A DNA stretch of 63,346 nt, filler included, from Stramenopiles sp. TOSAG23-6 (lineage: Eukaryota), in assembly GCA_900128565.1 (NCBI GenBank). It is 20 parts of 20 records of this genome, joined end to end, with 100 filler letters (N's around TTAATTAATTAA, not from the genome) between each part and the next. Parts side by side here need not be neighbours in the genome. Positions count along the whole stretch, not along the records: positions 9,584 to 12,670 come from LT637658.1; 19 more parts are not named here. One strand, given 5' to 3'. This document shows positions 1 through 63,346 of this stretch, in pieces. Below the pieces are notes generated by a model that did not search any database, had not been told where the DNA came from, and saw only the letters and a program-made list of their open reading frames with translations. Made by a program: the position numbers and the translations under genes. Within the stretch, counting starts at the first letter, position 1, and the number at the start of each line of letters is the position of its first letter.

Positions 1-1143
1 CAAAACATCAAAGTGCGTCCTTATTTGTATATATATGTAATGATACATTCGGAAGCCTAGCAACAGTCACTGGCGGAAAGTCAGGTGGCATTGTTATTAT
101 TGCAGGAACAGGTTCAAACTGTTGCATCGTCGGAGCATCGGGAAAGACAACCAACTGTGGTGGTTGGGGTCATATGTTAGGTGACGAAGGTAGTGGATTT
201 TGGATTGCAAAAACTGCAGTAAAAGCCGTGTATAATAAACTAGACAATTTTGATTCGTCGGCACTAGACAATTTTCACCAGGGCAAGTGGTCAAAGCAGC
301 CTCTATCTGTATACCAATTGAGACAAATGGTAAATAACTATTTTAATATTTCAAATCCATTTGATATCATGTATGTTTTATTTTTTTTCAATTTCGAATT
401 TATTGTTTTTTTCGTACGAAATTTTGTACCTAACGAAAAAACATTTGAAATATTTTTCCAAAATACATTGCTCATTTATACACTTCTTTTGATAAAGCTA
501 AATTTGCAGCGTTTACACTAAAAGTTGCTGAAGCTGCACATGACGGAGATCTTTTATGTATAGACATTTTCAAAAGGGCAGGAAGTTATCTCGCAAGACA
601 CATTCTTGCTGTTATTCGTAGTGCTAATGCATGTACGTTTGATATGAATTTCTAATTTAATTTTTTTTTTCATACGAAATTTCGTACCTAACGATTTTTT
701 TAACTAACTTTTTTTTTCACAATACATGGAGCATTGATGGAAATGCAGATTTATTAAACATGATAGAAAGTTCCTCTACAAAAGTTGTTTGCACAGGTTC
801 AGTCTGGAAAAGTTGGAGTTTATTACAGTCTGGTTTTGAAGAAGAATTGAAACAAGGTGTTTTAGTACAGTCTGGTTTTGAAAAAAATAACGATAAAAAA
901 CAAAAAAAGATTACTACTGAAAGAAATAAATCAAACAGTCACGAAATTCAACAAGTGCATTTTAATGACTTAAATTTGCAGTTGGTTTCTCTGAAAGTGT
1001 CAAGTGCTGTAGGTGCTGCATATTTAGGTGTCGTTAATGATAATAAATTATCACAAAAAGAGTTTGGTGTTGAGAAGTTTGTTTTGAATGAAAACTATAA
1101 TGTCATGCGTTCATATAAAATCAAATTGTATAAAAAAAAATAA
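1..1143 (+). CDS. NAGK: N-acetylglucosamine kinase (BadF/BadG ATPase family), 5'-partial; exons <1-370, 469-632, 728-1143
   Basis: Motifs GIVIIAGTGSNC, CGGWGHMLGDEGSGFWIA and VVCTGSVWKSW. Removing introns 371-468 and 633-727 (both GT..AT) restores DIIAHLYTSFDKAKFAAF. Confidence 0.9.
371..468 (+). mobile_element. Representative copy of a dispersed introner-like intron family (more than 35 related copies in the window, both strands)
   Basis: Consensus GTAYGTTTT..T-rich..TTCGAATT..TTCGTACGAAATTTTGTACCTAAC..T-rich..TTGAAATATTTTTCCAAAATACAT, sense to the host gene in intronic copies. Confidence 0.75.
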
Positions 1144-1323
1144 TAAAATGTCATGATATATTGTGTTGTTCGTATAAACTTATGATATTAAAAAATATTT
1201 CGATTTTCTAAGAATTTTTAAAAAATGTAATATTCTTTTTTTATTTTCAGAAATTGGACACAAAATTGCCATAGAATAAACAGAGATGAACAAAAACAAA
1301 CAAATAAATATATCAGCATTTTA

Positions 1324-1926
1324 TCAAGCCCATGGATTATCAGACTCTTCAGCGACAGGCTCAGCAGCACGATTGGAAGAAGGTTTCGCATTCCACGGAT
1401 TGTCATCTTCGACGACTCTTGTAGCTCCAGCTGTTGGTAAATCACCCGACATATCACCACCATTAGAGCGTCCAGCACTCGATGATGCATTGTTAACATT
1501 TTTAGAATCCTTCTTACAGCATTGCTGAAAGCCCTTGGAGAATGCAACAAGATAAAAGAAACCAGAAAGAACGAGGATGATTTGAGCAATGAGCGCCGTG
1601 ACTCCATCCATTTTAATCAAAGCCATTCCAATAATACTAATAGTCATATACACAACACCACGAAGAAAGCCACCCTTTGGATTTTCCAATTTAGCATCCA
1701 TACAACTCATAATTTTTACCGCTTTTTCACAACAATCCATACACTTGCAACACTGAGGAAGCTCAACACAAGCAACAATAAAGCAAGAAAATAGACACCA
1801 AAAAGCAGTGCCGAGGCTACTAATATCTACCACGAATGCAATGCCATTAATTATGCATGCAGCTACACCACATGCACGAGACCACCACGCATAATCAAAT
1901 GGCTCACTTTCGCCACCCTTTCCCAT
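1324..1926 (-). CDS. Small multi-TM protein of the Flower/TVP18 (Cg6151-like) type
   Basis: 200 aa ORF with about 4 hydrophobic segments, WW near the N-terminus and a VELPQCC motif resembling Flower EAPFCC. Confidence 0.6.
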   Translation of the reverse strand: MGKGGESEPFDYAWWSRACGVAACIINGIAFVVDISSLGTAFWCLFSCFIVACVELPQCCKCMDCCEKAVKIMSCMDAKLENPKGGFLRGVVYMTISIIGMALIKMDGVTALIAQIILVLSGFFYLVAFSKGFQQCCKKDSKNVNNASSSAGRSNGGDMSGDLPTAGATRVVEDDNPWNAKPSSNRAAEPVAEESDNPWA

Positions 1927-2336
1927 TGTTTATCGACTTTTATAAAATGCAATTTAATTGTAAATGTTATTTCTTGAAGAACAATTGCTTGGTGCACCGG
2001 TCACAAACCTCGGAAATGAAAAAAAAGAAAAAAAAAATGTGAATTTGTCAATTTGGTTCGTTTTCGTTTTTCGTGTCTTGTCGAGTTATAAGGTCAATTT
2101 ACACCATTCGAAAACGACAAAGAGTTGACGTAGAGTACATGAAATATAAATTAGGTTTATTTACTCTGTTTATTCAAAAGCTAGTGAGTAAGACAACCAT
2201 TACGAATCTACCACCAGCTGTATAATATACAACTTTTGACACTCGTCATTTCATCTCGTAAATCTCTTACTTTGTAGTATGTTACAATTCTGAGTGCATA
2301 TTATTAGTAAGTTTATCAATAGTGAATTTATGCCGA

Positions 2337-3038
2337 ATGACATCTGTTACTCGTAAGACTTCGTCAGTTGTATCAGATTTGAGCGATGAAGATTTCCCTA
2401 GACGTAGACGTGTTCCCACTTTAGTTCTGGGAGATTTGGTAGTTAGAACTGAAGCTTGTGCAGCTAGTGCTGTAGTTTGTGCGACACGTTTGACCGAACT
2501 AGCTGAATTAGTAAGTAATCTGCTTATTGATGATGATAAAAGTCAAGACAAGCAACATGAGCCACTGTCTCCATCAAATGAAAAAAGATTACCTCGTTTG
2601 TCTTCATTTGACAATTCAAAGAATTCTCAGTCTATTGTAGACGAAAATGGAGATAGTCCAGTACGTAATAATACAATTAGTCAGACGACTCAAGAGATTC
2701 AATCTAAAGAGGACGTTGGTATTCAATCGAAAGAAGACATTCATTCTAAAGAGGATATTCAATCTAAAGAGGACGTTGGTATTCAATCGAAAGAAGACAT
2801 TCAATCTAAAGAGGATATTCAATCTAAAAACGCACTTTGTAATACAAAAATGGATACCAAAACGTCTTCAGATAGAAAACCAGTCTCCACTGAAAATATC
2901 AAAAAGAATGATAAAAGTTTGACTGTACGCCCATCTAATGTCGTACTGGCACCTCTAAGTGTAAAATTTCGTCCAGGTTTTTCAGGTAAACCTCCATTGA
3001 ATCATTCTGCATTTCTTGCAAAGTCATTAGCTTCTCAT
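2337..3038 (+). CDS. Hypothetical protein with QSKEDI/QSKEDVGI repeats, 3'-partial (intron starts 3039)
   Basis: Open frame, tandem repeats at about 2694-2828, then a GTATGT donor and the intron-family core before the contig end. Confidence 0.55.
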
Positions 3039-3098
3039 GTATGTTTTCAGGATCAATTTTAAATTTATTTATTTTTCATACGAAATTTTGTACCTAAC

Positions 3099-3198
3099 NN
3101 NNNNNNNNNNNNNNNNNNNNNNNNNNNNNNNNNNNNNNNNNNTTAATTAATTAANNNNNNNNNNNNNNNNNNNNNNNNNNNNNNNNNNNNNNNNNNNN
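3099..3198. other. Contig-join linker (N-run, TTAATTAATTAA, N-run), repeated 19 times about every 3.2 kb
   Basis: The same ~100 nt linker with stops in all frames occurs at 3099, 6292, 9484, 12671, 15857, 19041, 22219, 25396, 28570, 31742, 34912, 38079, 41245, 44411, 47569, 50726, 53882, 57038 and 60194. Confidence 0.98.
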
Positions 3199-3441
3199 GC
3201 ATCAACTACTGGTGGTGGTGAAATATTCACAAAAGCACTTCCAGGTGCTGATCTCAGTACTCAAAATGGTTTGGCCAAACTTGACAAACATCTTGTTGGA
3301 AACAATTTTATGCAAGGTGGTGAGAGATCTCAAGATGATGTGGAAGTGTTTATGGCTGTGAAAGATATGTCTGAAAGTATGATATCTAATTTTCCAAATG
3401 TTTTACGATGGCGGCAGTTTATGCGAATGTTCGTTCATTAG
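3199..3441 (+). CDS. C-terminal fragment resembling the EF1B-type GST-C-like domain
   Basis: Translation DLSTQNGLAKLDKHLVGNNFMQGGERSQDDVEVF...FPNVLRWRQFM* resembles the EF-1-beta N-terminal pattern. Not in the ORF track. Confidence 0.55.
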   Translation, partial: ASTTGGGEIFTKALPGADLSTQNGLAKLDKHLVGNNFMQGGERSQDDVEVFMAVKDMSESMISNFPNVLRWRQFMRMFVH

Positions 3442-3515
3442 GGTTAGGGTTACAAGAAAAAAATTATGATTTGAACATGATAAAATTTTAATGGAGTACA
3501 ACTCATATATATATA

Positions 3516-4334
3516 TTAACCAAATCTTCCTTTAATCTTATACGCTAAAAATTCATCGTCATTATCAAGTGTTTCACCACTAACTCCCGTATTAGATTTG
3601 CGGTTATTTCGCCTTACCACACAAATCACAATTATAATTAAAATGAGAACAAATCCTCCAACAGTTGCACTTATGATTATGGCAGTCATTGGAAGACATC
3701 TATCACCAGGAGAAATACATTTATTTTCTCCCGAGCACCATTCTTGTGTACTACATTCTGGTGAATCAAGAGACTTTCCAGGGCAACATTTCATCTGTAC
3801 GGTTTTGCAGTTGAAAACTGAATTTGACCACTTAATCGACTCTTTAGTATGATATGCCTGAGCTTCTAACTCTGTTTTTTGTAGCGCAACAATAGGATCC
3901 TCAACACAACCACTACCTTTTTTACAATATTTGTCATTGCATTTACATGTGGCGGGATCACCGTGACAAGTACTTTGTGAGTCATGCCAAAGAGTACAAA
4001 CCTCATCAAACTTTTTTCCTAGAACATTAAAGCTAATAGAACATTTAGTCCCCAAGTCTTTGTCACAAGTACTTTTCTCCAAAGCGCTATATTTTGTACA
4101 TTCTTTACCTGAAGGTCTATATTGCCCAATGTATTTATACACAGCTTCAGTGCAATCCTCAGTACAAAGAGTCGAAGGAGCTTCGTCAGCAGTCGAAGGT
4201 GCACTCATACCACACTTTTTAATTATGCTGTCTTGCCAATACTTTCCCTTTGAGGATAACGGGCAATTAGCGCCTAATACACTTTGCAAATGAAAGAATA
4301 TGTATAGAAAAACAGATAGACTGAGATATGGCAT
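3516..4334 (-). CDS. Cysteine-rich single-pass membrane protein with signal peptide
   Basis: Hydrophobic N-terminus, Cys-rich ectodomain, TM segment followed by RR. Confidence 0.7.
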   Translation of the reverse strand: MPYLSLSVFLYIFFHLQSVLGANCPLSSKGKYWQDSIIKKCGMSAPSTADEAPSTLCTEDCTEAVYKYIGQYRPSGKECTKYSALEKSTCDKDLGTKCSISFNVLGKKFDEVCTLWHDSQSTCHGDPATCKCNDKYCKKGSGCVEDPIVALQKTELEAQAYHTKESIKWSNSVFNCKTVQMKCCPGKSLDSPECSTQEWCSGENKCISPGDRCLPMTAIIISATVGGFVLILIIIVICVVRRNNRKSNTGVSGETLDNDDEFLAYKIKGRFG

Positions 4335-4613
4335 TGTTTAAAAGAACACTTGAATGCTTTTGATAAATGCAACAACGACAATAATTATTAATTATTAAAA
4401 ATGAAGAAGACTGTATTCACGAGTATTCGAAATTTCAAAGGCATTTGATTTCAAAGAAGAATTTTAGGAATTTTCAAATGATGACACGAAAAACCGAAAA
4501 AAAAAAAATGAACAGCGTTTTGAGTTCCTCTAAGTGTTCTTTCTTTTGTAATATAGAGCTAGTGCTCGGGATTGCGCAATCATTACATAATCATTCAAGG
4601 AAAAAATACAAGG

Positions 4614-5644
4614 ATGAAAACAGCAATGAAAATAATAAGCGTCATCGCGACAATTCACCTAGCGCAAGCACATTTCCAAGAGACCATCAAAGCAGGTGCT
4701 TACCAACAGGGTAAAAATGCTTTATCTGCGACTCTTAGAGGATGCCGTGATGGAGCTTNNNNNNNNNNNNNNNNNNNNNNNNNNNNNNNNNNNNNNNNNN
4801 NNNNNNNNNNNNNNNNNNNNNNNNNNNNNNNNNNNNNNNNAGAAATCACATTTGCAGCCGTGCTCAAGTTTCAGTGGATTTAGACGAATATCGAAGAAGT
4901 TGCAACTCGACATACACTCTGGGTGGTTATAGATGCCAATTCTGCGAAAGTTCTTCGGACTCGTATAACGAGGGTAACATGTGTGTCGGGGAAATCGAAT
5001 CATGTACTGGAGCACCATTACAACGTATAGAATTGCAAGAGCGAATGTACATTCAAGAAATTGAAAAATTTAATCTTCAATCAAGACTCGGGCATTTGGT
5101 CGAAGCTTCGGCATATGGCTTCGGAACACGCTTAAAGGATGCCACCCTAGCCACAGCTTATAAAGTGCCAGATACAATCAGCTACGCGGCTAACATGGCT
5201 CCGCCAGTGATTAATGGTGCAGGGGTAGCTGCAAGGACTATATACAATACAGGTGCTCACTTTCTTGTGGAGAGAAACCATACATGCCGAATGGTTGAAC
5301 GAGGTAATAATGACGAAGAGTATAAACAAAATTGTGCAGACACATACACATTTCAGGGTTATCAATGCCAATTCTGTCCAGAAGATACAACTGATCCGAG
5401 GATTTTTGGTAATAAATGCGTAGGTAATGCAGATGTGTGTACTGCAGAAGCTTTCGAACTGCCATATTATGACGAAAATTATCCAAGGAATCCTCATGAA
5501 AATGATCATGAAGATGATCATGAAGATGGTCATGACGATGGTCATATTATGGCAGAGCCCCAATCCAATGGTATCTGGGGGACGTTTGATTCGNNNNNNN
5601 NNNNNATTTGGTACCGAGCAAGGCAATTTGCCATGGGTAAATGA
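4614..5644 (+). CDS. Putative secreted protein with a duplicated Cys module (gapped)
   Basis: MKTAMKIISVIATIHLAQA N-terminus and two copies of C-x2-TYT-x2-GY-x-CQFC...GN-x-CVG...CT. N gaps prevent joining the frames. Confidence 0.55.
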
Positions 5645-6006
5645 ATTAACATGTTTACAACAATGTATATATGTATATATGTATATATGTATATGTTATT
5701 ATATTTAACGAACTTTGCAAAGAAATAAAAAAAACTTCATTGATAGATGAGATTGCATAAATTTTGTAATTGACATTTCAATATAACATTTACAGCTCAA
5801 TATGACGTATAAACATTGTGTATAGGTTCTAACTTAACTTTTGCCATATCCACTTGCGCATTAACTCTCTTTGGCTNNNNNNNNNNNNNNNNNNNNNNNN
5901 NNNNNNNNNNNNNNNNNNNNNNNNNNNNNNNNNNNNNNNNNNNNNNNNNNNNNNNNNNNNNNNNNNNNNNCCGGTCATACGTTACCGGTCGACACAAGTT
6001 GGTTTG

Positions 6007-6102
6007 TAATGGAATGGGATTTTTGGAATTGGTTCATAATGGAATGGAATTCCATTATAAATTTTCAGATTCCATTATAATGGAATGGAACTCCATTCCA
6101 TT
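6007..6102. repeat. AATGG/CCATT pentamer repeats in direct and inverted orientation
   Basis: TAATGGAATGG units followed by TTCCATTA/CCATTCCATT units, which can form hairpins. Confidence 0.7.
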
Positions 6103-6478
6103 TTTTGATTTCGTGTTATAACGGCCGAAAAGCGCCGTAAAATAGAAGAAAAAAAAGAAGACATAAACGTAGGCAGACACAGGTGATTTCGCGGAGGAGA
6201 GTATACTTATTATGCTATAAATAATGCGATGAGGAAAGTTAAGAGGGAGAGTAATTTGAAGCAAGACTTGGCGGCTTCGAGAATACAGGCANNNNNNNNN
6301 NNNNNNNNNNNNNNNNNNNNNNNNNNNNNNNNNNNTTAATTAATTAANNNNNNNNNNNNNNNNNNNNNNNNNNNNNNNNNNNNNNNNNNNNAAAAAAAAA
6401 AACTTAAATTCGTTAGGTACAAAATTTCGTACGAAAAAAAAATCGATTTTTTTGGTAAAAAAAATAAATAAAACATAC

Positions 6479-8942
6479 ATCCTTTCGTCCTTATCAAGCT
6501 TTGCAATTAATGTATGAGATACTGTAAAATCGTTCTCAGACATCACATGAGGTTTCATTACATCAGTTTCATTTAATAATTGAATAGTGAGTGGCAGTTT
6601 GTAAATTTTCTTTTTTGGTTTTTTTGTTTTCTTTGGTTTTTTTGGTTTTTCGATCTTTTCCGTGTTTTCATCATCTTTTGTAGATGACTTTTCTTCATCA
6701 TCATCATCATTAGCATCTTTTGTAGATGACTTTTCTTCATCATCATCATCATTAGCATCTTTAGTAGATGACTTTTCTTCATCCTCATCATCATTAGCAT
6801 CTTTAGTAGATGACTTTTCTTCATCATCATTATCATCATCATCATTATCTTTAGTAGATGACTCTTCTTCATCAACAACATCTTCAACAGGTAAAATTTC
6901 TTCAAAGATTGCCTCTGCCTTTACAAGTCCTACAAGACCATTTTCATCAAGAAAAAAACTTAAATTAATTTTTGGCTCATCCAAATTTGAATATTTTTCA
7001 TCTTTCAATAAATCTTCAAGTCCAGATACGTCATATAGAGCAATGTCTTTGGCCGTACCTTCAGGAAGACTAAAGACTTTTGATGTATCGTAACGAAGCT
7101 TACATGTGAAATCAGAAGAATGTTTAAATTGTACTAATTTTCTAGAGACAAGTTTGTTGTTTCGTTTGAATAAAGTAGTACGTTTTGACCATATCTCAGG
7201 ATTAGGATTAGCCTCTGAAATATCTTCCATATCAGTGGGTAGTTTGTCTGCCAGACGAACGCCAACAGCAAAAGGTAAAATATCTTGCATGCCAACATGT
7301 TTTGTGAAAAAATATTTTTTTTTTTTTTCCGGTAAAAAATTTGTTAGGTACAAATTTTTTTGAAAAAAATAAATAAATTCGAAATTGAAAAAAATAAATA
7401 AATTCGAAATTGAAAAAAAAATAAATAAAACATACATGTCTCACACGAAATGCTTTAGATCGATTGGCTGCGTGAAACGCTGCACCCAAGGCCATCCCTT
7501 CATCTCCGTTGATATGCACAGCTAAATGCGTTGTATTTAAATGTTCTCTAAGCATTTCTTGAATTTTTGGAATGCGCACAGAACCACCAATGATTTCAAC
7601 CTCATCAACATCATTCACATCAATTCCTGCATCTTCTAAAACACGGTCTATAGGTTTCATAGCTTGAGCTAAATCTGCAGCAATTTTTTTTTCAAACTCT
7701 CTGCGAGTAATGACAAAACCACGTAAATCTTTATCTTTGTCCACACTCTCAATAAACACTGGGATTCTTTCATTTGCAGACAAAACTTCTTTGGTCTTTG
7801 TTGCTTGTTTTTGTATTTTAGCCCAAGATCTAGGTACGGTACGGACATCGTAATCAGGAAATTTTCCATTTTTGTTGACTACATTTGTATTAAACTCATC
7901 AGCAATCATGTTGGCAATGGACTGATCAAAATACGACCCACCAACNCCNTCTTCCCAGTGTTTTGATATTATCTCAAANTGAGANGAGACGACTTCTTTA
8001 CCTAATCGTTTTGTATTACGTGCTGTATAATAGGCAAGTGANGCTTGAACACTATTCGCACCCATATTGTAAAACAAAACACGATGNGTTTTGTTTTCGT
8101 ACGTACGATCAATCCCGTATTGTACGGCGGCTGCCGTGTTTTCATCAATTAACGAAATTACGTTTAATTTCGCGACTTTAGATGCATCGATTAAGGCACG
8201 CTTTTCCGTCTGTGTGAAAAAGGAAGGGACAGTGAGTACAACGTCATTAATTTTGGCATTCGCTTCTGCTTCGCCAATTTGTTTTGCATAGATCAAAATC
8301 ATGCCCATAATTTCTTCGACACTGTATTCTTCAGGCATNGAGACGTCATCAGAATGTTTTGATTCATAGAATGTATAGAGATATTAACGAGTTGTATATT
8401 GATAAGAAACAGGGAAATGGTCTCTGAAAAGTGTAAAAAGGAAAAAATATTTCACAGTTCTTTCTAATTTTTGCTTAGGTACAAAATGTCATACGACAAA
8501 AACAATATGGATTGGAATTAGGGTTAGGGTAACGTACGTCATACAAAGAGTTCTTGATTCGAAGAGAACCACGGGTATCATCTTCCACCAAAGTATGGTG
8601 AGACAAGAAAGTTTCAGATACTTTCCTAGTTATTGGATGAGTACTGTTACGTCCAAGCAAAGTGCGTGCAAATGTAAATGTTTGCAAAGGTTTACGCGTC
8701 ATCAAATTCTTTGCATCACCCGCAAACTGGCGAGCATTTTCATCATTAAATGCCATTGCAGTCTCTGTTTTACGCTTTGATGCTGTATTGGTAACAATTG
8801 TAAATGGATTGCCCGGTTTCACCAAAGCTACTTTAAAAAATAAAGAACCTAGATCAATACCAAGGACTAGAGCGGACGTCACGTGAAACGAAGATGCAAA
8901 CAGCAAAAGTGACATTACGAATGTTCTAATAGAGAAACGCAT
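6479..8942 (-). CDS. HYOU1: ER Hsp70-family chaperone HYOU1/GRP170, 3'-partial, copy 1
   Basis: Signal peptide, VLGIDLG, VVLTVPSFF, IIGGSVRIPKIQ, INGDEGMALGAAF and an acidic repeat region. Intron 7297-7435 (GT..AT) joins FRVRH|VGMQD. Confidence 0.9.
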
Positions 8943-9312
8943 GTTAAATGACTATTGTAGAGATATCTGAAAGACAAAAGTTTGATCGTTTGACGCGTCT
9001 ACTTCTGTTGGTGATACTAAATGAATGTAAGCTGCAGAGAATAAAATATAATGTTTGTAAGACTGAAATTACTTGCTTGCGGTTCTCGAGAGGAACTCAT
9101 CTGAGATGAACAACAAAACTGTTTGGTTTTGCGACGTGGCCAAAAAAAACAATATAAGCAGGTTTGTGCATTTAAAAAAAATCCAAAATAACGGCTACAA
9201 TCTAGATATGTCCACGGGTATCTAGCTAGCTAGGTATATCTTATCCGAATAACGGTTATCTACACCGTACAGTATCATTTCAAGAAAATAAATCTAAAAG
9301 ATTTCAAAAAGA

Positions 9313-9483
9313 ATGAAGAAGGTTATATCATTAAGCTTTGCTGCAGCAAGCGTACACGCATCAGGATCTGCAATAACTCCTCGTGAACTGGTTCTTGGAA
9401 ACCCCCAATGGAATGTCCTTACGAATACGTTTAATGAGAACTTTAACTCTAGCACGGAATACCGTACTCTAATGGCTCGTCTG
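9313..9483 (+). CDS. Hypothetical protein N-terminus, divergent from HYOU1 (repeated at 28399-28569)
   Basis: ATG-initiated open frame running into the linker, with a hydrophobic start. Confidence 0.4.
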
Positions 9484-9633
9484 NNNNNNNNNNNNNNNNN
9501 NNNNNNNNNNNNNNNNNNNNNNNNNNNTTAATTAATTAANNNNNNNNNNNNNNNNNNNNNNNNNNNNNNNNNNNNNNNNNNNNTGTTTTTAGTACTCAAA
9601 AAAAAAAAAAAAAAATTTTTTTTCACAATGAAT

Positions 9634-10231
9634 GAGTGATGCTGACTCTATTCCTCCTCTTCGAGCTCGAACTCGTCATTTTGATGGCTCACGTCCATCA
9701 AGTCGTCATGGTGAAGAGGGCCACGAAGAACTTTTATTCAAGACACTTGAATCCCTACGACAAATTTCTAAAGAAGAAGGTATCAGTATGACAAATTTGT
9801 ACGTTTTCAATCATTACAGTACATTCACAAGAAAAAAAAAATCCTACGAAATTTCATACCTAACAAATTTTGAATTTTTTTTTCTAAAAATATTTTTTTA
9901 CATCACTTGGCGCTATCTTTTCCCTTAGCTACAAAGGCTGTGTGTAGTGTTGTCGCAGGAGCAACAAAAGAAAATCATTTGACATGTACGTTTTCAAAAT
10001 TGAATTTCAAATTTATTTTTTTAGAAAATTTTGTAGTAACGAATGATTTTTTCTAAAAAAAAAAAAAATATATATATATTTTCAAACAATACATCGAATG
10101 TCGCTGGCGTTGGAACAAAATTAACACCAAATTTACTTCAAAAATTGCAAAAGGCTACAGAAAAGTTGAAAGATGCAATGGGGAAGAATTGTGATGTATG
10201 GCAAGGAAAAGGTAATAGTCGCATTCGATAG
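9634..10231 (+). CDS. Aldo-keto reductase C-terminal part; introns 9799-9908 and 9986-10094
   Basis: Spliced GISMTNLALSFPLATKAVCSVVAGATKENHLTSNV matches the AKR pattern (xxLALxxxL...V.SV+.GA....HL..N). Confidence 0.7.
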
Positions 10232-10558
10232 AGATTTTGAATTCGAAAAATGTTAAAAAAAAAAAAAAAATGTTTAGTTTTTGTTTGTTACAAATATTTG
10301 AATTATAAAAAATACGCTGAAGATCTAGATCTATACTTTTGTGTACTAATAATATACTAATAATATACTTAACTATAGTTTTTATATACTAGCTAGCTAG
10401 TACGTAGAACTACGTACTAATCCGTACTAATCGTCAAAAAATCGGAAAAAAAAAATGGAATTAGTTTTCGTTTTGTTTTTCTTCTTTTATTATATCAAGG
10501 ATACTTATCCTTGATTATATCGTTTTTTTTCAAATAGATAACTATTAATTTCCATTCA

Positions 10559-10963
10559 TTATTCATAAAGATGAACATCAATTGTAGCGCTAAAATTTTC
10601 AAACGATTTTCCTTTATTTGTCCCAATGTTATTTTCACGAAAAAGTTCTTCAGCAATGCTCGTAATATTTTTTTCAATAATACCATCCGGATTTATAGCT
10701 GATGACACATTATTCTTGCGCATTCCTTCTTGCAATATTTGCACTTTCAACTTTCCACTTTCATCGAAATCAAGTTTGCTACTGAAGCTAAAGCTAAAAA
10801 AGCGAACGGCAGAACGTGTTCCAGCAAGATAAGGTCGAGATTGCTGTCCAATTTGTGGAAGCGAACGTAAATTTTGAGGTGGGCCTGATTGTAAGTTTTG
10901 TGGTCCACTCATTTTTTCAAGGTAACCTTTAGTATTCTTTGGAAGTCTCGTCGTGTAATTCAC
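10559..10963 (-). CDS. Hypothetical protein
   Basis: 134 aa ORF only. Confidence 0.3.
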   Translation of the reverse strand: MNYTTRLPKNTKGYLEKMSGPQNLQSGPPQNLRSLPQIGQQSRPYLAGTRSAVRFFSFSFSSKLDFDESGKLKVQILQEGMRKNNVSSAINPDGIIEKNITSIAEELFRENNIGTNKGKSFENFSATIDVHLYE

Positions 10964-11299
10964 AGTTCAGGTCTCACGAGTCATGTGTGTGGTGCAGAGT
11001 CGTAAGCATCAAAGATACTGGAAAAATATATTATTTAATTTATTTTGACAAATGAAATTCGAATTCCCAAATTTCGAAAGCTGTCAAAATGACGGGTATG
11101 TCACCAAGTCACATCCAGTCAGTTTATAATATGCTACCCGGTACCTACGTAATTTGGCCAGATTGAGATCGATCTGATCATGCCGCACGTGCTTCCTTTG
11201 CCGGACTCGTCACGTCGTGTATACTTCACACAAGTTAGTATAGTAGTGAAGCGACCAGTAAATAAAGCTGCGTCGTTATAATAATTTACGGACAGTATT

Positions 11300-11841
11300 A
11301 TGTTAATTCGCTCTCTCCAATCGATAGTTTCTCGCACTCGCCATGTTTCAGCGAAACGTGGGTTTGCATCCGCCTCTACTACGTCGACAATAACTCCGCC
11401 AACTTCAACGTCTCATGAAAAGATGAAGTCAGACAAACGCTATAAAAAGGTTACTGTTGTCCCAGATTCTTTGACTGAAAATGCTCCACAGGAAGCGTTT
11501 TCTATCAAGGGTCAATTTCTTGATGGACGACCTGCATATCTTGATGCTCAGGCAACAACTCCACTTGATCCACGTGTATTAGAAGTGATGATGCCTTACA
11601 TGGTTTCACAGTATGGAAATCCACACTCACGGACACATTCATACGGTTGGGAAGCTGAAGCTGCCGTTGAAAAAGCTCGTGGTCAAGTAGCTGATTTAAT
11701 TGGATGTACCTCAAATGAAATTGTATTTACTTCAGGGGCAACAGAATGTAATAATATGGCAATTAAAGGTGTCGCTCGATTTTACTCGAAGCGTAAAAAG
11801 CACATAGTAACTACTCAGACGGAACACAAGTGTACGTTTTC

Positions 11842-11872
<31 letters not shown>

Positions 11873-12606
11873 GTCCACAATTTTTTGCCAAACGAATTTT
11901 TTTTTTTCCAAAAAAATTTACCGAAAAAAAAAAAAAAAAATATTTTTTCACGGTATATGTGTCCTTGACTCTTGTCGAATCTTGGAGCAACAAGGATTTG
12001 ATATTACATATTTGCCTGTCAAAGAGAACGGTTTAGTCGATCTAGGTGAGCTCGAAGCAGCCATTCGACCAGGCGAGACTGTTCTCTGCTCTGTTATGGC
12101 AGTTAATAATGAAATTGGCGTTGTCCAACCCTTGAAGGAAATTGGAGCACTTTGCAGAAAAAATAAAGTTTTTTTTCATACTGATGCCGCTCAAATGGCG
12201 GGAAAAATGAAAATTGATGTTGATGAACTTAATATTGATTTAATGTCAATCAGTGGGCATAAGTTATATGGACCAAAAGGTGTTGGAGCTTTATATGTGT
12301 AGGTTTTTAGTACTCATTGTATACTATTTTGTTTTTGGTCATTTTTTTTTCAATTTTTTTTTCAATTTTTTTTAGATTTTTTTTTTTTGTAATTTTTTTC
12401 ATAGTAAATTTTGTACCTAACAAAAAATAACAAAAAAAAAATATTTTTCACAATATAGACGTCGACGACCAAGAGTGCGTTTGGAAGCCATAATCAATGG
12501 TGGTGGTCAAGAGCGAGGTCTTCGCAGTGGTACTTTGCCACATCCTTTGATTGCTGGTTTGGGTGAAGCAGCTGAAATTTCAAGTCAAGAAATGGAGAGA
12601 GATCAT
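11300..12606 (+). CDS. NFS1: Mitochondrial cysteine desulfurase, 3'-partial; introns 11832-11958 (GT..AT) and 12299-12458 (GT..AG)
   Basis: Transit-peptide-like start, [58 protein letters not shown]. Confidence 0.95.
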
Positions 12607-13114
12607 GTACTTTTTTTTTTTCTTCAATTTAAAAAAAAATTTCATACGAAATTTCGTACCTAACGAATTTNNNNNNNNNNNNNNNNNNNNNNNNNNNNNN
12701 NNNNNNNNNNNNNNTTAATTAATTAANNNNNNNNNNNNNNNNNNNNNNNNNNNNNNNNNNNNNNNNNNNNCTGGTGGTTTAAGTCCAGGAGAATACGTTC
12801 GTCTTTCAAAACAAAGTGATCAAAACGCTGTAGTAGAAATGAATTCAGCTTTGTCTTTAAAAGTATGTAAAGGTTTAACGTATAGAAAGAACAAGGATAA
12901 AGATATAAATGGAGACGAATTTTGCAGAATAGTATGGAAAGGTCATTTACACTAATAAAGAAATCCAAGATAGTATTGCTTTATTGTTACCAGTTTCATT
13001 TTTTAACTATAAATAGTAAATCATATCATGGTTCAGAAAAAGCAGCAATTGAGCTTAAATTTTATTTTTTTCCCACTGTGTACAAATAGAGAAGTTTCAC
13101 TTTGAGGCGAGTAT

Positions 13115-14518
13115 TCAATATGGATGTAAGCGAGATACTACATTTCTTTCCTCTCGGTTATATCGAGATGATAGAGGGTTAGGATTACGGTATCGAGAAC
13201 TACGGTTAGGATTATGGTATCGAGAACTACGGTTCGCATAAAGACGTTCTTGACTGCTATGTTGTCGTCGGCGGTCCGTATCATGAGTCCCTTGACGTGC
13301 ACCTCGAAGAGCAATAATATGAGCTATATCTCTGTCTATATCTCTGGTTGAGTAAGGGGATGAATAACGACGTCCTCTGTATGAAGCAGGTACTCCATAT
13401 GCAGAGGAACTGGAACTTTGTAAGCGTTCCATCAACTGTTGTCTTTCGCGTTCTTGAGACGCTCGTGCTACTGCAACATCTTGAGATTCTAAATCAGCCC
13501 GAGCTTGAGAACCATCAGCGTCAGTATCTGGAAATAACTCTTCAAGTGGTGGTGCTGGCTCACGTTCAACACTATGAAGGAAGAACCACTGAGATATCTC
13601 AGTTTTCAAATCTTCATCAATCTTTCGTTCACAGTTATACGGAATAGCTTCTCCTGTGTAAGGATGCCGTATTTCTAAATGGTCAAGTACCATTTTCTGT
13701 CTACTTGTCAAAAATCTCTCAGAAGAAACTTTCATCTGCTTGAGTTTGCTTTTTCTGGCGCGTGAGAGAAGAAATTCAATTGTTTTTTTGTCAAGTGGAG
13801 GCTCCATCTTTTTACCTTTAAAATAGAAATTCATTGGATCATTCATTGGAACTAATGTGAGAGGATCAATGTATTTTTCAGGGATTTCCTTATCTTCCGT
13901 TGTGCTGGATGTCGAATCTTTTGATTCAGTTGTAGCGATCATGGCAGCTGCACCCTCACTAGTTTCATTGAGCTGTTGCATTTCGCTATTTTGAGAGTCA
14001 TCAGTGTCAACTTCTTGAGACTCAAAAACAGCAGGAGCTTGAGAGCCACCAGCGCCAGACTCTTGTTCAAAATTTAAATCTCCGGGTGGGCTAGATAGCA
14101 TGATACCTTCGCTGTCTTCATTGTCTTCGCTCTCTTCACTTGACACCTCTGGAGTATTTGACTTGATCCCGGTTGAAGGCTGAAAGTAGCGCATGCGTTT
14201 TTGCCGAAGTTCCTGACGACGAAGTTCATTTTCATCTATAGGAGCTACTATAGGCACATGGTCAGTTTGGTTTTCAAGTTTAGGTGTAGCTTCAAGATCT
14301 TCAGTTGCGCTTTTAGATTCTTCAAATTCCTGGGGGTGTTTAGTTGAATCTTTCAACGACGCAGCAATAGCAGCAGAAATCATCGCTTCTTCGGCGGTAA
14401 TTTGCTGAGAAAAAGCATGACGTGGAGGGGGACTTTCAATGTCGCGAGATTGAGTAGATGCGTAGCAGAGATCAAGTGCTACCACAAAACTCAACGCAAG
14501 TAATTTAAAATGAAACAT
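13115..14518 (-). CDS. Intronless protein with putative signal peptide, UIM-like motif and U-box-like domain
   Basis: MFHFKLLALSFVVALDLCYA; EEAMISAAIAASLKD; IPEKYIDPLTLVPMNDP...LDKKTI...HPYTGE...LKTEISQW. Confidence 0.65.
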   Translation of the reverse strand: MFHFKLLALSFVVALDLCYASTQSRDIESPPPRHAFSQQITAEEAMISAAIAASLKDSTKHPQEFEESKSATEDLEATPKLENQTDHVPIVAPIDENELRRQELRQKRMRYFQPSTGIKSNTPEVSSEESEDNEDSEGIMLSSPPGDLNFEQESGAGGSQAPAVFESQEVDTDDSQNSEMQQLNETSEGAAAMIATTESKDSTSSTTEDKEIPEKYIDPLTLVPMNDPMNFYFKGKKMEPPLDKKTIEFLLSRARKSKLKQMKVSSERFLTSRQKMVLDHLEIRHPYTGEAIPYNCERKIDEDLKTEISQWFFLHSVEREPAPPLEELFPDTDADGSQARADLESQDVAVARASQERERQQLMERLQSSSSSAYGVPASYRGRRYSSPYSTRDIDRDIAHIIALRGARQGTHDTDRRRQHSSQERLYANRSSRYHNPNRSSRYRNPNPLSSRYNREERNVVSRLHPY

Positions 14519-14769
14519 CTTATCGAACAATCTCCGGTTGTGTCCAGAAATTTGTGAGATATTACTAATTTAAAAAGAGAATACTTAATGTCTTTAACAA
14601 CACACAAGTCGAAGTGTCAAACATCAAATACCAGTGATTCTACCTGACTTGATGTCATTTTTAAATTTTGATGGCCGCAAAATAAATTGTATTTCGTGTT
14701 TGCGTTTGCAGCAACAATTAAATTATTTAATTAAAGTTAATTTTTTTCAAATTGTCATTCTTTTATTCT

Positions 14770-15856
14770 TTATTTTTGATTATCACGTCGCCAATGCCAA
14801 ATATCATTATAAAGTTGTCTTGAGCTCCAAGCTACGTATAAGCTAGCCAAACAACCCAACAAATTAATTATCGATGTTACGTGGAATGTTCCTTCAAAAC
14901 AAATGTTTCCTTTACTACAAGTCCTTCCACCATCAGCACTATGTTCTTTATAAAAATGCTGAAATATAAATTTAGCAAACACCAATCCAGATATTGCACC
15001 AGTATATCCATCAAAAAATTGGTAGATCTTACCAAAGTGCAATGGTCCAAAGATTTCGTGAACCAATAAAACAATCATTGGAAAAGTGTGTCCAAATGCC
15101 AATCCACTTAAAATGATGGATATCAATAACTCAAACACATCAGTTGCACTAGCCAGAATAGTACATGCTATCATCATTATAAAGCAAGCAAATGAAAGGA
15201 ATAGTGGTCGTGGAATACTTTTACTTTTACTCACAGCAAAGTCTGATACGAACCCACAAAAAAGCCGACCAAAAGATTGCAAAGACGAAAATAACGTTAC
15301 GACCGTTGTATTATATTGTGCTAATCCTAGGGAATGTGTAATTTGACCTGCATTTGTAGTTACAAGTAANNNNNNNNNNNNNNNNNNNNNNNNNNNNNNN
15401 NNNTGAAAGATTTACTTTTGATTGGATTTTGTTTTACCATGTAACTTTCATTAATATTACCTTGCGTAGTTTGAGGCTCAAAAATACTCTCTTGTTTACT
15501 CATTGTATCCTTGTAATTTATTCCATTCATTTCGGAATCAATGTTATTTTTACATACCTCAATGAGTGGCTCCGATAGACAAACAGTACTATTACTATCG
15601 GAAATACTAATGGGACAATCTGTAGATAAATTTGGGTTAGGGTTAGGGTTATTATCCTCAGTAAATTCAGCACGATATCCCAAACTAGTTTCTTCCTTTG
15701 GATTCCAGAAGCTGAAAGGAAAAACTACAGCGATAGGCAGAACCAGTAGGAAAAAGATTGTGAAGCCGAAATATAGTCGTACAGATTTTGATGATTGAGG
15801 TCGAATTTCACCACAATTTAGTTTTATTACATTCGTATCATTTTTATTGTATATTT
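14770..15856 (-). CDS. MFS transporter (nodulin-like/MCH1 type), C-terminal part, gapped
   Basis: GRLFCGFVSD, GLAFG, EIFGPLHFGKIY and C-x-x-G-x-x-CF motifs with multiple TMs. Confidence 0.75.
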
Positions 15857-15956
15857 NNNNNNNNNNNNNNNNNNNNNNNNNNNNNNNNNNNNNNNNNNNN
15901 TTAATTAATTAANNNNNNNNNNNNNNNNNNNNNNNNNNNNNNNNNNNNNNNNNNNN

Positions 15957-18025
15957 AACTTTTTACTCGTGCACAAAACAGATTTCTCAAATTACAAATT
16001 CATTCTTCTAGTGAATTATGTACTGTATGTTTTCAGGATCAATTTAAATTTATTTATATTTTTATAAAAATTTTGTACCTAACAAAAAAAATGAAAATAT
16101 TTTCCTACAATACATACTAATAAAGGCAATGAGAATACTATTTTAAAAGTGATTGACTGGGGCACAGAACCAGATGTAGATTCAATTCTTATTGAACAAA
16201 ACAATAGTGACATTCAACTTGTAAAATTATTACATGTTTGGCTTGAGGGTGAAGGTGCTACCATTAGAGACAAATGTAGAATTTTTTTGAGACCGACAAA
16301 AAATGAAGAAATCCCATTACACCGTATCACAAATTCATGTATGTTTTATTTTTTTTTTCAAATTTGAATTTGTTTTCTTATGAAATTTTGTACCTAACAA
16401 TTATTTTTTTCAAATATTTTTCCAAAATACATAAACATCCTGGGGGAATCAGACATGACCATTCTCAAATATATGGAAGGATTGAACCATTATGTTATGA
16501 AGTGTATGTTTTATTTTATTTTTATTTCAATGTTGAATTTATTTTTCGTACACAATTTTGTACCTAACAAATTTGTTTTTGAAATATTTTTCCAAAATAC
16601 AAAACTTGTATTGGTAACGGCAACAAATGTTTGGTATTTACAGTGCCTGAATTTGGATCAAATGTTAGTAGATTGTTGCGAGACGATTTGGGTCGTGCCG
16701 GTGTTGTTCGCAGTGAATCAGAATTAAGAATATTTTGCTGGACTTCAGGTTTTCGCTTCCCAAAGCAGACTTCTTTTGAGAAATCTGAGTTCTATAAGTT
16801 GAGCAGAAAAACAACAGCACTTGAACTGACAGAACGATTTCGCGAAAGAGGCATTATTCCGAATGATGTTCAGTTCCTATGCCAAGGTAGTGTTGGTGGT
16901 AAAACAAGGGTCATTGGCCATGCTAGGTCAGCCTTTTTGTATGTTTTCATTATGAATTTCAAATGTATTTTATTTTCATACAAAATGTTGTACCTAAATT
17001 ATTTTTTTTATTTTTGAAATATTTTTTCACAATATATAAAAGATGGTGGAAGTAGAAAAGGCTTCGACATATTGCAAAATCATACGTCGGAAGAAACTTT
17101 CGATGGGCTTTGTGGAACACTTGTGCATCCGCATTTTGTAAAACTCGGACGTATGGGTGTGTACAAAGTGGCACTGGAAAGAGCACCCAACAAAGAGGAG
17201 TTTCGTAAGAAGTATCAAAAACTTTTGGATGAGTATGGTTTGGAAGAAGCCGGCAAATTTGCTAATGTTGTGGCATATGGATCATGTGGTGAAATTCTTA
17301 GTCAAAAGCACGTCAAATGTCATTATGACAAGGAAGGCAGCCTTTCTAGTGAAATTATCTGCACGAATACCGTCCAAGGTATACGTCTATGGACGAACTA
17401 TAAATGTGATAAATGTGGAGATTGGCATCGATCTCGTGTTGTAGTGCAAAAGACAACAAATAATGGTGTAGTATCCGCAAAAATTGGGTGTACTGTTCAT
17501 TGTAAAAAAACGAAAACTATTAAGTCATTTGATCATGCATATATTGAAAGAGTTCCCTTTCATTTTATCAATGAAGATTGTTTCAAAGGTTGTCGATGTT
17601 TTATTTGCGCAAATGAACATTCAGATAAACCTGTCAATATTGAAAAACCTAAGAAAAGAAGTAAAGGTACTCTCAGCATTGGAACAATTATAGAACTTGC
17701 TGATGCGAAACGTCTGAAACATATTGAAGATGAACATGAAAAGCATCCAAACAGGCAAAAAAAAACCCTCAAGCAAGAAAATCCTATAAGAGAAGATCTT
17801 ACACGTTTCGTAAAATGCACAAAAAATGGAGAACCAAATCTTACCCTAATCCAGTCTAGTTCAAAAGGTGATTTGATGGTGCGAATTGGTGGTAAACATG
17901 GTAAAACTATTGCAATCAGCGGAGTGAAAAATCTTGAAATGGTTCCGTTTTCGTGTCCTCGAGGTGAATCTTGTCCGTGTACATTTTGTGAAAGACGTCG
18001 TAACAACTTAAAAGAAGAAGACTGA
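15957..18025 (+). CDS. Multi-exon hypothetical Cys/His-rich protein, 5'-partial
   Basis: Four family introns (16025-16115, 16339-~16430, 16504-~16602, 16939-17037) connect the ORF segments. CxxC and CxC clusters in the last exon. Confidence 0.6.
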
Positions 18026-19190
18026 TGCATAATTGTACCTAATTGTACCATGGGTAATATTCAAATAGCTACTTCTTCTTTGGCCATTTCTTTCTATATT
18101 TGTTTAAATAAAAAGATATTTTTATCCTATTATTGTATTATTCTTGTAGTTGCCGAAATTATATATGCTTTTGATACAATGATTTCTATCAAATGCACTA
18201 CATTTTACATTATAATAATTTACATTACACTTAACACTTACATAACATTTTTTACATTACATTTTATTAAATTTACACTTACATTTACTAGATTTTATAT
18301 TTTATATGACGTTGCATTTGCATTACATCATACATTTCATTTATTATTGTAAACTATAAATTATATTTTACATTTGCATAGTAAAAGTTTTGGTCATTCC
18401 AAAAAAAACATTATATGTTATTAGCTAGTAATTTCCGTCGTCTATTTCCAATTGTATCATGAATTTTATACCCTCCACATGTATAAAAATCAGCTTTACA
18501 AGAGCCNGGTTCACNGCGCGCCATTNCATATATGAAAATAAAAATNTAGATATTAAAATAAAAATATAGATAATTTATTATTGTAAAGAATTCAATGTCC
18601 TGAACGTTTAAATATGTGTTTCTCATAGGAGACAATCTCCTGGAAACATTCGTTTTAACTTGTAACACTTTACTATTTTTTTTCTTGTTTGAATCCTCAA
18701 TTGTATTTACATGTCTCTTCTCTTTTGGTAATGAACGCCGTCTACTACGCTGTTGCGGTTTTACATTTGATTTTTCTAAAACTTTTTCTTCTTTTTCTAA
18801 ACCCAAATTGATCTTTTTCATTCTTTTCAGGTGTCAAATTTTCAGCAGATGATGCATTCATCGGACTTGATTTTATTTTTTTTCAAAAATCTCCAATAAA
18901 TGATCCTTCGATGTATTTGAAATTACTTTAGAGAAATGAGACGCATTTGAAACATTCGAAATTGAACCTATATCAAATTTCGTAGTTACAGAAAGCCTAC
19001 TTTGCTGCGATCAGTAGAGTGGTTTAGCTGAGCAACCCATNNNNNNNNNNNNNNNNNNNNNNNNNNNNNNNNNNNNNNNNNNNNTTAATTAATTAANNNN
19101 NNNNNNNNNNNNNNNNNNNNNNNNNNNNNNNNNNNNNNNNATAGTATTTGAAATAAATAAACATTTTTGTNATGTAAAAGCAANCATCAT

Positions 19191-20879
19191 TCATTGTTTG
19201 AATAAAAACAAAAATATTTGCAAACCCGGCGGTTTACCAATCGCTTTTTTGTCGTTTCCAATGTCATATGTGTTTTTACCGTGATTACCTGTCATCATGT
19301 CAGTAAATTTTTTTGGACTAAAATCACTCAATATTGTATTTTGATATGCGATACTTGTGACACTTTTATAACTATCCAACTGTAGTCTTCTCCGAGCATC
19401 GGTGTCCATAGGAACAGATGAGATCAAAACTAAATCTTTTCCATTTTTAGTCGTCCCGAAACCATTTGTGTTTTTAATTGTTGCATATATCAAATTTTTT
19501 TCGTCGTTGTCGCAATTTCCTCGACATTTATCGAATAACTCATGATGTGTTGAATCAAGTGAACATCTGCCATTTTTGAAATTGAATTGTTGTGTTATTG
19601 TTATTTCACCACAACTGTGTCGTCTTACATCATTTTCTATCACAACTCCAGATTCACAAATTACAGTAACATGTTTATCACAGACATGATCTTTGGTAAT
19701 CAAGTATATGATAACACCAAGTAAACCAAGTAAGAGTGTACATGCGATAGAAGTCTGCATGATCTTGGGTGTACATCGTTTAGTTTGATTTCCGCTCAAA
19801 ATTGTTGAATTTGTTTTCATTTCATTTTCTTGAACAAATTTCAAGACCCGGTGGATATGGTTTGAACTCTTGGTGATCTTTTCAAATGAAATTGTAAATT
19901 TATATGCAAAGCGGAGAACAACAGCAAGACAAATTGTATCAATCACAACTTCATAAGAACCAAGATCCCTACTTAGATACAAACTTAATTGAATTGATCC
20001 TAAGAACGAGGTAGTAATCAGCAACTGTATTATAAACACAAATGTTGAGTGATAATTTTGTTTCTCTATTGACAAGAGAAAGTTTTTCAAAGGTGCACTG
20101 TCGTCGCCTTTCTTTGNAGGCTTATCATTCTTCAAAAGATCTTCATTATGTTTCAGTGAATATTTTGTNGCAAACAACAAAGTAATAAACNAAATAAAAA
20201 GCACCCCAAGAGTATATACACCATATAACCATTTCCGAATCATGAGAAAAGTCAAGACAGCAACAATTACAAAAACAGATTCAAAACATTCTGGAATTAG
20301 ACAAAAATAAANGTATTGTGTTACTTTGATGTCGTTCGAGAACAATAGTTTCTTAATCTTTCCAATTTCTTTAGGAATTCTTGCAATAATTTTTGAGCTG
20401 AAATCGTTTCCACATTTTCGTAACCAGTGTTGACTAATCTGCNGTATTAAAATAGCTGTAATCACANAGANCCAAATATNCATTGAAAGTGAAANTATGT
20501 TAACTGGACCACGATANTNAACATTGGNANCCGTAAATGACTCNAGTACAAAGTCAAATAAATAAATATCAAATNCCNAAAACGAAGCATACATTATTTT
20601 GAGTAAAAATNCAAACAGAATAGTGAATACAGACATAGTATTCGTTGGNCGAATGATATTCTTGAACGTTGACCACAGCCCAAATGTCNGTTGTTGAATT
20701 AAAGGTAACCTCTTGTCATAGTCCAGGTGTGGATGATGCTGACGTTTCTCCGATTCTTCTGGTTCTTCTGACTTTTGATTTTTTGGTACAACTACATTTG
20801 ATTGTGCACCTTTTGTTTCCTCATCGACTNGTATACCAAGAGGATTCGATTTTGCTTGAGTAATTGGCATAGTTTCCAA
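19191..20879 (-). CDS. Multi-pass membrane protein with Cys-containing C-terminal region
   Basis: 562 aa ORF with several hydrophobic segments; many N bases. Confidence 0.6.
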   Translation of the reverse strand: METMPITQAKSNPLGIXVDEETKGAQSNVVVPKNQKSEEPEESEKRQHHPHLDYDKRLPLIQQXTFGLWSTFKNIIXPTNTMSVFTILFXFLLKIMYASFXXFDIYLFDFVXESFTXXNVXYRGPVNIXSLSMXIWXXVITAILIXQISQHWLRKCGNDFSSKIIARIPKEIGKIKKLLFSNDIKVTQYXYFCLIPECFESVFVIVAVLTFLMIRKWLYGVYTLGVLFIXFITLLFXTKYSLKHNEDLLKNDKPXKKGDDSAPLKNFLLSIEKQNYHSTFVFIIQLLITTSFLGSIQLSLYLSRDLGSYEVVIDTICLAVVLRFAYKFTISFEKITKSSNHIHRVLKFVQENEMKTNSTILSGNQTKRCTPKIMQTSIACTLLLGLLGVIIYLITKDHVCDKHVTVICESGVVIENDVRRHSCGEITITQQFNFKNGRCSLDSTHHELFDKCRGNCDNDEKNLIYATIKNTNGFGTTKNGKDLVLISSVPMDTDARRRLQLDSYKSVTSIAYQNTILSDFSPKKFTDMMTGNHGKNTYDIGNDKKAIGKPPGLQIFLFLFKQ

Positions 20880-21297
20880 ATTGAAAGATAATACTGTTAC
20901 AGATGGAGANATATAGAGGAGGAGGAGGAGAAGATATATACGCGCGAAACAAAGAAAAAATTANAAAACATTTGAATTTTTTTGAATTTTTTCGCGCAAA
21001 ATTTGCTTGTTCGAATTTATTTTAATTGTGAAAAAAAAAAGTTGATCAAAAGATGAGAGAGAGATCAGCATCACACGAAAACTCGTGAAAACTAAGCTAA
21101 ATAAAAATTCAACATGTTTTCGACAATATTTTTTTTTACTTATACGTAAATTATATAATATATAATATTCTATATATAATATAACAATATCATTTCCAAA
21201 AAATTATAATTTATTTTATAATTTTTTGATTTTTTTGTATGAAATTTTGTACCTAAGAATATTTTTTTTCATACTACATTTTGTACTTTACATATAT

Positions 21298-22218
21298 TTA
21301 CATTACGAGATCTTCTGGATTTGTTGACGAAGAAAGACCTTCATCATAATTTTGTTGAATTCTCTCCGTCCAATATGAAAAATTGTCATTTTTTGTACCA
21401 AATTTCGTACCTAAAGATGATGTCGTTGTTTTCGTACCAATTTTCGTAGTTATAAAAGTACTTTTTGTTTTCGTAGACAATTTTGTGCCTAAGGAATTTT
21501 CAGTAAATGTTTTTACACAATGTTTTGATGAAATTGTGTTTTCAGATATATATTGTGAATTTCTTTTTTTTTTTTTAAATTTTTTTTGTTAGGTACGAAA
21601 TTTCGAACGAAAAAAAAAGTTTAGATTAGAAAATTCAAAAAAATAAACCATACAGTGGACAAATTTGTATATTTGAAGAATGCAAAGATCTTCCTAGTAC
21701 AATATTAGAGCCCCCAGGAAATTGTAATCGTTGTTGAATACACATTTTAAAACCAACTAATATTATAGTAAAGCTTGTGCTTAAATTCAAAATTCTTCTT
21801 AATACATGTACAATGTCAAATATATTTTAAATGAGTAAAAAGCTCACAAGTATAAAACATTATAATGAGTATTTCTTGTAATAAATACAACATAGAGTCT
21901 TCTCCGAGCATCGGTGTCCATAGGAACAGGTGAGATCAAAACTAAATCTTTTCCATTTTTAGTCGTCCCGAAATCATTTGTGTTTTTAATTGATGCATAT
22001 ATCAAATTTTTTTCGTCTCTGTCGCAATTTTCTCGACATTTATCGAATAACTCATGATGTGTTGAATCAAGTGAACATCTTCCATTTTTGAAATTGAATT
22101 GTTGTGTTATTGTTATTTCACCGCAACTGTGTCGTCTTACATCATTTCCTTTCACAACTCCAGATTCACAAATTACAGTAACATGTTTATCACAGACTTG
22201 ATCTTTGGTAATCAAGTA
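21298..22218 (-). CDS. Partial paralog of the downstream membrane protein with a different spliced C-terminus
   Basis: About 21895-22218 is nearly identical to about 19384-19707. Further exons ~21654-21805 and 21298-21547 join in frame via a GT..AT intron at 21548-21653. Confidence 0.5.
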
Positions 22219-22318
22219 NNNNNNNNNNNNNNNNNNNNNNNNNNNNNNNNNNNNNNNNNNNNTTAATTAATTAANNNNNNNNNNNNNNNNNNNNNNNNNN
22301 NNNNNNNNNNNNNNNNNN

Positions 22319-23172
22319 CTGGGGCTGTAGATTTGATTAAAGCACCCGAAATACTTCGCCTTACTGACTCTGAACATATTGCTGAATGCCCCGATACATT
22401 TTGGTTAGATATTTCGCGCCTTGTTGGGCTGCAGAACAAGCTACAAGCAATTTCTCTTCAAGGTACTTTTAGTGCAATTTTGATGCAATCATTGATGCGT
22501 TGTAATGTCCCAAAACATGCTGCACTTGAAGCTGGTACTCAGATGTCTGCTCGGCTTGATGTTGTTCTTAATAATGCTTCAACTGGAGGAGGTGTACAGT
22601 TGCGACACCTTGAGGCAGAAGTACTTCAAACAGTACGGGCGTGCTTAGTCAAATATACAGGTAAAGAGCTTTCAGAAACAGAGGCGAATCTTTTGAAAGG
22701 TCTGGTAAATAAAGCAACTTCTCTTGAGCATCCTATCTACAAGATGCTCATGAAGCGTACCGCGAATGCGATAAAATTTTGGTTAAAACTACATTGGAAT
22801 GATCGTTTAAATCCTAACAGCTCATCTGATACAAATAATAGAAATAATAATGATAGTAATATTCCTGAACTTGCACCTAATGGTTTGATGCGTTCTTCTG
22901 GTTCATCTTCAAGTGATCCAAATTCAATTGCATTCAATGCACACATTACGAAATCTGGCCTGACCTCTATTTCCAGAGGAATTATTGATATATCAAAAGA
23001 AATATTGCCATTATTAAGACACAATATTTTAGTACATGGCGAAAGATACAATAAGCATATGCGATCTACAATACTTGAAATATCCAACACAGAAGCAGAT
23101 AAAATATTACAAAACGATGAGGAGGATTCGACGAGTTCAGAAAACGAGTACTCTGATGATGAAGAAATTTAA
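22319..23172 (+). CDS. TCP11-family protein, C-terminal part
   Basis: PDTFWLDISRLVGLQ resembles the TCP11 PET..D..RL...Q motif; ends with ...HNILVHGERY. Confidence 0.55.
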
Positions 23173-23261
23173 CAATAAAATATGATGAAGAACATTTATT
23201 AACGCCTATTAAATGTATTTTTTCCTTACTCTTTTTTTTTTCTTCACGAAGGAATGTGATT

Positions 23262-24476
23262 CTATGAATCGCATTTTGAGTGACTGTGTGAATGGCATTT
23301 TGAGTGACTATGTGAATGACTATGTGCATGACTATATGACTGGTTTCCTGAAATCTGAGTTCCCGGCGAGTTATCATCAGAACCTGTCGATGCTTGTAGA
23401 ATGTGTTGGACACCTTGTTCAAATTTTTCAATCTCAATCGTCAAGTTTCTACAACCAATTTGACTCTTCCATCCAAATTACGATCTAATTTTTTGAAGTA
23501 GCTGTTTTTGATTAGCAGTTGTTGACACCCTAACCTTAAGTGAACCAACTAATGTATTATTAGTGTGCATCCAAAAATGTGCAGCACGAACTTCAAACAC
23601 CGACGGCTCTGAACGCAACAATTTTTTAATCTCGCATTGAACTTTTTTACGAACTTCAATNGGTGTTGCTTGTAATAGTTGTAAGCCAGTTATTTTGATA
23701 AGAGGTATAGCAGAAAGGAATATAAGGACAGATATAAATATGGCACAAATTGGATCGCTAATGGTCCAATTATAAAGTTTTATCAATATTGCTGATAGGA
23801 TAACACCAACACTGCCCAGTGTATCAGCTAGAACGTGTAAAAACACACCATGCATATTACTATTTTGTTTAGCATGAGGACAGTTGCCACTTGAATGACT
23901 GTGGCTGTGGTGCTCATGGAAGAAAACCAAACCAACAAGGTTGACTAATAAACCTCCTACTGCAACAGGTAATAAATGTTGAGTATGCACATCTGGTGGA
24001 GAAAAAAGACGATAGAAACCTTCCAATAGCACAGAAACAGCAATTAATAATAAAAATACTGCATTGACGAATCCTGATATAACTTCAATCCGGCCATATC
24101 CATATGTAAACTCTTTGTTCGTTTTAAATGATGCCACAAATGCCGCAATAAGACTAATTAAAAGAGCAGTACAGTCAAATAGCATATGCCCTGAATCAGA
24201 TATTAAACCCAGCGAATTTGACCAATAACCTACTATAAACTCCACAAACGTGAAGGAAAGGTTTATTAGGATAAACATGAAAATCTTAAATGAGTTTCTA
24301 TCTGTAGAAATGTGCCTTAAAAACTTCGACAGGACTAGTTTCACTTTCCCAGCGCCAGCTTGATGAGGTTCCACTAACACACCAAGTTCTTCATCTGTTG
24401 TGGATACTTTTCGCCAGCCAGGACCAAAATTATCAGGAGGTAAAATTTTATTGACGAAGTTCTGAAAGCTTTCCAT
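23262..24476 (-). CDS. CDF zinc transporter (ZnT5/ZnT7-like) with an in-frame TAA at 23478-23480
   Basis: SLGLISDSGHMLFD, FTYGYGRIE, His-rich loop, NMHGVFLHVLADTLGSVGVI. The frame continues past the TAA into ...LTIEIEK and a His-rich tail. Confidence 0.88.
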
Positions 24477-24842
24477 GATTCAGTGATTCGTATTAAAGAA
24501 AGTACACTGCAACTGTAATTATACTATTCCGTTCGATATACGAGGTCAGGTAGTTCGATGTAGGTAGCTAATATACGAAGAAAATCAGATCTCAGATCAG
24601 ATCTGTTAGTACGAACCGTACTAGCTAGGACCTAACCGCGAACCTGCGAGGATCAAATCAAAATCAACGCTAGAATATTGAATGCCTTTCTTTCATGTTG
24701 CATCCATTGTTCATACTGAATATTATTATTAACTAGTGTATGTATCACAGTTCCTAAATACCACCACCATTATTGTATAATAAAAAATCTCAAATAATAA
24801 GCAAAATAGTAAAAATTTTATTACCGTTGTTTTCATATTTAA

Positions 24843-25395
24843 TTAAAGTTCGCCAGATGAAAGACCATATTTTTTTTCTAGCTTTGCAAACAATTTTTTT
24901 TCTCTTCCTTTGTATTTCGATAAAATATTCTCCAAGTGCCACGGGTCGTGTAACTTCTCAGGGTTGTACTTTTCATAAAAAGCTGTTAAGCGATTTGCTA
25001 TTTCCTCTGCATTTTTTTCTACATCCTGTATTTTTACTTCTTCATCAAACAAAGCCTGCCGCTCTCTCATTTGTGCATAAGCGAAAAAAGAGTATGTGAA
25101 AATAACAACCGCAGCTACTAAAATTGAAAATTTCATTATCTTTTTGATTGAGCTCTCCTCATCGGGAGGGGGCGCACAACAAAAATTAGCATCGCCACAG
25201 CCGCCACCAATGGACGACATCCGTGCTTGCATAGCTTTTTTCTTTGCTGTTTTCCTTACATTTTTGATTCGTTTTTTCTCATCCAAAAGTAAAATTTTCA
25301 GATTTGCCAAACCATCTGTGCCTAAATATTCACCGCCAACTACGATAAGAGGGCCGTGGGATACTTTGTGGGAAGATGCGGCTTCCTCCTCACCT
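24843..25395 (-). CDS. Single-TM hypothetical protein with a C-terminal RLxxFYxKYNPEK...KYKGRE...LEKKYG domain, 5'-partial
   Basis: ORF motif and one hydrophobic segment. Confidence 0.6.
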
Positions 25396-25582
25396 NNNNN
25401 NNNNNNNNNNNNNNNNNNNNNNNNNNNNNNNNNNNNNNNTTAATTAATTAANNNNNNNNNNNNNNNNNNNNNNNNNNNNNNNNNNNNNNNNNNNNAAAAA
25501 AAAAAACTTAAATTCGTTAGGTACAAAATTTCGTACGAAAAAAAAATCGATTTTTTTGGTAAAAAAAATAAATAAAACATAC

Positions 25583-28028
25583 ATCCTTTCGTCCTTATCA
25601 AGCTTTGCAATTAATGTATGAGATACTGTAAAATCGTTCTCAGACATCACATGAGGTTTCATTACATCAGTTTCATTTAATAATTGAATAGTGAGTGGCA
25701 GTTTGTAAATTTTCTTTTTTGGTTTTTTTGTTTTCTTTGGTTTTTTTGGTTTTTCGATCTTTTCCGTGTTTTCATCATCTTTTGTAGATGACTTTTCTTC
25801 ATCATCATCATCATTAGCATCTTTTGTAGATGACTTTTCTTCATCATCATCATCATTAGCATCTTTAGTAGATGACTTTTCTTCATCCTCATCATCATTA
25901 GCATCTTTAGTAGATGACTTTTCTTCATCATCATTATCATCATCATCATTATCTTTAGTAGATGACTCTTCTTCATCAACAACATCTTCAACAGGTAAAA
26001 TTTCTTCAAAGATTGCCTCTGCCTTTACAAGTCCTACAAGACCATTTTCATCAAGAAAAAAACTTAAATTAATTTTTGGCTCATCCAAATTTGAATATTT
26101 TTCATCTTTCAATAAATCTTCAAGTCCAGATACGTCATATAGAGCAATGTCTTTGGCCGTACCTTCAGGAAGACTAAAGACTTTTGATGTATCGTAACGA
26201 AGCTTACATGTGAAATCAGAAGAATGTTTAAATTGTACTAATTTTCTAGAGACAAGTTTGTTGTTTCGTTTGAATAAAGTAGTACGTTTTGACCATATCT
26301 CAGGATTAGGATTAGCCTCTGAAATATCTTCCATATCAGTAGGAAGCTTGTCTGCCAGACGAACGCCAACAGCAAAAGGTAAAATATCTTGCATGCCGAC
26401 ATGTTTTGTGAAAAAATATTTTTGTTTTTGTACAATTTGTTAGGTACAAAATTTTTTGAAAAAAATAAATAAATTCGAAATTGAAAAAAAATTTTGTTAA
26501 AAAAAAATAAATAAAAAATACATGTCTCACACGAAATGCTTTAGATCGATTGGCTGCGTGAAACGCTGCACCCAAGGCCATCCCTTCATCTCCGTTGATA
26601 TGCACAGCTAAATGCGTTGTATTTAAATGTTCTCTAAGCATTTCTTGAATTTTTGGAATGCGCACAGAACCACCAATGATTTCAACCTCATCAACATCAT
26701 TCACATCAATTCCTGCATCTTCTAAAACACGGTCTATAGGTTTCATAGCTTGAGCTAAATCTGCAGCAATTTTTTTTTCAAACTCTCTGCGAGTAATGAC
26801 AAAACCACGTAAATCTTTATCTTTGTCCACACTCTCAATAAACACTGGGATTCTTTCATTTGCAGACAAAACTTCTTTGGTCTTTGTTGCTTGTTTTTGT
26901 ATTTTAGCCCAAGATCTAGGTACGGTACGGACATCGTAATCAGGAAATTTTCCATTTTTGTTGACTACATTTGTATTAAACTCATCAGCAATCATGTTGG
27001 CAATGGACTGATCAAAATACGACCCACCAACNCCNTCTTCCCAGTGTTTTGATATTATCTCAAANTGAGANGAGACGACTTCTTTACCTAATCGTTTTGT
27101 ATTACGTGCTGTATAATAGGCAAGTGANGCTTGAACACTATTCGCACCCATATTGTAAAACAAAACACGATGNGTTTTGTTTTCGTACGTACGATCAATC
27201 CCGTATTGTACGGCGGCTGCCGTGTTTTCATCAATTAACGAAATTACGTTTAATTTCGCGACTTTAGATGCATCGATTAAGGCACGCTTTTCCGTCTGTG
27301 TGAAAAAGGAAGGGACAGTGAGTACAACGTCATTAATTTTGGCATTCGCTTCTGCTTCGCCAATTTGTTTTGCATAGATCAAAATCATGCCCATAATTTC
27401 TTCGACACTGTATTCTTCAGGCATNGAGACGTCATCAGAATGTTTTGATTCATAGAATGTATAGAGATATTAACGAGTTGTATATTGATAAGAAACAGGG
27501 AAATGGTCTCTGAAAAGTGTAAAAAGGAAAAAATATTTCACAGTTCTTTCTAATTTTTGCTTAGGTACAAAATGTCATACGACAAAAACAATATGGATTG
27601 GAATTAGGGTTAGGGTAACGTACGTCATACAAAGAGTTCTTGATTCGAAGAGAACCACGGGTATCATCTTCCACCAAAGTATGGTGAGACAAGAAAGTTT
27701 CAGATACTTTCCTAGTTATTGGATGAGTACTGTTACGTCCAAGCAAAGTGCGTGCAAATGTAAATGTTTGCAAAGGTTTACGCGTCATCAAATTCTTTGC
27801 ATCACCCGCAAACTGGCGAGCATTTTCATCATTAAATGCCATTGCAGTCTCTGTTTTACGCTTTGATGCTGTATTGGTAACAATTGTAAATGGATTGCCC
27901 GGTTTCACCAAAGCTACTTTAAAAAATAAAGAACCTAGATCAATACCAAGGACTAGAGCGGACGTCACGTGAAACGAAGATGCAAACAGCAAAAGTGACA
28001 TTACGAATGTTCTAATAGAGAAACGCAT
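25583..28028 (-). CDS. HYOU1: HYOU1/GRP170 copy 2 (alternative assembly path or haplotype of the 6392-9483 contig)
   Basis: Same sequence and same N positions as copy 1, except around intron 26401-26521. Confidence 0.88.
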
Positions 28029-28669
28029 GTTAAATGACTATTGTAGAGATATCTGAAAGACAAAAGTTTGATCGTTTGACGCGTCTACTTCTGTTGGTGA
28101 TACTAAATGAATGTAAGCTGCAGAGAATAAAATATAATGTTTGTAAGACTGAAATTACTTGCTTGCGGTTCTCGAGAGGAACTCATCTGAGATGAACAAC
28201 AAAACTGTTTGGTTTTGCGACGTGGCCAAAAAAAACAATATAAGCAGGTTTGTGCATTTAAAAAAAATCCAAAATAACGGCTACAATCTAGATATGTCCA
28301 CGGGTATCTAGCTAGCTAGGTATATCTTATCCGAATAACGGTTATCTACACCGTACAGTATCATTTCAAGAAAATAAATCTAAAAGATTTCAAAAAGAAT
28401 GAAGAAGGTTATATCATTAAGCTTTGCTGCAGCAAGCGTACACGCATCAGGATCTGCAATAACTCCTCGTGAACTGGTTCTTGGAAACCCCCAATGGAAT
28501 GTCCTTACGAATACGTTTAATGAGAACTTTAACTCTAGCACGGAATACCGTACTCTAATGGCTCGTCTGNNNNNNNNNNNNNNNNNNNNNNNNNNNNNNN
28601 NNNNNNNNNNNNNTTAATTAATTAANNNNNNNNNNNNNNNNNNNNNNNNNNNNNNNNNNNNNNNNNNNN

Positions 28670-30567
28670 CTAAATCATCACCTCCTCGAATTATTTCTGG
28701 ATTGATGCCAAAATGATTTGAATCTTCAAAAGTTAATTTTCGTTGAATATTTTGAGTTTTTTTGTTTTGTGTTTTTTGAAATGTTTCTTTTTCCTTTCTC
28801 TTTGATAATGTTCCAATATTTAAACGCTGTCGAGTCTTTTGAACTGCACCCCTAAAAATTTGTTTTTTATTCAAATATTGCCATCGATCACGAGCACTGC
28901 CATTAACCCACTTTTTAGATTTTGAATTATTTATATATTGAACCATATTTGCTACGGCTGCCGCTTGCTTCTCTGCTTTATTTAGTAAACGTGTACTTCG
29001 ACCTGTTGTAGTTCTCCATTTTGCACTTAAATGTCCAAAATCATTTGCCGTTTTTTCTTGTATTTCAATAAACGTGTTTAATTTCTCTTGCATTGCATCA
29101 AGTGAATCATCTTTATGCATTCTCAAATCACTTGGGTAAAAAATTTCCAAATCATCATGAACCACTTTATGNTCATTTTTTCTTGTATCTTGTGCTCTAG
29201 GACTACTCCTTCGTTTTGGTGATTTTGGTGATTTTGATCGTTTTTTCCCACTTCGAGGTAACGGGCTTCGAATTCTTTTCTTTTGTGCNGTTGGNGANAT
29301 TCCAGTGCCACCAATCGAACCATAAAAATCACTTCCNTTACCAGGTTCACTTCTATGATTAGGACTGAATAGACGTTTACCTTGTTGTGCTATATGCATT
29401 TGTCTGTGAGATGGACTTTGAGAATGACGACTTCGGCTTCGTGGACGTTGAATCATATTTCGTTGAATATTTGATGGTGAACGAGAAGATGAATTTCGGT
29501 GTCGTGAATTTCGTGTTGGTGATTTGGAAGGNGATCGACCATTTCGTGATTTTCGTGATCCCTTACTTGTTGTTGAATGACTATTCCGTGGACTAAATGC
29601 TGATGCAGCTGCAGCATTTTGAATAATTTCCATTGCTCTNGTATCGTTNCTCAATTGTCTCGCTTTTCTTGGCGACATTGAACCAACAATTGCATCGTCA
29701 ATGGATGTCGAATAGTTCAAACCATTTTTTTGTTCAAATGTNGGTGGTGGTGGGATATCATTNACATTTTCAGTTTCATCATAGTAAGCAGATCCAAGAC
29801 TATGTTTGCTGCCACTTCTTNTAAGACCTGGAATTGAATTTTGAAATTGTTTTTCCCGTTGGTTTAATTCTTTATCAAAGTCATCTGGAGCTTCTNCTAT
29901 TTCATAATCTACTTCAGTTCTACAGTTCAAAGAGTTGGATATATTGTGAAGTATATGAATTGTATNGATNAAAAGGTTAGGAATGCANTTTTTGTACAGT
30001 TTCAATCAAAAAAAAAATCAAAAAAAATCAAAAAAAAATCAAAAAAAATCAAAATTGAATTTCAAAATTGAATTTCAAAATTGAAAACGTACATGAAATT
30101 GTTCTCGTTAATCCTCTTCGTATTGGTGAACTTCTAGGAGAAACTTTGGGTGAATATCGCATATTAGTATTACGATTCGTATGGGGGGAATAGCAATCAT
30201 GTTTTGGNCTATTTGTTGTAGTAGAGTTTGCATATATNTCNTTAACTCGATGTGGTGANTTACTACTCGGAGAAAAAAGAGGCCTAGATGTTGAATTAGA
30301 CGTACGATAATTTCTCCTTGAGTTAGAGTTAGCTTTTGCGCTTGGTGAATTTGAACGACTTAAGTGTTCACTATATGATGTAAGTACACTGATGGGTGTT
30401 TCTTCCAACTCAGACTCAGTTTCTTCTTCCTCTTCCTCTTCGGAATATCGAGAACCTAACTCAAGTAGACTTGACGGTCTTTTTGATATTTTGTTTTGAA
30501 TCACTGTTGACGCATGCTCTGCAGCATATTCTGTAGAATTTATTGGAGATGTCCCACCAGAACTCAT
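28670..30567 (-). CDS. Ser/Pro/Arg-rich low-complexity protein with one intron near 29985-30091, 3'-partial
   Basis: Two long ORFs separated by a GTACGT-starting T-rich segment; the acceptor is uncertain because of N bases. Confidence 0.55.
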
Positions 30568-30907
30568 ATTGTTACTGTACTTAAGTTACAGTAATATTAT
30601 ATGAGAGTTCAAGGATGAGTTCAACTCTTGTATTTGTATTTGTATTGTATGATATTTGTGTTAAAATCTTTTTTTTTTCCATGGGTCCCAAACCAAACCG
30701 TTTTTTTTTGTAACGTCCAAAACATCGTTACCCGGGTCCCAGACCAAACCAAAACTTTTCAATAATTATTTTTGGGCTTATTTTGGATTATTTTGTTTTC
30801 ATTTTCAAAGAATGAAATCGTCTTTTATATATATACTCTTGAATTTTATATATGAATATCAACCAGTTTTTAGAAAAGGACAACAATTAACACATATTGT
30901 TTATATT

Positions 30908-31457
30908 AATGCGGCGTATTCTTGACTTTATTAAAGAACCACTTAAAAAAAGAATACTTTTCCTGCGGCGCGTCGCTCTATTTTGCTTGAGAGGTCGTTT
31001 CTATGACGATGCAGTTGCATTTTTAGAAGACGAGAATCGTCGACAAGAATTTAGTCCACAGTGGAGTGAAACAAAAATAACACATACAAATCCAATGAAA
31101 AATGCAATACTAGTAGAAGAAAAAACAAAAAAGTATCAAGAAATATCTGAACATAAACTTTGTTATACAACGATACATAATGAGTTTTGTGGGATATTTG
31201 AAAAAAAGTTGGAACATTTTATCATAAATGAAGGATATACTATTAAATCTTTATACAAATATCTAAAAATGTCAAAACAATATGATGCCTCAACTAGTCA
31301 AGTTTTAGAAGTATTTTTAAGTGTTTTTGAATATCAAATATTTCATGATCTAATGTCATCAAAGGAGAAATTGTTATATTGGAAAGGTATCATGAGAGGA
31401 TTTAGTAGGGAAGTAGAAAATATGACTGAAGACGTTTACTTAAAGTATGGTAAATAG
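30908..31457 (+). CDS. BART (ARL2BP/CFAP36-like) domain protein
   Basis: EHKLCYTTIHNEFCGIFEKKLEHFI and EYQIFHDLM match the BART pattern. Confidence 0.7.
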
Positions 31458-31535
31458 TTAGTACTAGTAATAATACAAATAGTTTAATGATGTATACACG
31501 ACAAAAAAAAACAAAAAAAACAAAAAAAAGTAACA

Positions 31536-31573
<38 letters not shown>

Positions 31574-31885
31574 AAAAATTTTTTTTTTTTTAAGTAAAAA
31601 AATTCCGAAAAAAAAAAAAAAAAAAAAAAAATATATATATAATTTTGAAAACGTACATATACGATAATTGTACAATAAATTCTTTTGAATTGTTTTCACT
31701 TTCAATAGTATGTATACGANTCACAGGGATTCGATCAACAANNNNNNNNNNNNNNNNNNNNNNNNNNNNNNNNNNNNNNNNNNNNTTAATTAATTAANNN
31801 NNNNNNNNNNNNNNNNNNNNNNNNNNNNNNNNNNNNNNNNNAATTCTAGTTTTTTTTTTTTTTGAAATATTTTTCCAAAATACAT

Positions 31886-32368
31886 GAATAATTTCTTCAC
31901 TGCCCAACGATTAGTACTCGTAACGTTTCTACGTGTCATAATTTTATTTGCATTTTTTGCGACGACTACGTTTCCTTTAAAAAAACCAATGAACACTTTT
32001 GCTCTTGCTGAAACTTTTATTGTTGTGTTATTGGGATTGTCGAACGGATGTATGTTTTCAAAATTTCAATTTCGAATTTACTTTTCGTACGAAATTTTGT
32101 ACCTAACAAATTTTAATTTTTTTTTGATTTTTTTTACTAATTTCGAATTTATTTGTTTTGTAGAAAGTTTTGTACCTAACGATTTTTTTTACCAAAAAAA
32201 AAAAAAATATTGTTTCACAATACATGGTTATGTACGATAACAATGCTCAAAGCACCTTTGATTGTACCAGTCACTTCGGCTTCCCAAGCAGGTTTGTGTA
32301 TGACTTTTTTTGTGCTCCTAGGTCTGACTTTTGGTATATTTGTGTCAAGTGCAATTCCTGATTTGTAA
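31886..32368 (+). CDS. Equilibrative nucleoside transporter C-terminus; intron 32050-32225 (GT..AT)
   Basis: Spliced LLGLSNGWLCTITMLKAP...AGLCMTFFVLLGLTFG matches ENT TM10-11. Confidence 0.75.
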
Positions 32369-32572
32369 AAAACGGTTATATTATAAAGAATAGTATATTA
32401 ATAATTAAATTGTAGTCTCGTCTCGTCTATTTTTCTCAATTTAACAGATGAATATTCAGAATTCAGAAAAAAAAAAATCGAAATCGTCTCGTCGGGTCAG
32501 CTCGCTTGCGCGTTGGCCAAGTTTCTTAAGCAGTCACATATCTCATGAAAAGTTCTGTACTAGTGTGTTACA

Positions 32573-34853
32573 ATGGCAACATCTGTACAAAAATATAGTC
32601 AAATTGAACTACCACCACGTCTTACTGACGTACTCCGGTTAGTTCTAACAAATAGAGGAGTTCCCGTTGATATCAGTGGTGAATTTGATGCACGGCTTCG
32701 GCTATTTTCTAAGAGACAGGCAATGCCATCTACTGATTCTTTCACGTGGTCTTTTTTCTCACGTATGCGTTCTTCTCTTGCCCCAGTTCAAACACGTACC
32801 GAACAACAAAAGATTCGCGAAAAATTTGCAATGTTTGTCAAACTATCTGGACAAGCAGTTGGTGATGATGGAGAAAGTTTTGGAATAGCAAGTGTTGCAG
32901 CAAAGACAATACTACGAATTGCAGTGCGTTCCATTACAAATACCTTCACACGTTTTCAAATAAAAGCTCTAATATCAAAGGAGTTTGATATTATTTATGA
33001 TTATAATAAGATAGAAAATGCATTAAAGGTCGGGAGAGAACTGTATGAATGGCTTCAATCAAGTTCGTCAACTCTACGAAAGGATATATTCCGAGATAAT
33101 ACACAATTTGGACAAGATATTGAAATTGCCACCGCGAGTGATAGTATTAGTTTACCCATACCTCGACATCTTTTAAGAACAACAAACACTGCGACATCTA
33201 AAAGTTCATTTGATAAAATTAGTTCTATTGGAGTTGGCACTCAGAAAATTCGAAATTCCGTAGGTAATTCCAGTACAAAAAACAAAAAAAACATTTCGAA
33301 TTTGCCAAGTTCTACCCCTCTGTCTGGTTCTAATCAAAATATCAAAGCAGACGCTCAGTGGCTAGTATGTGTTTGTGAGCAACACCTTGCTATAGCAGAA
33401 TCATCTGGGAATTTTGATGGGACAAATATTTGGACTGCACAGACATTAGCTGAGCAAGTTATTTCTCTTTTTCGTTCTGATTCTGATGATAGTCAATTAC
33501 AAGCTGATCTTTTTGGCCTTTTCGGCGTTGCAGGATTTGATACTATCGCCGAACTATTTCAAAGAAAAGACGAAATTGTTGACATTAACTTAAATGAATT
33601 ATTCATATATTCTACACAAAATGTACGAAATTCCGTACCTATTTCCGTATCTAAAGGTCCACATATTGGATTACGTGTCACTTCAAAAGCAGAGAAAAAT
33701 GCTGAGAAACAAGAAAGAAAACGTTCTCGTCGTTTTGGTAGGCACATGAATGCACAATCCAAAAACAATCAAGTTCATATGAATAGTGGGAGTAGTCTTC
33801 TTCAACATCTTGGTTTCTCTGAAGAATATTTAGATGAACAGCACGCGTTAGGTTTGAAAACTTTATCTAAATCTCGTACGTTTTCATTTCAAGTTCGAAT
33901 GTAGTTTTCTTTTTTTATAGTAAATTTTGTACCTAACAAACTTTAATTTTTTTTTTAAATATTTTTTCTAAAATAGGTGCAGATCAAGGTGTCAGTTTAC
34001 GTAAAAGAATGGGACTGGGTAAAGCTTTTATTGGTAAGCATAACACTGGACTACCACCGGGCACTATACGACAGCAATTCAAAGGATATGAAGAAGTTCG
34101 TGTGCGTTTTTAGTATGACTATTTTTGTCTTTTTTGTTTTCATACGAAATGTTATACCTAACGTTTTTTATTTTTTTTTGAAATATTTTTCGCAGTTCAT
34201 GTCCCTGCTTTGCAAGCACGTAAAAATGAACAGGAACGATCTCCTGTTCTAATAAATTCCTTACCTGAATGGGCACAACTAGCATTCAAAAATACAAAAT
34301 CCTTGAATAAGCTACAATCTGCGTTATTTAACGTTGCTTTTGAATCTAGTCGCAACATGCTTGTATGTGCTCCCACTGGTGCTGGTAAAACAAATGTTGC
34401 AATGCTAACAATATTGCGAGAAATTTCCCTCCATATTCAAAATTCCAAAATTGAAAAAAATGATTTTAAGATTGTATATGTTGCTCCGATGAAAGCTTTG
34501 GCTCAGGAAGTAGTCACAAAATTTTCTCAGCGTTTGAAATCCCTTGGTATCAAAGTTGCTGAGTTGACCGGGGATATGCAAATGACAAAAAAAGAAATTT
34601 CTGAAACGCAAATAATGTATGTTTTATTTTTGTTTCAATTTCGAATTTATTTTTTTATAAAAAATTTGTACCTAACGAATTTTTTTTTGAAATATTTTTC
34701 CAAAATGCATTGTAACTACACCTGAAAAATGGGATGTCATTACACGAAAAGCAGGGGATGGCTCTTTAGTGGAAAAATTACGACTCCTAATTATCGACGA
34801 GGTGCACTTACTAGCTAGTGACAGAGGGGCTGTTATTGAAGTTTTAGTGGCAC
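32573..34853 (+). CDS. ASCC3: Ski2-like helicase ASCC3/Slh1, 3'-partial; introns 33876-33976, ~34102-34200, 34617-34710
   Basis: [64 protein letters not shown]. Confidence 0.82.
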
Positions 34854-35093
34854 GTTTGTTTTATTTTTTTCAAATTCGAATTTTTTTTCGTACGAAATTT
34901 TGTACCTAACANNNNNNNNNNNNNNNNNNNNNNNNNNNNNNNNNNNNNNNNNNNNTTAATTAATTAANNNNNNNNNNNNNNNNNNNNNNNNNNNNNNNNN
35001 NNNNNNNNNNNAAAAAAAAATCTAAAAAAATTTGTTAGGTACGAAATTTCGTACGAAAAAAAAAATTAAATTAGAAATTCATATAAAACATAC

Positions 35094-35623
35094 ACTGACT
35101 TGAAGCTTACTGTGTAACTTATCACTTAAGGATTTTAGAGAATTCATCTGTTTATCAGTTAGTTTACCTTCCATCATTTCTCTTGAATGTGTTTTAGAAA
35201 AATATTTCAAAATTTACTATAAAAAAAAAATTGTTAGGTACAAAATTTTTATAAAAAAAAAAATTCGATGTTTTTTTTTTTTACCGAAAAAAAAAAAAAA
35301 AATAAAAACATACATGTTGCTCACGAGATATTAAACCTTCCACTTCTTTATATCGACTTCCAACATCATTTACAATATTTCCAATTTTTACAAGAACTTC
35401 ACCACGATGCCCATCCATTTTTGAATGTATTTCATCAGTATACCGTTGTAAATTTGAATGAAATTTTGCATCCATTGAGGACACATCATCGACAATTACT
35501 TCTCGTGCACGTGCATGCTCATCAAATGAATTTTGGAAAAATATTTCAAAAAAAAAATTTTAAAATTTGTTAGGTACGAAATTTCGTACGAAAAAAAAAA
35601 TTCGATTTTTTTTTTTTTTTACC

Positions 35624-35654
<31 letters not shown>

Positions 35655-36659
35655 CATACATGAACCACGGATGTGTTCTTTTAATTGGTCATGTTGACGT
35701 TGATGGTCACTTAAAACTTTTTCATGATTTCCAAAAGATGTATGTAAACCTCGTATCTTTGGCTCCAATTGTTCTTGGTATGTATTTTGGAAAAATATTT
35801 CAAAATTTTTTTACCGAAAAAAAAAAAAATGTTAGGTACAAAATTTTCTACCAAAAAACGAAAAAAAAAAAATTATTCAAAAAAAAAAAAAAAAAACATA
35901 CATTGGCGTTGTATTCGTGCATGATCCTCAAATTGACCTTGAATGTGGTCTACGAGGGTATCATGAGCAGTTTTGTGTTCCTGTACTGTTTATGAAATAT
36001 TTTGTTACAATTTGTTACAATTTGTTACAATTTGTTACAATTTGTAGAAATACTCTTTTTCAAAAAAAAAAAAAAAAAAAATCTTAGGTACAAAATTTCG
36101 TATGAAAAAAAAAACGTACATTTAATGTGGTCTGAAAGCCATAGATACTTTCATCAGCCTTCCGATGAGCGCCTTCCATTTTTAAATCTATCTCACCCCA
36201 ATTTTGATCATACTTTTGAAACCTAGAATCAACTCTTCCAACAAATTCTTCATGATTTAGTTTATGCCTTTCTGTTGCTTCTTCCAAAGCTTCAACTGCC
36301 TTCATTGCATTTTGAGATTCAGTATCTATTCTTGAGTTATACTTCCGCTCGTGCTCGAGTATCGTTTTATCAACCAAATGCTGATGATCTTCAAATATTC
36401 TTGCATGTTGAGCTGCAATTTTAGTTTCAGACATTCCCATTTTACGTTCAAGATTTTCAAGACCTTTTGTAATTTCTCTTGTGACGCGATCGAAACTGTC
36501 TTCGATAATGACACGGTTTTTTTCTTCTTCAATGAGTCGTAATTCGATCTCCCTTGTTTTATCTTCAACCAATTTAAATTTTGCATCTAAAATATCAGAT
36601 GCAGTTGTAAAGGCACCACCTGCAGTCAATTCACCACTACTCACTGGTGAAATATTCAT
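35094..36659 (-). CDS. Coiled-coil hypothetical protein with 5 exons, 3'-partial
   Basis: Introns 35981-36119 (AG) and 35780-35901, 35526-35659, 35187-35313 (all AT) give one continuous frame. Confidence 0.7.
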
Positions 36660-37017
36660 GATGTATTTTAATGTACAATACAAAGATTATTAATCTGAAT
36701 GAATAGATTTGTTATTGTATTTTATTAGTAAAGGGAAGATACGAAAAAAAAAAAAAAAAAAAAAAACCGACGACCGTTACTTTTTCTTGAGCTTGGAAAA
36801 AAAGCCGATTTTTCGTGTTTTTCGAGATAAATTAAATTGATTGGTGCCCAACAACAACAACAAATCTCTCAAATCGAAAAATGTTGACATTGTTGTTGTT
36901 GGGAATTTTCTTTTCCGATTTTAAAACAACGAGTTTTTCTTTTTCTACTTGAATGGATGACACAATTATAAAATCATTGGTTTTGATTTTTTTTTTTAAT
37001 CACTAGGAATATTGTAC

Positions 37018-37966
37018 ATGCGGGGGCCACTGGATGTTTGGCATACACCAAACTCATCTGGTAGTCCTTCAAAATCAGATTGTTCTACGTCAAACTTAAA
37101 CGATGAAGAGTGTGACTTTCTTTCGTTGCCACGGCAAAAGTTTTTTCCATTTCGATACAACTTGACAGGCGCTGACGCAGATATTGTGTATTCATTGATG
37201 CGTATTCCACATTCTATTGATTTAGAAGGGCTCATTCGGTCATGCTCAGCAAAACTTTCAGAAGGTGTCATTACGCGAGTGGAATACGAGGATATATTAA
37301 TGAATACTCTAGCACTCTTTGAACATAATATTGAACACGAAATGCTTGAGAAGCCATTAGAAGATACATCATGGCGTTTTCTTCTCCCTAGAACAACTTT
37401 TGAAGCACAAAAAATAGAGTTAAAAAAAGAGAAACGCTTGAAAACACCATCAAATATATTCGTTCATTGCGCCATGGTTATTCAGGGTGATACTCAAAAT
37501 TTTATCGACACAGTACAAGGAAAAAACGGCCGACCTGCTCAAGAACAACTATTGTTTACAACGTTTTCCTCTGGAGGTACAACTACATTGAAGCCATCTG
37601 TTGAATGTTGGAAGGTTGGCTCGTCTCCATGTTCTAATTTATATCCAATTGTACCCGAACAGACTCCTCTATTTGCATTTCCCAGGGGAATTTCTTTAAC
37701 GACTCAACCAAAGCCAATAGAGTACAGATCATTTTATTTTAAAGCAATTCAATTATACGGACATTGTTATATTGGATATGCTCCATTACGAACAAACCTG
37801 TCTACTATAACACATCATTCTAAAATGAAATTTTTGAAGAACATGTCAAGAGAATCAACAGTACAATCACAACAAAATGAATTAGGGTTAGGGTTATTTG
37901 ATGATTTTATGAGTACTACGATATACGAACCATTTTGCTTTTGTATATTATCGAAAGGGCCAATAT
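37018..37966 (+). CDS. DENN-domain (uDENN/DENN start) protein, 3'-partial
   Basis: LFAFPRG, LYGHC and YEPFCFCILSK motifs, followed by an intron to the contig end. Confidence 0.6.
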
Positions 37967-38244
37967 GTGTGTTGTATTTTTTTTTTCAATTTTTTTTTTT
38001 TTTGATGTTTTTTTCATACGAAATTTTGTACCTAACAATTTTTTTTTTTTTGGTAAATTTTTAAATATTTTTCCAAAANNNNNNNNNNNNNNNNNNNNNN
38101 NNNNNNNNNNNNNNNNNNNNNNTTAATTAATTAANNNNNNNNNNNNNNNNNNNNNNNNNNNNNNNNNNNNNNNNNNNNTTCATACGAAATTTTGTACCTA
38201 ACAAATTTTAGTTTTTTTTTTTGAAATATTTTTTCAAAATACAT

Positions 38245-40625
38245 TTACAAAAAGAAATGATTGAGCAAAAACAAAAACTTACAATGGAACAAGATCGACG
38301 TCTAAAACTACTTGGTCGAAAAGCTGATGAAGAAAATGTGAGGGCCAATTTATATTGTAAATTGCGAGAAGAAGTTGAGGAAGAGTCAAAATGTATCGAA
38401 TTGATCGTTCACAACCAACGAAAAAAAATGGAGGAACAATCCTCAAAAATTGTCTCCCTTGAGATGAATGTCACACAACTTGAACATAATAAAACGAAAG
38501 AATTACATATTTGTGAAGAAAACTCCAAGACTTTAGAATCGTCTAAAAAAATGGTAAATCAGCAACATAGGGTGATTCAGAAAATGTTGTTCTCAAATCG
38601 CGAGCATAGCCAAAAGGAAAAAGCTCTTCAAAAAGAATTATTGGAAGAATTAGCTATTCAGAAAGATCTCAAGAGTGTTCGCGCTACGAACGAAAATATG
38701 GAACAGTCTTTGCAGAATATGGAGATGAAAATCTCTGAAGAAAATAGAGAAATTGAGACATTGAATAAAGCTTTATCACACTCAGAGAATTGTAATGTTG
38801 AAATGAAATCACAATCGAGCGAGATAATGAAAGAAATATCTCTCCTTCAATCTGAATTAAATGGATTAAAAGAAACGGAAATATCTCAAATTTTAATTTC
38901 ATCTGAAGCTGCATTGAAAACACAACAAAGTCAACAAAAAGCAGCAAAGAAAATATTTTTTCTTGAAAAGGAAATAGAAGTAGCTTCAATGCGTCATACA
39001 CACGAAATCAATGAATTTGAGATACGTTGTACAGATAAGGATAACAAATATGTAAAGGAACTGGAAATATTGAAGAGACAGTTAAATAATGCAAAACTTC
39101 GAAGTGGCTCCGAAAAAAAATTACGAGAAAAATTGAAAATCACTACTAAATCTTTACAACAAGAGACAGAAGCGTTGCAGTCGATGGAGCATTTTGTAAA
39201 TGAATCCAAAGAAATTGAATCTGTAATGCAAACAAATCTACAAAAAAAGATCCGTCGTCGAACGCGAGAGTTAAAATCTTGTCAATTTGATCTAATGAAT
39301 GCATATCGCTTGGAAGAGCAAAGTCTTGAATGTCACCGTGAATTAAATGCGGAAAATATTGCCAATAAAAACAAGTATCAAGAAGAATTATCTATGATAC
39401 GAAGTGACTTTGCACAGTCAAACGCTGAATGGCTAGAAAAAGAAAATGAATTTCAATTACGTAACAACGTCTACACAGAAGAGGTGACTTCTCTCACCCA
39501 TGAATTATATCACGAAATTACTACGTTTGAATCACAAAAGAAAAGAATTGTTGCGCAACATGAAAACGAGTTCATTCATATGGGTAAAACTTTTGAAGAT
39601 TCAATGAAGGAAAAAACAGAAACATACAAAGAGGAAATTAATTTTGAAAAAGAACAATTGCATAAGCAACAAATGTATTGGAGTGAGAACTTAAGTTCGC
39701 TCGAGTCAATCTATGAAAAAGAATTAAGTCAATATGATGAAGAAAAATCGAACCAAATTGAAAAATTAGTTCAATCGATGGAAGAAAATAAAATAGGTGT
39801 AATACAAGAGCAATCTGCTATGCAGTGTACACTGGCCAACTTGAAAAAAGCATTTGATTTATCTAAGAAACAGTTGGAAGATGTAGAAATTTTGGCAACA
39901 GAAAGATTATGCGCGATAGAAGATTTTGTGGAAAATAAAGAACATAATGAAATACAAAACGATGAGTGTAATATAAAGATAAAAACCTTGGAAGAAGAAA
40001 TAAAAAACGAAAAGAATAATTACGAATTTGAATTAAGTAATGCCTCTGTAGAATTTGATAAAAAAATAGCAGAAACTATTAAAGAGTATAACAGTAGAGA
40101 AGAATATTTGAAAGAAAGTAATATGAGTAATATTGTTACAATGGAACTCGATAGAAAAAATATATACGAGTTAGAGTTAAGTAATAGAGATCGATTTTAT
40201 GAGGAAGAACTGGAGTTACTGAAAGAAACTCATTGTTCCGAATTAGAAAAGCAACGCGAATTACGTACGTTTTCATCATGAATTTTAAATTTATTTTTGT
40301 TTGGTACGAAATCTTGTACTTTACAACTTTTTTTTTTTTTTGAGTTTTATTTTTTTTCCATACATCTTCATCATGAATTTTAATTTTTTTCGTAGTAAAT
40401 TTTGTACCTAATGATTTTCAAAATTATTTTTTTTCACAATACATGTGCATCACATATATCTGAAACGATGCAAATGATGGAAAAAAAACAACTCCAAAAG
40501 TTGAAATATCAACAAAAAAAGTTTGATGATGACTTTTCGTCGGAATTAAAGTGGCATCTAGATGAAGTTGATAAAAAATATACAATAGATATTTGTGACT
40601 TAAATACGAAACATAATAATATAAT
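38245..40625 (+). CDS. Long coiled-coil protein, internal exons (38245-40264, 40445-40625)
   Basis: E/K/Q-rich 686 aa ORF flanked by family introns. Confidence 0.7.
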
Positions 40626-40726
40626 GTATGTTTTATTTTTTTTCAAATTTGATTTTTGTTTCGTACGAAATGTTGTACCTAANANTTTTTTTTAGATTTT
40701 TTTTGAAATATTTTTTCAAAATACAT

Positions 40727-41126
40727 GAATATAGCAATGCAATTAAGAAAATGTTGTAATCATCCATTTTTAGTGAATGGTGCTGAAGATGCAGAAAAAT
40801 CACTTTTAAAAGATAAATTTGGAAAAAAAATTAATCGTGAATTAAACACAGATGAATTATGTGCGGCTTGTACGTTTTTTTTTTTTTTTTTTTTTTACAA
40901 AAAAATCGATTTTATTTTTCATACGAAATTTTGTACCTAACGATTTTTTTTTTTTTGAAACATATTTTTGAAAAATACATCTGGAAAACTTGTTTTAGTT
41001 GATAAATTATTACAACGTTTAAAACAACAAAATCATCGAGTTTTGATATTTTCACAAATGGTACGAATGTTGAATATTTTGGAAGATTATTTAAATGGAA
41101 GAGAATATTCCTTTGAACGAATTGAT
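40727..41126 (+). CDS. CHD-type SNF2 chromatin remodeler, helicase-C fragment; intron 40870-40980 (GT..AT)
   Basis: [49 protein letters not shown]. Confidence 0.88.
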
Positions 41127-41160
41127 GTACGTGTTTTGTATAAACATTTTGTACCTAAAC

Positions 41161-41191
<31 letters not shown>

Positions 41192-41351
41192 TTTTTTTTT
41201 TTTAAAAAAATTTTTTACCCAAAAAAAAAAAAAAAATTTAAAAANNNNNNNNNNNNNNNNNNNNNNNNNNNNNNNNNNNNNNNNNNNNTTAATTAATTAA
41301 NNNNNNNNNNNNNNNNNNNNNNNNNNNNNNNNNNNNNNNNNNNNTTTTTTT

Positions 41352-41375
41352 CAAGCAGAAGACGGCATACGAGAT
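41352..41375 (+). other. Illumina P7 adapter contamination
   Basis: Exact CAAGCAGAAGACGGCATACGAGAT at a contig start. Confidence 0.97.
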
Positions 41376-42085
41376 ACTTTTTGTTTTTGCCGTCGCACAC
41401 TCGCATTCTTTTCAACAGTGTGGCGGGCGTAAGTTGGGTATGTTACCTTAGCATAATGGGCCATAAGAGGGACCTTTAATTTACGCGGGGTTGGAAGTGA
41501 AACGCAGGTTGTGATATAAATAAATAAGAGACGGAAACATATCATATCATAATGATACATTAAATGAAATGATTTGGCAAACGCTGCGTAAGTCTTTCAG
41601 AGACTAGAGAGTACTTCTTTAAGTCAAGAAAATTGGCTGTTATTTAAGTAATTAAAATTAATGTACTGCGAACTGAATGTACTGCGAACTGAAAACTGAA
41701 AACTGAAATCTAGAGTGGAGTCCATGAACAATCCGAATCGGTATCTGGATTAGCAATGCTTGCAAATGAACCGTAATCAACTTCCTCAACCGATATCTCA
41801 CTCATAGGTGACTCAATCCTTGTGCGATTTTCCAAGCAGCGGCTTAATTGTTTTTGAGGTGCTCGTTGTCTGACTTGGAAATCGGTCAAGGGGTTTTTAT
41901 CTGTGTATTTTGTTTTTTTTTATACTAAAAACGCATAATTTTATAATTCATTTAAATTAAATGTTGTGGGTTCCATTTGCCCATACATTTCCAGGACGAC
42001 TCAATAATGGTACCACGGAAACAACTAATGTGCGAACACCTAGCATGAATCACAAATTCGAAGGCAAAATGTTCTGGAATCCAAA

Positions 42086-42682
42086 TTATACTTTGTCCAG
42101 GCCTGTGGGAGCACCTTCAGGCTCTTCCATGTTCATGCATTTTCCCGAAACATGGACTTCCCTCGCCGTTTGTACCAGCGCACAAACGGAGCAACAGACT
42201 GAAGCCAAGCAATCATTACACGTATCTGCGGGCATGTTCATCTTCACCCGAACATCCATTCGTGTCTTCATGAGAAATCCGAGATATATTATTGCAATGA
42301 TGCCCATAGGAGGACCCATAGTGTTCCCTAGAACAGTAACTTCGACAACATATTTTGCCAACGCTGGTGAGTTTGGGTTTGCATCGCCGTCCCAATTCTG
42401 CATAAACTCGCCATAGATAGCTTGAAACAAGATATTATAAATAACGACCAATATGACTTCTGCAACATACAATAGGATTAAAAACCCTAAAAATATTTTA
42501 AGGCGTTTAAACCAGATGTAGTTGCCTAGTTTTCCCCGCGTCTGCGCCATAACACATGGAGAGCAAAATGCTGCGTTTAGACAAAGCATTGGAGCGTCAA
42601 AGCAACTGCAAAGACCATTAGCCCAATTTACCTGGGCGGGCGCAACACCAGCAGGAGCCGCTGCACTGTTCGGGGCTTCCAT
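42086..42682 (-). CDS. PLAC8-family protein
   Basis: WANGLCSCFD...FCSPC and DCLASVCCSVCALVQTAREV. Confidence 0.85.
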   Translation of the reverse strand: MEAPNSAAAPAGVAPAQVNWANGLCSCFDAPMLCLNAAFCSPCVMAQTRGKLGNYIWFKRLKIFLGFLILLYVAEVILVVIYNILFQAIYGEFMQNWDGDANPNSPALAKYVVEVTVLGNTMGPPMGIIAIIYLGFLMKTRMDVRVKMNMPADTCNDCLASVCCSVCALVQTAREVHVSGKCMNMEEPEGAPTGLDKV

Positions 42683-43321
42683 GACCTAATAGTATAAAGT
42701 GCAATACTTACAAAATCACCAAAACAAATTTGGGCAGTGAAAAGGCCTCATTCGACAATTTCTCACGATTCAGTGACAATATATCTCGACTAAGTGTCTG
42801 AGGTACACACTTCTCTCCGAAGACGTCAATATACTCTCTCTCTCTCGTATGAGTAGCCAGTTATTAGTTATTAGTAGCCAGTGTGTATGTGTGCAATTTC
42901 CCCCTCTTTTTCTATTGTTGTTTTTTTCATTATTCTTCATGCATCATTTACACTCCTTCTTATATTTATTAGAGAGCTGACAACGAACGTTTGCCGAAAA
43001 CAGCCTTTTTGTACATACACACAGCATGGTTTATTTTCGACGAAATTACTAGTTTTATCCAAACAAACTTTATTTTGATGTAGTTTTCCTTAACTAAAAT
43101 TACACTGCACAAGAGTAAAATAAACGTAATACTATTTATATATATTATTTTTTGTAAGGACCGAAAAAGTGTTTGTTCTGAATCTAGAACAAACACGTTG
43201 AACAAACTTAAAAATTTTTTTAAAAAGAGTATTAAGGGATTTTACTACAAAATATAAAGGAAGATGAGGCAAAGACAAAGTCAACGACTTGAAACGTGAA
43301 ACCCACCCATGGTTAAATATG

Positions 43322-44029
43322 TTATAGAGGATCTTTTCTAAAGCAGCGTTTGCAAACGATAAATTTACCATCCGGGGTCATTACCCCATCATGGTTATTA
43401 CCTTCTCGCCCACATGGGTACTGTTGCTCCACCTGGTTCTGCATGGCCGCATTTGCTTTCATTTCAAGGTAGCGGTTCACAGCTTCCATTGGATTCTTGC
43501 GCTTCTTTTTGTGAACGTACGGTCGGCTTGTTTTGTCCCCTGAGGTCAAGAGCTCAAGGCCATATGGATCATCTTCTGGCGGTGTGTATGGCGATGGCAA
43601 CCACAAATCTCCTGGAGTGTTCGACGCAGTTGAAAATGGTGAAGATCCAGAGCCAGAACTCGTAATATCAGAGTTGGCGGCGAACTGTTGCTGCTTTTCA
43701 GCAATCTTTTTTGCAATGTTCACATCCCAAGGAATGGCGGCGTTTCCCGTGGGGGGTAGTTGGCGACAAAGCTTTCTGAACATTGCCCGACACTTCGGCA
43801 CGGCTAGTCCTGGGNNNNNNNNNNNNNNNNNNNNNNNNNNNNNCCTCGCACCCGCTTCCCCGGCAATAGCCTCAAAATTGCAATCGTAAAGGCGTAACAT
43901 TTCCCTTTTCAATTGTTGCCCTGTGCTTGATCTCCAGTCCATTGGTGCAGATGACGACGGCATGACTGTCTTCCCAATCTTCTTCTTCTTCTGTTTGGAC
44001 GGTGCTTTGTCTCTTGTTAATTTCGGCAT
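43322..44029 (-). CDS. Hypothetical protein, possibly with a SANT/Myb-like segment (gapped)
   Basis: ORF with W...L...Y..NF..IA...CR..F pattern; weak similarity. Confidence 0.4.
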   Translation of the reverse strand: MPKLTRDKAPSKQKKKKIGKTVMPSSSAPMDWRSSTGQQLKREMLRLYDCNFEAIAGEAGARXXXXXXXXXXPGLAVPKCRAMFRKLCRQLPPTGNAAIPWDVNIAKKIAEKQQQFAANSDITSSGSGSSPFSTASNTPGDLWLPSPYTPPEDDPYGLELLTSGDKTSRPYVHKKKRKNPMEAVNRYLEMKANAAMQNQVEQQYPCGREGNNHDGVMTPDGKFIVCKRCFRKDPL

Positions 44030-44510
44030 TGTTGTGCGTTGATTTGTTTCTTATTTTGTTTTGAACTTTGTCGCATTTATAAGCGAAAAAAAATATGTAA
44101 ACTTTAGATGTTTCATTTTGCAACCCATACAGTAGTAATAAAAATGTGAACACACTACTTTCACCATGCATGCAGTCGGTAAAAGTTTTCAACCACTACT
44201 ACTTTTTCTTCTTCTTCGTCTCTGTTTTTCTGGCCTATGGTGTTACGGTGTTACTGTATCTGTATAAAAATTGGAATAACAAAACTGGAACAAACAGTGC
44301 GTGATTTCATACGTTATAGGTGTAGATACATATAAGTATAAAAATAGTGTAATTATTTTGTGCAGGTGCGTGTCCACATAAAGCATGGGCATAACATAGG
44401 AAATTCCCAANNNNNNNNNNNNNNNNNNNNNNNNNNNNNNNNNNNNNNNNNNNNTTAATTAATTAANNNNNNNNNNNNNNNNNNNNNNNNNNNNNNNNNN
44501 NNNNNNNNNN

Positions 44511-44885
44511 CAATGGAGCAGAAAATGCAGTAGACATTGGATCTTCTTGAAGTCCATCTCCAGAACGAGATTGACAAGTAAAAATGCCAGTATCCAAAAG
44601 CAAAACATCATTGCCCACCGAAACAGCGGCACAATGAAGATGTACATCAGGATTCCAAACAACATGGGCAGGTGTTCCTTCACTAAATTCTTCAGTTTTC
44701 CATATTTTTGTACATCTTCCGGTATCAGTTTCCCAAAGTCGAACAGTTTTGTCCTCTGAAGCAGATAGAAGCCACTGACCAGATGGAGACACAGATATAG
44801 AACGAACACGACCATTGTGACCATCAAATGATAAATATTTACATTCGCTGGAAGGATAAGGTCTAAGTTCACTTGGATGAGTGGA
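44511..44885 (-). CDS. BOP1: Ribosome biogenesis WD40 protein BOP1/ERB1, internal fragment
   Basis: PSELRPYP...GHNGRVRSISVSPSGQWLLSASEDKTVRLWETDTGRC. Confidence 0.8.
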
Positions 44886-46048
44886 TTGGGGAAAAAGATG
44901 AAAAAATCCATTATCTTCAAGGTTCAGATAAACGGAGAAATATAAAGCTTGATAATGCAAATGAAATTATTGTAGCCACAAAAGCAAAACTTGAAGAACT
45001 TTTTCATCGACGCAGAAAGATGGAATTGGTAATTCCTACCGATTTAGTGTGGGCAAAAATAATATCAAAAAGTCTGAATATTTTTAACAAACTTGAAAAT
45101 ACTCTTAATCAAGTTCGAAAAGATTTCTTTTTATTATATGAATCTTATATTGGAATGGACATGTCAGCAGAAACTCATCAATTGAAGACAGTGACAGAGG
45201 AAAAAGTGTTGATGCTTAAATGGGATGCGGAGAATCCAGAAGAAATTGAAGAAGAAGAAGAACCTGATTTTGGTCCAGATATCAACCCTCGTGAAGATGC
45301 GTTAGCAGCAACAAAGAAAAAGATGAAGTTAACCGCGCCGCATCTAGACACTTCGAGTCTCGAGAACAATGAAGTTCTAGTAGACAACCCTGATTTTATT
45401 CCAGATGAACTATTAGGTCCCGAAGAAGATCCAGCTGACCCTGCTAGAGCACCAAAAATGATAATGGCAAACTTGTTACCTGAATACCAGATATTCATGA
45501 CGATGCTTGAGAAAACAGTTAGTAATCGTGAGAAAAAAAAACAAAAACGACAAAAGCAAATTGACTTGTGGAATGAGCGCGAGAAAATACGAAAAACCAA
45601 AGAAGCACAGGCAAAATTGGACAAAAAAAGAATAGAAGATACAGCAAAGATCGAGGATATGTACCAAAATCAACGTCTTACTCTAAAATGTTGGCTCAAT
45701 GAGGCCGTTCAACGGGCGATACGCGCAGAGCAACGCGCTAGAGCAGCTAGTGCACAACAATCCGCTGCAGCCCGCCGCCATATTTTGACTATAAAAAAAG
45801 AAATGGAAAAGATCCTTGAAAACGAGAGAAAACTTGAAAATGAATCAATGGACATTGAAGATATTTGCAGTTCAACTCTGTCAAAGTTAGATTTCGTAGA
45901 CAATGCACTACATTTTCCATTTGTACAACAAAATTTGGATTTAAAAATCCAAAAACTACGCCAAACACAGTCAACTATTTGTTTCGCTTCCACATTTAAT
46001 ACACGCAATACCACCTTCATTGCGCCAACCACACGCAGAGCACAATAA
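44873..46048 (+). CDS. Hypothetical coiled-coil protein, probably 5'-truncated
   Basis: 391 aa ORF without a convincing start, abutting the BOP1 fragment. Confidence 0.6.
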   Translation: MDEWIGEKDEKIHYLQGSDKRRNIKLDNANEIIVATKAKLEELFHRRRKMELVIPTDLVWAKIISKSLNIFNKLENTLNQVRKDFFLLYESYIGMDMSAETHQLKTVTEEKVLMLKWDAENPEEIEEEEEPDFGPDINPREDALAATKKKMKLTAPHLDTSSLENNEVLVDNPDFIPDELLGPEEDPADPARAPKMIMANLLPEYQIFMTMLEKTVSNREKKKQKRQKQIDLWNEREKIRKTKEAQAKLDKKRIEDTAKIEDMYQNQRLTLKCWLNEAVQRAIRAEQRARAASAQQSAAARRHILTIKKEMEKILENERKLENESMDIEDICSSTLSKLDFVDNALHFPFVQQNLDLKIQKLRQTQSTICFASTFNTRNTTFIAPTTRRAQ

Positions 46049-47568
46049 ATAGTTATATGGTCCAATAATTTTCAAAAGATTTGATGCAAGTTCGGCGTGT
46101 TTAGTACGCCCTTCAATAAGCATTATTAGTTGCTGCAAGCAAGTAGAAATGACATGTCTACAGCTTTGCGAATTATCAGATGTAATCCCAATCAAACACA
46201 TAATAGTCGCTTCAACAATATCCATATTATCATCAGATAGGAGCTTTGCAAAGTAACTCGTAGCGGTAGTTGAAACACGATCTTGATTTCGCTTATTATT
46301 GTAAACTACATTTCTTATAGCCCACAGGGAACGAAGTACAAGACCGGGATGTTGACTTTTATCAAGCATTCTTACCAATGAATCAATCCCTGAAAATTCC
46401 ATAATCTTATCTTGTGCGTTTTTTTTTCCAATCCAACTTTCATGTGCCAGCCCTTCAGCAGCTGCTTCTTGAAATGCTGGGTTGGGATCGCGAAGCATAT
46501 CTATTATCAATGGAATGGTTCCCTTGTCGCGTTTCAGTTCATTCAGCTCATATGCTTCCACCAGATCATCCAATATCGCCATTGTTTTCATTGTTGCCCG
46601 GCGAACCTTTTTACTTTGACTCACGTGTAACTTTGTAATAGCTTCTATGACTCCGGCGTCTAGAAGGACACGTTTTAGACCATCATGAACGGCCATATTA
46701 CCTAATGCCCAGACAGCAACCTCTTGTACATCTGGTGACGAATGCCTGCATAGACGAATTAATACATCTACTCCTCCAAGTTCTGCTATATATATTGCAT
46801 TACTATCGTCATGAGATGAGGTGCCAAGAATTCGCGCACAATTTCGAACTATATTTGCCTTGCTGTTGTTACCACAATACTTCAAGAGTTTGACAAATAT
46901 TTCACCACCACCAAAGTTGTTTTCTAACATTCTTCGCCGATTGCCTTCATGGAAGTACACCATATTGCCAAGTAATTGTAATGCATTTTCTTGAATTTTT
47001 TCATTACTTGATTGGCATAGTTTCAATATGGTCTTCATGTATTTTCCACACATATCTTGAGCTTCGGTGTTCCATACAAGATTACCTAGCGCCCAAAGTC
47101 CATTAACAACAACATTTACGACGCTATCATTGTTATCCACCAATATTAAAAGAGCCGGGACCCCCCCAGAATCAACCAACGCTTTCCTGACACCATTATG
47201 TAATGAAAGATTTCCCATAATTAGTCCAGCTTGTACCTGCACGGTTTCGTATCTAGAAGCACAAAGTAATATTATAGGTTGAACCCCAGCGTTTAACACG
47301 TGGTCTTCTAATGCTTGCTGTTGAAGACATGTTACATTTACAAGTAATTCGGAAATACTTGCTTGAAGTTCAGGGCAACTATTTGATATGTGACTTTTAC
47401 ATATTCGTATTCCTGCTTCAACACCCCCTGCTTCAAGAAATGCGATTCGGTTTTCAATGTTCTGATACAGAAGATTAATTAATGCAGCTGATACGCTCAA
47501 CAATACATCAATTTCTTCAGAAGTTATCAAAGCACTTGTTAAAGATTCAATTGCACCTTGGTTACCTG
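45971..47568 (-). CDS. Armadillo-repeat protein with C-terminal CxxC..CxxC zinc ribbon, 5'-partial
   Basis: Repeated GGV..L+.L / WALGN ARM units; ends with CSACG...CIKCG. Confidence 0.8.
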
Positions 47569-47668
47569 NNNNNNNNNNNNNNNNNNNNNNNNNNNNNNNN
47601 NNNNNNNNNNNNTTAATTAATTAANNNNNNNNNNNNNNNNNNNNNNNNNNNNNNNNNNNNNNNNNNNN

Positions 47669-47704
<36 letters not shown>

Positions 47705-47783
47705 AAAAAAATTTTTTTTACATTTGTAAAAAAATCTCAAAAAAAAATTTCAAAATAAAATTCATACTATAATAAAAACAAAC

Positions 47784-60363: not shown

Positions 60364-61083
60364 AACCCAAAAGGAAATCAGCATGACTAAAATGAGAACA
60401 CCAAAAAAATATTCTAATTTTTTCACACCAAAGTAATGAATGGCTAGAAAAGTAAACGTATCAAACCCCGTGATGAGACAACCAATCCATAAATCGAGTT
60501 TAAAAAGAACCTTAAATGCTATTGCAGAACCAACAACTTCTTGAATATCACTTCCAATAATGGCTAGCTCAGTCATTAACCAAAGACCAATTGATACTGG
60601 ACGGGAATACTCCTTACGGCATATTTGCGCAAGATTCTTTCCTGTTACCACACCTAAACGTGCACTGAGAGTTTGCAGTACTAACCCTAACACGTGACAC
60701 CAAAATAAAACCCATACACAGTGATAACCTGAATAAGCTCCTGCCTGAAGGTCACTTTCGATGTTTCCAGGATCAAGATATGCAATGGACATGAGCCAAC
60801 CTGGACCAGAGTAAGCCAATAAAAGACGCCAAGAAAACCACTTACGATCTTCCTCTATGCCACAATCGACGTCCACTTCTGAATTTGAGGAATAATCATG
60901 CACATTAGATCGATTACACTCACTCTCTGACGAAGCGGTTATTTCTGGCTCTAGACAATCTCTCTCTGGGTCAGTTCTGCTACAGTCGTCATCACTAACC
61001 TGTAACGAAGTGGCTATTGGAGAACTTAGACTCCCATTGGCTGCGTCAGACATTGAGTATGTACCGGAAACACTTTCCGGCAT
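60364..61083 (-). CDS. NRAMP metal transporter, 3'-partial
   Basis: GPGWLMSIAYLDPGNIESDLQAGA, ARLGVVTG, ELAIIGSDIQEVVGSAIA. Confidence 0.95.
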
Positions 61084-62426
61084 TCGTGATGTGAGTGTGT
61101 GTGCTTCTTAATTTTGATATATCACAATTATTTCTAACTGTAATGTAGTTAATTGTAATACGGGTGAAAACTCATTTTCTTTTGTGTTTCGATAGACAGT
61201 GTTGGTGTCATGATTCAGTGGCTGTCAAAAAAAAGGACGGTGACTCGCGACACGTGTCATCATAATAAGCGCTCTGTTTTGAAACTTTTGATATATATAT
61301 TTATGAGATAATATTTTTCCTACATTACAATTTGTGCATGTCATCTAAAATCATAACATGCTGGGATGGGTCTCTTCAGCTTTACAAATCGACTCACAAT
61401 TATATGTGTTAATAATTCATTGGAAATATTTTATTTTCCAAGCAAATTTTTTTTTAAAATGTGAACAATTGTGTTTTTGCGCTATTACTTACTTTATAAG
61501 GAAAACTTTAAAAATCTTCTGAGTAAACAAATAATATCATAGTAACATCAAACATGTATTATACTCAAGCAAATAAAATATATAGTTTGGTATTCAAGTG
61601 TTTTCCTCACATTCCAAAATTTTTCTCTAACTCTACGTGTGGTTCTATAACATTTTCTTCATTATCGAATGGGCTTCGGAACATATCACAAGTATCAAAC
61701 TCTGTTACCTTGCCGAGGAGAGAATCCAAACCAGAAAAATTACTTTTCAGACCTGGATGCCGCTGGAATTGTGCCAATATGGTGGCATCTTCTTGGCGTC
61801 GGACAGCAGCGTGACGTCCATAAACTGTGCGGAGCATTTTAAGCTCTCTTTTCCATTCATCAGCCGACGCCTGTACAGTAAAAAGTATAAAGCAATGAAG
61901 TTAAAGAGTGAGTGATTCAATTTGGATACTATTACTACAAGATGTGCGGATTATATTCAACTGAATATTTTCTGCAAAGTTGGTGATATGATAAATCTAC
62001 AAGTTAGATAACTTACGTTGGTTTGGATTTTGTCAACTGGGTGATGGGGTGCGTGTTTTATATGCTGAGCTGTAGAGGTGACACTTTCGGTGGACATTAC
62101 GCTGGGTGGACCACATCCTCTCACATTAGGAAGACTCATTGCTATAGGTATTAACTTAAAATGTAAACGAAATGCGTAATCGGGATGTAGTCTCTTGGGG
62201 GAGGGTGTTTGATTTTTCAGTCTATGCGACTTTCTCTCGAGTCGACAGACAAAAGTCGTCGAATATTGAAATTCGTCGTGAGAAATCAATAAATTGGAAA
62301 ATATTGGCTTGGAATTCGTGTTATTTTTACATTTTGCTTATTTTACATTTTTTTCGTGTTTACAATGAATGAAAGACAAATAACATAAATAACATATTTG
62401 AGATTTTTTTGTTTTTTGCCTTTATT

Positions 62427-63112
62427 CTAAACATTATTTCCCTTTTCTATAACAAAAGTTTTTATTTTAGATAAAAACTTTCTTGTAATATATCGTAACT
62501 GAAATGAACCCTTTAAATGAACATTATTTGACATTTGATTTTCTCTGAGAAGAAATCGTTTAATATTTTGATTTGAAATAATATCGCGTATTTCCATTTT
62601 TATATTTTGGAAATATTCCTTCGCTAAATGTATTGTAAAAAAATATGCGACAAAAAAAAATTGTTAGGTAGAGAATTTGTTTTATGAAAAAGCAAAACTG
62701 AAATTAAAAAAATTGAAATTTCAAATGAAAATATACATGAAAAAATATTTCAAAAATTTAAACTTTTTGTTAGGTACAAAATTTCGTAGTAAAAATGAAA
62801 ATATACATGATGAGGTACATTTCTATCTGATAATACTTTTAATTTTGTTGTTGTCCAATTAAATTGAAATTTTTTCCATCTTTTATAAAATTGATTTGCC
62901 AAGGAAATCAATCTAGTATCATTCTTCAACGTACCTAGAGCAAAATTTTGTATATTTTGATGATACTTTGCTTTTGATGAGGCAATTGCAAACATAACCA
63001 TAATCATGTATTTTGGAAAAATATTTCAAAAAAAAAAATTCATTGGGTACAAAATTTCGTATGAAAAATAAATTCGAATTTGAAAAAAATAAAACATACA
63101 TATTCTGCCGTA
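62427..63112 (-). CDS. Hypothetical protein 3' part: micro-exon 63100-63112, exons 62807-63005 and 62427-62627
   Basis: Removing family introns gives a continuous frame to a TAG; no recognisable motif. Confidence 0.55.
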
Positions 63113-63346
63113 CTGAGTTGATGAAAAAATATTTCAAATTTCAAATTTGTTATTGTATTAGGTATGAAATATTTTTTTTACAAAAAAAAAAAGTACATTT
63201 GAAATTTAGGATGAAAAGTTAATTTTCATAGCCAAAAAAAAAAAAAATTAAGTATAAAATTTTCATAGCAAAAAAAAAAAAAAAAAAATCCAAAAAAAAA
63301 AAAAAAAAAAAAAAAACAAAAAAAAAAAAAAAAAAAAAAAAAAAAA

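Follow-up and report, generated by a model that had tools for sequence, protein, structure and literature searches.

A single family of repeated introns, most of them ending in AT, interrupts many unrelated genes of Stramenopiles sp. TOSAG23-6 (GCA_900128565.1), an AT-rich marine microbe. The window, by which we mean the whole stretch of 63,346 nucleotides that was analysed, consists of 20 unrelated contigs of ~3 kb each, joined by linkers, and provided ~61 kb of sequence for searching. All 23 introns verified by reading frame in the window are members of this family, as would be expected from the preliminary description, which had one introner-like family supplying most introns. The frames do not fit an ordinary intron candidate (GTAAGT...CAG) at 62016-61972, so that no verified intron lies outside the family. 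One repeated intron in many unrelated genes, mostly AT-ending, looks like a burst of mobile introns, and we consider the chances about even that the family consists of copies of a single element of the introner type, most probably a MITE-like DNA element that is small (~95–100 bp) and non-autonomous.

The focal intron begins with GTATGTTTT and finishes with AAAATACAT. Its modules, together with the number of matches to each in the window, are as follows.

371..468, + strand: focal intron, GT...AT, 98 nt, phase 2, in an N-acetylglucosamine-kinase-like (NAGK) gene; frames fit
371..379, + strand: 5′ splice-site module GTATGTTTT; 41 matches, 3.12 expected from shuffles
389..404, + strand: inner module CAATTTCGAATTTATT, including a TTCGAA palindrome; 31 matches, 5.99 expected from shuffles
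410..421, + strand: perfect 12-base palindrome TTTCGTACGAAA; 23 matches with at most one mismatch, 0.33 expected, 23 being reached in 0 of 100 shuffles
422..434, + strand: TTTTGTACCTAAC, a branch-site-like motif (CTAAC) adjoining the palindrome
447..468, + strand: 3′ module GAAATATTTTTCCAAAATACAT, its last bases being the AT acceptor; 13 matches with at most three mismatches, 0.05 expected from shuffles

Family members share an architecture that is opened by GTATGTTTT and closed by GAAATATTTTTCCAAAATACAT, with inner palindromes and a TTTCGTACGAAA-TTTTGTACCTAAC core in between. The fusion of the perfect palindrome to TTTTGTACCTAAC, reported earlier as common to the introns, was recovered in its exact 25-base form eight times in the window, four times per strand (two of the eight are one locus, seen on both of two duplicate contigs). 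An nhmmer search with a 14-intron profile gave 64 matches at E<=1 in 61 kb, ~55 of them at E<=0.01, and the window contains ~55 family copies or pieces. A curated set of 32 complete copies spans 70–217 nt, which keeps the upper limit of the originally proposed 90–220 nt approximately intact and lowers the bottom one. Introns from unrelated genes are up to 0.89 identical when compared end to end (median 0.66), versus at most 0.70 (median 0.60) for shuffled controls. Of the 32 complete copies, 26 have a GTATGT or GTACGT donor, the distance from donor to core clusters at 51–59 nt, and the branch motif lies 33–103 nt (median 40 nt) from the 3′ end. These three elements (donor, branch motif, and 3′ end) are among the best-conserved parts of the family, and conservation also covers the spacing and parts without a known splicing role. 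Discrete variants, such as an CGGTAAAA...ATCGA(A) insert, are common to several genes, and internal duplications of the core recur across unrelated genes. The other loci in the window are given below.

633..727, + strand: family intron, GT...AT, same NAGK-like gene as the focal intron; frames fit
3039..3098, + strand: family intron cut by contig end; profile match
6392..6478, - strand: family intron cut by contig start; duplicate locus at 25496-25582
7297..7435, - strand: family intron, GT...AT, Hsp70-family gene; duplicate locus at 26401-26521 differs within the intron
From 8537 (start only): first intron of the Hsp70-family gene
9799..9903, + strand: family intron; frames misfit the GT...AT boundaries as drawn
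9986..10094, + strand: diverged family intron, GT...AT, branch motif GTAGTAAC
11832..11958, + strand: family intron, GT...AT, within a single Cys codon of cysteine desulfurase (NFS1), by alignment to 5usr_A
~12297-12458: second NFS1 intron; GT-AT, GT-TA, and GT-AG boundaries fit about equally, and it was left out of the tests
12640..12670, + strand: family intron cut by contig end; profile match
16025..16115, + strand: family intron, GT...AT
16339..16432, + strand: family intron; frames favour an end 2 nt earlier (TAC), or a sequence error
16504..16602, + strand: family intron, GT...AA; no alternative boundary possible
16939..17037, + strand: family intron, GT...AT (ATATAT)
21227..21653, both strands: non-coding stretch with family pieces, + at 21227-21268, 21386-21418, and 21454-21521, - at 21548-21653
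31842..31885, + strand: 3′ end of a family intron at contig start
32050..32225, + strand: family intron with duplicated core, GT...AT
33876..33976, + strand: family intron, GT...AG
34100..34195, + strand: diverged family intron, GTGTGC...GCAG
34617..34710, + strand: family intron, GT...GCAT, within a single codon of an ASCC3/Brr2-like helicase, by alignment to 4f91_B
34852..34911, + strand: family intron cut by contig end
35012..35093, - strand: family intron cut by contig start
35187..35313, - strand: family intron, GT...AT, variant with CGGTAAAA...ATCGAA insert
35526..35659, - strand: family intron, GT...TCAT, CGGTAAAA...ATCGAA variant
35780..35901, - strand: family intron, GT...AT
35981..36119, - strand: family intron, GT...AG
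38005..38078, + strand: family intron cut by contig end
38179..38244, + strand: 3′ part of a family intron at contig start
40265..40444, + strand: family intron, GT...AT; upstream exon ends AC
40626..40726, + strand: family intron, GT...AT
40870..40980, + strand: family intron, GT...AT
47950..48163, - strand: probable intron (putative boundaries) with four tandem core-like units, ending GCAT
48290..48506, - strand: family intron with duplicated core, GT...AG, ABC transporter gene
48653..48821, - strand: family intron, GT...AAAT; upstream exon ends AAT
48962..49078, - strand: family intron, GT...TAT; upstream exon ends TAT
49665..49808, - strand: family intron, GT...AG
49949..50075, - strand: family intron, GT...AG
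50616..50725, - strand: family intron reaching contig end
53771..53881, - strand: family intron reaching contig end
57156-57201: antisense core-like piece
60104..60193, + strand: family intron cut by contig end
60294..60363, - strand: family intron cut by contig start
62628..62806, - strand: head-to-tail family pair (62806-62737, 62736-62628), with CAT before, between, and at the end
63006..63099, - strand: family intron, GT...AT
63121..63196, - strand: short diverged family intron, GT...TCAT

The last dinucleotide is AT in 25 of the 32 complete copies, AG in six, and AA in one. Where the frames were decisive, they fit the drawn boundaries in 23 of 25 introns (AT-ending 17/19, AG-ending 6/6), leaving two AT-ending introns that fail a test in which a chance fit is one in three. 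Homology to solved structures also fixes three non-AG introns, those of NFS1, the helicase, and NAGK, to the codon or nearly so. The exons flanking the NFS1 intron stop at residue 126 and restart at 128 of 5usr_A, those flanking the helicase intron stop at 184 and restart at 186 of 4f91_B, and the NAGK exon from 470 aligns with 2ch6_A starting at residue 203. AG is absent between the branch motif of the focal intron and position 472, and for 20 of 25 AT- or AA-ending introns the first AG downstream is not in frame. An AT-AC or TG-CA register is possible for the focal intron alone and is excluded by the introns at 16504-16602 and 40265-40444, which fit the GT...AT register only. Judged by reading frame and homology, then, family copies are removed as introns and GT...AT boundaries are used, in agreement with the AT acceptors initially proposed. 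The AG-ending copies were considered as possibly older, more decayed members; profile scores outside the seed set do not differ (13 AT-ending copies, mean 24.3 bits; five AG-ending copies, mean 23.1 bits).

Minor (U12-type) introns tolerate several 3′ end dinucleotides, including rare GT-AT cases, and are characterized by a donor consensus of RTATCCTT and a branch site ~10–20 nt from the 3′ end. The GTATGT donor and distant branch motif of the present family indicate that its members are not introns of the minor type.

The consensus ends are complementary, as first described, and resemble an imperfect, short inverted repeat in which AT|GTAT pairs with ATACAT and TTTT with AAAA (6+4 bases, two of them exonic). 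This terminal helix is complete in the minimum-energy folds of four of six copies and partial in the other two, with ordinary fold energies (z -2.65 to +0.77); compensatory changes in it, for example in GTACGT donors, were not found among the 32 complete copies. AT both precedes the donor and forms the last two bases in 17 of 31 independent copies, so this part of the earlier observation stands; as a 2-base repeat it has no locus-specific excess (17/31 versus 14.7 permuted, p 0.06; AT-ending introns alone, 17 versus 17.0). In seven of the 24 AT-ending introns the upstream exon ends otherwise and the terminal AT is still retained, and none of the six AG-ending introns is preceded by AG, which argues for assigning the final dinucleotide to the element consensus and against a simple 2-bp duplication. 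T occupies exon position -1 in 28 of 31 copies. Inclusion of a third base gives a weak match between exon end and intron end (NAT), found in 11 of 31 copies versus 6.0 permuted (p 0.001) and, within AT-ending introns, in 11 of 24 versus 7.7 (p 0.017), numbers that are small; only two introns of the AT/AT subset have a base other than C at -3, and both match their exon. Support for NAT as a locus-specific direct repeat of three bases is weak.

Contig depth bears on the high copy number suggested at the outset, and does so favorably. Contigs from X1, the probable source run, and from three seawater metagenomes of another study and year were aligned to one 3-kb stretch, on which 6243 of 99,615 X1 contigs and 5714, 2157, and 1884 metagenome contigs were placed. 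Exon bins have a depth of 3–9 and intron bins of ~190 to 1.4 million (summed), with intron pieces 100 to 100,000 times deeper than exons in the source run and the three metagenomes; this implies thousands of copies, a rough figure and not a count. The metagenome exon contigs are ~1% different. Contigs from X1 and the metagenomes break at the introns of this stretch and bridge none of them, and neither empty sites nor insertion polymorphism were seen in these contigs; it is because of the intron repeats that assemblies shatter into 3-kb contigs. Within the window, 12 of 40 contig ends fall inside a family match (one, at 57138, being doubtful) and six more lie in A/T runs typical of family introns, close to the ~17 previously counted. 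Nearly all nhmmer matches at E<=0.01 have same-strand coding flanks, i.e., are in sense orientation; pieces in both orientations occur in one non-coding stretch (21227-21653), and the remaining strong matches are sense and genic. A scan of public metagenome contigs with a 17-base core returned 64 loci with the element around the match in none of them, and these are chance matches.

As an introner-type element, each copy would supply a donor of the yeast type (GTATGT), a branch motif (TACCTAAC) that is strong and lies ~40 nt before the 3′ end, and a T-rich tract with the fixed 3′ end AAAATACAT, between ends that form an imperfect inverted repeat. The element would transpose at the DNA level, inserting preferentially after (C)AT on the coding strand and generating a duplication upon insertion. 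The major-type (U2-type) spliceosome would then cut before the G of GTATGT and after the T of ACAT, removing the element and one copy of the repeated (N)AT and restoring the reading frame. The last intron base would be relaxed (T > G > A in frequency), and splicing could be helped if the final six intron bases pair with the exon/intron junction. More tentatively, and with somewhat less than even confidence, we propose that GT-AT is this organism's main intron class, that one mobile family gave rise to its introns in numbers of thousands to tens of thousands, and that the U2-type spliceosome as a matter of routine tolerates U, and at times A, in the last intron position, with the 3′ cut set by branch distance and by AUACAU pairing with AU|GUAU.

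Mobility could instead proceed through RNA, where excised introns would reverse-splice into transcripts after AT, be copied to DNA, and recombine, so that the ends and NAT would reflect splice-site needs; such a route has been proposed for fungal introner-like elements. We regard it as rather unlikely, despite its compatibility with the almost exclusively genic, sense placement of the copies, with exact boundaries lacking extra bases, with a 2-base repeat showing no locus-specific excess, and with a T at exon position -1 that resembles a site preference. A transposase family was likewise absent among the 20 ORFs scanned with Pfam, on contigs of only ~3 kb. DNA-level transposition is favored by the locus-specific match at the third base, by the inverted-repeat-like ends of the element, and by the both-strand pieces in the non-coding stretch and the antisense core-like piece, while selection alone could purge antisense copies in a gene-dense genome.

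Less probable still is that the introns are old and immobile, their likeness resulting from unusually long, lineage-specific splicing signals or from homogenisation between introns. The conservation of the donor, branch motif, and 3′ end would fit this explanation, as would the similar scores of AG- and AT-ending copies, but conservation also includes spacing and parts without a known splicing role, and unrelated genes share discrete variants and internal duplications. Moreover, the intron load is uneven, with genes of 437–758 codons being intronless beside a neighbor with at least eight introns, and the phases (12 of phase 1, six of phase 2, and five of phase 0) lack a phase-0 excess. Splicing signals in intron-rich genomes are normally weak and varied, which also counts against such an origin. 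An artefact of amplification, assembly, or contamination might be suspected from the poor assembly (N's scattered through contigs, contigs 3 and 9 duplicating each other, and contig 14 opening with adapter-like sequence), yet these elements recur across thousands of contigs from three seawater metagenomes of a separate study and year and are placed exactly where frames and homology demand introns, making this explanation highly improbable.

Bursts of intron gain are at present best explained by introners, which are common in marine protists; the introner elements of marine algae are reportedly treated by Huff et al. (2016). According to PMC9860276 and PMC11282704, marine-algal introners (Micromonas, Aureococcus, Chrysochromulina, Symbiodinium, and others) are, like the present family, short, high-copy introns of unrelated genes, and they carry one or both splice sites and are common in marine protists. 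Many of them have inverted repeats at their ends, which the ends of the present family resemble, and short target duplications, for which support is weak here. They are GT/GC...AG introns, whereas the present family ends in AT in 25/32 and AA in 1/32 copies. Families of 5 to >2,000 copies are given in PMC9860276, a range that the present family may exceed by a rough comparison. The introners of Amoebophrya (Syndiniales) are comparable repeated introns, with end-pairing inverted repeats of 8–20 nt, direct repeats of 3–5 nt across exon/intron borders, non-GT-AG ends, and no transposase within the element (PMC7789003). Their end dinucleotides are highly varied, with no clear donor signal and parts of U1 seemingly missing (PMC7789003), whereas the present family has a strongly canonical donor (GTATGT) and branch motif and deviates in the last base alone.

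The tunicate Fritillaria borealis has MITE-derived introns with inverted repeats and duplications, excised by a major spliceosome tolerant of unusual ends; their common ends are AG-AC and AG-AT, with a non-canonical donor (PMC11282704), whereas here the donor is GT and the acceptor alone is altered. Fungal introner-like elements share with the present family their occurrence as hundreds of similar introns, sense-only in genes, and have a predicted structure and decay to ordinary introns, but they are GT-AG and without inverted repeats or duplications (PMC3609843, PMC9860276). Nonconventional introns of euglenids have RNA ends that pair and duplication-like border repeats; as described in PMC11282704, they leave as full-length circles, and neither donor, branch site, nor pyrimidine tract is conserved in them, whereas all three are in the present family. 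The literature searched on GT-AT introns in marine organisms and on introners with unusual acceptors contained no description of this family, nor of a last base relaxed genome-wide alongside a textbook donor and branch site; the organism may be among the genomes whose introner families are tabulated in the supplements to PMC9860276 and PMC12130899.

The element pairs a complete, strong donor and branch site with an AT acceptor, separating the first-step signals from the near-universal terminal G. If true and confirmed at the RNA level, this would offer a natural system for second-step site choice without a terminal G, and the family lets one ask whether acceptor tolerance arose before or after the invasion. 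Gene finders that require AG would mis-annotate most genes of the organism and of its ocean-metagenome relatives.

A search of the window for RNA families and tRNAs gave 0 matches to either, and an AP2 domain guessed for 57861-59174 was rejected, the Pfam scan giving 0 families there. An Atlas search seeded with the peroxiredoxin matched generic eukaryotic clusters only. At the Hsp70-family locus, the intron is present on contig 3 as well as on its duplicate, contig 9.

The best reading of the repeated introns is as an introner family, whose main interest lies in its AT acceptor. A representative copy, hereafter the focal intron, occupies 371-468 (+) in a gene resembling N-acetylglucosamine kinase (NAGK) and is built as follows:

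371 onward (+), start of the focal intron: GTATGTTTT
410-421 (+), palindrome: TTTCGTACGAAA
422-434 (+), motif directly after the palindrome: TTTTGTACCTAAC
to 468 (+), end of the focal intron: GAAATATTTTTCCAAAATACAT

The preliminary description had proposed a repeated intron family with a palindromic core, and this was confirmed, as every module lies far above its expectation in shuffles of the window: 23 matches against 0.33 for the palindrome (≤1 mismatch), 13 against 0.05 for the 3′ module (≤3 mismatches), 41 against 3.12 for the extended donor, and 31 against 5.99 for the inner TTCGAA module. A profile derived from 14 complete introns found 64 matches in the window at E≤1 and about 55 at E≤0.01, and curation yielded 32 complete copies of 70-217 nt, 31 of them independent because contigs 3 and 9 represent one duplicated locus. 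End-to-end identity between introns of unrelated genes reaches 89% (shuffled maximum, 70%), while the median of 66% (60% in shuffles) indicates considerable divergence for many copies. Spacing between donor and core clusters at 51-59 nt, and the core is duplicated internally in several introns. A probable intron at 47950-48163 (-), ending in GCAT, contains four tandem units resembling the family core (AACTATGAAATTTTGTACTT), indicating that the core can be amplified within an intron. In another form, the TTCGAA module is swapped for an A-run and then an ATCGA(T/A) palindrome, often after (C)GGTA or ACC; such variants, common to different genes, point to subfamilies:

35187-35313, TTCGAA-replaced variant
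35526-35659, TTCGAA-replaced variant
6392-6478, TTCGAA-replaced variant
40870-40980, TTCGAA-replaced variant
50616-50725, TTCGAA-replaced variant

Judged by its sequence motifs, the anatomy of the family is that of major-type (U2-type) introns, being neither minor-type nor euglenid-like. Of the 32 complete copies, 26 have GTATGT or GTACGT as donor, and the CTAAC branch motif sits 33-103 nt (median 40) upstream of the 3′ end, with a T-rich tract between the two. A search of the introns for known RNA families gave no match.

The 3′ ends of these 32 copies are AT in 25, AG in six, and AA in one. Their placement was examined with a codon-usage score, trained on the window's long open frames, that picks the best frame up- and downstream of each copy; the flanking frames were then compared with an excision that starts at the G of GTA(T/C)GT and runs to the final base of the 3′ motif. 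The frames were decisive on both sides of 25 introns and agreed with such an excision in 23 (one in three being expected by chance), namely in 17 of the 19 with AT ends and all six with AG ends. For the misfits, 9799-9903 and 16339-16432, the frames suggest either that the intron stops one or two bases sooner or that the poor assembly contains sequence errors. As far as alignment places a junction, homology independently settles three boundaries. For example, human mitochondrial cysteine desulfurase (NFS1) is matched through residue 126 of the solved structure 5usr_A by the exon preceding 11832 and from residue 128 by the exon following 11958, the one-residue gap arising because intron 11832-11958 splits its codon. 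Similarly, the helicase exons flanking 34617-34710 stop at residue 184 and restart at 186 of the structure 4f91_B. In NAGK, homology to the human protein runs from base 470 onward in the exon that directly follows the focal intron, and no AG occurs between the branch motif and that base. The focal intron by itself would yield the same mRNA under the registers AT-AC and TG-CA as under GT...AT; both were rejected on introns 16504-16602 (exon end GT, intron end AA) and 40265-40444 (exon end AC), for which only a GT...A(T/A) register is possible. Moreover, the next downstream AG is out of frame in 20 of the 25 introns ending in AT or AA. Taken together, the frames, homology, register cases, and out-of-frame AGs indicate that the acceptors are really non-AG, and the AT acceptors claimed at the outset are thus borne out. 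Every intron verified in the window belongs to the family; a 45-base candidate with the look of an ordinary intron, GTAAGT...CTAAC...CAG at 62016-61972 (-), was rejected on misfitting flanking frames.

Many marine protists have documented introners that bear inverted repeats and duplications (PMC9860276, PMC11282704). In Amoebophrya (PMC7789003), and likewise in Fritillaria (reviewed in PMC11282704), repeated introns are reported whose ends pair and are non-canonical and which carry short direct repeats. The present family is of the same type, but unlike those systems it keeps a textbook donor and branch site, and most copies have T as the last base. Among the papers searched, none was found that describes GT-AT introners.

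We infer that the family is quite probably mobile, by either MITE-like transposition of DNA or reverse splicing of RNA; spread by the DNA route specifically is an even proposition. The complementary ends noted earlier hold for the consensus, where AUACAU is the pairing partner of the exon's AU together with GUAU, U4/A4 comes next, and TTTCAA/TTGAAA lies further inward; the terminal helix appears in the minimum-energy folds of four of six copies and partially in two. Fold energies are unremarkable (z between -2.65 and +0.77), and no compensating changes for donor variants occur among the curated copies. The proposed 2-bp target duplication fared unevenly. Exons end in AT at 20 of 32 copies and in T at 28 of 31; since 7 of the 24 independent AT-ending introns keep their terminal AT behind an exon that does not end in AT, and AG precedes none of the six AG-ending introns, a plain 2-base duplication fails to explain the acceptor, and 2-base matches between exon and intron ends show no locus-specific excess. 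With a third base, an excess does emerge in this small sample (11 of 31 against 6.0 expected, p 0.001; within AT-ending introns, 11 of 24 against 7.7, p 0.017), and locus-specific matches of this kind are used for calling duplications (PMC9860276). In the AT/AT subset, the sole two introns with a non-C at -3 match their own exons (AAT/AAT and TAT/TAT), and at a head-to-tail pair of copies, 62806-62628, CAT flanks the pair on both sides and also sits at the junction. No transposase was found among the 20 ORFs of the window scanned with Pfam.

The window's DNA also occurs in X1, a small 2015 run that is its probable source, and in seawater metagenomes of 2023-2024, so the host is a marine microbial eukaryote. 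When contigs of four DNA runs were aligned to the contig at 31842-34911, depth was 3-9 over exon bins and, summed, from about 190 up to 1.4 million over intron-piece bins; summed depth does not equal copy number, and only as a rough reading does it give thousands of genomic copies or more. This 3-kb stretch was matched by 6243 of 99,615 X1 contigs and by 5714, 2157, and 1884 contigs of three seawater metagenomes. Exon contigs terminate inside its introns, and no empty site was seen among the aligned contigs. Exon contigs from the metagenomes, about 1% different from the window, are interrupted at those introns as well. Hence all four introns also exist in the metagenomes, and an artefact of a single sample does not account for the family. 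A scan of public metagenome contigs added no copies, none of the 64 loci it gave carrying the element. Of the window's 40 contig ends, 12 lie within a family match and a further six within A/T runs typical of these introns, close to the roughly 17 first estimated.

Nearly all matches at E≤0.01 run sense relative to the flanking coding frames. One exception is the non-coding segment 21227-21653, where both strands carry pieces; two gene pieces of one contig, 19191-20960 (-) and 21853-22212 (-), are paralogous, with a long near-identical protein stretch in common, and the non-coding DNA between them carries family pieces of mixed orientation. The other is a core-like antisense piece at 57156-57201 (-) (E 0.0019), within an open frame for an IQ-motif protein where a contig starts; this piece could be exonised or a chance match. 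Intron load is very uneven between genes: some have one per 200-450 bases, an ABC-transporter fragment has at least eight in 3 kb, and several long genes have none, with intronless open frames of 437-758 codons. The long intronless genes (484-758 codons) are:

38212-40281, long intronless gene
54049-56325, long intronless gene
45971-47566, long intronless gene
13115-14569, long intronless gene

The 20 contigs, each of 3053-3098 bases, are unrelated, ordered by size, and chained through N44-TTAATTAATTAA-N44 linkers, so adjacency across linkers is without meaning. Overall G+C is about 33%, and the genes are eukaryotic and mutually unrelated, comprising the NAGK-like, NFS1, and ASCC3/Brr2-like helicase genes, together with those for cation efflux, armadillo, MYND, IQ, and PLAC8 proteins. 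Contigs 3 and 9 (6392-9483 and 25496-28569) are one Hsp70-family locus, with N at matching places, and match without difference for 3 kb apart from intron 7435-7297 (26521-26401 in contig 9) and its immediate surroundings; the intron is present in both and differs by two indels and about eight substitutions, with four more substitutions within 60 bases downstream. This difference may be allelic variation or assembler mis-threading of the repeat. Contig 14 is richer in G+C (0.42 at 42001-44000), and its start, at 41352-41375, is what we take to be sequencing-adapter sequence and may be a library artefact.

Follow-up and report, generated by a model that had tools for sequence, protein, structure and literature searches.

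Almost all spliceosomal introns end in AG, and the catalytic centre reads both of these bases (A at -2, G at -1) directly. The locus studied here raises the question of whether an intron with an intact GT donor and a TT at its 3' end can be removed exactly at that end, and of what would place the cut there. The candidate intron (9799-9908) interrupts a predicted aldo-keto reductase gene of the marine protist Stramenopiles sp. TOSAG23-6, and an initial annotation had suggested that its end is selected by position or was derived from a duplicated target site.

Results

The host gene

The window, by which we mean the whole stretch of 63,346 nucleotides that was analysed, consists of twenty contigs of ~3.1 kb that are chained via N-TTAATTAATTAA-N linkers; its GC content is ~33%, and an Rfam search of it returned no family. 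The contig that carries the flagged intron (9584-12670) was found in seawater metagenomes and metatranscriptomes, and the features located on it are collected in Table 1.

Judged by sequence similarity, the host gene is an aldo-keto reductase (PF00248), of which the contig, beginning inside an intron at 9584, carries the C-terminal ~126 residues only, the N-terminal part of the barrel with the catalytic residues lying outside it. A word-based search with exon a retrieved three full-length PF00248 proteins with 80%, 65% and 64% identity, and in a tblastn comparison residues 240-294 of protein P0004 matched exon a with 80% identity (E 7e-31). When tblastn and multiple alignment were employed, the translations of the three exons (P0001, P0002 and P0003) covered three PF00248-bearing homologues end to end with a gap of 0 and an overlap of 0; all three exons are open and in the alignment show 70-79% identity to P0004. 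Searches with the single exons, which are too short as queries, gave 0 matches in Pfam and chance matches only in the PDB. The upstream intron probably ends in ...CACAATGAAT at 9633 or, alternatively, in ...CACAAT at 9629, and the end is AT either way; the split TG|G codon at 9634 fits, because the homologues have W-S-D-A-D at this place.

Comparison of exon a with a related strain in DNA run X3 revealed 3 differences, 2 of them synonymous and 1 a change from Q to K at a variable position (codons judged by eye). With its open and conserved exons and few X3 changes, the reductase gene looks alive. A metagenome scan for relatives of the reductase yielded 22 loci, all with an identity of 65% or less, and none of the seven loci examined (0/7) has an intron at the flagged site, across which all seven are continuous, as expected for a recent insertion confined to the lineage. 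The entries P0005 and P0006 come without annotated gene structure and are probably uninterrupted reading frames. An ordinary GT-AG intron is present at another position in one metagenome locus (L003).

Table 1. Positions of the predicted features on the contig with the flagged intron, counted along the window.
Feature	Position	Strand	Remarks
Upstream family intron, 3' part	9584..9633	+	contig starts within the intron; probable, the exon upstream lies outside the window
Aldo-keto reductase exon a	9634..9798	+	3' end AAT TT; the final two bases open a Leu codon
Flagged intron GT...TT	9799..9908	+	110 nt; copy of the repeated family; sole removal length that restores a protein of homologue length
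Donor GTACGTTTTC	9799..9808	+	family donor, exact match
Branch-site-like motif CATACCTAAC (family consensus TGTACCTAAC)	9855..9864	+	46 nt ahead of the 3' end
Internal tail-like stretch ending ...CTAAAAATAT	9875..9893	+	in-phase rival acceptor; +5 residues
Family 3' tail module	9890..9908	+	ATATT, T run, ACATCACTT; CTT end vs CAT/TAT in other copies
CAT	9901..9903	+	does not match the phase of the GT donor
Aldo-keto reductase exon b	9909..9985	+	first base G completes the Leu codon (G GCG CTA)
Second family intron in the reductase gene	9986..10094	+	109 nt, GT...AT
Aldo-keto reductase exon c	10095..10231	+	stop codon 10229-10231
Cysteine desulfurase family intron (control)	11832..11958	+	junction defined by homology
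Cysteine desulfurase family intron, AG end (control)	12299..12458	+	exact removal in an RNA contig

Limits of the inserted DNA

According to the initial annotation, joining AAT TT to G GCG CTA yields the aldo-keto reductase motif GISMTN-LALSFPL, and indeed all ten homologues compared (three PF00248 proteins and seven metagenome loci) are continuous at this junction, with indels in 0/10. The alignment of the spliced protein with aldo-keto reductase homologues, which had been put forward as a check, gave exons that tile three PF00248 proteins, with the leucine at the junction encoded by TT|G. Further details of the earlier reading held as well: the GT at 9799-9800 is part of a perfect family donor GTACGTTTTC and is preceded by TT at 9797-9798, and ATATT occupies 9890-9894, so that the remaining bases to the end in ...CATCACTT at 9908 (9895-9908) are the 14 nt that had been counted. 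The nearby CAT had been called out of phase, and its pairing with the GT donor is absent among the open in-frame products of the test described below; judged from the sequence, its use as acceptor would lead to a stop within a few codons.

In a brute-force cut test, first bases from 9740 to 9834 were combined with last bases from 9840 to 9959 and the products were scored against three homologues; 2766 of them were open and in frame. Those 110-nt removals after which the protein reads as in the homologues scored 764, and the top score (767) was obtained for the register 9801-9910 (AC..GG), in which the alanine after the junction leucine becomes serine. Four 110-nt registers, TT..AC, TG..CT, GT..TT and TA..TG, lead to an identical mRNA, and the boundary is ambiguous across these four because TTG is present at both ends. 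None of the four ends in AG or AT, with the family GT donor the end is TT, and from the branch motif to 9908 the sequence contains no AG. By canonical U2-type GT-AG standards, 9799-9908 has the GT donor and lacks the 3' AG. The best pair of the type GT/GC...AT/AG was 9803-9903, with a score of 725, two extra residues and a donor that is 4 bases off the family consensus, and the pair 9799-9893 scored 719, with an open, in-frame product containing five extra residues. The analysis establishes the exact limits of the inserted DNA, the gene structure and the family membership of 9799-9908. The in-phase AT at 9893 had been overlooked in the initial annotation.

In a structural model of P0004 (mean pLDDT 80, pTM 0.83), the junction lies in the central part of helix 291-300, shortly before a barrel strand and in a block with pLDDT values of 89-93. 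As the junction is mid-helix, in-frame rival acceptors that add two or five residues would insert them inside the helix, and this modelled placement speaks against such alternatives.

A repeated family of introns

Copies of the family were gathered by scans with the branch motif and the tail and were then curated. The 63-kb window contains 33 complete copies, two of which represent one locus on two 99.1%-identical contigs, and many further matches to parts of the intron. All 33 copies begin with GT; at the 3' end, 25 have AT, 6 have AG, 1 has AA and 1 has TT, the latter being 9799-9908. Characteristic signals are the donor GTAYGTTTT, the branch motif TACCTAAC, and a tail of ~20 nt composed of ATATT, a T run and CAMAATAYAT. 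When at most one mismatch was allowed, the donor motif was found 19 times in comparison to 4.6 matches expected, a number reached in 0/100 shuffles, and donor positions +3, +5 and +6 are conserved (32 copies counted, all GT). The donor of the family is a strong U2-type donor and matches the yeast-type GTATGT consensus. With the consensus ends, stop-free stretches of at least 30 codons on both sides are joined in 27/33 copies, whereas moving the 3' end by 1 or 2 nt leaves such a join of at least 30 stop-free codons in merely 6-9/33. An A at -2 is present in 31/32 copies and neighbouring tail positions are conserved in 28-30/32; since this is about equal, conservation alone is silent on selection at -2. 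The inverted ends, GTAT/ATAC, comprise ~4 nt and form 2-5 of 6 possible pairs, with 2/6 in 9799-9908.

Ends other than AG are also fixed by homology in two other introns on the same contig. The desulfurase exons around 11832-11958 align to PDB chain 8tvt_A, the upstream one as far as residue 106 and the downstream one from residue 108 onward, residue 107 corresponding to the split codon, and the registers allowed for this intron are TG..TA, GT..AT, TA..TG and AC..GT, none of which ends in AG. For the second reductase intron, 9986-10094, the registers allowed by homology include GT..AT, and the layout is that of the flagged copy, with a T run, CTAAAA..., ATAT and the tail. An AT-AC register of the family was considered and ruled out, as the desulfurase intron 11832-11958 does not allow it. 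From these signals and their repetition, the family of 9799-9908 is classified as one of introner-like, mobile-looking spliceosomal introns. The TT-ending copy, as it reads in the assembly, is real but a single candidate case. A second candidate for a deviant end, copy 16504-16602, ends in CAA and has an in-phase TAT 9 nt downstream; for its gene, no Pfam family was found, nor a homologue among longer proteins or in a library of 1.84 billion proteins.

RNA and independent DNA

Three RNA runs (X6, X7 and X8) and one DNA run (X3) were compared with the window. Exact removal was observed for the AG-ending intron 12299-12458, for which record 21 of the polyA RNA run X7 joins 12259-12298 to 12459-12606 without a break; this RNA contig departs from the genome at 12606, right ahead of the next GT donor. 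At the introns that start at 11832 and 12299, contigs of run X6 continue from the exon into the intron. Among the joints listed for the three RNA runs, none spans an AT-ending intron, and in the contig-level data of these runs no cover of the reductase exons was found; the apparent depth at 9790-10098 stems from other copies of the repeat. The pieces listed for DNA run X3 cover 9686-9841 and 10089-10190, with position 9907 outside them. A same-species protein was sought in two ways: exon a compared with longer proteins gave only relatives of 64-80% identity across the junction, and the open frame 9874-10053, which spans the intron end, had no match among proteins of near length.

Choice of the 3' end

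By eye, 16/19 bases of the flagged tail are the same as in the tail of copy 62806-62628, without an indel, and one of the three substitutions turns the A at -2 into T. From the final 20 nt of the 31 other copies, a position profile was derived. On three control introns its peak coincided with the end that homology or RNA had defined; for the sister intron the peak lies at 10094 (16.2 bits). For the flagged intron, the profile without its last two bases peaked at 9908 with 14.4 bits, in comparison to 9.5 at 9895 and 8.4 at 9893, whereas with the full profile 9908 and 9893 were equal with 11.1 bits each. The tail-like stretch ending at 9893 is classified as internal, because, by homology, the inserted DNA extends to 9908; an internal stretch of this kind (T run, CTAAAA..., ATAT) also precedes the true tail of the sister intron 9986-10094.

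The view that the end is selected by position finds support in the family as a whole, which fits a choice by the tail or its position: in 30/32 copies at least one YAT downstream of the branch motif is skipped before the end is reached, and 3/32 have an earlier YAG in this interval. In tails that end in TATAT, the overlapping TAT two bases upstream is passed over, exactly so by homology in the desulfurase intron. The distance from the branch motif to the end is 46 nt in 9799-9908 and spans 19-93 nt in the family, and for this reason a ruler that measures from the branch site does not apply. The predicted fold of 9799-9908 contains no end-to-end helix that could measure the cut, and its tail is unpaired; when six copies were folded, three closed their ends via a weak stem of 3-4 bp with two bases free, and z-scores were -0.3 to -2.6. 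What stays constant at the 3' end is the tail, in agreement with selection by position or motif.

In the mechanism that we propose, the 3' cut of a family intron would fall where the tail ends, mostly with AT and in some copies with AG. The whole tail or its position would determine this cut, rather than whichever AT or AG comes first past the branch site. The family would have entered numerous genes of this marine protist with its AT-rich DNA, and one copy would have inserted into a Leu codon in a conserved helix of the aldo-keto reductase. In the most likely reading, this copy would still be removed at the end of its tail, as GT...TT, leading to a normal protein. We infer that the AT-ending copies are spliced at the tail end and that an A at -2 may not be required. 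A cut by the cell at the TT of 9799-9908 is, as predicted from the locus, an evenly balanced proposition. A broader version, in which the second splicing step would ignore the terminal dinucleotide and an element-borne tail of ~20 nt, or a factor that binds it, would place the cut, so that AT, AG, AA and TT would all be used, is advanced tentatively, and we judge it clearly less probable than even.

Alternative readings of the TT end

If the donor at 9799 were spliced to the in-phase AT at 9893, 95 nt would be taken out, the last 15 nt would be kept as five residues, and the AT rule would hold. The product is in frame and stop-free, a T run and CTAAAAATAT stand ahead of the site, much as in the tails of copies 48821-48653, 35313-35187 and 33876-33976, and in the full profile the site scores the same 11.1 bits as 9908. 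However, none of the ten homologues has an insertion at the junction (0/10), the five residues would come to lie mid helix 291-300 of the model, the homology score is 719 compared to 764, and the profile without its last two bases favours 9908 (14.4 bits against 8.4). Moreover, in all other copies the splice end is the end of the inserted element, and in the sister intron 9986-10094, which has a like layout, the end defined by homology is that of the tail and not the upstream ATAT; we regard use of 9893 as quite improbable. Somewhat more weight, at a level that we would still call unlikely, is given to the reading that the A to T change at -2 damaged the acceptor, and that the intron stays unspliced or is joined to the out-of-phase CAT at 9903; the sequenced cell or cells would then carry a weak or null allele, of recent origin, of a reductase that is probably non-essential. 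The A is present at -2 in 31/32 copies, so that the TT copy stands apart and may be defective, the CAT at 9903, which is out of phase, is the first YAT past the last T run, no expression of the reductase was seen in three RNA runs, and a rare deleterious variant is not unlikely among so many copies when one is singled out of dozens. The three exons, however, are intact and well conserved, the differences in the X3 strain are few and mostly synonymous, missing RNA cover in contig-level data is no proof of silence, and two further substitutions in the tail suggest that the copy is not brand new, yet the frame has not decayed. An error of base calling or assembly at 9907, or a rare variant of the single amplified cell, would leave an ordinary CAT as the real end. 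The assembly is fragmentary, with contigs of ~3.1 kb and many single-N positions, and the X3 pieces listed, the independent DNA, leave 9907 uncovered. Consensus substitution errors, however, are rare, near 9907 there is neither an N nor a sign of low quality, the position is not in a long homopolymer run, and the two other substitutions in the flagged tail show a real divergence of the copy; such an error or rare variant is considered very improbable.

A different origin of the TT is a duplication of the target site, whereby the element proper would end in ...CAC and would have inserted at TT and not at the usual AT, with the cut always two bases beyond the element. TT is present on both sides of the intron (TTG when the first G is counted), AT directly precedes the donor in 19/33 copies, the dinucleotide upstream is the same as the last two bases of the intron in 18/33, and the GTAT...ATAC element ends form a short inverted repeat in many copies. 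According to PMC11282704, some introners of Micromonas obtain one of their splice sites through the target duplication. The idea of an acceptor derived from a target-site duplication is nevertheless not supported in the family as a whole: 17 of the 18 matches are AT/AT, and 13/14 copies with a non-AT dinucleotide upstream do not repeat it at the 3' end. Five copies have TT upstream, and of these 3 end in AT, 1 in AG and 1 in TT. Furthermore, a T precedes the donor in 30/32 copies overall and in 5/6 of the AG-ending ones, which reduces the coincidence in the TT copy to the T at exon position -2 (6/32), and the TT/TT match is weak evidence for this reason. A plain change from A to T in a collinear tail accounts for the data just as well. 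A duplicated-target origin is possible for the TT copy and has no general support in the family; as an explanation of the TT end we consider it distinctly unlikely.

Discussion

What is new here is a copy of the family without A at -2, one AG-ending member that is confirmed by RNA, and a negative test of the duplicated-target idea. Among known intron types, the introner elements of Micromonas pusilla and Aureococcus anophagefferens, as described in PMC11282704 and PMC7789003, resemble the family in that many near-identical short introns occur in unrelated genes at lineage-specific positions and that the element brings its own splice signals; short inverted ends may be a further likeness. The introners of Aureococcus, according to PMC7789003, have canonical splice motifs and constant-length direct and terminal inverted repeats, whereas the introns of the present protist end in AT (once in TT), a duplicated target is present inconsistently and their inverted ends comprise ~4 nt.

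Non-canonical introns of Fritillaria borealis (Henriet et al. 2019, as described in PMC11282704) provide a second parallel, being transposon-like, recently gained and of non-GT-AG type, ...AT ends included; according to PMC11282704, those of Fritillaria are removed by a U2-type spliceosome. Their common forms, however, are AG-AC and AG-AT, with a deviant 5' end (PMC11282704), in contrast to the perfect GT donor and the 3'-only departure observed here. Amoebophrya, likewise a marine protist, has repeated introns without GT-AG ends, and in the account of PMC7789003 direct repeats overlap the intron boundaries and inverted repeats are proposed to bring the intron ends together. The same account reports inverted repeats of 8-20 nt, no preferred terminal dinucleotide and a missing U1 for Amoebophrya. 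The present family differs from this in having a GT donor in 33/33 copies and an AT or AG end in 31/33, and for 9799-9908 no stable end-to-end helix is predicted.

An assignment to the U12 type was also considered and rejected. The donor GTAYGTTTT and the branch motif TACCTAAC do not match the U12 consensus strings. In PMC3584512, U12-type introns are described as tolerating odd terminal bases, a likeness to the non-canonical termini seen here, and as choosing the 3' site largely by distance. The optimum from branch site to end is given there as 11-13 nt, whereas the distance is 46 nt in 9799-9908 (19-93 nt in the family); a strong T run is present, although introns of the U12 type have no polypyrimidine tract. 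A literature search, with supplements outside its reach, found no papers on GT-AT or GT-TT introns in marine stramenopiles.

A family of AT-ending introns is already unusual. If the TT copy is spliced, neither terminal base would be needed, and the 3' cut would be fixed by a longer motif borne by the element or by position; the locus would then offer a case from nature in which to study how introns newly derived from transposons come to be spliced and how far the recognition of the 3' splice site can drift. If it is true that the tail places the cut, a mobile element would carry its own definition of a 3' splice site, independent of the sequence at the cut site itself. A copy that is not spliced would be informative too, as a naturally occurring loss-of-function mutant from which the A at -2 would emerge as essential. 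Gene finders that accept GT-AG introns only will break or mis-join genes of this kind.

RNA contigs and 3' ends of the intron copies

Within the cysteine desulfurase gene, the AG-ending family intron at 12299-12458 (+) is removed exactly in an RNA contig of the polyA run X7, and the same contig departs from the genome immediately 5' of the next GT donor, at 12607 (+). In RNA contigs of run X6, the exon continues into the intron at 11832 and at 12299.

Several copies bear on the choice of the 3' end (see table). Where a YAG lies between the branch motif and the AT end, the reading frame of all three copies indicates that this internal YAG is skipped. When the copy ending in CAA is removed at the consensus end, 65 and 138 open codons are joined; because a TAT is in phase 9 nt 3' of this copy, there are two candidate 3' ends, and the intron may end either at CAA or at the downstream TAT. 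Its host gene matched no Pfam family and had no detectable homologue in protein searches that included a library of 1.84 billion proteins. In the case of the copy with a stop codon at its junction, 81 open codons precede the TAA, and either splicing completes the stop codon or a different acceptor is used.

Family copies with an internal YAG or with an unusual 3' end or junction
Feature	Position	Strand	Observation or basis
Copy with YAG between branch motif and AT end	34102-34200	+	sequence
Copy with YAG between branch motif and AT end	40626-40726	+	sequence
Copy with YAG between branch motif and AT end	35313-35187	-	sequence
Copy ending CAA	16504-16602	+	CAA at consensus end position
Copy GT...AT	16339-16432	+	excision gives TAA exactly spanning the junction (T/AA)

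Doubled locus and metagenome relatives of the reductase

One locus is present twice in the window, on contigs 6392-9483 and 25496-28569, which are 99.1% identical across 3.09 kb (9 mismatches, 7 gaps) and represent either two alleles or cells, or else redundant assembly. The family intron at this locus measures 139 nt (7435-7297) in one version vs 121 nt (26521-26401) in the other.

The relative of the aldo-keto reductase at metagenome locus L006 (19-1095) contains six TAA and two TAG codons in frame. At the two readily comparable positions, the homologous protein P0004 has Q and M opposite these stops, and a TGA directly follows the end of the match. In the source organism, as in many ciliates, TAA and TAG probably encode an amino acid. 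The relative at locus L010 (312-791) is more distant (46% identity over the conserved WPL... segment) and carries 23 additional in-frame residues within that segment, probably an unrecognised intron that was read through.

Exon context of the donor

At exon position -1, adjacent to the GT donor, 30 of 32 family copies have T and none has the usual G; at position -2, 19/32 have A. This bias could reflect a target preference or an unusual donor context.

What the first reader, a model, noticed from the sequence alone, without database searches (positions are those of the whole stretch)
34617..34710. GT-AT introns are the majority class in this window
Seen: conserved motifs are restored only if introns end in AT. 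Examples: [13 protein letters not shown] (34617-34710), TEHK|CVLDSCR (11832-11958), AA|SGKLVL (40870-40980), QTA|WILNAT (50316-50506), SRSP|VYAHF (47949-48165), AP|MSFFDTT (48653-48821), FRVRH|VGMQD (7297-7435), DI|IAHLY (371-468). Most have no AG between the CTAAC motif and the exon. My manual tally is about 25 AT versus 8 AG, mixed within the same genes. Known: U2 introns are almost always GT-AG. Large non-canonical sets are described in a few lineages (Fritillaria, Amoebophrya, euglenids, Physarum U12), and I do not recall one with U2-type GTAYGT donors and dominant AT acceptors. Inference: this organism has a spliceosome with relaxed specificity for the terminal nucleotide.
Basis: partly seen in the sequence, partly recalled or inferred. 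Interest (0 to 1): 0.96.

Follow-up and report, generated by a model that had tools for sequence, protein, structure and literature searches.

The report
Repeated intron element ending in AT
Most introns in this window are copies of one roughly 95-base repeated element that starts like a normal intron (GT plus a branch-site box) but ends in AT instead of AG, which would be an unusual splicing rule if RNA data confirm it.

Summary
At 34617-34710, and at about 28 other places, conserved reading frames are restored only if a segment starting GTAYGT and ending YAT is removed. Six AT-type and three AG-type junctions were fixed by homologues or Pfam profile coordinates. 13 of 14 testable AT-ending copies join flanking frames in phase.

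They are copies (63-87% alike) of one introner-like family, with 49 nhmmer hits in about 61 kb. All copies lie in sense orientation and carry their own 5' site, branch box and a conserved tail ending CAT. The AG-ending copies belong to the same family.

The exon base before GT is T in 23 of 23 AT-type copies, and the last two exon bases are AT in 14 of 23. So GT..AT cannot be told from TG..CA, or in those 14 from AT..AC, using mRNA alone.

No splice-junction RNA could be obtained. Independent seawater DNA confirms one CAT end. The window is 20 unrelated ~3.1-kb contigs joined by linkers.

Verdict: a real feature and a new variant of introners. The "relaxed spliceosome" idea is plausible but untested.

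The parts
34617..34710 (+). Introner copy in the ASCC3-like helicase gene; GTATGT..GCAT, 94 nt, phase 2; the finding's own locus
   Evidence: Sequence. Junction [13 protein letters not shown] is collinear with P0081, P0084 and P0086. Best nhmmer hit of the family. Flanks of other copies diverge exactly at 34710 in runs X8 and X9 (tables 7 and 8).
34102..34200 (+). Introner copy, GTGCGT..TCAT, 99 nt, phase 0; an AG lies 5 nt before its end
   Evidence: EEVR|VPALQ has the same length as P0081 ELVK-VPAVK. An equal-length alternative (34099-34197, equivalent to GT..CA from 34096) gives EEVH and cannot be excluded. An independent X3 DNA contig spans 34185-34367 with its only listed difference at 34260 (tables 3 and 8).
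33876..33976 (+). Same family, AG-ending copy (GTACGT..ATAG) in the same gene
   Evidence: Family alignment. Junction SKS-R-ADQG against P0081 QRR-DQG has one extra residue.
32050..32225 (+). Introner copy with a duplicated branch-box module, GTATGT..ACAT
   Evidence: Joins the flanking frames in phase. No homologue test.
11832..11958 (+). Diverged family member in the NFS1 gene, GTACGT..ATAT, 127 nt
   Evidence: P0204 and P0208 run TEHK-C-VLDSCR across the gap, q159|160|161. Pfam Aminotran_5 coordinates. Sequence.
12299..12458 (+). AG-ending family copy in NFS1 (GTAGGT..ATAG)
   Evidence: P0204 q272 ..GALYV, then 7 residues equal to 21 nt before q280 at 12481. Sequence.
40870..40980 (+).
   Evidence: In frame. 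Weak Pfam SNF2-rel_dom and Helicase_C hits on the two sides. The motif itself is only recalled.
40626..40726 (+). Introner copy, AAT|GTATGT..ACAT
   Evidence: nhmmer hit. Ends shown. Junction not tested against homologues.
7297..7435 (-). Introner copy in the Grp170/HYOU1-like HSP70 gene, GTATGT..ACAT, 139 nt, phase 0
   Evidence: FRVRH|VGMQD against P0001 and P0008. The duplicate contig (about 26401-26541) keeps ..AACAT| but has GTATTT at the donor.
50316..50506 (-). Family-related intron in the ABCC gene, GTACGT..ACAT, branch box ATACTAAC
   Evidence: Sequence. The junction gives QTA-W-ILNAT. In frame. The motif is only recalled.
49949..50075 (-). AG-ending family copy in ABCC (GTACAG..ACAG)
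   Evidence: Sequence. Gives DDPT-S-ALD (motif recalled). Coordinates.
48962..49078 (-). Introner copy, TAT|GTATGT..ATAT|
   Evidence: in frame. Pfam ABC_membrane begins at the predicted exon start.
48653..48821 (-). Introner copy, AAT|GTATGT..AAAT|, phase 2
   Evidence: ABC_membrane profile 88 (P) | 89 (M) is contiguous across the gap.
48290..48506 (-). AG-ending copy with a duplicated branch module (GTACGT..ATAG)
   Evidence: ABC_membrane profile 137|138|139 is contiguous.
47949..48165 (-). Family-related intron, GTAAGT..GCAT, 217 nt, with tandem repeats of the branch module
   Evidence: Sequence. ABC_membrane profile 178|179 is contiguous.
35187..35313 (-). Introner copy, CAT|GTATGT..ACAT|; has a TATAG 18 nt after the branch box that would give an immediate stop
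35526..35659 (-). Introner copy, CAT|GTATGT..TCAT|
   Evidence: in frame.
35780..35901 (-). Introner copy, AAT|GTATGT..ACAT|
   Evidence: in frame.
371..468 (+). Introner copy in a BadF/BcrA-type sugar-kinase-like gene, CAT|GTATGT..ACAT|
   Evidence: in frame. Pfam was not decisive.
633..727 (+). Introner copy, CAT|GTACGT..ACAT|
   Evidence: in frame.
16339..16432 (+). Introner copy whose GT..AT removal does NOT join the long frames (one base out)
   Evidence: Either the real 3' end is 2 nt further on (..AA) or the contig has an indel.
63006..63099 (-). Near-consensus introner copy, TAT|GTATGT..ACAT|
   Evidence: nhmmer E=6e-15. Ends shown.

Best explanation
The segments are spliceosomal introns created by one family of short non-autonomous mobile elements (introners).

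Each copy brings its own signals in one orientation:
- a 5' splice site GTAYGTTTT;
- a palindromic box followed by the branch site (..CGTACGAAATTTTGTACCTAAC);
- a T-run;
- a conserved tail (..GAAATATTTTTCCAAAATACAT) that ends 33-55 nt after the branch A.

The major spliceosome most likely cuts at the G of GTAYGT and after the terminal T of the tail, so the 3' splice site is YAU rather than YAG. The AG-ending copies are the same element with G instead of T at the last position.

What is shown:
- the repeat family;
- sense-only orientation;
- the mRNA-level junctions required by conserved proteins;
- the DNA-level AT ends.

What is inferred:
- that the spliceosome does the cutting;
- the exact cleaved bonds (GT..AT rather than TG..CA or AT..AC);
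- that spread was by transposition. The AT/CAT repeated at both ends of the younger copies may be a target-site duplication, or part of a short inverted terminal repeat ATGTAT..ATACAT.
For: - One family. Alignment of 16 copies shows three shared blocks. An HMM built from 9 copies gives 49 hits at E<=1e-3 in the window on both strands. Pairwise identity is 63-87%.
- Sense orientation. Every copy with open frames on both sides lies on the coding strand.
- Needed for function. Lengths are mostly not multiples of 3 (4 of 22 are 3n, lengths). Read-through breaks the frames.
- Junctions. Six AT-type junctions and three AG-type junctions were fixed by homologues or profile coordinates. 13 of 14 are in frame at the consensus end.
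- GT register rather than AT..AC. 9 of 23 AT-type copies lack the exon AT, and AG-ending copies align to the same last column.
- DNA is real. An independent seawater DNA contig covers 34185-34367 across a CAT| end, and another covers 32220-33938. The duplicate contigs 3 and 9 both keep ..AACAT|.
- Copy number. Depth over introner parts is 7,856-77,843 in X3 against about 6.7 over exons (table 2; a rough indicator only).
Against: - No RNA junction was seen. In three metatranscriptomes the exons of this contig have almost no cover, and the RNA contigs that hit it are introner pieces attached to other flanks, meaning unspliced RNA or DNA carry-over.
- U at the last intron position is not a known substrate of the major spliceosome (my knowledge, not a call).
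- Three copies carry an AG between the branch box and the CAT end.
- One copy (16339) does not join in frame.
- At 34102 a second reading of equal length exists.
- Target-site duplication is not shown. Exon -1 T is also found in 3 of 4 AG-type copies, so it may be a general 5'-site preference, and no empty site was available.
- No snRNA or splicing-factor gene could be inspected.
Confidence: 0.6

Rival explanations
1. The same introners are cut as AT..AC introns. The cut falls two bases upstream of GTATGT and before the terminal AT, using the A(first)-C(last) pairing that the major spliceosome is known to tolerate.
For: 14 of 23 AT-type copies have exon AT directly before GT and ..AC AT at the end, so the mRNA is identical under this reading. 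These are mostly the younger GTATGT copies.
Against: 9 of 23 copies (exon TT, GT or CT before the donor) cannot be read this way. The conserved GTAYGT would then sit at +3 to +8, out of register with U1/U6 pairing (my knowledge). AG-ending copies share the same end column.
Confidence: 0.1
2. The segments are excised without normal splice-site reading. Instead, pairing of the two ends guides excision, as proposed for the nonconventional introns of euglenids and hemistasiid diplonemids, or the MITE-derived introns of Amoebophrya and Fritillaria.
For: A 6-bp helix AUGUAU/AUACAU (or AUGCAU) closes the intron in the minimum-energy fold of 3 of 7 copies. Upstream AGs are skipped in 3 copies.
Against: Folds are weak, with z from -1.96 to +1.33, and no terminal helix appears in 4 of 7 copies. 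A strong U2-type donor and branch box are conserved in every copy, unlike the cases in the literature (passages read).
Confidence: 0.08
3. U12-type (minor spliceosome) introns, whose 3' dinucleotide is known to be flexible.
For: The branch box resembles the U12 branch consensus about as well as the U2 one, and GT-AT is listed among rare U12 termini. I saw this only as a term count in the listing of PMC1557818; the rest is recalled.
Against: The donor is GTAYGT, not the U12 donor box. The branch-to-3'-end distance is 33-55 nt in 20 of 21 measured copies, far beyond the short distance typical of U12 introns (recalled). No U11/U12/U4atac/U6atac was found in the window, though the window is only 63 kb.
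Confidence: 0.05
4. The segments are not removed from RNA. Either they are insertions in dead genes, or they are germline-only DNA removed from a somatic nucleus.
For: RNA libraries contain introner-plus-flank contigs.
Against: Exons of NFS1, the helicase, ABCC and Grp170 are intact and 65-88% identical to homologues over tblastn pieces. Up to about 9 insertions sit in one 3-kb gene piece. Orientation is strictly sense, with splice signals. The genetic code looks standard. An environmental DNA contig carries an introner in place.
Confidence: 0.05
5. Assembly or sequencing artefact at repeat ends, with the true base being G.
For: The contigs are short, broken at this repeat, and contain many single Ns.
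Against: The last intron bases adjoin unique exon sequence. An independent run confirms 34185-34367. Two near-identical contigs agree. AG-ending copies were assembled by the same process.
Confidence: 0.02

Closest known systems
Introners / introner elements (Micromonas, Aureococcus and many aquatic protists and fungi; Gozashti et al., PNAS 2025, PMC12130899, passages read)
   Same: Many similar copies of one short element form introns in unrelated genes. The copies lie in sense orientation and carry splice signals. Short inverted ends and a short direct repeat at the borders hint at a DNA transposon.
   Different: Described families use GT/GC/GA/AT donors with AG or AC acceptors; that paper's curation step lists only these. 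Here the acceptor is AT in about 28 of 36 copies. A search for 'GT-AT' together with 'introners' found 0 papers.
Non-canonical introner elements of Amoebophrya (Farhat et al. 2021, PMC7789003, passages read)
   Same: A marine protist with repeated, MITE-like introns, direct repeats across the exon/intron borders that make the borders ambiguous, and more than half of introns non-GT-AG.
   Different: There, no dinucleotide signature exists, 8-20-nt inverted repeats form hairpins, and U1 parts seem to be missing. Here there is a single clear signature (GTAYGT..YAT), a conserved branch box, and only a 4-6-bp terminal complement.
Noncanonical introns of hemistasiid diplonemids and euglenids (Thakur et al. 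2025, PMC12621601, abstract and passages read)
   Same: Abundant non-GT-AG introns in marine flagellates; MITE origin suggested; intron ends can pair.
   Different: Those have G/C-rich ends, no GT, a rare branch motif and strong end pairing. Here the introns are AT-rich with yeast-like donor and branch signals and weak folds. The helicase tree does not place the nearest relative with the one kinetoplastid included (weak evidence).
U2-type AT-AC introns and U12-type introns with variable 3' ends (recalled; Sheth et al. 2006, PMC1557818, seen in a search listing only)
   Same: Precedent that the last intron base need not be G. AT..AC is a possible reading of 14 of 23 copies.
   Different: Those are rare single introns per genome. 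The donor and branch spacing here do not fit U12, and 9 of 23 copies cannot be AT..AC.

Membership tests
Introners (intron-generating repeated elements) | Many similar copies forming introns in unrelated genes | tested here: met
   49 nhmmer hits in the window. Copies occur in the helicase, NFS1, ABCC, Grp170, SNF2 and sugar-kinase-like genes and in several unknown genes.
Introners (intron-generating repeated elements) | Element ends coincide with the splice junctions required by the protein | tested here: met
   9 junctions fixed by homologues or profiles. 13 of 14 are in frame at the consensus end.
Introners (intron-generating repeated elements) | Transposon hallmarks (target-site duplication, terminal inverted repeats, autonomous partner) | tested here: inconclusive
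   AT or CAT is repeated at both borders in 14 of 23 copies, with the third base matching in 8 of 11 copies (my reading of the flanks listed, not a computed table). ATGTAT..ATACAT are inverted ends. But exon -1 T is general, no empty site was available, and no transposase was seen among the 10 long ORFs scanned.
Introners (intron-generating repeated elements) | Removal from mRNA shown by transcripts | tested here: inconclusive
   Reads were laid on 31842-34911 from 3 RNA runs. There was no exon cover and no informative joint.
Canonical U2-type GT-AG introns | AG at the 3' end | tested here: not met
   About 28 AT ends against 6 AG ends.
Canonical U2-type GT-AG introns | GTRNGT-type donor and CTAAC-type branch site upstream of the 3' end | tested here: met
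   GTATGT, GTACGT, GTGCGT or GTAAGT donors, and TACCTAAC at 33-55 nt from the end.
U12-type introns | U12 donor box and a branch box within roughly 10-25 nt of the 3' end (recalled definition) | tested here: not met
   The donor is GTAYGT. The distance is 33-55 nt in 20 of 21 measured copies.
U12-type introns | Minor snRNAs present in the genome | not testable with these tools
   No whole genome is held. Rfam finds nothing in the window.
Nonconventional (euglenid/diplonemid-type) introns | No conserved borders; stable pairing of the two ends | tested here: not met
   Borders are conserved. Fold z-scores run from -1.96 to +1.33 and the terminal helix is at most 6 bp.

The most novel reading that the evidence does not exclude
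In this uncultured marine protist the major spliceosome uses YAU, not YAG, as its usual 3' splice site, and passes over upstream AGs. Exon position -1 is likewise U instead of G, so both 'AG|' contacts of ordinary splicing have become 'AU|'. This rule either allowed, or was driven by, the invasion of thousands of copies of one introner. It would be the first lineage with U2-type donors and branch sites but a changed last intron nucleotide.
Probability: 0.45. Interest if true: 0.88.

Novelty: new variant of a known kind. Interest (0 to 1): 0.72.

Why it matters
The AG at the end of introns is one of the most constant signals in eukaryotic gene expression. In the spliceosome the last G is read by pairing with the first G of the intron (my knowledge, not a call).

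A free-living organism in which most introns of essential genes end in U, while keeping textbook donor and branch signals, would be a natural experiment on how the second catalytic step chooses its site.

It would also show that an intron-generating mobile element can spread with a non-AG end.

In practice, gene finders that allow only GT-AG will break nearly every gene model of this organism. The same element dominates the matches to this stretch in seawater DNA and RNA libraries.

Tried and rejected
- RNA evidence. The look-up of sequencing runs gave 3 RNA runs holding 6-8% of the sampled words. Laid on 31842-34911, they cover only the introner parts; one 151-nt exon contig at 32646-32796 was the sole exon cover. 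There was no splice joint, and the many listed joints are links between repeats. This is not evidence for or against splicing.
- Whole genome and earlier findings were not available.
0 of 118 hold a real copy, so they are chance matches. This says nothing about absence.
- Transcript-derived identical proteins. None was found. The best hits were 49% (Grp170 piece), 74% (helicase piece) and 81% (NFS1 piece).
- Lineage. The FastTree helicase tree puts the nearest relative (unnamed EukProt entry P0081) with an oomycete and unnamed marine sequences (support 97), apart from the single kinetoplastid. The cluster look-up gave no species name. The IQ-TREE run did not finish. I leave the lineage open, possibly stramenopile or another SAR group.
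- Rfam on the window: no hit. tRNA scan: none.
- Reading 34102-34200 as ending at the nearby AG needs a TT donor, so I rejected it. GT..CA from 34096 stays open.
- Germline-only DNA (ciliate-like) was rejected on code, orientation and splice signals.
- One paper on marine diplonemid single-cell genomes could not be read because it is not held. What it reports is known to me only through citing papers. Supplements were not consulted.
- One literature search failed on syntax and was not repeated.
Full report
**What the window is.** The 63,346 bases are not one locus. Nineteen linkers of the form N44-TTAATTAATTAA-N44 divide it into 20 contigs of 3,098 down to 3,053 bases, sorted by length. Gene neighbourhood across linkers therefore means nothing. 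G+C is about 33%. No whole genome is held. Contig ends very often fall inside the repeat described below, so these contigs were probably cut by it. Its density here (about 40 introns in 61 kb) may therefore overstate the genome average.

**The observation at 34617-34710.** The sequence is ..CAAATAAT|GTATGTTTTA..TTGTACCTAAC..CCAAAATGCAT|TGTAACTACACC.
- Removing 34617-34710 gives ..[19 protein letters not shown]...
- The closest homologue, P0081 (an unnamed EukProt entry, 74% identical over the preceding exon), reads ..[19 protein letters not shown].. without a gap. The two tblastn pieces overlap at q365-367.
- There is no AG between the branch box and the exon. The next AG downstream would delete the conserved motif.
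- The gene is nearer to ASCC3/Slh1-type helicases than to Brr2 (named hits).

**Other junctions tested with tools.**
- In the same gene, 34102-34200 (GTGCGT..TCAT) gives EEVR|VPALQ against P0081 ELVK-VPAVK. An equal-length alternative three bases upstream gives EEVH and cannot be excluded.
- Also in that gene, 33876-33976 is an AG-ending copy.
- In the Grp170/HYOU1-like gene, 7435-7297 on the minus strand gives FRVRH|VGMQD, against FRVRKVGMQD in P0001 and FKVRHVGMTD in P0008.
- In NFS1, 11832-11958 gives TEHK-C-VLDSCR, with P0204 residues 159|160|161 contiguous. The next intron, 12299-12458, ends in AG, and the seven residues between q272 and q280 are exactly accounted for.
- In the ABCC transporter (minus strand), Pfam ABC_membrane profile positions run 88|89 across 48821-48653 (AT), 137|138|139 across 48506-48290 (AG) and 178|179 across 48165-47949 (GTAAGT..GCAT).
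- 50506-50316, 50075-49949, 40870-40980 and 40626-40726 are in frame and restore motifs that I only recall.

**More than chance.** For 14 AT-ending copies with open frames on both sides, 13 join in frame exactly at the family's consensus end, where one third is expected. The exception, 16339-16432, is one base out. Either its real end lies two bases further on (..AA) or the contig has an indel.

My tally:
- 28 AT-ending copies, 23 with both ends visible, plus one duplicate contig;
- 6 AG-ending copies;
- at least 2 unclear.

All these introns align with each other. They share four blocks:
- GTAYGTTTT at the start;
- a palindromic box running into the branch site (..TTTCGTACGAAATTTTGTACCTAAC);
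- a T-run;
- a tail ..TTTTGAAATATTTTTCCAAAATACAT.

An HMM built from nine copies finds 49 hits at E<=1e-3, on both strands. Copies are 63-87% alike, so the family is not very young. Several copies carry tandem duplications of the branch module (32050-32225, 48506-48290, 47949-48165).

Every copy that can be judged lies in the sense orientation of its gene. The AG-ending introns are members of the same family and end in the same alignment column, with G in place of T (..ATAG..ACAG..TCAG against ..ACAT..ATAT). This is the anatomy of an introner.

**Abundance.** Laid on 31842-34911, an independent seawater DNA run (X3) gives summed contig depths of 7,856-77,843 over the introner parts against about 6.7 over the exons. 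Three metatranscriptomes give 154-20,783 over introner parts and almost nothing over exons (table 2). The tool warns that such depths are not copy numbers. I take them only as a sign of hundreds to thousands of copies.

The small 'shares' that made the RNA runs look like holders of this stretch are therefore the repeat itself. The RNA contigs are introner pieces joined to other flanks, which means unspliced RNA or DNA carry-over. No exon-exon joint was obtained, so splicing is still inferred from protein conservation alone.

**DNA-level check.** X3 contigs cover 32220-33938 (18 other letters, across the 5' border at 33876) and 34185-34367 (one listed difference, at 34260, across the ..TTCAT|GTCCC border at 34200) (tables 3 and 8). 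Contigs 3 and 9 of the window are 99.1% identical copies. Their shared intron differs by indels and by GTATGT against GTATTT at the donor, but both keep ..CAAAACAT|. An artefact at the last base is unlikely, although only contigs were seen, not raw reads.

**Which bonds are cut?** The exon base before GT is T in 23 of 23 AT-type copies, and in 3 of 4 AG-type copies. The last two exon bases are AT in 14 of 23 AT-type copies and in 0 of 4 AG-type copies.
- GT..AT and TG..CA always give the same mRNA.
- AT..AC gives the same mRNA in 14 copies.
- I prefer GT..AT for three reasons. GTAYGT is a full major-type donor in that register. Nine copies cannot be AT..AC. The AG-ending copies share the same last column.
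- The repeated AT or CAT may be a target-site duplication. The third base matches in 8 of 11 copies, including the off-consensus pairs TAT/TAT and AAT/AAT (my reading of the flanks, not a computed table).
- Alternatively it may be part of a short inverted terminal repeat, ATGTAT..ATACAT. Without an empty site this stays open.

**How the 3' site is chosen.** The end lies 33-55 nt after the branch A (one copy has 20 nt if its second CTAAC is used). 15 of 18 AT-type copies have no AG in between. Three do: 34102 has one 5 nt before the end, 48165 has one, and 35313 has a TATAG 18 nt after the branch box that would give an immediate stop. If those copies are functional, the site is not simply 'first AG, otherwise anything'. 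RNA folds are weak, with z from -1.96 to +1.33. A 6-bp closing helix appears in only 3 of 7 copies, so structure-guided excision of the euglenid kind is not supported.

**Comparison with what is known.**
- Introners are well documented, especially in marine protists. The large survey I read in passages lists GT, GC, GA and AT donors and AG and AC acceptors as the accepted ends (PMC12130899).
- Amoebophrya has repeated non-canonical introns, but with no dinucleotide signature and with long inverted repeats (PMC7789003).
- Hemistasiid diplonemids and euglenids have G/C-rich paired ends and no GT (PMC12621601).
- A full-text search for 'GT-AT' with 'introners' found no paper. Searches on GT-AT with non-canonical introns and protists, and on single amplified genomes with introns, found nothing matching.
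- One subscription paper on single-cell genomes of marine diplonemids, cited as predicting many non-GT-AG introns, could not be read. Supplements were closed. Prior description somewhere cannot be ruled out.

**Lineage.** This remains open. The best protein hits are 49-81% identical. In a FastTree tree of the helicase, the nearest relative groups (support 97) with an oomycete and unnamed marine sequences, not with the one kinetoplastid. This is weak evidence for a SAR-type protist.

**Verdict.** The window does show a majority of AT-ending, U2-like introns. However, they are one introner family, their exact borders are ambiguous by one to three bases, and the claim about the spliceosome awaits RNA and lariat data. 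I rate it a new variant of a known kind (introners) with high interest if transcripts confirm it.

Noticed in passing
whole window; linkers at 3099-3198, 6292-6391, ... 60194-60293: The window is a pseudo-molecule of 20 contigs, 3,098 down to 3,053 bases in descending size, joined by N44-TTAATTAATTAA-N44 six-frame-stop linkers. Adjacency across linkers is meaningless.
   Followed up: yes
6392-9483 and 25496-28569: Two contigs are 99.1% identical over their full length (alleles, a recent duplication or double assembly). Differences include indels inside the shared introner, GTATGT against GTATTT at its donor, and a synonymous GTT/GTC in the next exon. Both contigs carry many single Ns.
   Followed up: partly
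Most named hits are ASCC3, and the best hit is an unnamed EukProt protein at 74% identity.
   Followed up: yes
8376-8537 (minus strand): The first intron of the Grp170-like gene is a family copy with an internal ..CTTTTCAG. Splicing there runs into a stop in the homologous frame. An in-frame join needs an end about 50 nt further on at ..TCTCTAT|, again an AT end with an AG skipped. There is an N at 8339.
   Followed up: partly
16504-16602: A copy whose consensus-position end is ..ATACAA. An in-frame alternative ends 4 nt earlier at ..CCAAAAT. Together with 16339-16432 (one base out of frame), this unknown gene cannot yet be modelled.
   Followed up: partly
52492-53226 (minus strand): A complete 2-Cys peroxiredoxin ORF (AhpC-TSA, 1-cysPrx_C) has no introner. 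A cation-efflux gene at 23481-24479 is likewise a single ORF. Some genes are free of the element.
   Followed up: no
54049-56322: A 758-aa open frame lies in a stretch with extreme A-over-T skew (0.48) and no Pfam test done. Contig 41345-44410 is richer in G+C (42% in one 2-kb window) and holds a Cys-rich ORF that looks PLAC8-like to me (recalled, not tested).
   Followed up: no
31842-34911 in runs X6, X8, X9: Seawater metatranscriptome contigs contain the introner's 5' or 3' part attached to many different flanks. Either unspliced RNA of this family or carried-over DNA is common in such libraries, and it can mimic 'expression' of any stretch that holds a copy.
   Followed up: partly
36087-36686 and 35012-36119 (minus strand); 38212-40278 (plus strand): Two long coiled-coil-looking ORFs have no Pfam family. 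The first is split by at least four introner copies.
   Followed up: no

Follow-up and report, generated by a model that had tools for sequence, protein, structure and literature searches.

Bypassed AGs reflect a transposon-like intron family that mostly ends in AT in Stramenopiles sp. TOSAG23-6

In a 139-nt intron of a coiled-coil gene of Stramenopiles sp. TOSAG23-6 (GCA_900128565.1), two CAG triplets lie 5 nt apart at the 3′ end and the second of them is used, while in an intron of an ASCC3/Brr2-type helicase gene a CAG appears to be passed over for a CAT. The question raised by this locus is what sets the 3′ splice site when a nearer AG is left unused. The initial annotation of this DNA had answered that scanning is replaced by measurement, the proximal AGs being skipped in favor of a ruler position. 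Analysis of the window, by which we mean the whole stretch of 63,346 nucleotides and along which all positions are counted, leads to a different emphasis. Nearly all introns of the window are copies of one transposon-like element of ~100 nt, and the skipping of AGs follows from this non-AG intron family, which is of a kind known in other marine eukaryotes. The AGs are “skipped” because AG is not the 3′ signal in these introns, and the word itself is a misleading frame for a genome in which 3′ ends are not normally signaled by AG.

The window has a GC content of ~33% and consists of ~20 contigs of ~3.05–3.1 kb, which are separated by N runs and a TTAATTAATTAA linker; a search with Rfam families gave no match in it. 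Its ORFs are eukaryotic and encode, among others, an ASCC3/Brr2-type helicase, an armadillo-repeat protein, a MYND-finger protein and a cation-efflux zinc transporter, to which our reading of the ORFs adds an Hsp70-like protein. The named matches of the zinc transporter are mostly from animals (35–54% identity), which database bias may explain, and the guess that the ORF at 57861–59174 encodes an AP2 domain was not supported by Pfam. Because 7–11% of the sampled words of the region 32560–36700 are present in four seawater metatranscriptome runs from two studies, the source organism is taken to be marine. As RNA evidence, assembled contigs of the four runs were aligned to positions 35012–38078 (LT637666.1); the contigs that give RNA support all belong to one study (runs X2–X4) and, as assemblies, suppress minor isoforms, and the joined forms stem from poly(A) RNA libraries. 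Word depth at the intron boxes reaches ~22000 in these runs, which is due mostly to low-complexity A/T stretches and to the many copies and is uninformative.

The focal intron lies in the coiled-coil gene, and its upstream exon ends in phase 0 at 36120 (...FQTTLN). The letters and coordinates given for it in the initial annotation were correct, and translation of the frames confirmed that the CAG at +10 after ATATT leads to a stop and the CAG at +15 keeps the frame: the exon that begins after the proximal CAG reads YRNTKLLMIPS*, i.e., 11 codons with a stop as codon 12, and the exon that begins after the distal CAG continues in an open frame with EHKTAHDTLVDHIQGQFEDHARIQRQ. The comparison of junctions at 35981 and 35986, which had been suggested as a check, came out for 35981 in the RNA contigs. 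The joint 36119/35981 is present in one X2 contig (33 letters on the shorter side) and in one X3 contig of 671 nt (72 letters on the shorter side), the latter spanning 36679–36119 and then 35979–35908. In the alignments the joint appears as 35979 to 36119, skipping 139 nt with CT..AC ends (cut +1), which corresponds to GT(36119)...AG(35981) on the minus strand with 36120 joined to 35980. No joint at 35985/35986, as expected from the proximal CAG, is among the 15 of 39 joints listed, and contigs drop rare variants. The distal CAG is supported as the dominant site; dominance rather than exclusivity is the appropriate claim, because contigs suppress minor forms and the joints listed are part of the total. 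Altogether, three AGs between the box and the used site are bypassed in this intron.

For ASCC3 intron 2 the evidence comes from homologous proteins. The upstream exon ends at 34101 with ...GAA GAA GTT CGT, GTGCGT follows from 34102, and three in-frame products are possible, namely EEVRVP, EEVLHVP (with a donor 2 bases upstream, combined with the CAG) and EEVRHVP. In the alignment with P0243, the closest relative, exon B ends at residue 228 and exon C begins at residue 229, with zero residues lost or gained. Among the short homologues with the motif, EE[VI]xxP is found in 36 of 37 and the 37th is without the P; among the 120 long homologues listed, EEVxxP is found in all 90 that have a recognizable motif, the remainder having no recognizable motif (28) or no anchor (2). 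Taken over the short and the long homologues listed, the EEVxxP spacing is kept in 126/126 with a recognizable motif, and EEVxxxP, with an extra residue, occurs in none of the short homologues with the motif or the long ones listed. Since the P0243 alignment is gap-free and the EEVxxP spacing is kept in the homologues, ASCC3 intron 2 is placed at 34102–34200. By homology, the intron is predicted to end after the CAT at 34200 and to bypass the CAG at 34193–34195, which agrees with the earlier proposal that the CAG at +8 is passed over for the AT at +13 and EEVRVP is kept. The AT end applies under a reading that starts with GT, the 3-nt repeat TGT permitting three other formal placements.

In ASCC3 intron 3, which has no AG from the box to the 3′ end, the residues aligned with the end of exon C and the beginning of exon D are 366 and 368 in P0243 and 585 and 587 in human Brr2 (3jcr_C), with one split codon between the two exons. 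The junctions 34101/34201 and 34616/34711 are both gap-free against P0243, and 34616/34711 is gap-free against four PDB chains too; a PDB search with ASCC3 exon B gave no match. The protein collection searched contained no ASCC3 of the same organism; identity to the best match is 71% for the short and 74% for the long proteins, the latter match being a EukProt gene model and the closest.

The evidence on transcripts for ends other than AG comes from the same gene as the focal intron. Contig record 25 of X4 (763 nt) aligns to 35781–35665, 35529–35314 and 35186–35094, and these pieces are the products predicted for the introns 35659..35526 and 35313..35187 (Table 1). The junction 35660/35525 has six formal placements, of which none is GT–AG and none is AT–AC, and GT is kept only by GT...AT. 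In the RNA-supported intron 35313..35187, a TATAG immediately 3′ of the T run is bypassed for CAT. On the basis of this RNA contig and of ASCC3 homology, the non-AG intron ends are real, and spliced products are documented for three junctions of one gene by RNA contigs and for two ASCC3 junctions by homology. X2 record 14 and X3 record 23 stop aligning at the same position, 35908, which is 6 nt short of the predicted donor of the next intron and which the model does not account for.

Table 1. Positions of introns and intron features in the ASCC3 gene and the coiled-coil gene, counted along the window.
Feature	Positions	Strand	Evidence
ASCC3 intron 1, 101 nt, GT...AG, TAG at ATATT+13	33876..33976	+	frames only
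ASCC3 intron 2, 99 nt, GT...AT	34102..34200	+	homologue continuity; EEVxxP spacing
Box TACCTAAC, ASCC3 intron 2	34155..34162	+	
ATATT anchor, ASCC3 intron 2	34183..34187	+	
Proximal CAG, +8 after ATATT	34193..34195	+	predicted to be unused, from homology
CAT, +13 after ATATT, predicted end of ASCC3 intron 2	34198..34200	+	
ASCC3 intron 3, 94 nt, GT...AT	34617..34710	+	homology
Intron, 127 nt, GT...AT; internal TATAG after T run bypassed	35187..35313	-	X4 record 25 joins 35314 to 35186
Intron, 134 nt, GT...AT; 5-nt direct repeat TTCAT at both junctions	35526..35659	-	X4 record 25
Intron, 122 nt, GT...AT	35780..35901	-	frames; start of X4 record 25 piece at 35781 fits 2-nt repeat AT
Focal intron, 139 nt, GT...AG	35981..36119	-	RNA contig joint in X2 and X3; frames
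Focal host gene, coiled-coil protein without Pfam family			
5′ splice site GTACGT, focal intron	36114..36119	-	sequence; RNA contigs
Box TACCTAAG, branch-site-like motif (family consensus TACCTAAC)	36083..36090	-	
20-T run 3′ of box (pyrimidine tract)	36062..36081	-	
Four tandem TTGTAACAAA copies, inserted between T run and 3′ arm	36001..36040	-	
ATATT anchor, conserved 3′ arm	35996..36000	-	
Proximal CAG, +10 after ATATT	35986..35988	-	unused in RNA contigs; would give stop
Distal CAG, +15 after ATATT, 3′ splice site used	35981..35983	-	RNA contigs; frame

The introns share one layout, which consists of GTATGTTTT, a TACCTAAC box, a T run and then GAAATATTTTTCCAAAATACAT. With up to 2 mismatches, TTTGTACCTAAC occurs 62 times in the window compared with 6.8 occurrences expected, and at most of the 56 TACCTAA sites the same modules recur on the 5′ and the 3′ side, in the order (C)AT/GTATGTTTT, often CAATTTCGAATTTATT, TTTTCGTACGAAATTTTG-TACCTAAC, T run and GAAATATTTTTCCAAAATACAT, with coding sequence immediately 3′. 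We tabulated 20 complete introns of 91–176 nt, which leaves 19 after removal of a duplicate. All 20 have a GT[AG][TC]G donor, the family box TACCTAA[CG] is followed by a T run, and the terminal dinucleotides of the 19 are AT (16), AG (2) and AA (1). Their last three bases are CAT (13), TAT (2), AAT, CAA, TAG and CAG (1 each), so that YAY forms the end of 15/19; a YAY triplet precedes the 5′ site in 7/19, and AAT does so in 5 more. Such counts do not represent independent events, because the introns are copies of one element. Of the features of a canonical U2-type GT–AG intron with choice of the first AG, the GT, a branch motif and a pyrimidine tract are present, whereas 2/19 introns end in AG and AGs 3′ of the box can be bypassed.

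Direct repeats at the junctions measure 0–5 nt (at least 2 nt in 12/20 rows, at least 3 nt in 8/20) and are absent in several copies, and the intron ends carry a short imperfect inverted repeat, GTAT(G)TTTT / AAAATAC. The direct repeats together with the short imperfect inverted ends fit a transposon origin; an autonomous element or transposase was not found within the window. Wherever a gene is supported by RNA or homology, as ASCC3 and the coiled-coil gene are, the element is oriented with the coding strand. A crude ORF test scored 31/42 boxes as co-oriented, a figure that is confounded by contig joins and poly-A/T pseudo-ORFs: at least three of the non-co-oriented boxes, which lie in the coiled-coil gene, owe their score to a spurious poly-A/T ORF, and several more adjoin contig joins. 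Because of the coding-strand orientation and the strong 5′ site, branch-like box and T run, we take the elements to be spliceosomal introns derived from a mobile cassette.

Within this family the position of the cut is regular, and AG plays little part in it. The spacing from ATATT to the cut is 13, 14 or 15 bases in the 19 tabulated introns, and three further copies that end in AG, read from the sequence only, have it at +12, +13 and +14 (boxes at 50658, 12414 and 50010, respectively), which extends the range to 12–15. Of the 23 introns examined, 14 have their best open frames joined by a cut at ATATT+14 combined with a GT donor, and these are 13 different introns, as 7350 and 26446 lie on duplicate contigs; the cut deviates from +14 in ASCC3 introns 1 and 2, where it lies at +13, and in the focal intron, where it lies at +15. 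The cut always follows a Y/A-A-N triplet, and copies without ATATT but with a terminal CACAATACAT are found at boxes 685, 40405 and 21595. The simplest rule that fits all introns is a cut at the YA(T/G) nearest to +14. In the intron 16339..16432, a cut after the expected CAT at +14 would produce a TAA in frame, and the chain of frames, together with our reading of it, favors a TAC at +12, which hints at some flexibility of the site or at an assembly error. Given this intron and a spacing that is not strictly constant, sloppy site choice that is filtered by selection or decay is possible.

The distance from the box to the 3′ site is 104 nt in the focal intron and 34–53 nt in the other 19 table rows. 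The four TTGTAACAAA units lengthen this distance and leave the position of the site relative to the 3′ arm unchanged; the site is therefore set locally in the 3′ arm and not measured from the box. AGs are bypassed in 4/19 tabulated introns, or in 5/20 when all table rows are counted, and an AG in the 13–15 bases before the cut occurs in 2/19, about as expected from base composition. The bypassed AGs are not special in themselves; it is their non-use that matters. In canonical introns, AGs are excluded from the zone between the branch site and the 3′ site. Such a zone is absent here, since AG is no rarer 3′ of the box (6 per 780 nt from the box to the 3′ end) than 5′ of it (11 per 1135 nt from the 5′ end to the box). 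The depletion of AG relative to mononucleotide shuffles (6 compared with 14.9 expected) was rejected as a sign of an exclusion zone: because the 5′ halves are equally AG-poor, it is a property of the element.

How the cut is placed can be read in three ways, namely by a fixed distance, by recognition of the conserved 3′ arm or by pairing of the ends, and measurement may be one of them. The reading that we favor, with a probability of roughly 0.7, is that both introns are diverged copies of the ~100-nt family, in which the 3′ arm rather than AG sets the 3′ cut and removal is by a U2-type spliceosome. Each copy supplies a 5′ splice site of its own, either GTATGT or GTACGT, together with a TACCTAAC box of yeast-like type as the putative branch site, a T run and the 3′ arm GAAATATTTTTCCAAAATACAT, and judged by these signals the intron would be removed from the RNA by the U2-type spliceosome. 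The 3′ arm would then set the cut locally, at the Y-A-N triplet that ends the element 12–15 bases (mostly 14) after ATATT. AG would be dispensable, the last base being usually T and sometimes G or A, and AGs that arise by mutation further upstream, whether at +8 (ASCC3), at +10 (focal intron) or closer to the box, would not be read as splice sites. A candidate 3′-site factor of relaxed or changed specificity may read the U-rich part of the arm together with the terminal YAN, by analogy with U2AF in Fritillaria.

In a stricter version, which we consider unlikely, a factor or snRNP on the ATATT/U-rich anchor would act as a molecular ruler that measures ~14 nt and cuts independently of the sequence. 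The constancy of +14 in the 13 different introns would fit such a device, as would the variable terminal base (T, G or A) and the 40-nt insertion upstream of the anchor that leaves the site unmoved. Likewise, a weight matrix built on the anchor only and trained on 15 other introns came within 1 nt of the used site in 3/3 held-out introns, the proximal AGs being 5 nt off; with a gapless weight matrix that covered the entire 3′ arm, the used site of the focal intron did not stand out. However, the cut at +13, +14 or +15 (and probably +12 elsewhere) tracks the Y/A-A-N triplet, which a pure ruler would not do, and some copies without ATATT keep the terminal CACAATACAT. Moreover, spacing that is constant within copies of one element is inherited and not itself proof of function: as ATATT and the cut both lie in the conserved 3′ arm of one repeat, the constancy is not evidence of measuring. 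The earlier claim that scanning gives way to measurement holds insofar as the first AG after the box is not used, whereas a spacing that is inherited and varies from 13 to 15 does not demonstrate measurement of distance. In the same way, the proximal AGs are indeed unused, but a cut at the “YA(T/G) nearest the element’s end” explains this equally well as a ruler position.

A broader proposal that includes measurement is equally doubtful. It holds that a near-whole intron set was converted to one mobile cassette and that the cut is made by distance (~14 nt after ATATT) at any Y-A-N, AG being irrelevant. If true, introns whose 5′ and branch signals are of a yeast-like U2 type would be subject to a U12-like measuring rule, and second-step or U2AF-type machinery would have been re-tuned, in an evolution independent of that in Fritillaria.

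Less probable than a ruler is a helix formed by the two ends of the intron as the remnant of a terminal inverted repeat (GTAT(G)TTTT / AAAATAC), with the cut 2 nt 3′ of it and the proximal AG hidden inside. The minimum-energy fold of the focal intron has this form: nt 1–8 pair with AAAC-A-GUAC, the AG is a 2-nt overhang and the proximal CAG is buried. Introners with inverted and direct repeats of this sort have been described in Amoebophrya (PMC7789003). The same register (G1 paired with the C at -3) recurs with 4–8 pairs in 5/20 folds, but the other 15 lack it, and the helices are weak and AU-rich. For ASCC3 intron 2, the best pairing (UGCG/CGCA) would put the cut 3 nt upstream and add one residue, which is contradicted by P0243 and the 126 homologues. 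A G at -6 that matches the changed 5′ end is found in one of the three GTAC-type introns, so that there is no consistent covariation.

With the 3′ arm as the preferred determinant of the cut, two further explanations carry little weight. Closely spaced AGs are known to compete in U2-type introns, and both AGs of the focal intron, 5 nt apart, might be used, with the proximal product being lost to nonsense-mediated decay. The premature stop in the proximal CAG product and the fact that contigs reveal dominant forms only would agree with this; nevertheless, such competition fails for ASCC3 intron 2, where the cut is placed after CAT, for the AT ends backed by RNA and homology, and for the three AGs bypassed upstream in the focal intron, and it is improbable as the explanation. 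Removal at the DNA level, as for the internal eliminated sequences of ciliates, or an assembly artefact is scarcely credible, for although direct repeats of 0–5 nt at the junctions, weak terminal inverted repeats, the DNA that RNA libraries can contain and the presence of both joined and unjoined contigs could be cited in its favor, the copies carry a sense-strand GTATGT, branch box and T run that DNA excision does not need, the joined forms were found in poly(A) RNA libraries, and several copies have no direct repeats.

Among known systems, U12-type introns have their 3′ site within a narrow window from an upstream motif and a relaxed terminal dinucleotide, and the introns described here resemble them in both respects. 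The motifs of the U12 type ([AG]TATCCTT at the 5′ site and TCCTTAAC as branch site 10–15 nt from the 3′ end) were not found in them, the 5′ site being GTATGTTTT and the box lying 34–104 nt away. In Giardia and Trichomonas, the branch site and the 3′ site are fused into a motif at a fixed distance to the cut, and the intron ends in AG. A stereotyped 3′ motif at a fixed distance to the cut is common to both; in contrast to their fixed motif, which holds the branch point, the branch-like box here lies upstream, remote from the 3′ end, and most of the introns end in AT.

The transposon-derived non-canonical introns of Fritillaria and Amoebophrya come closest to those described here. In larvacean tunicates of the genus Fritillaria, non-canonical introns bear inverted repeats at their termini together with target-site-like repeats (Soo et al., 2026, PMC13326754; PMC11282704). 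Their 3′ ends are most often AT (F. pellucida, 44%; F. borealis, 34%), YAY triplets are frequent both immediately before the 5′ site and as the closing three bases of the intron, the introns contain a U-rich tract, and the main intron classes of F. borealis start with AG (AG/AC, AG/AT) (PMC13326754). These introns are removed by the U2-type spliceosome, with divergent U2AF paralogues that bind the non-AG ends (PMC13326754). As far as the passages covered allow a comparison, the present introns are similar in their marine source, U-rich tract, AT as the commonest end and termini other than GT/AG on a transcript (X4 record 25; 35660/35525), and CAT or TAT ends 15/19 of them and precedes 7/19, which may correspond to the YAY triplet. 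They differ in having a strong GTATGT/GTACGT 5′ end instead of AG, and neither a cassette, such as the single stereotyped family with a yeast-like TACCTAAC box found here, nor a fixed distance to an internal anchor appears in the Fritillaria sections covered.

In Amoebophrya (Syndiniales), more than 60% of introns are non-canonical and genes have a GC content of 54–58%; intron families are found in which inverted repeats of 8–20 nt join the ends and direct repeats of 3–5 nt span the junctions, and a transposon-like spread has been proposed (Farhat et al., 2021, PMC7789003). The marine source and the repeated intron family are shared with our introns, and the design of inverted plus direct repeats may be, whereas, by the parts of that study covered, the Amoebophrya introns are GC-rich and have no clear terminal dinucleotide, in contrast to the stereotyped GT...AT, the ~33% GC and the weak end pairing seen here. 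Canonical introners, as in Micromonas, Aureococcus and dinoflagellates, are transposable elements that carry or create splice signals and are commoner in aquatic organisms (Gozashti et al., 2025, PMC12130899), and here, too, one element generates many near-identical introns. That survey took 3′ AG or AC as the known endings, and families with mainly non-canonical sites were inspected manually and dropped if unconfirmed (PMC12130899); in contrast to its introners, a GT...AT family does not appear in the survey passages covered (PMC12130899). Among the papers covered, our literature search returned no previously described GT...AT introner family.

Why almost all introns obey GT–AG has yet to be explained, and few genomes offer the natural experiment of departing from it on a large scale. 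Here the design is unusually clean, in that a single cassette combines canonical 5′ and branch signals with a 3′ end that is not AG and whose place is fixed, which makes the choice of the 3′ site easy to dissect, as spacing, terminal triplet and end pairing can be changed separately in an intron of ~100 nt. There is also a practical consequence for annotation, since almost all genes of this organism will be spliced wrongly by gene finders that require AG; in the case of ASCC3, the in-frame CAG would be chosen and one residue would be gained.

Within the family of transposon-like introns of about 100 nt, the internal part of a copy can differ between versions of the same intron, as is seen in two near-identical contigs (6392-9483 and 25496-28569), which are either alleles or a duplicate assembly. 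One version spans 139 nt with GTATGT (7435..7297) and the other 121 nt with GTATTT (26521..26401), and the two share the same junctions and have different internal modules. Two further introns each contain two branch-site-like boxes (see table), and in these one cassette appears to have been inserted into another or duplicated within another. In the intron of the coiled-coil protein gene (36119..35981, minus strand), each of the tandem TTGTAACAAA units harbors the branch-site-like motif TGTAAC.

Coordinates of the introns, intron parts and reading frame discussed
Feature	Coordinates	Strand	Remark
Two-box intron, 176 nt	32050-32225	+	Boxes at 32100 and 32173
Two-box intron, 169 nt	48653-48821	-	Boxes at 48758 and 48702
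TTGTAACAAA, four exact tandem copies	36001-36040	-	Inside the coiled-coil gene intron
3' arm ...TTTTTACAC/TTTTCAG/AGACC	8423-8445	-	Hsp70-like gene; duplicate near 27510-27530
ORF, 437 residues	57861-59174	-	Stretch resembling AP2 DNA-binding domain by eye

Some introns appear to depart from the expected 3' end, which is counted in bases from the ATATT anchor. For 16339-16432 (plus strand), joining at the expected CAT (ATATT+14) would create an in-frame TAA, and chaining the frames of the flanking exons requires TAC at ATATT+12; judged from these frames, this would be either a GT...AC intron or one that carries a 2-nt assembly error. In the Hsp70-like gene, neither +15 (CAC) nor +22 (CAG) joins in frame to the conserved exon downstream, and a sequencing error is the likely cause of this mismatch, since the contig contains several single Ns.

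Among the RNA contigs assembled from seawater metatranscriptome runs, two that cover the coiled-coil gene (X2 record 14 and X3 record 23) have alignments that both end at 35908, 6 nt short of the predicted donor GT at 35901 (minus strand), and a joint for this donor is absent among the RNA-contig joints listed. The stop at 35902-35908 may reflect a sampled population with a variant close to the exon end. Contigs without splicing are also present (X1 records 6 and 7, X2 record 13), and the summed RNA-contig word depth over the intron parts 35012-35114, 35218-35320 and 35527-35629 is hundreds to thousands of times the exon depth, both of which fit numerous expressed copies and A/T-rich low complexity.

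The AP2 domain suspected in the 437-residue ORF is unsupported, as a Pfam search returned no match even at E = 1.

The contigs of the window are arranged by decreasing size, from 3098 to 3053 bases. Many of them break in the T/A runs of family introns, which makes this family itself a cause of the fragmented assembly.
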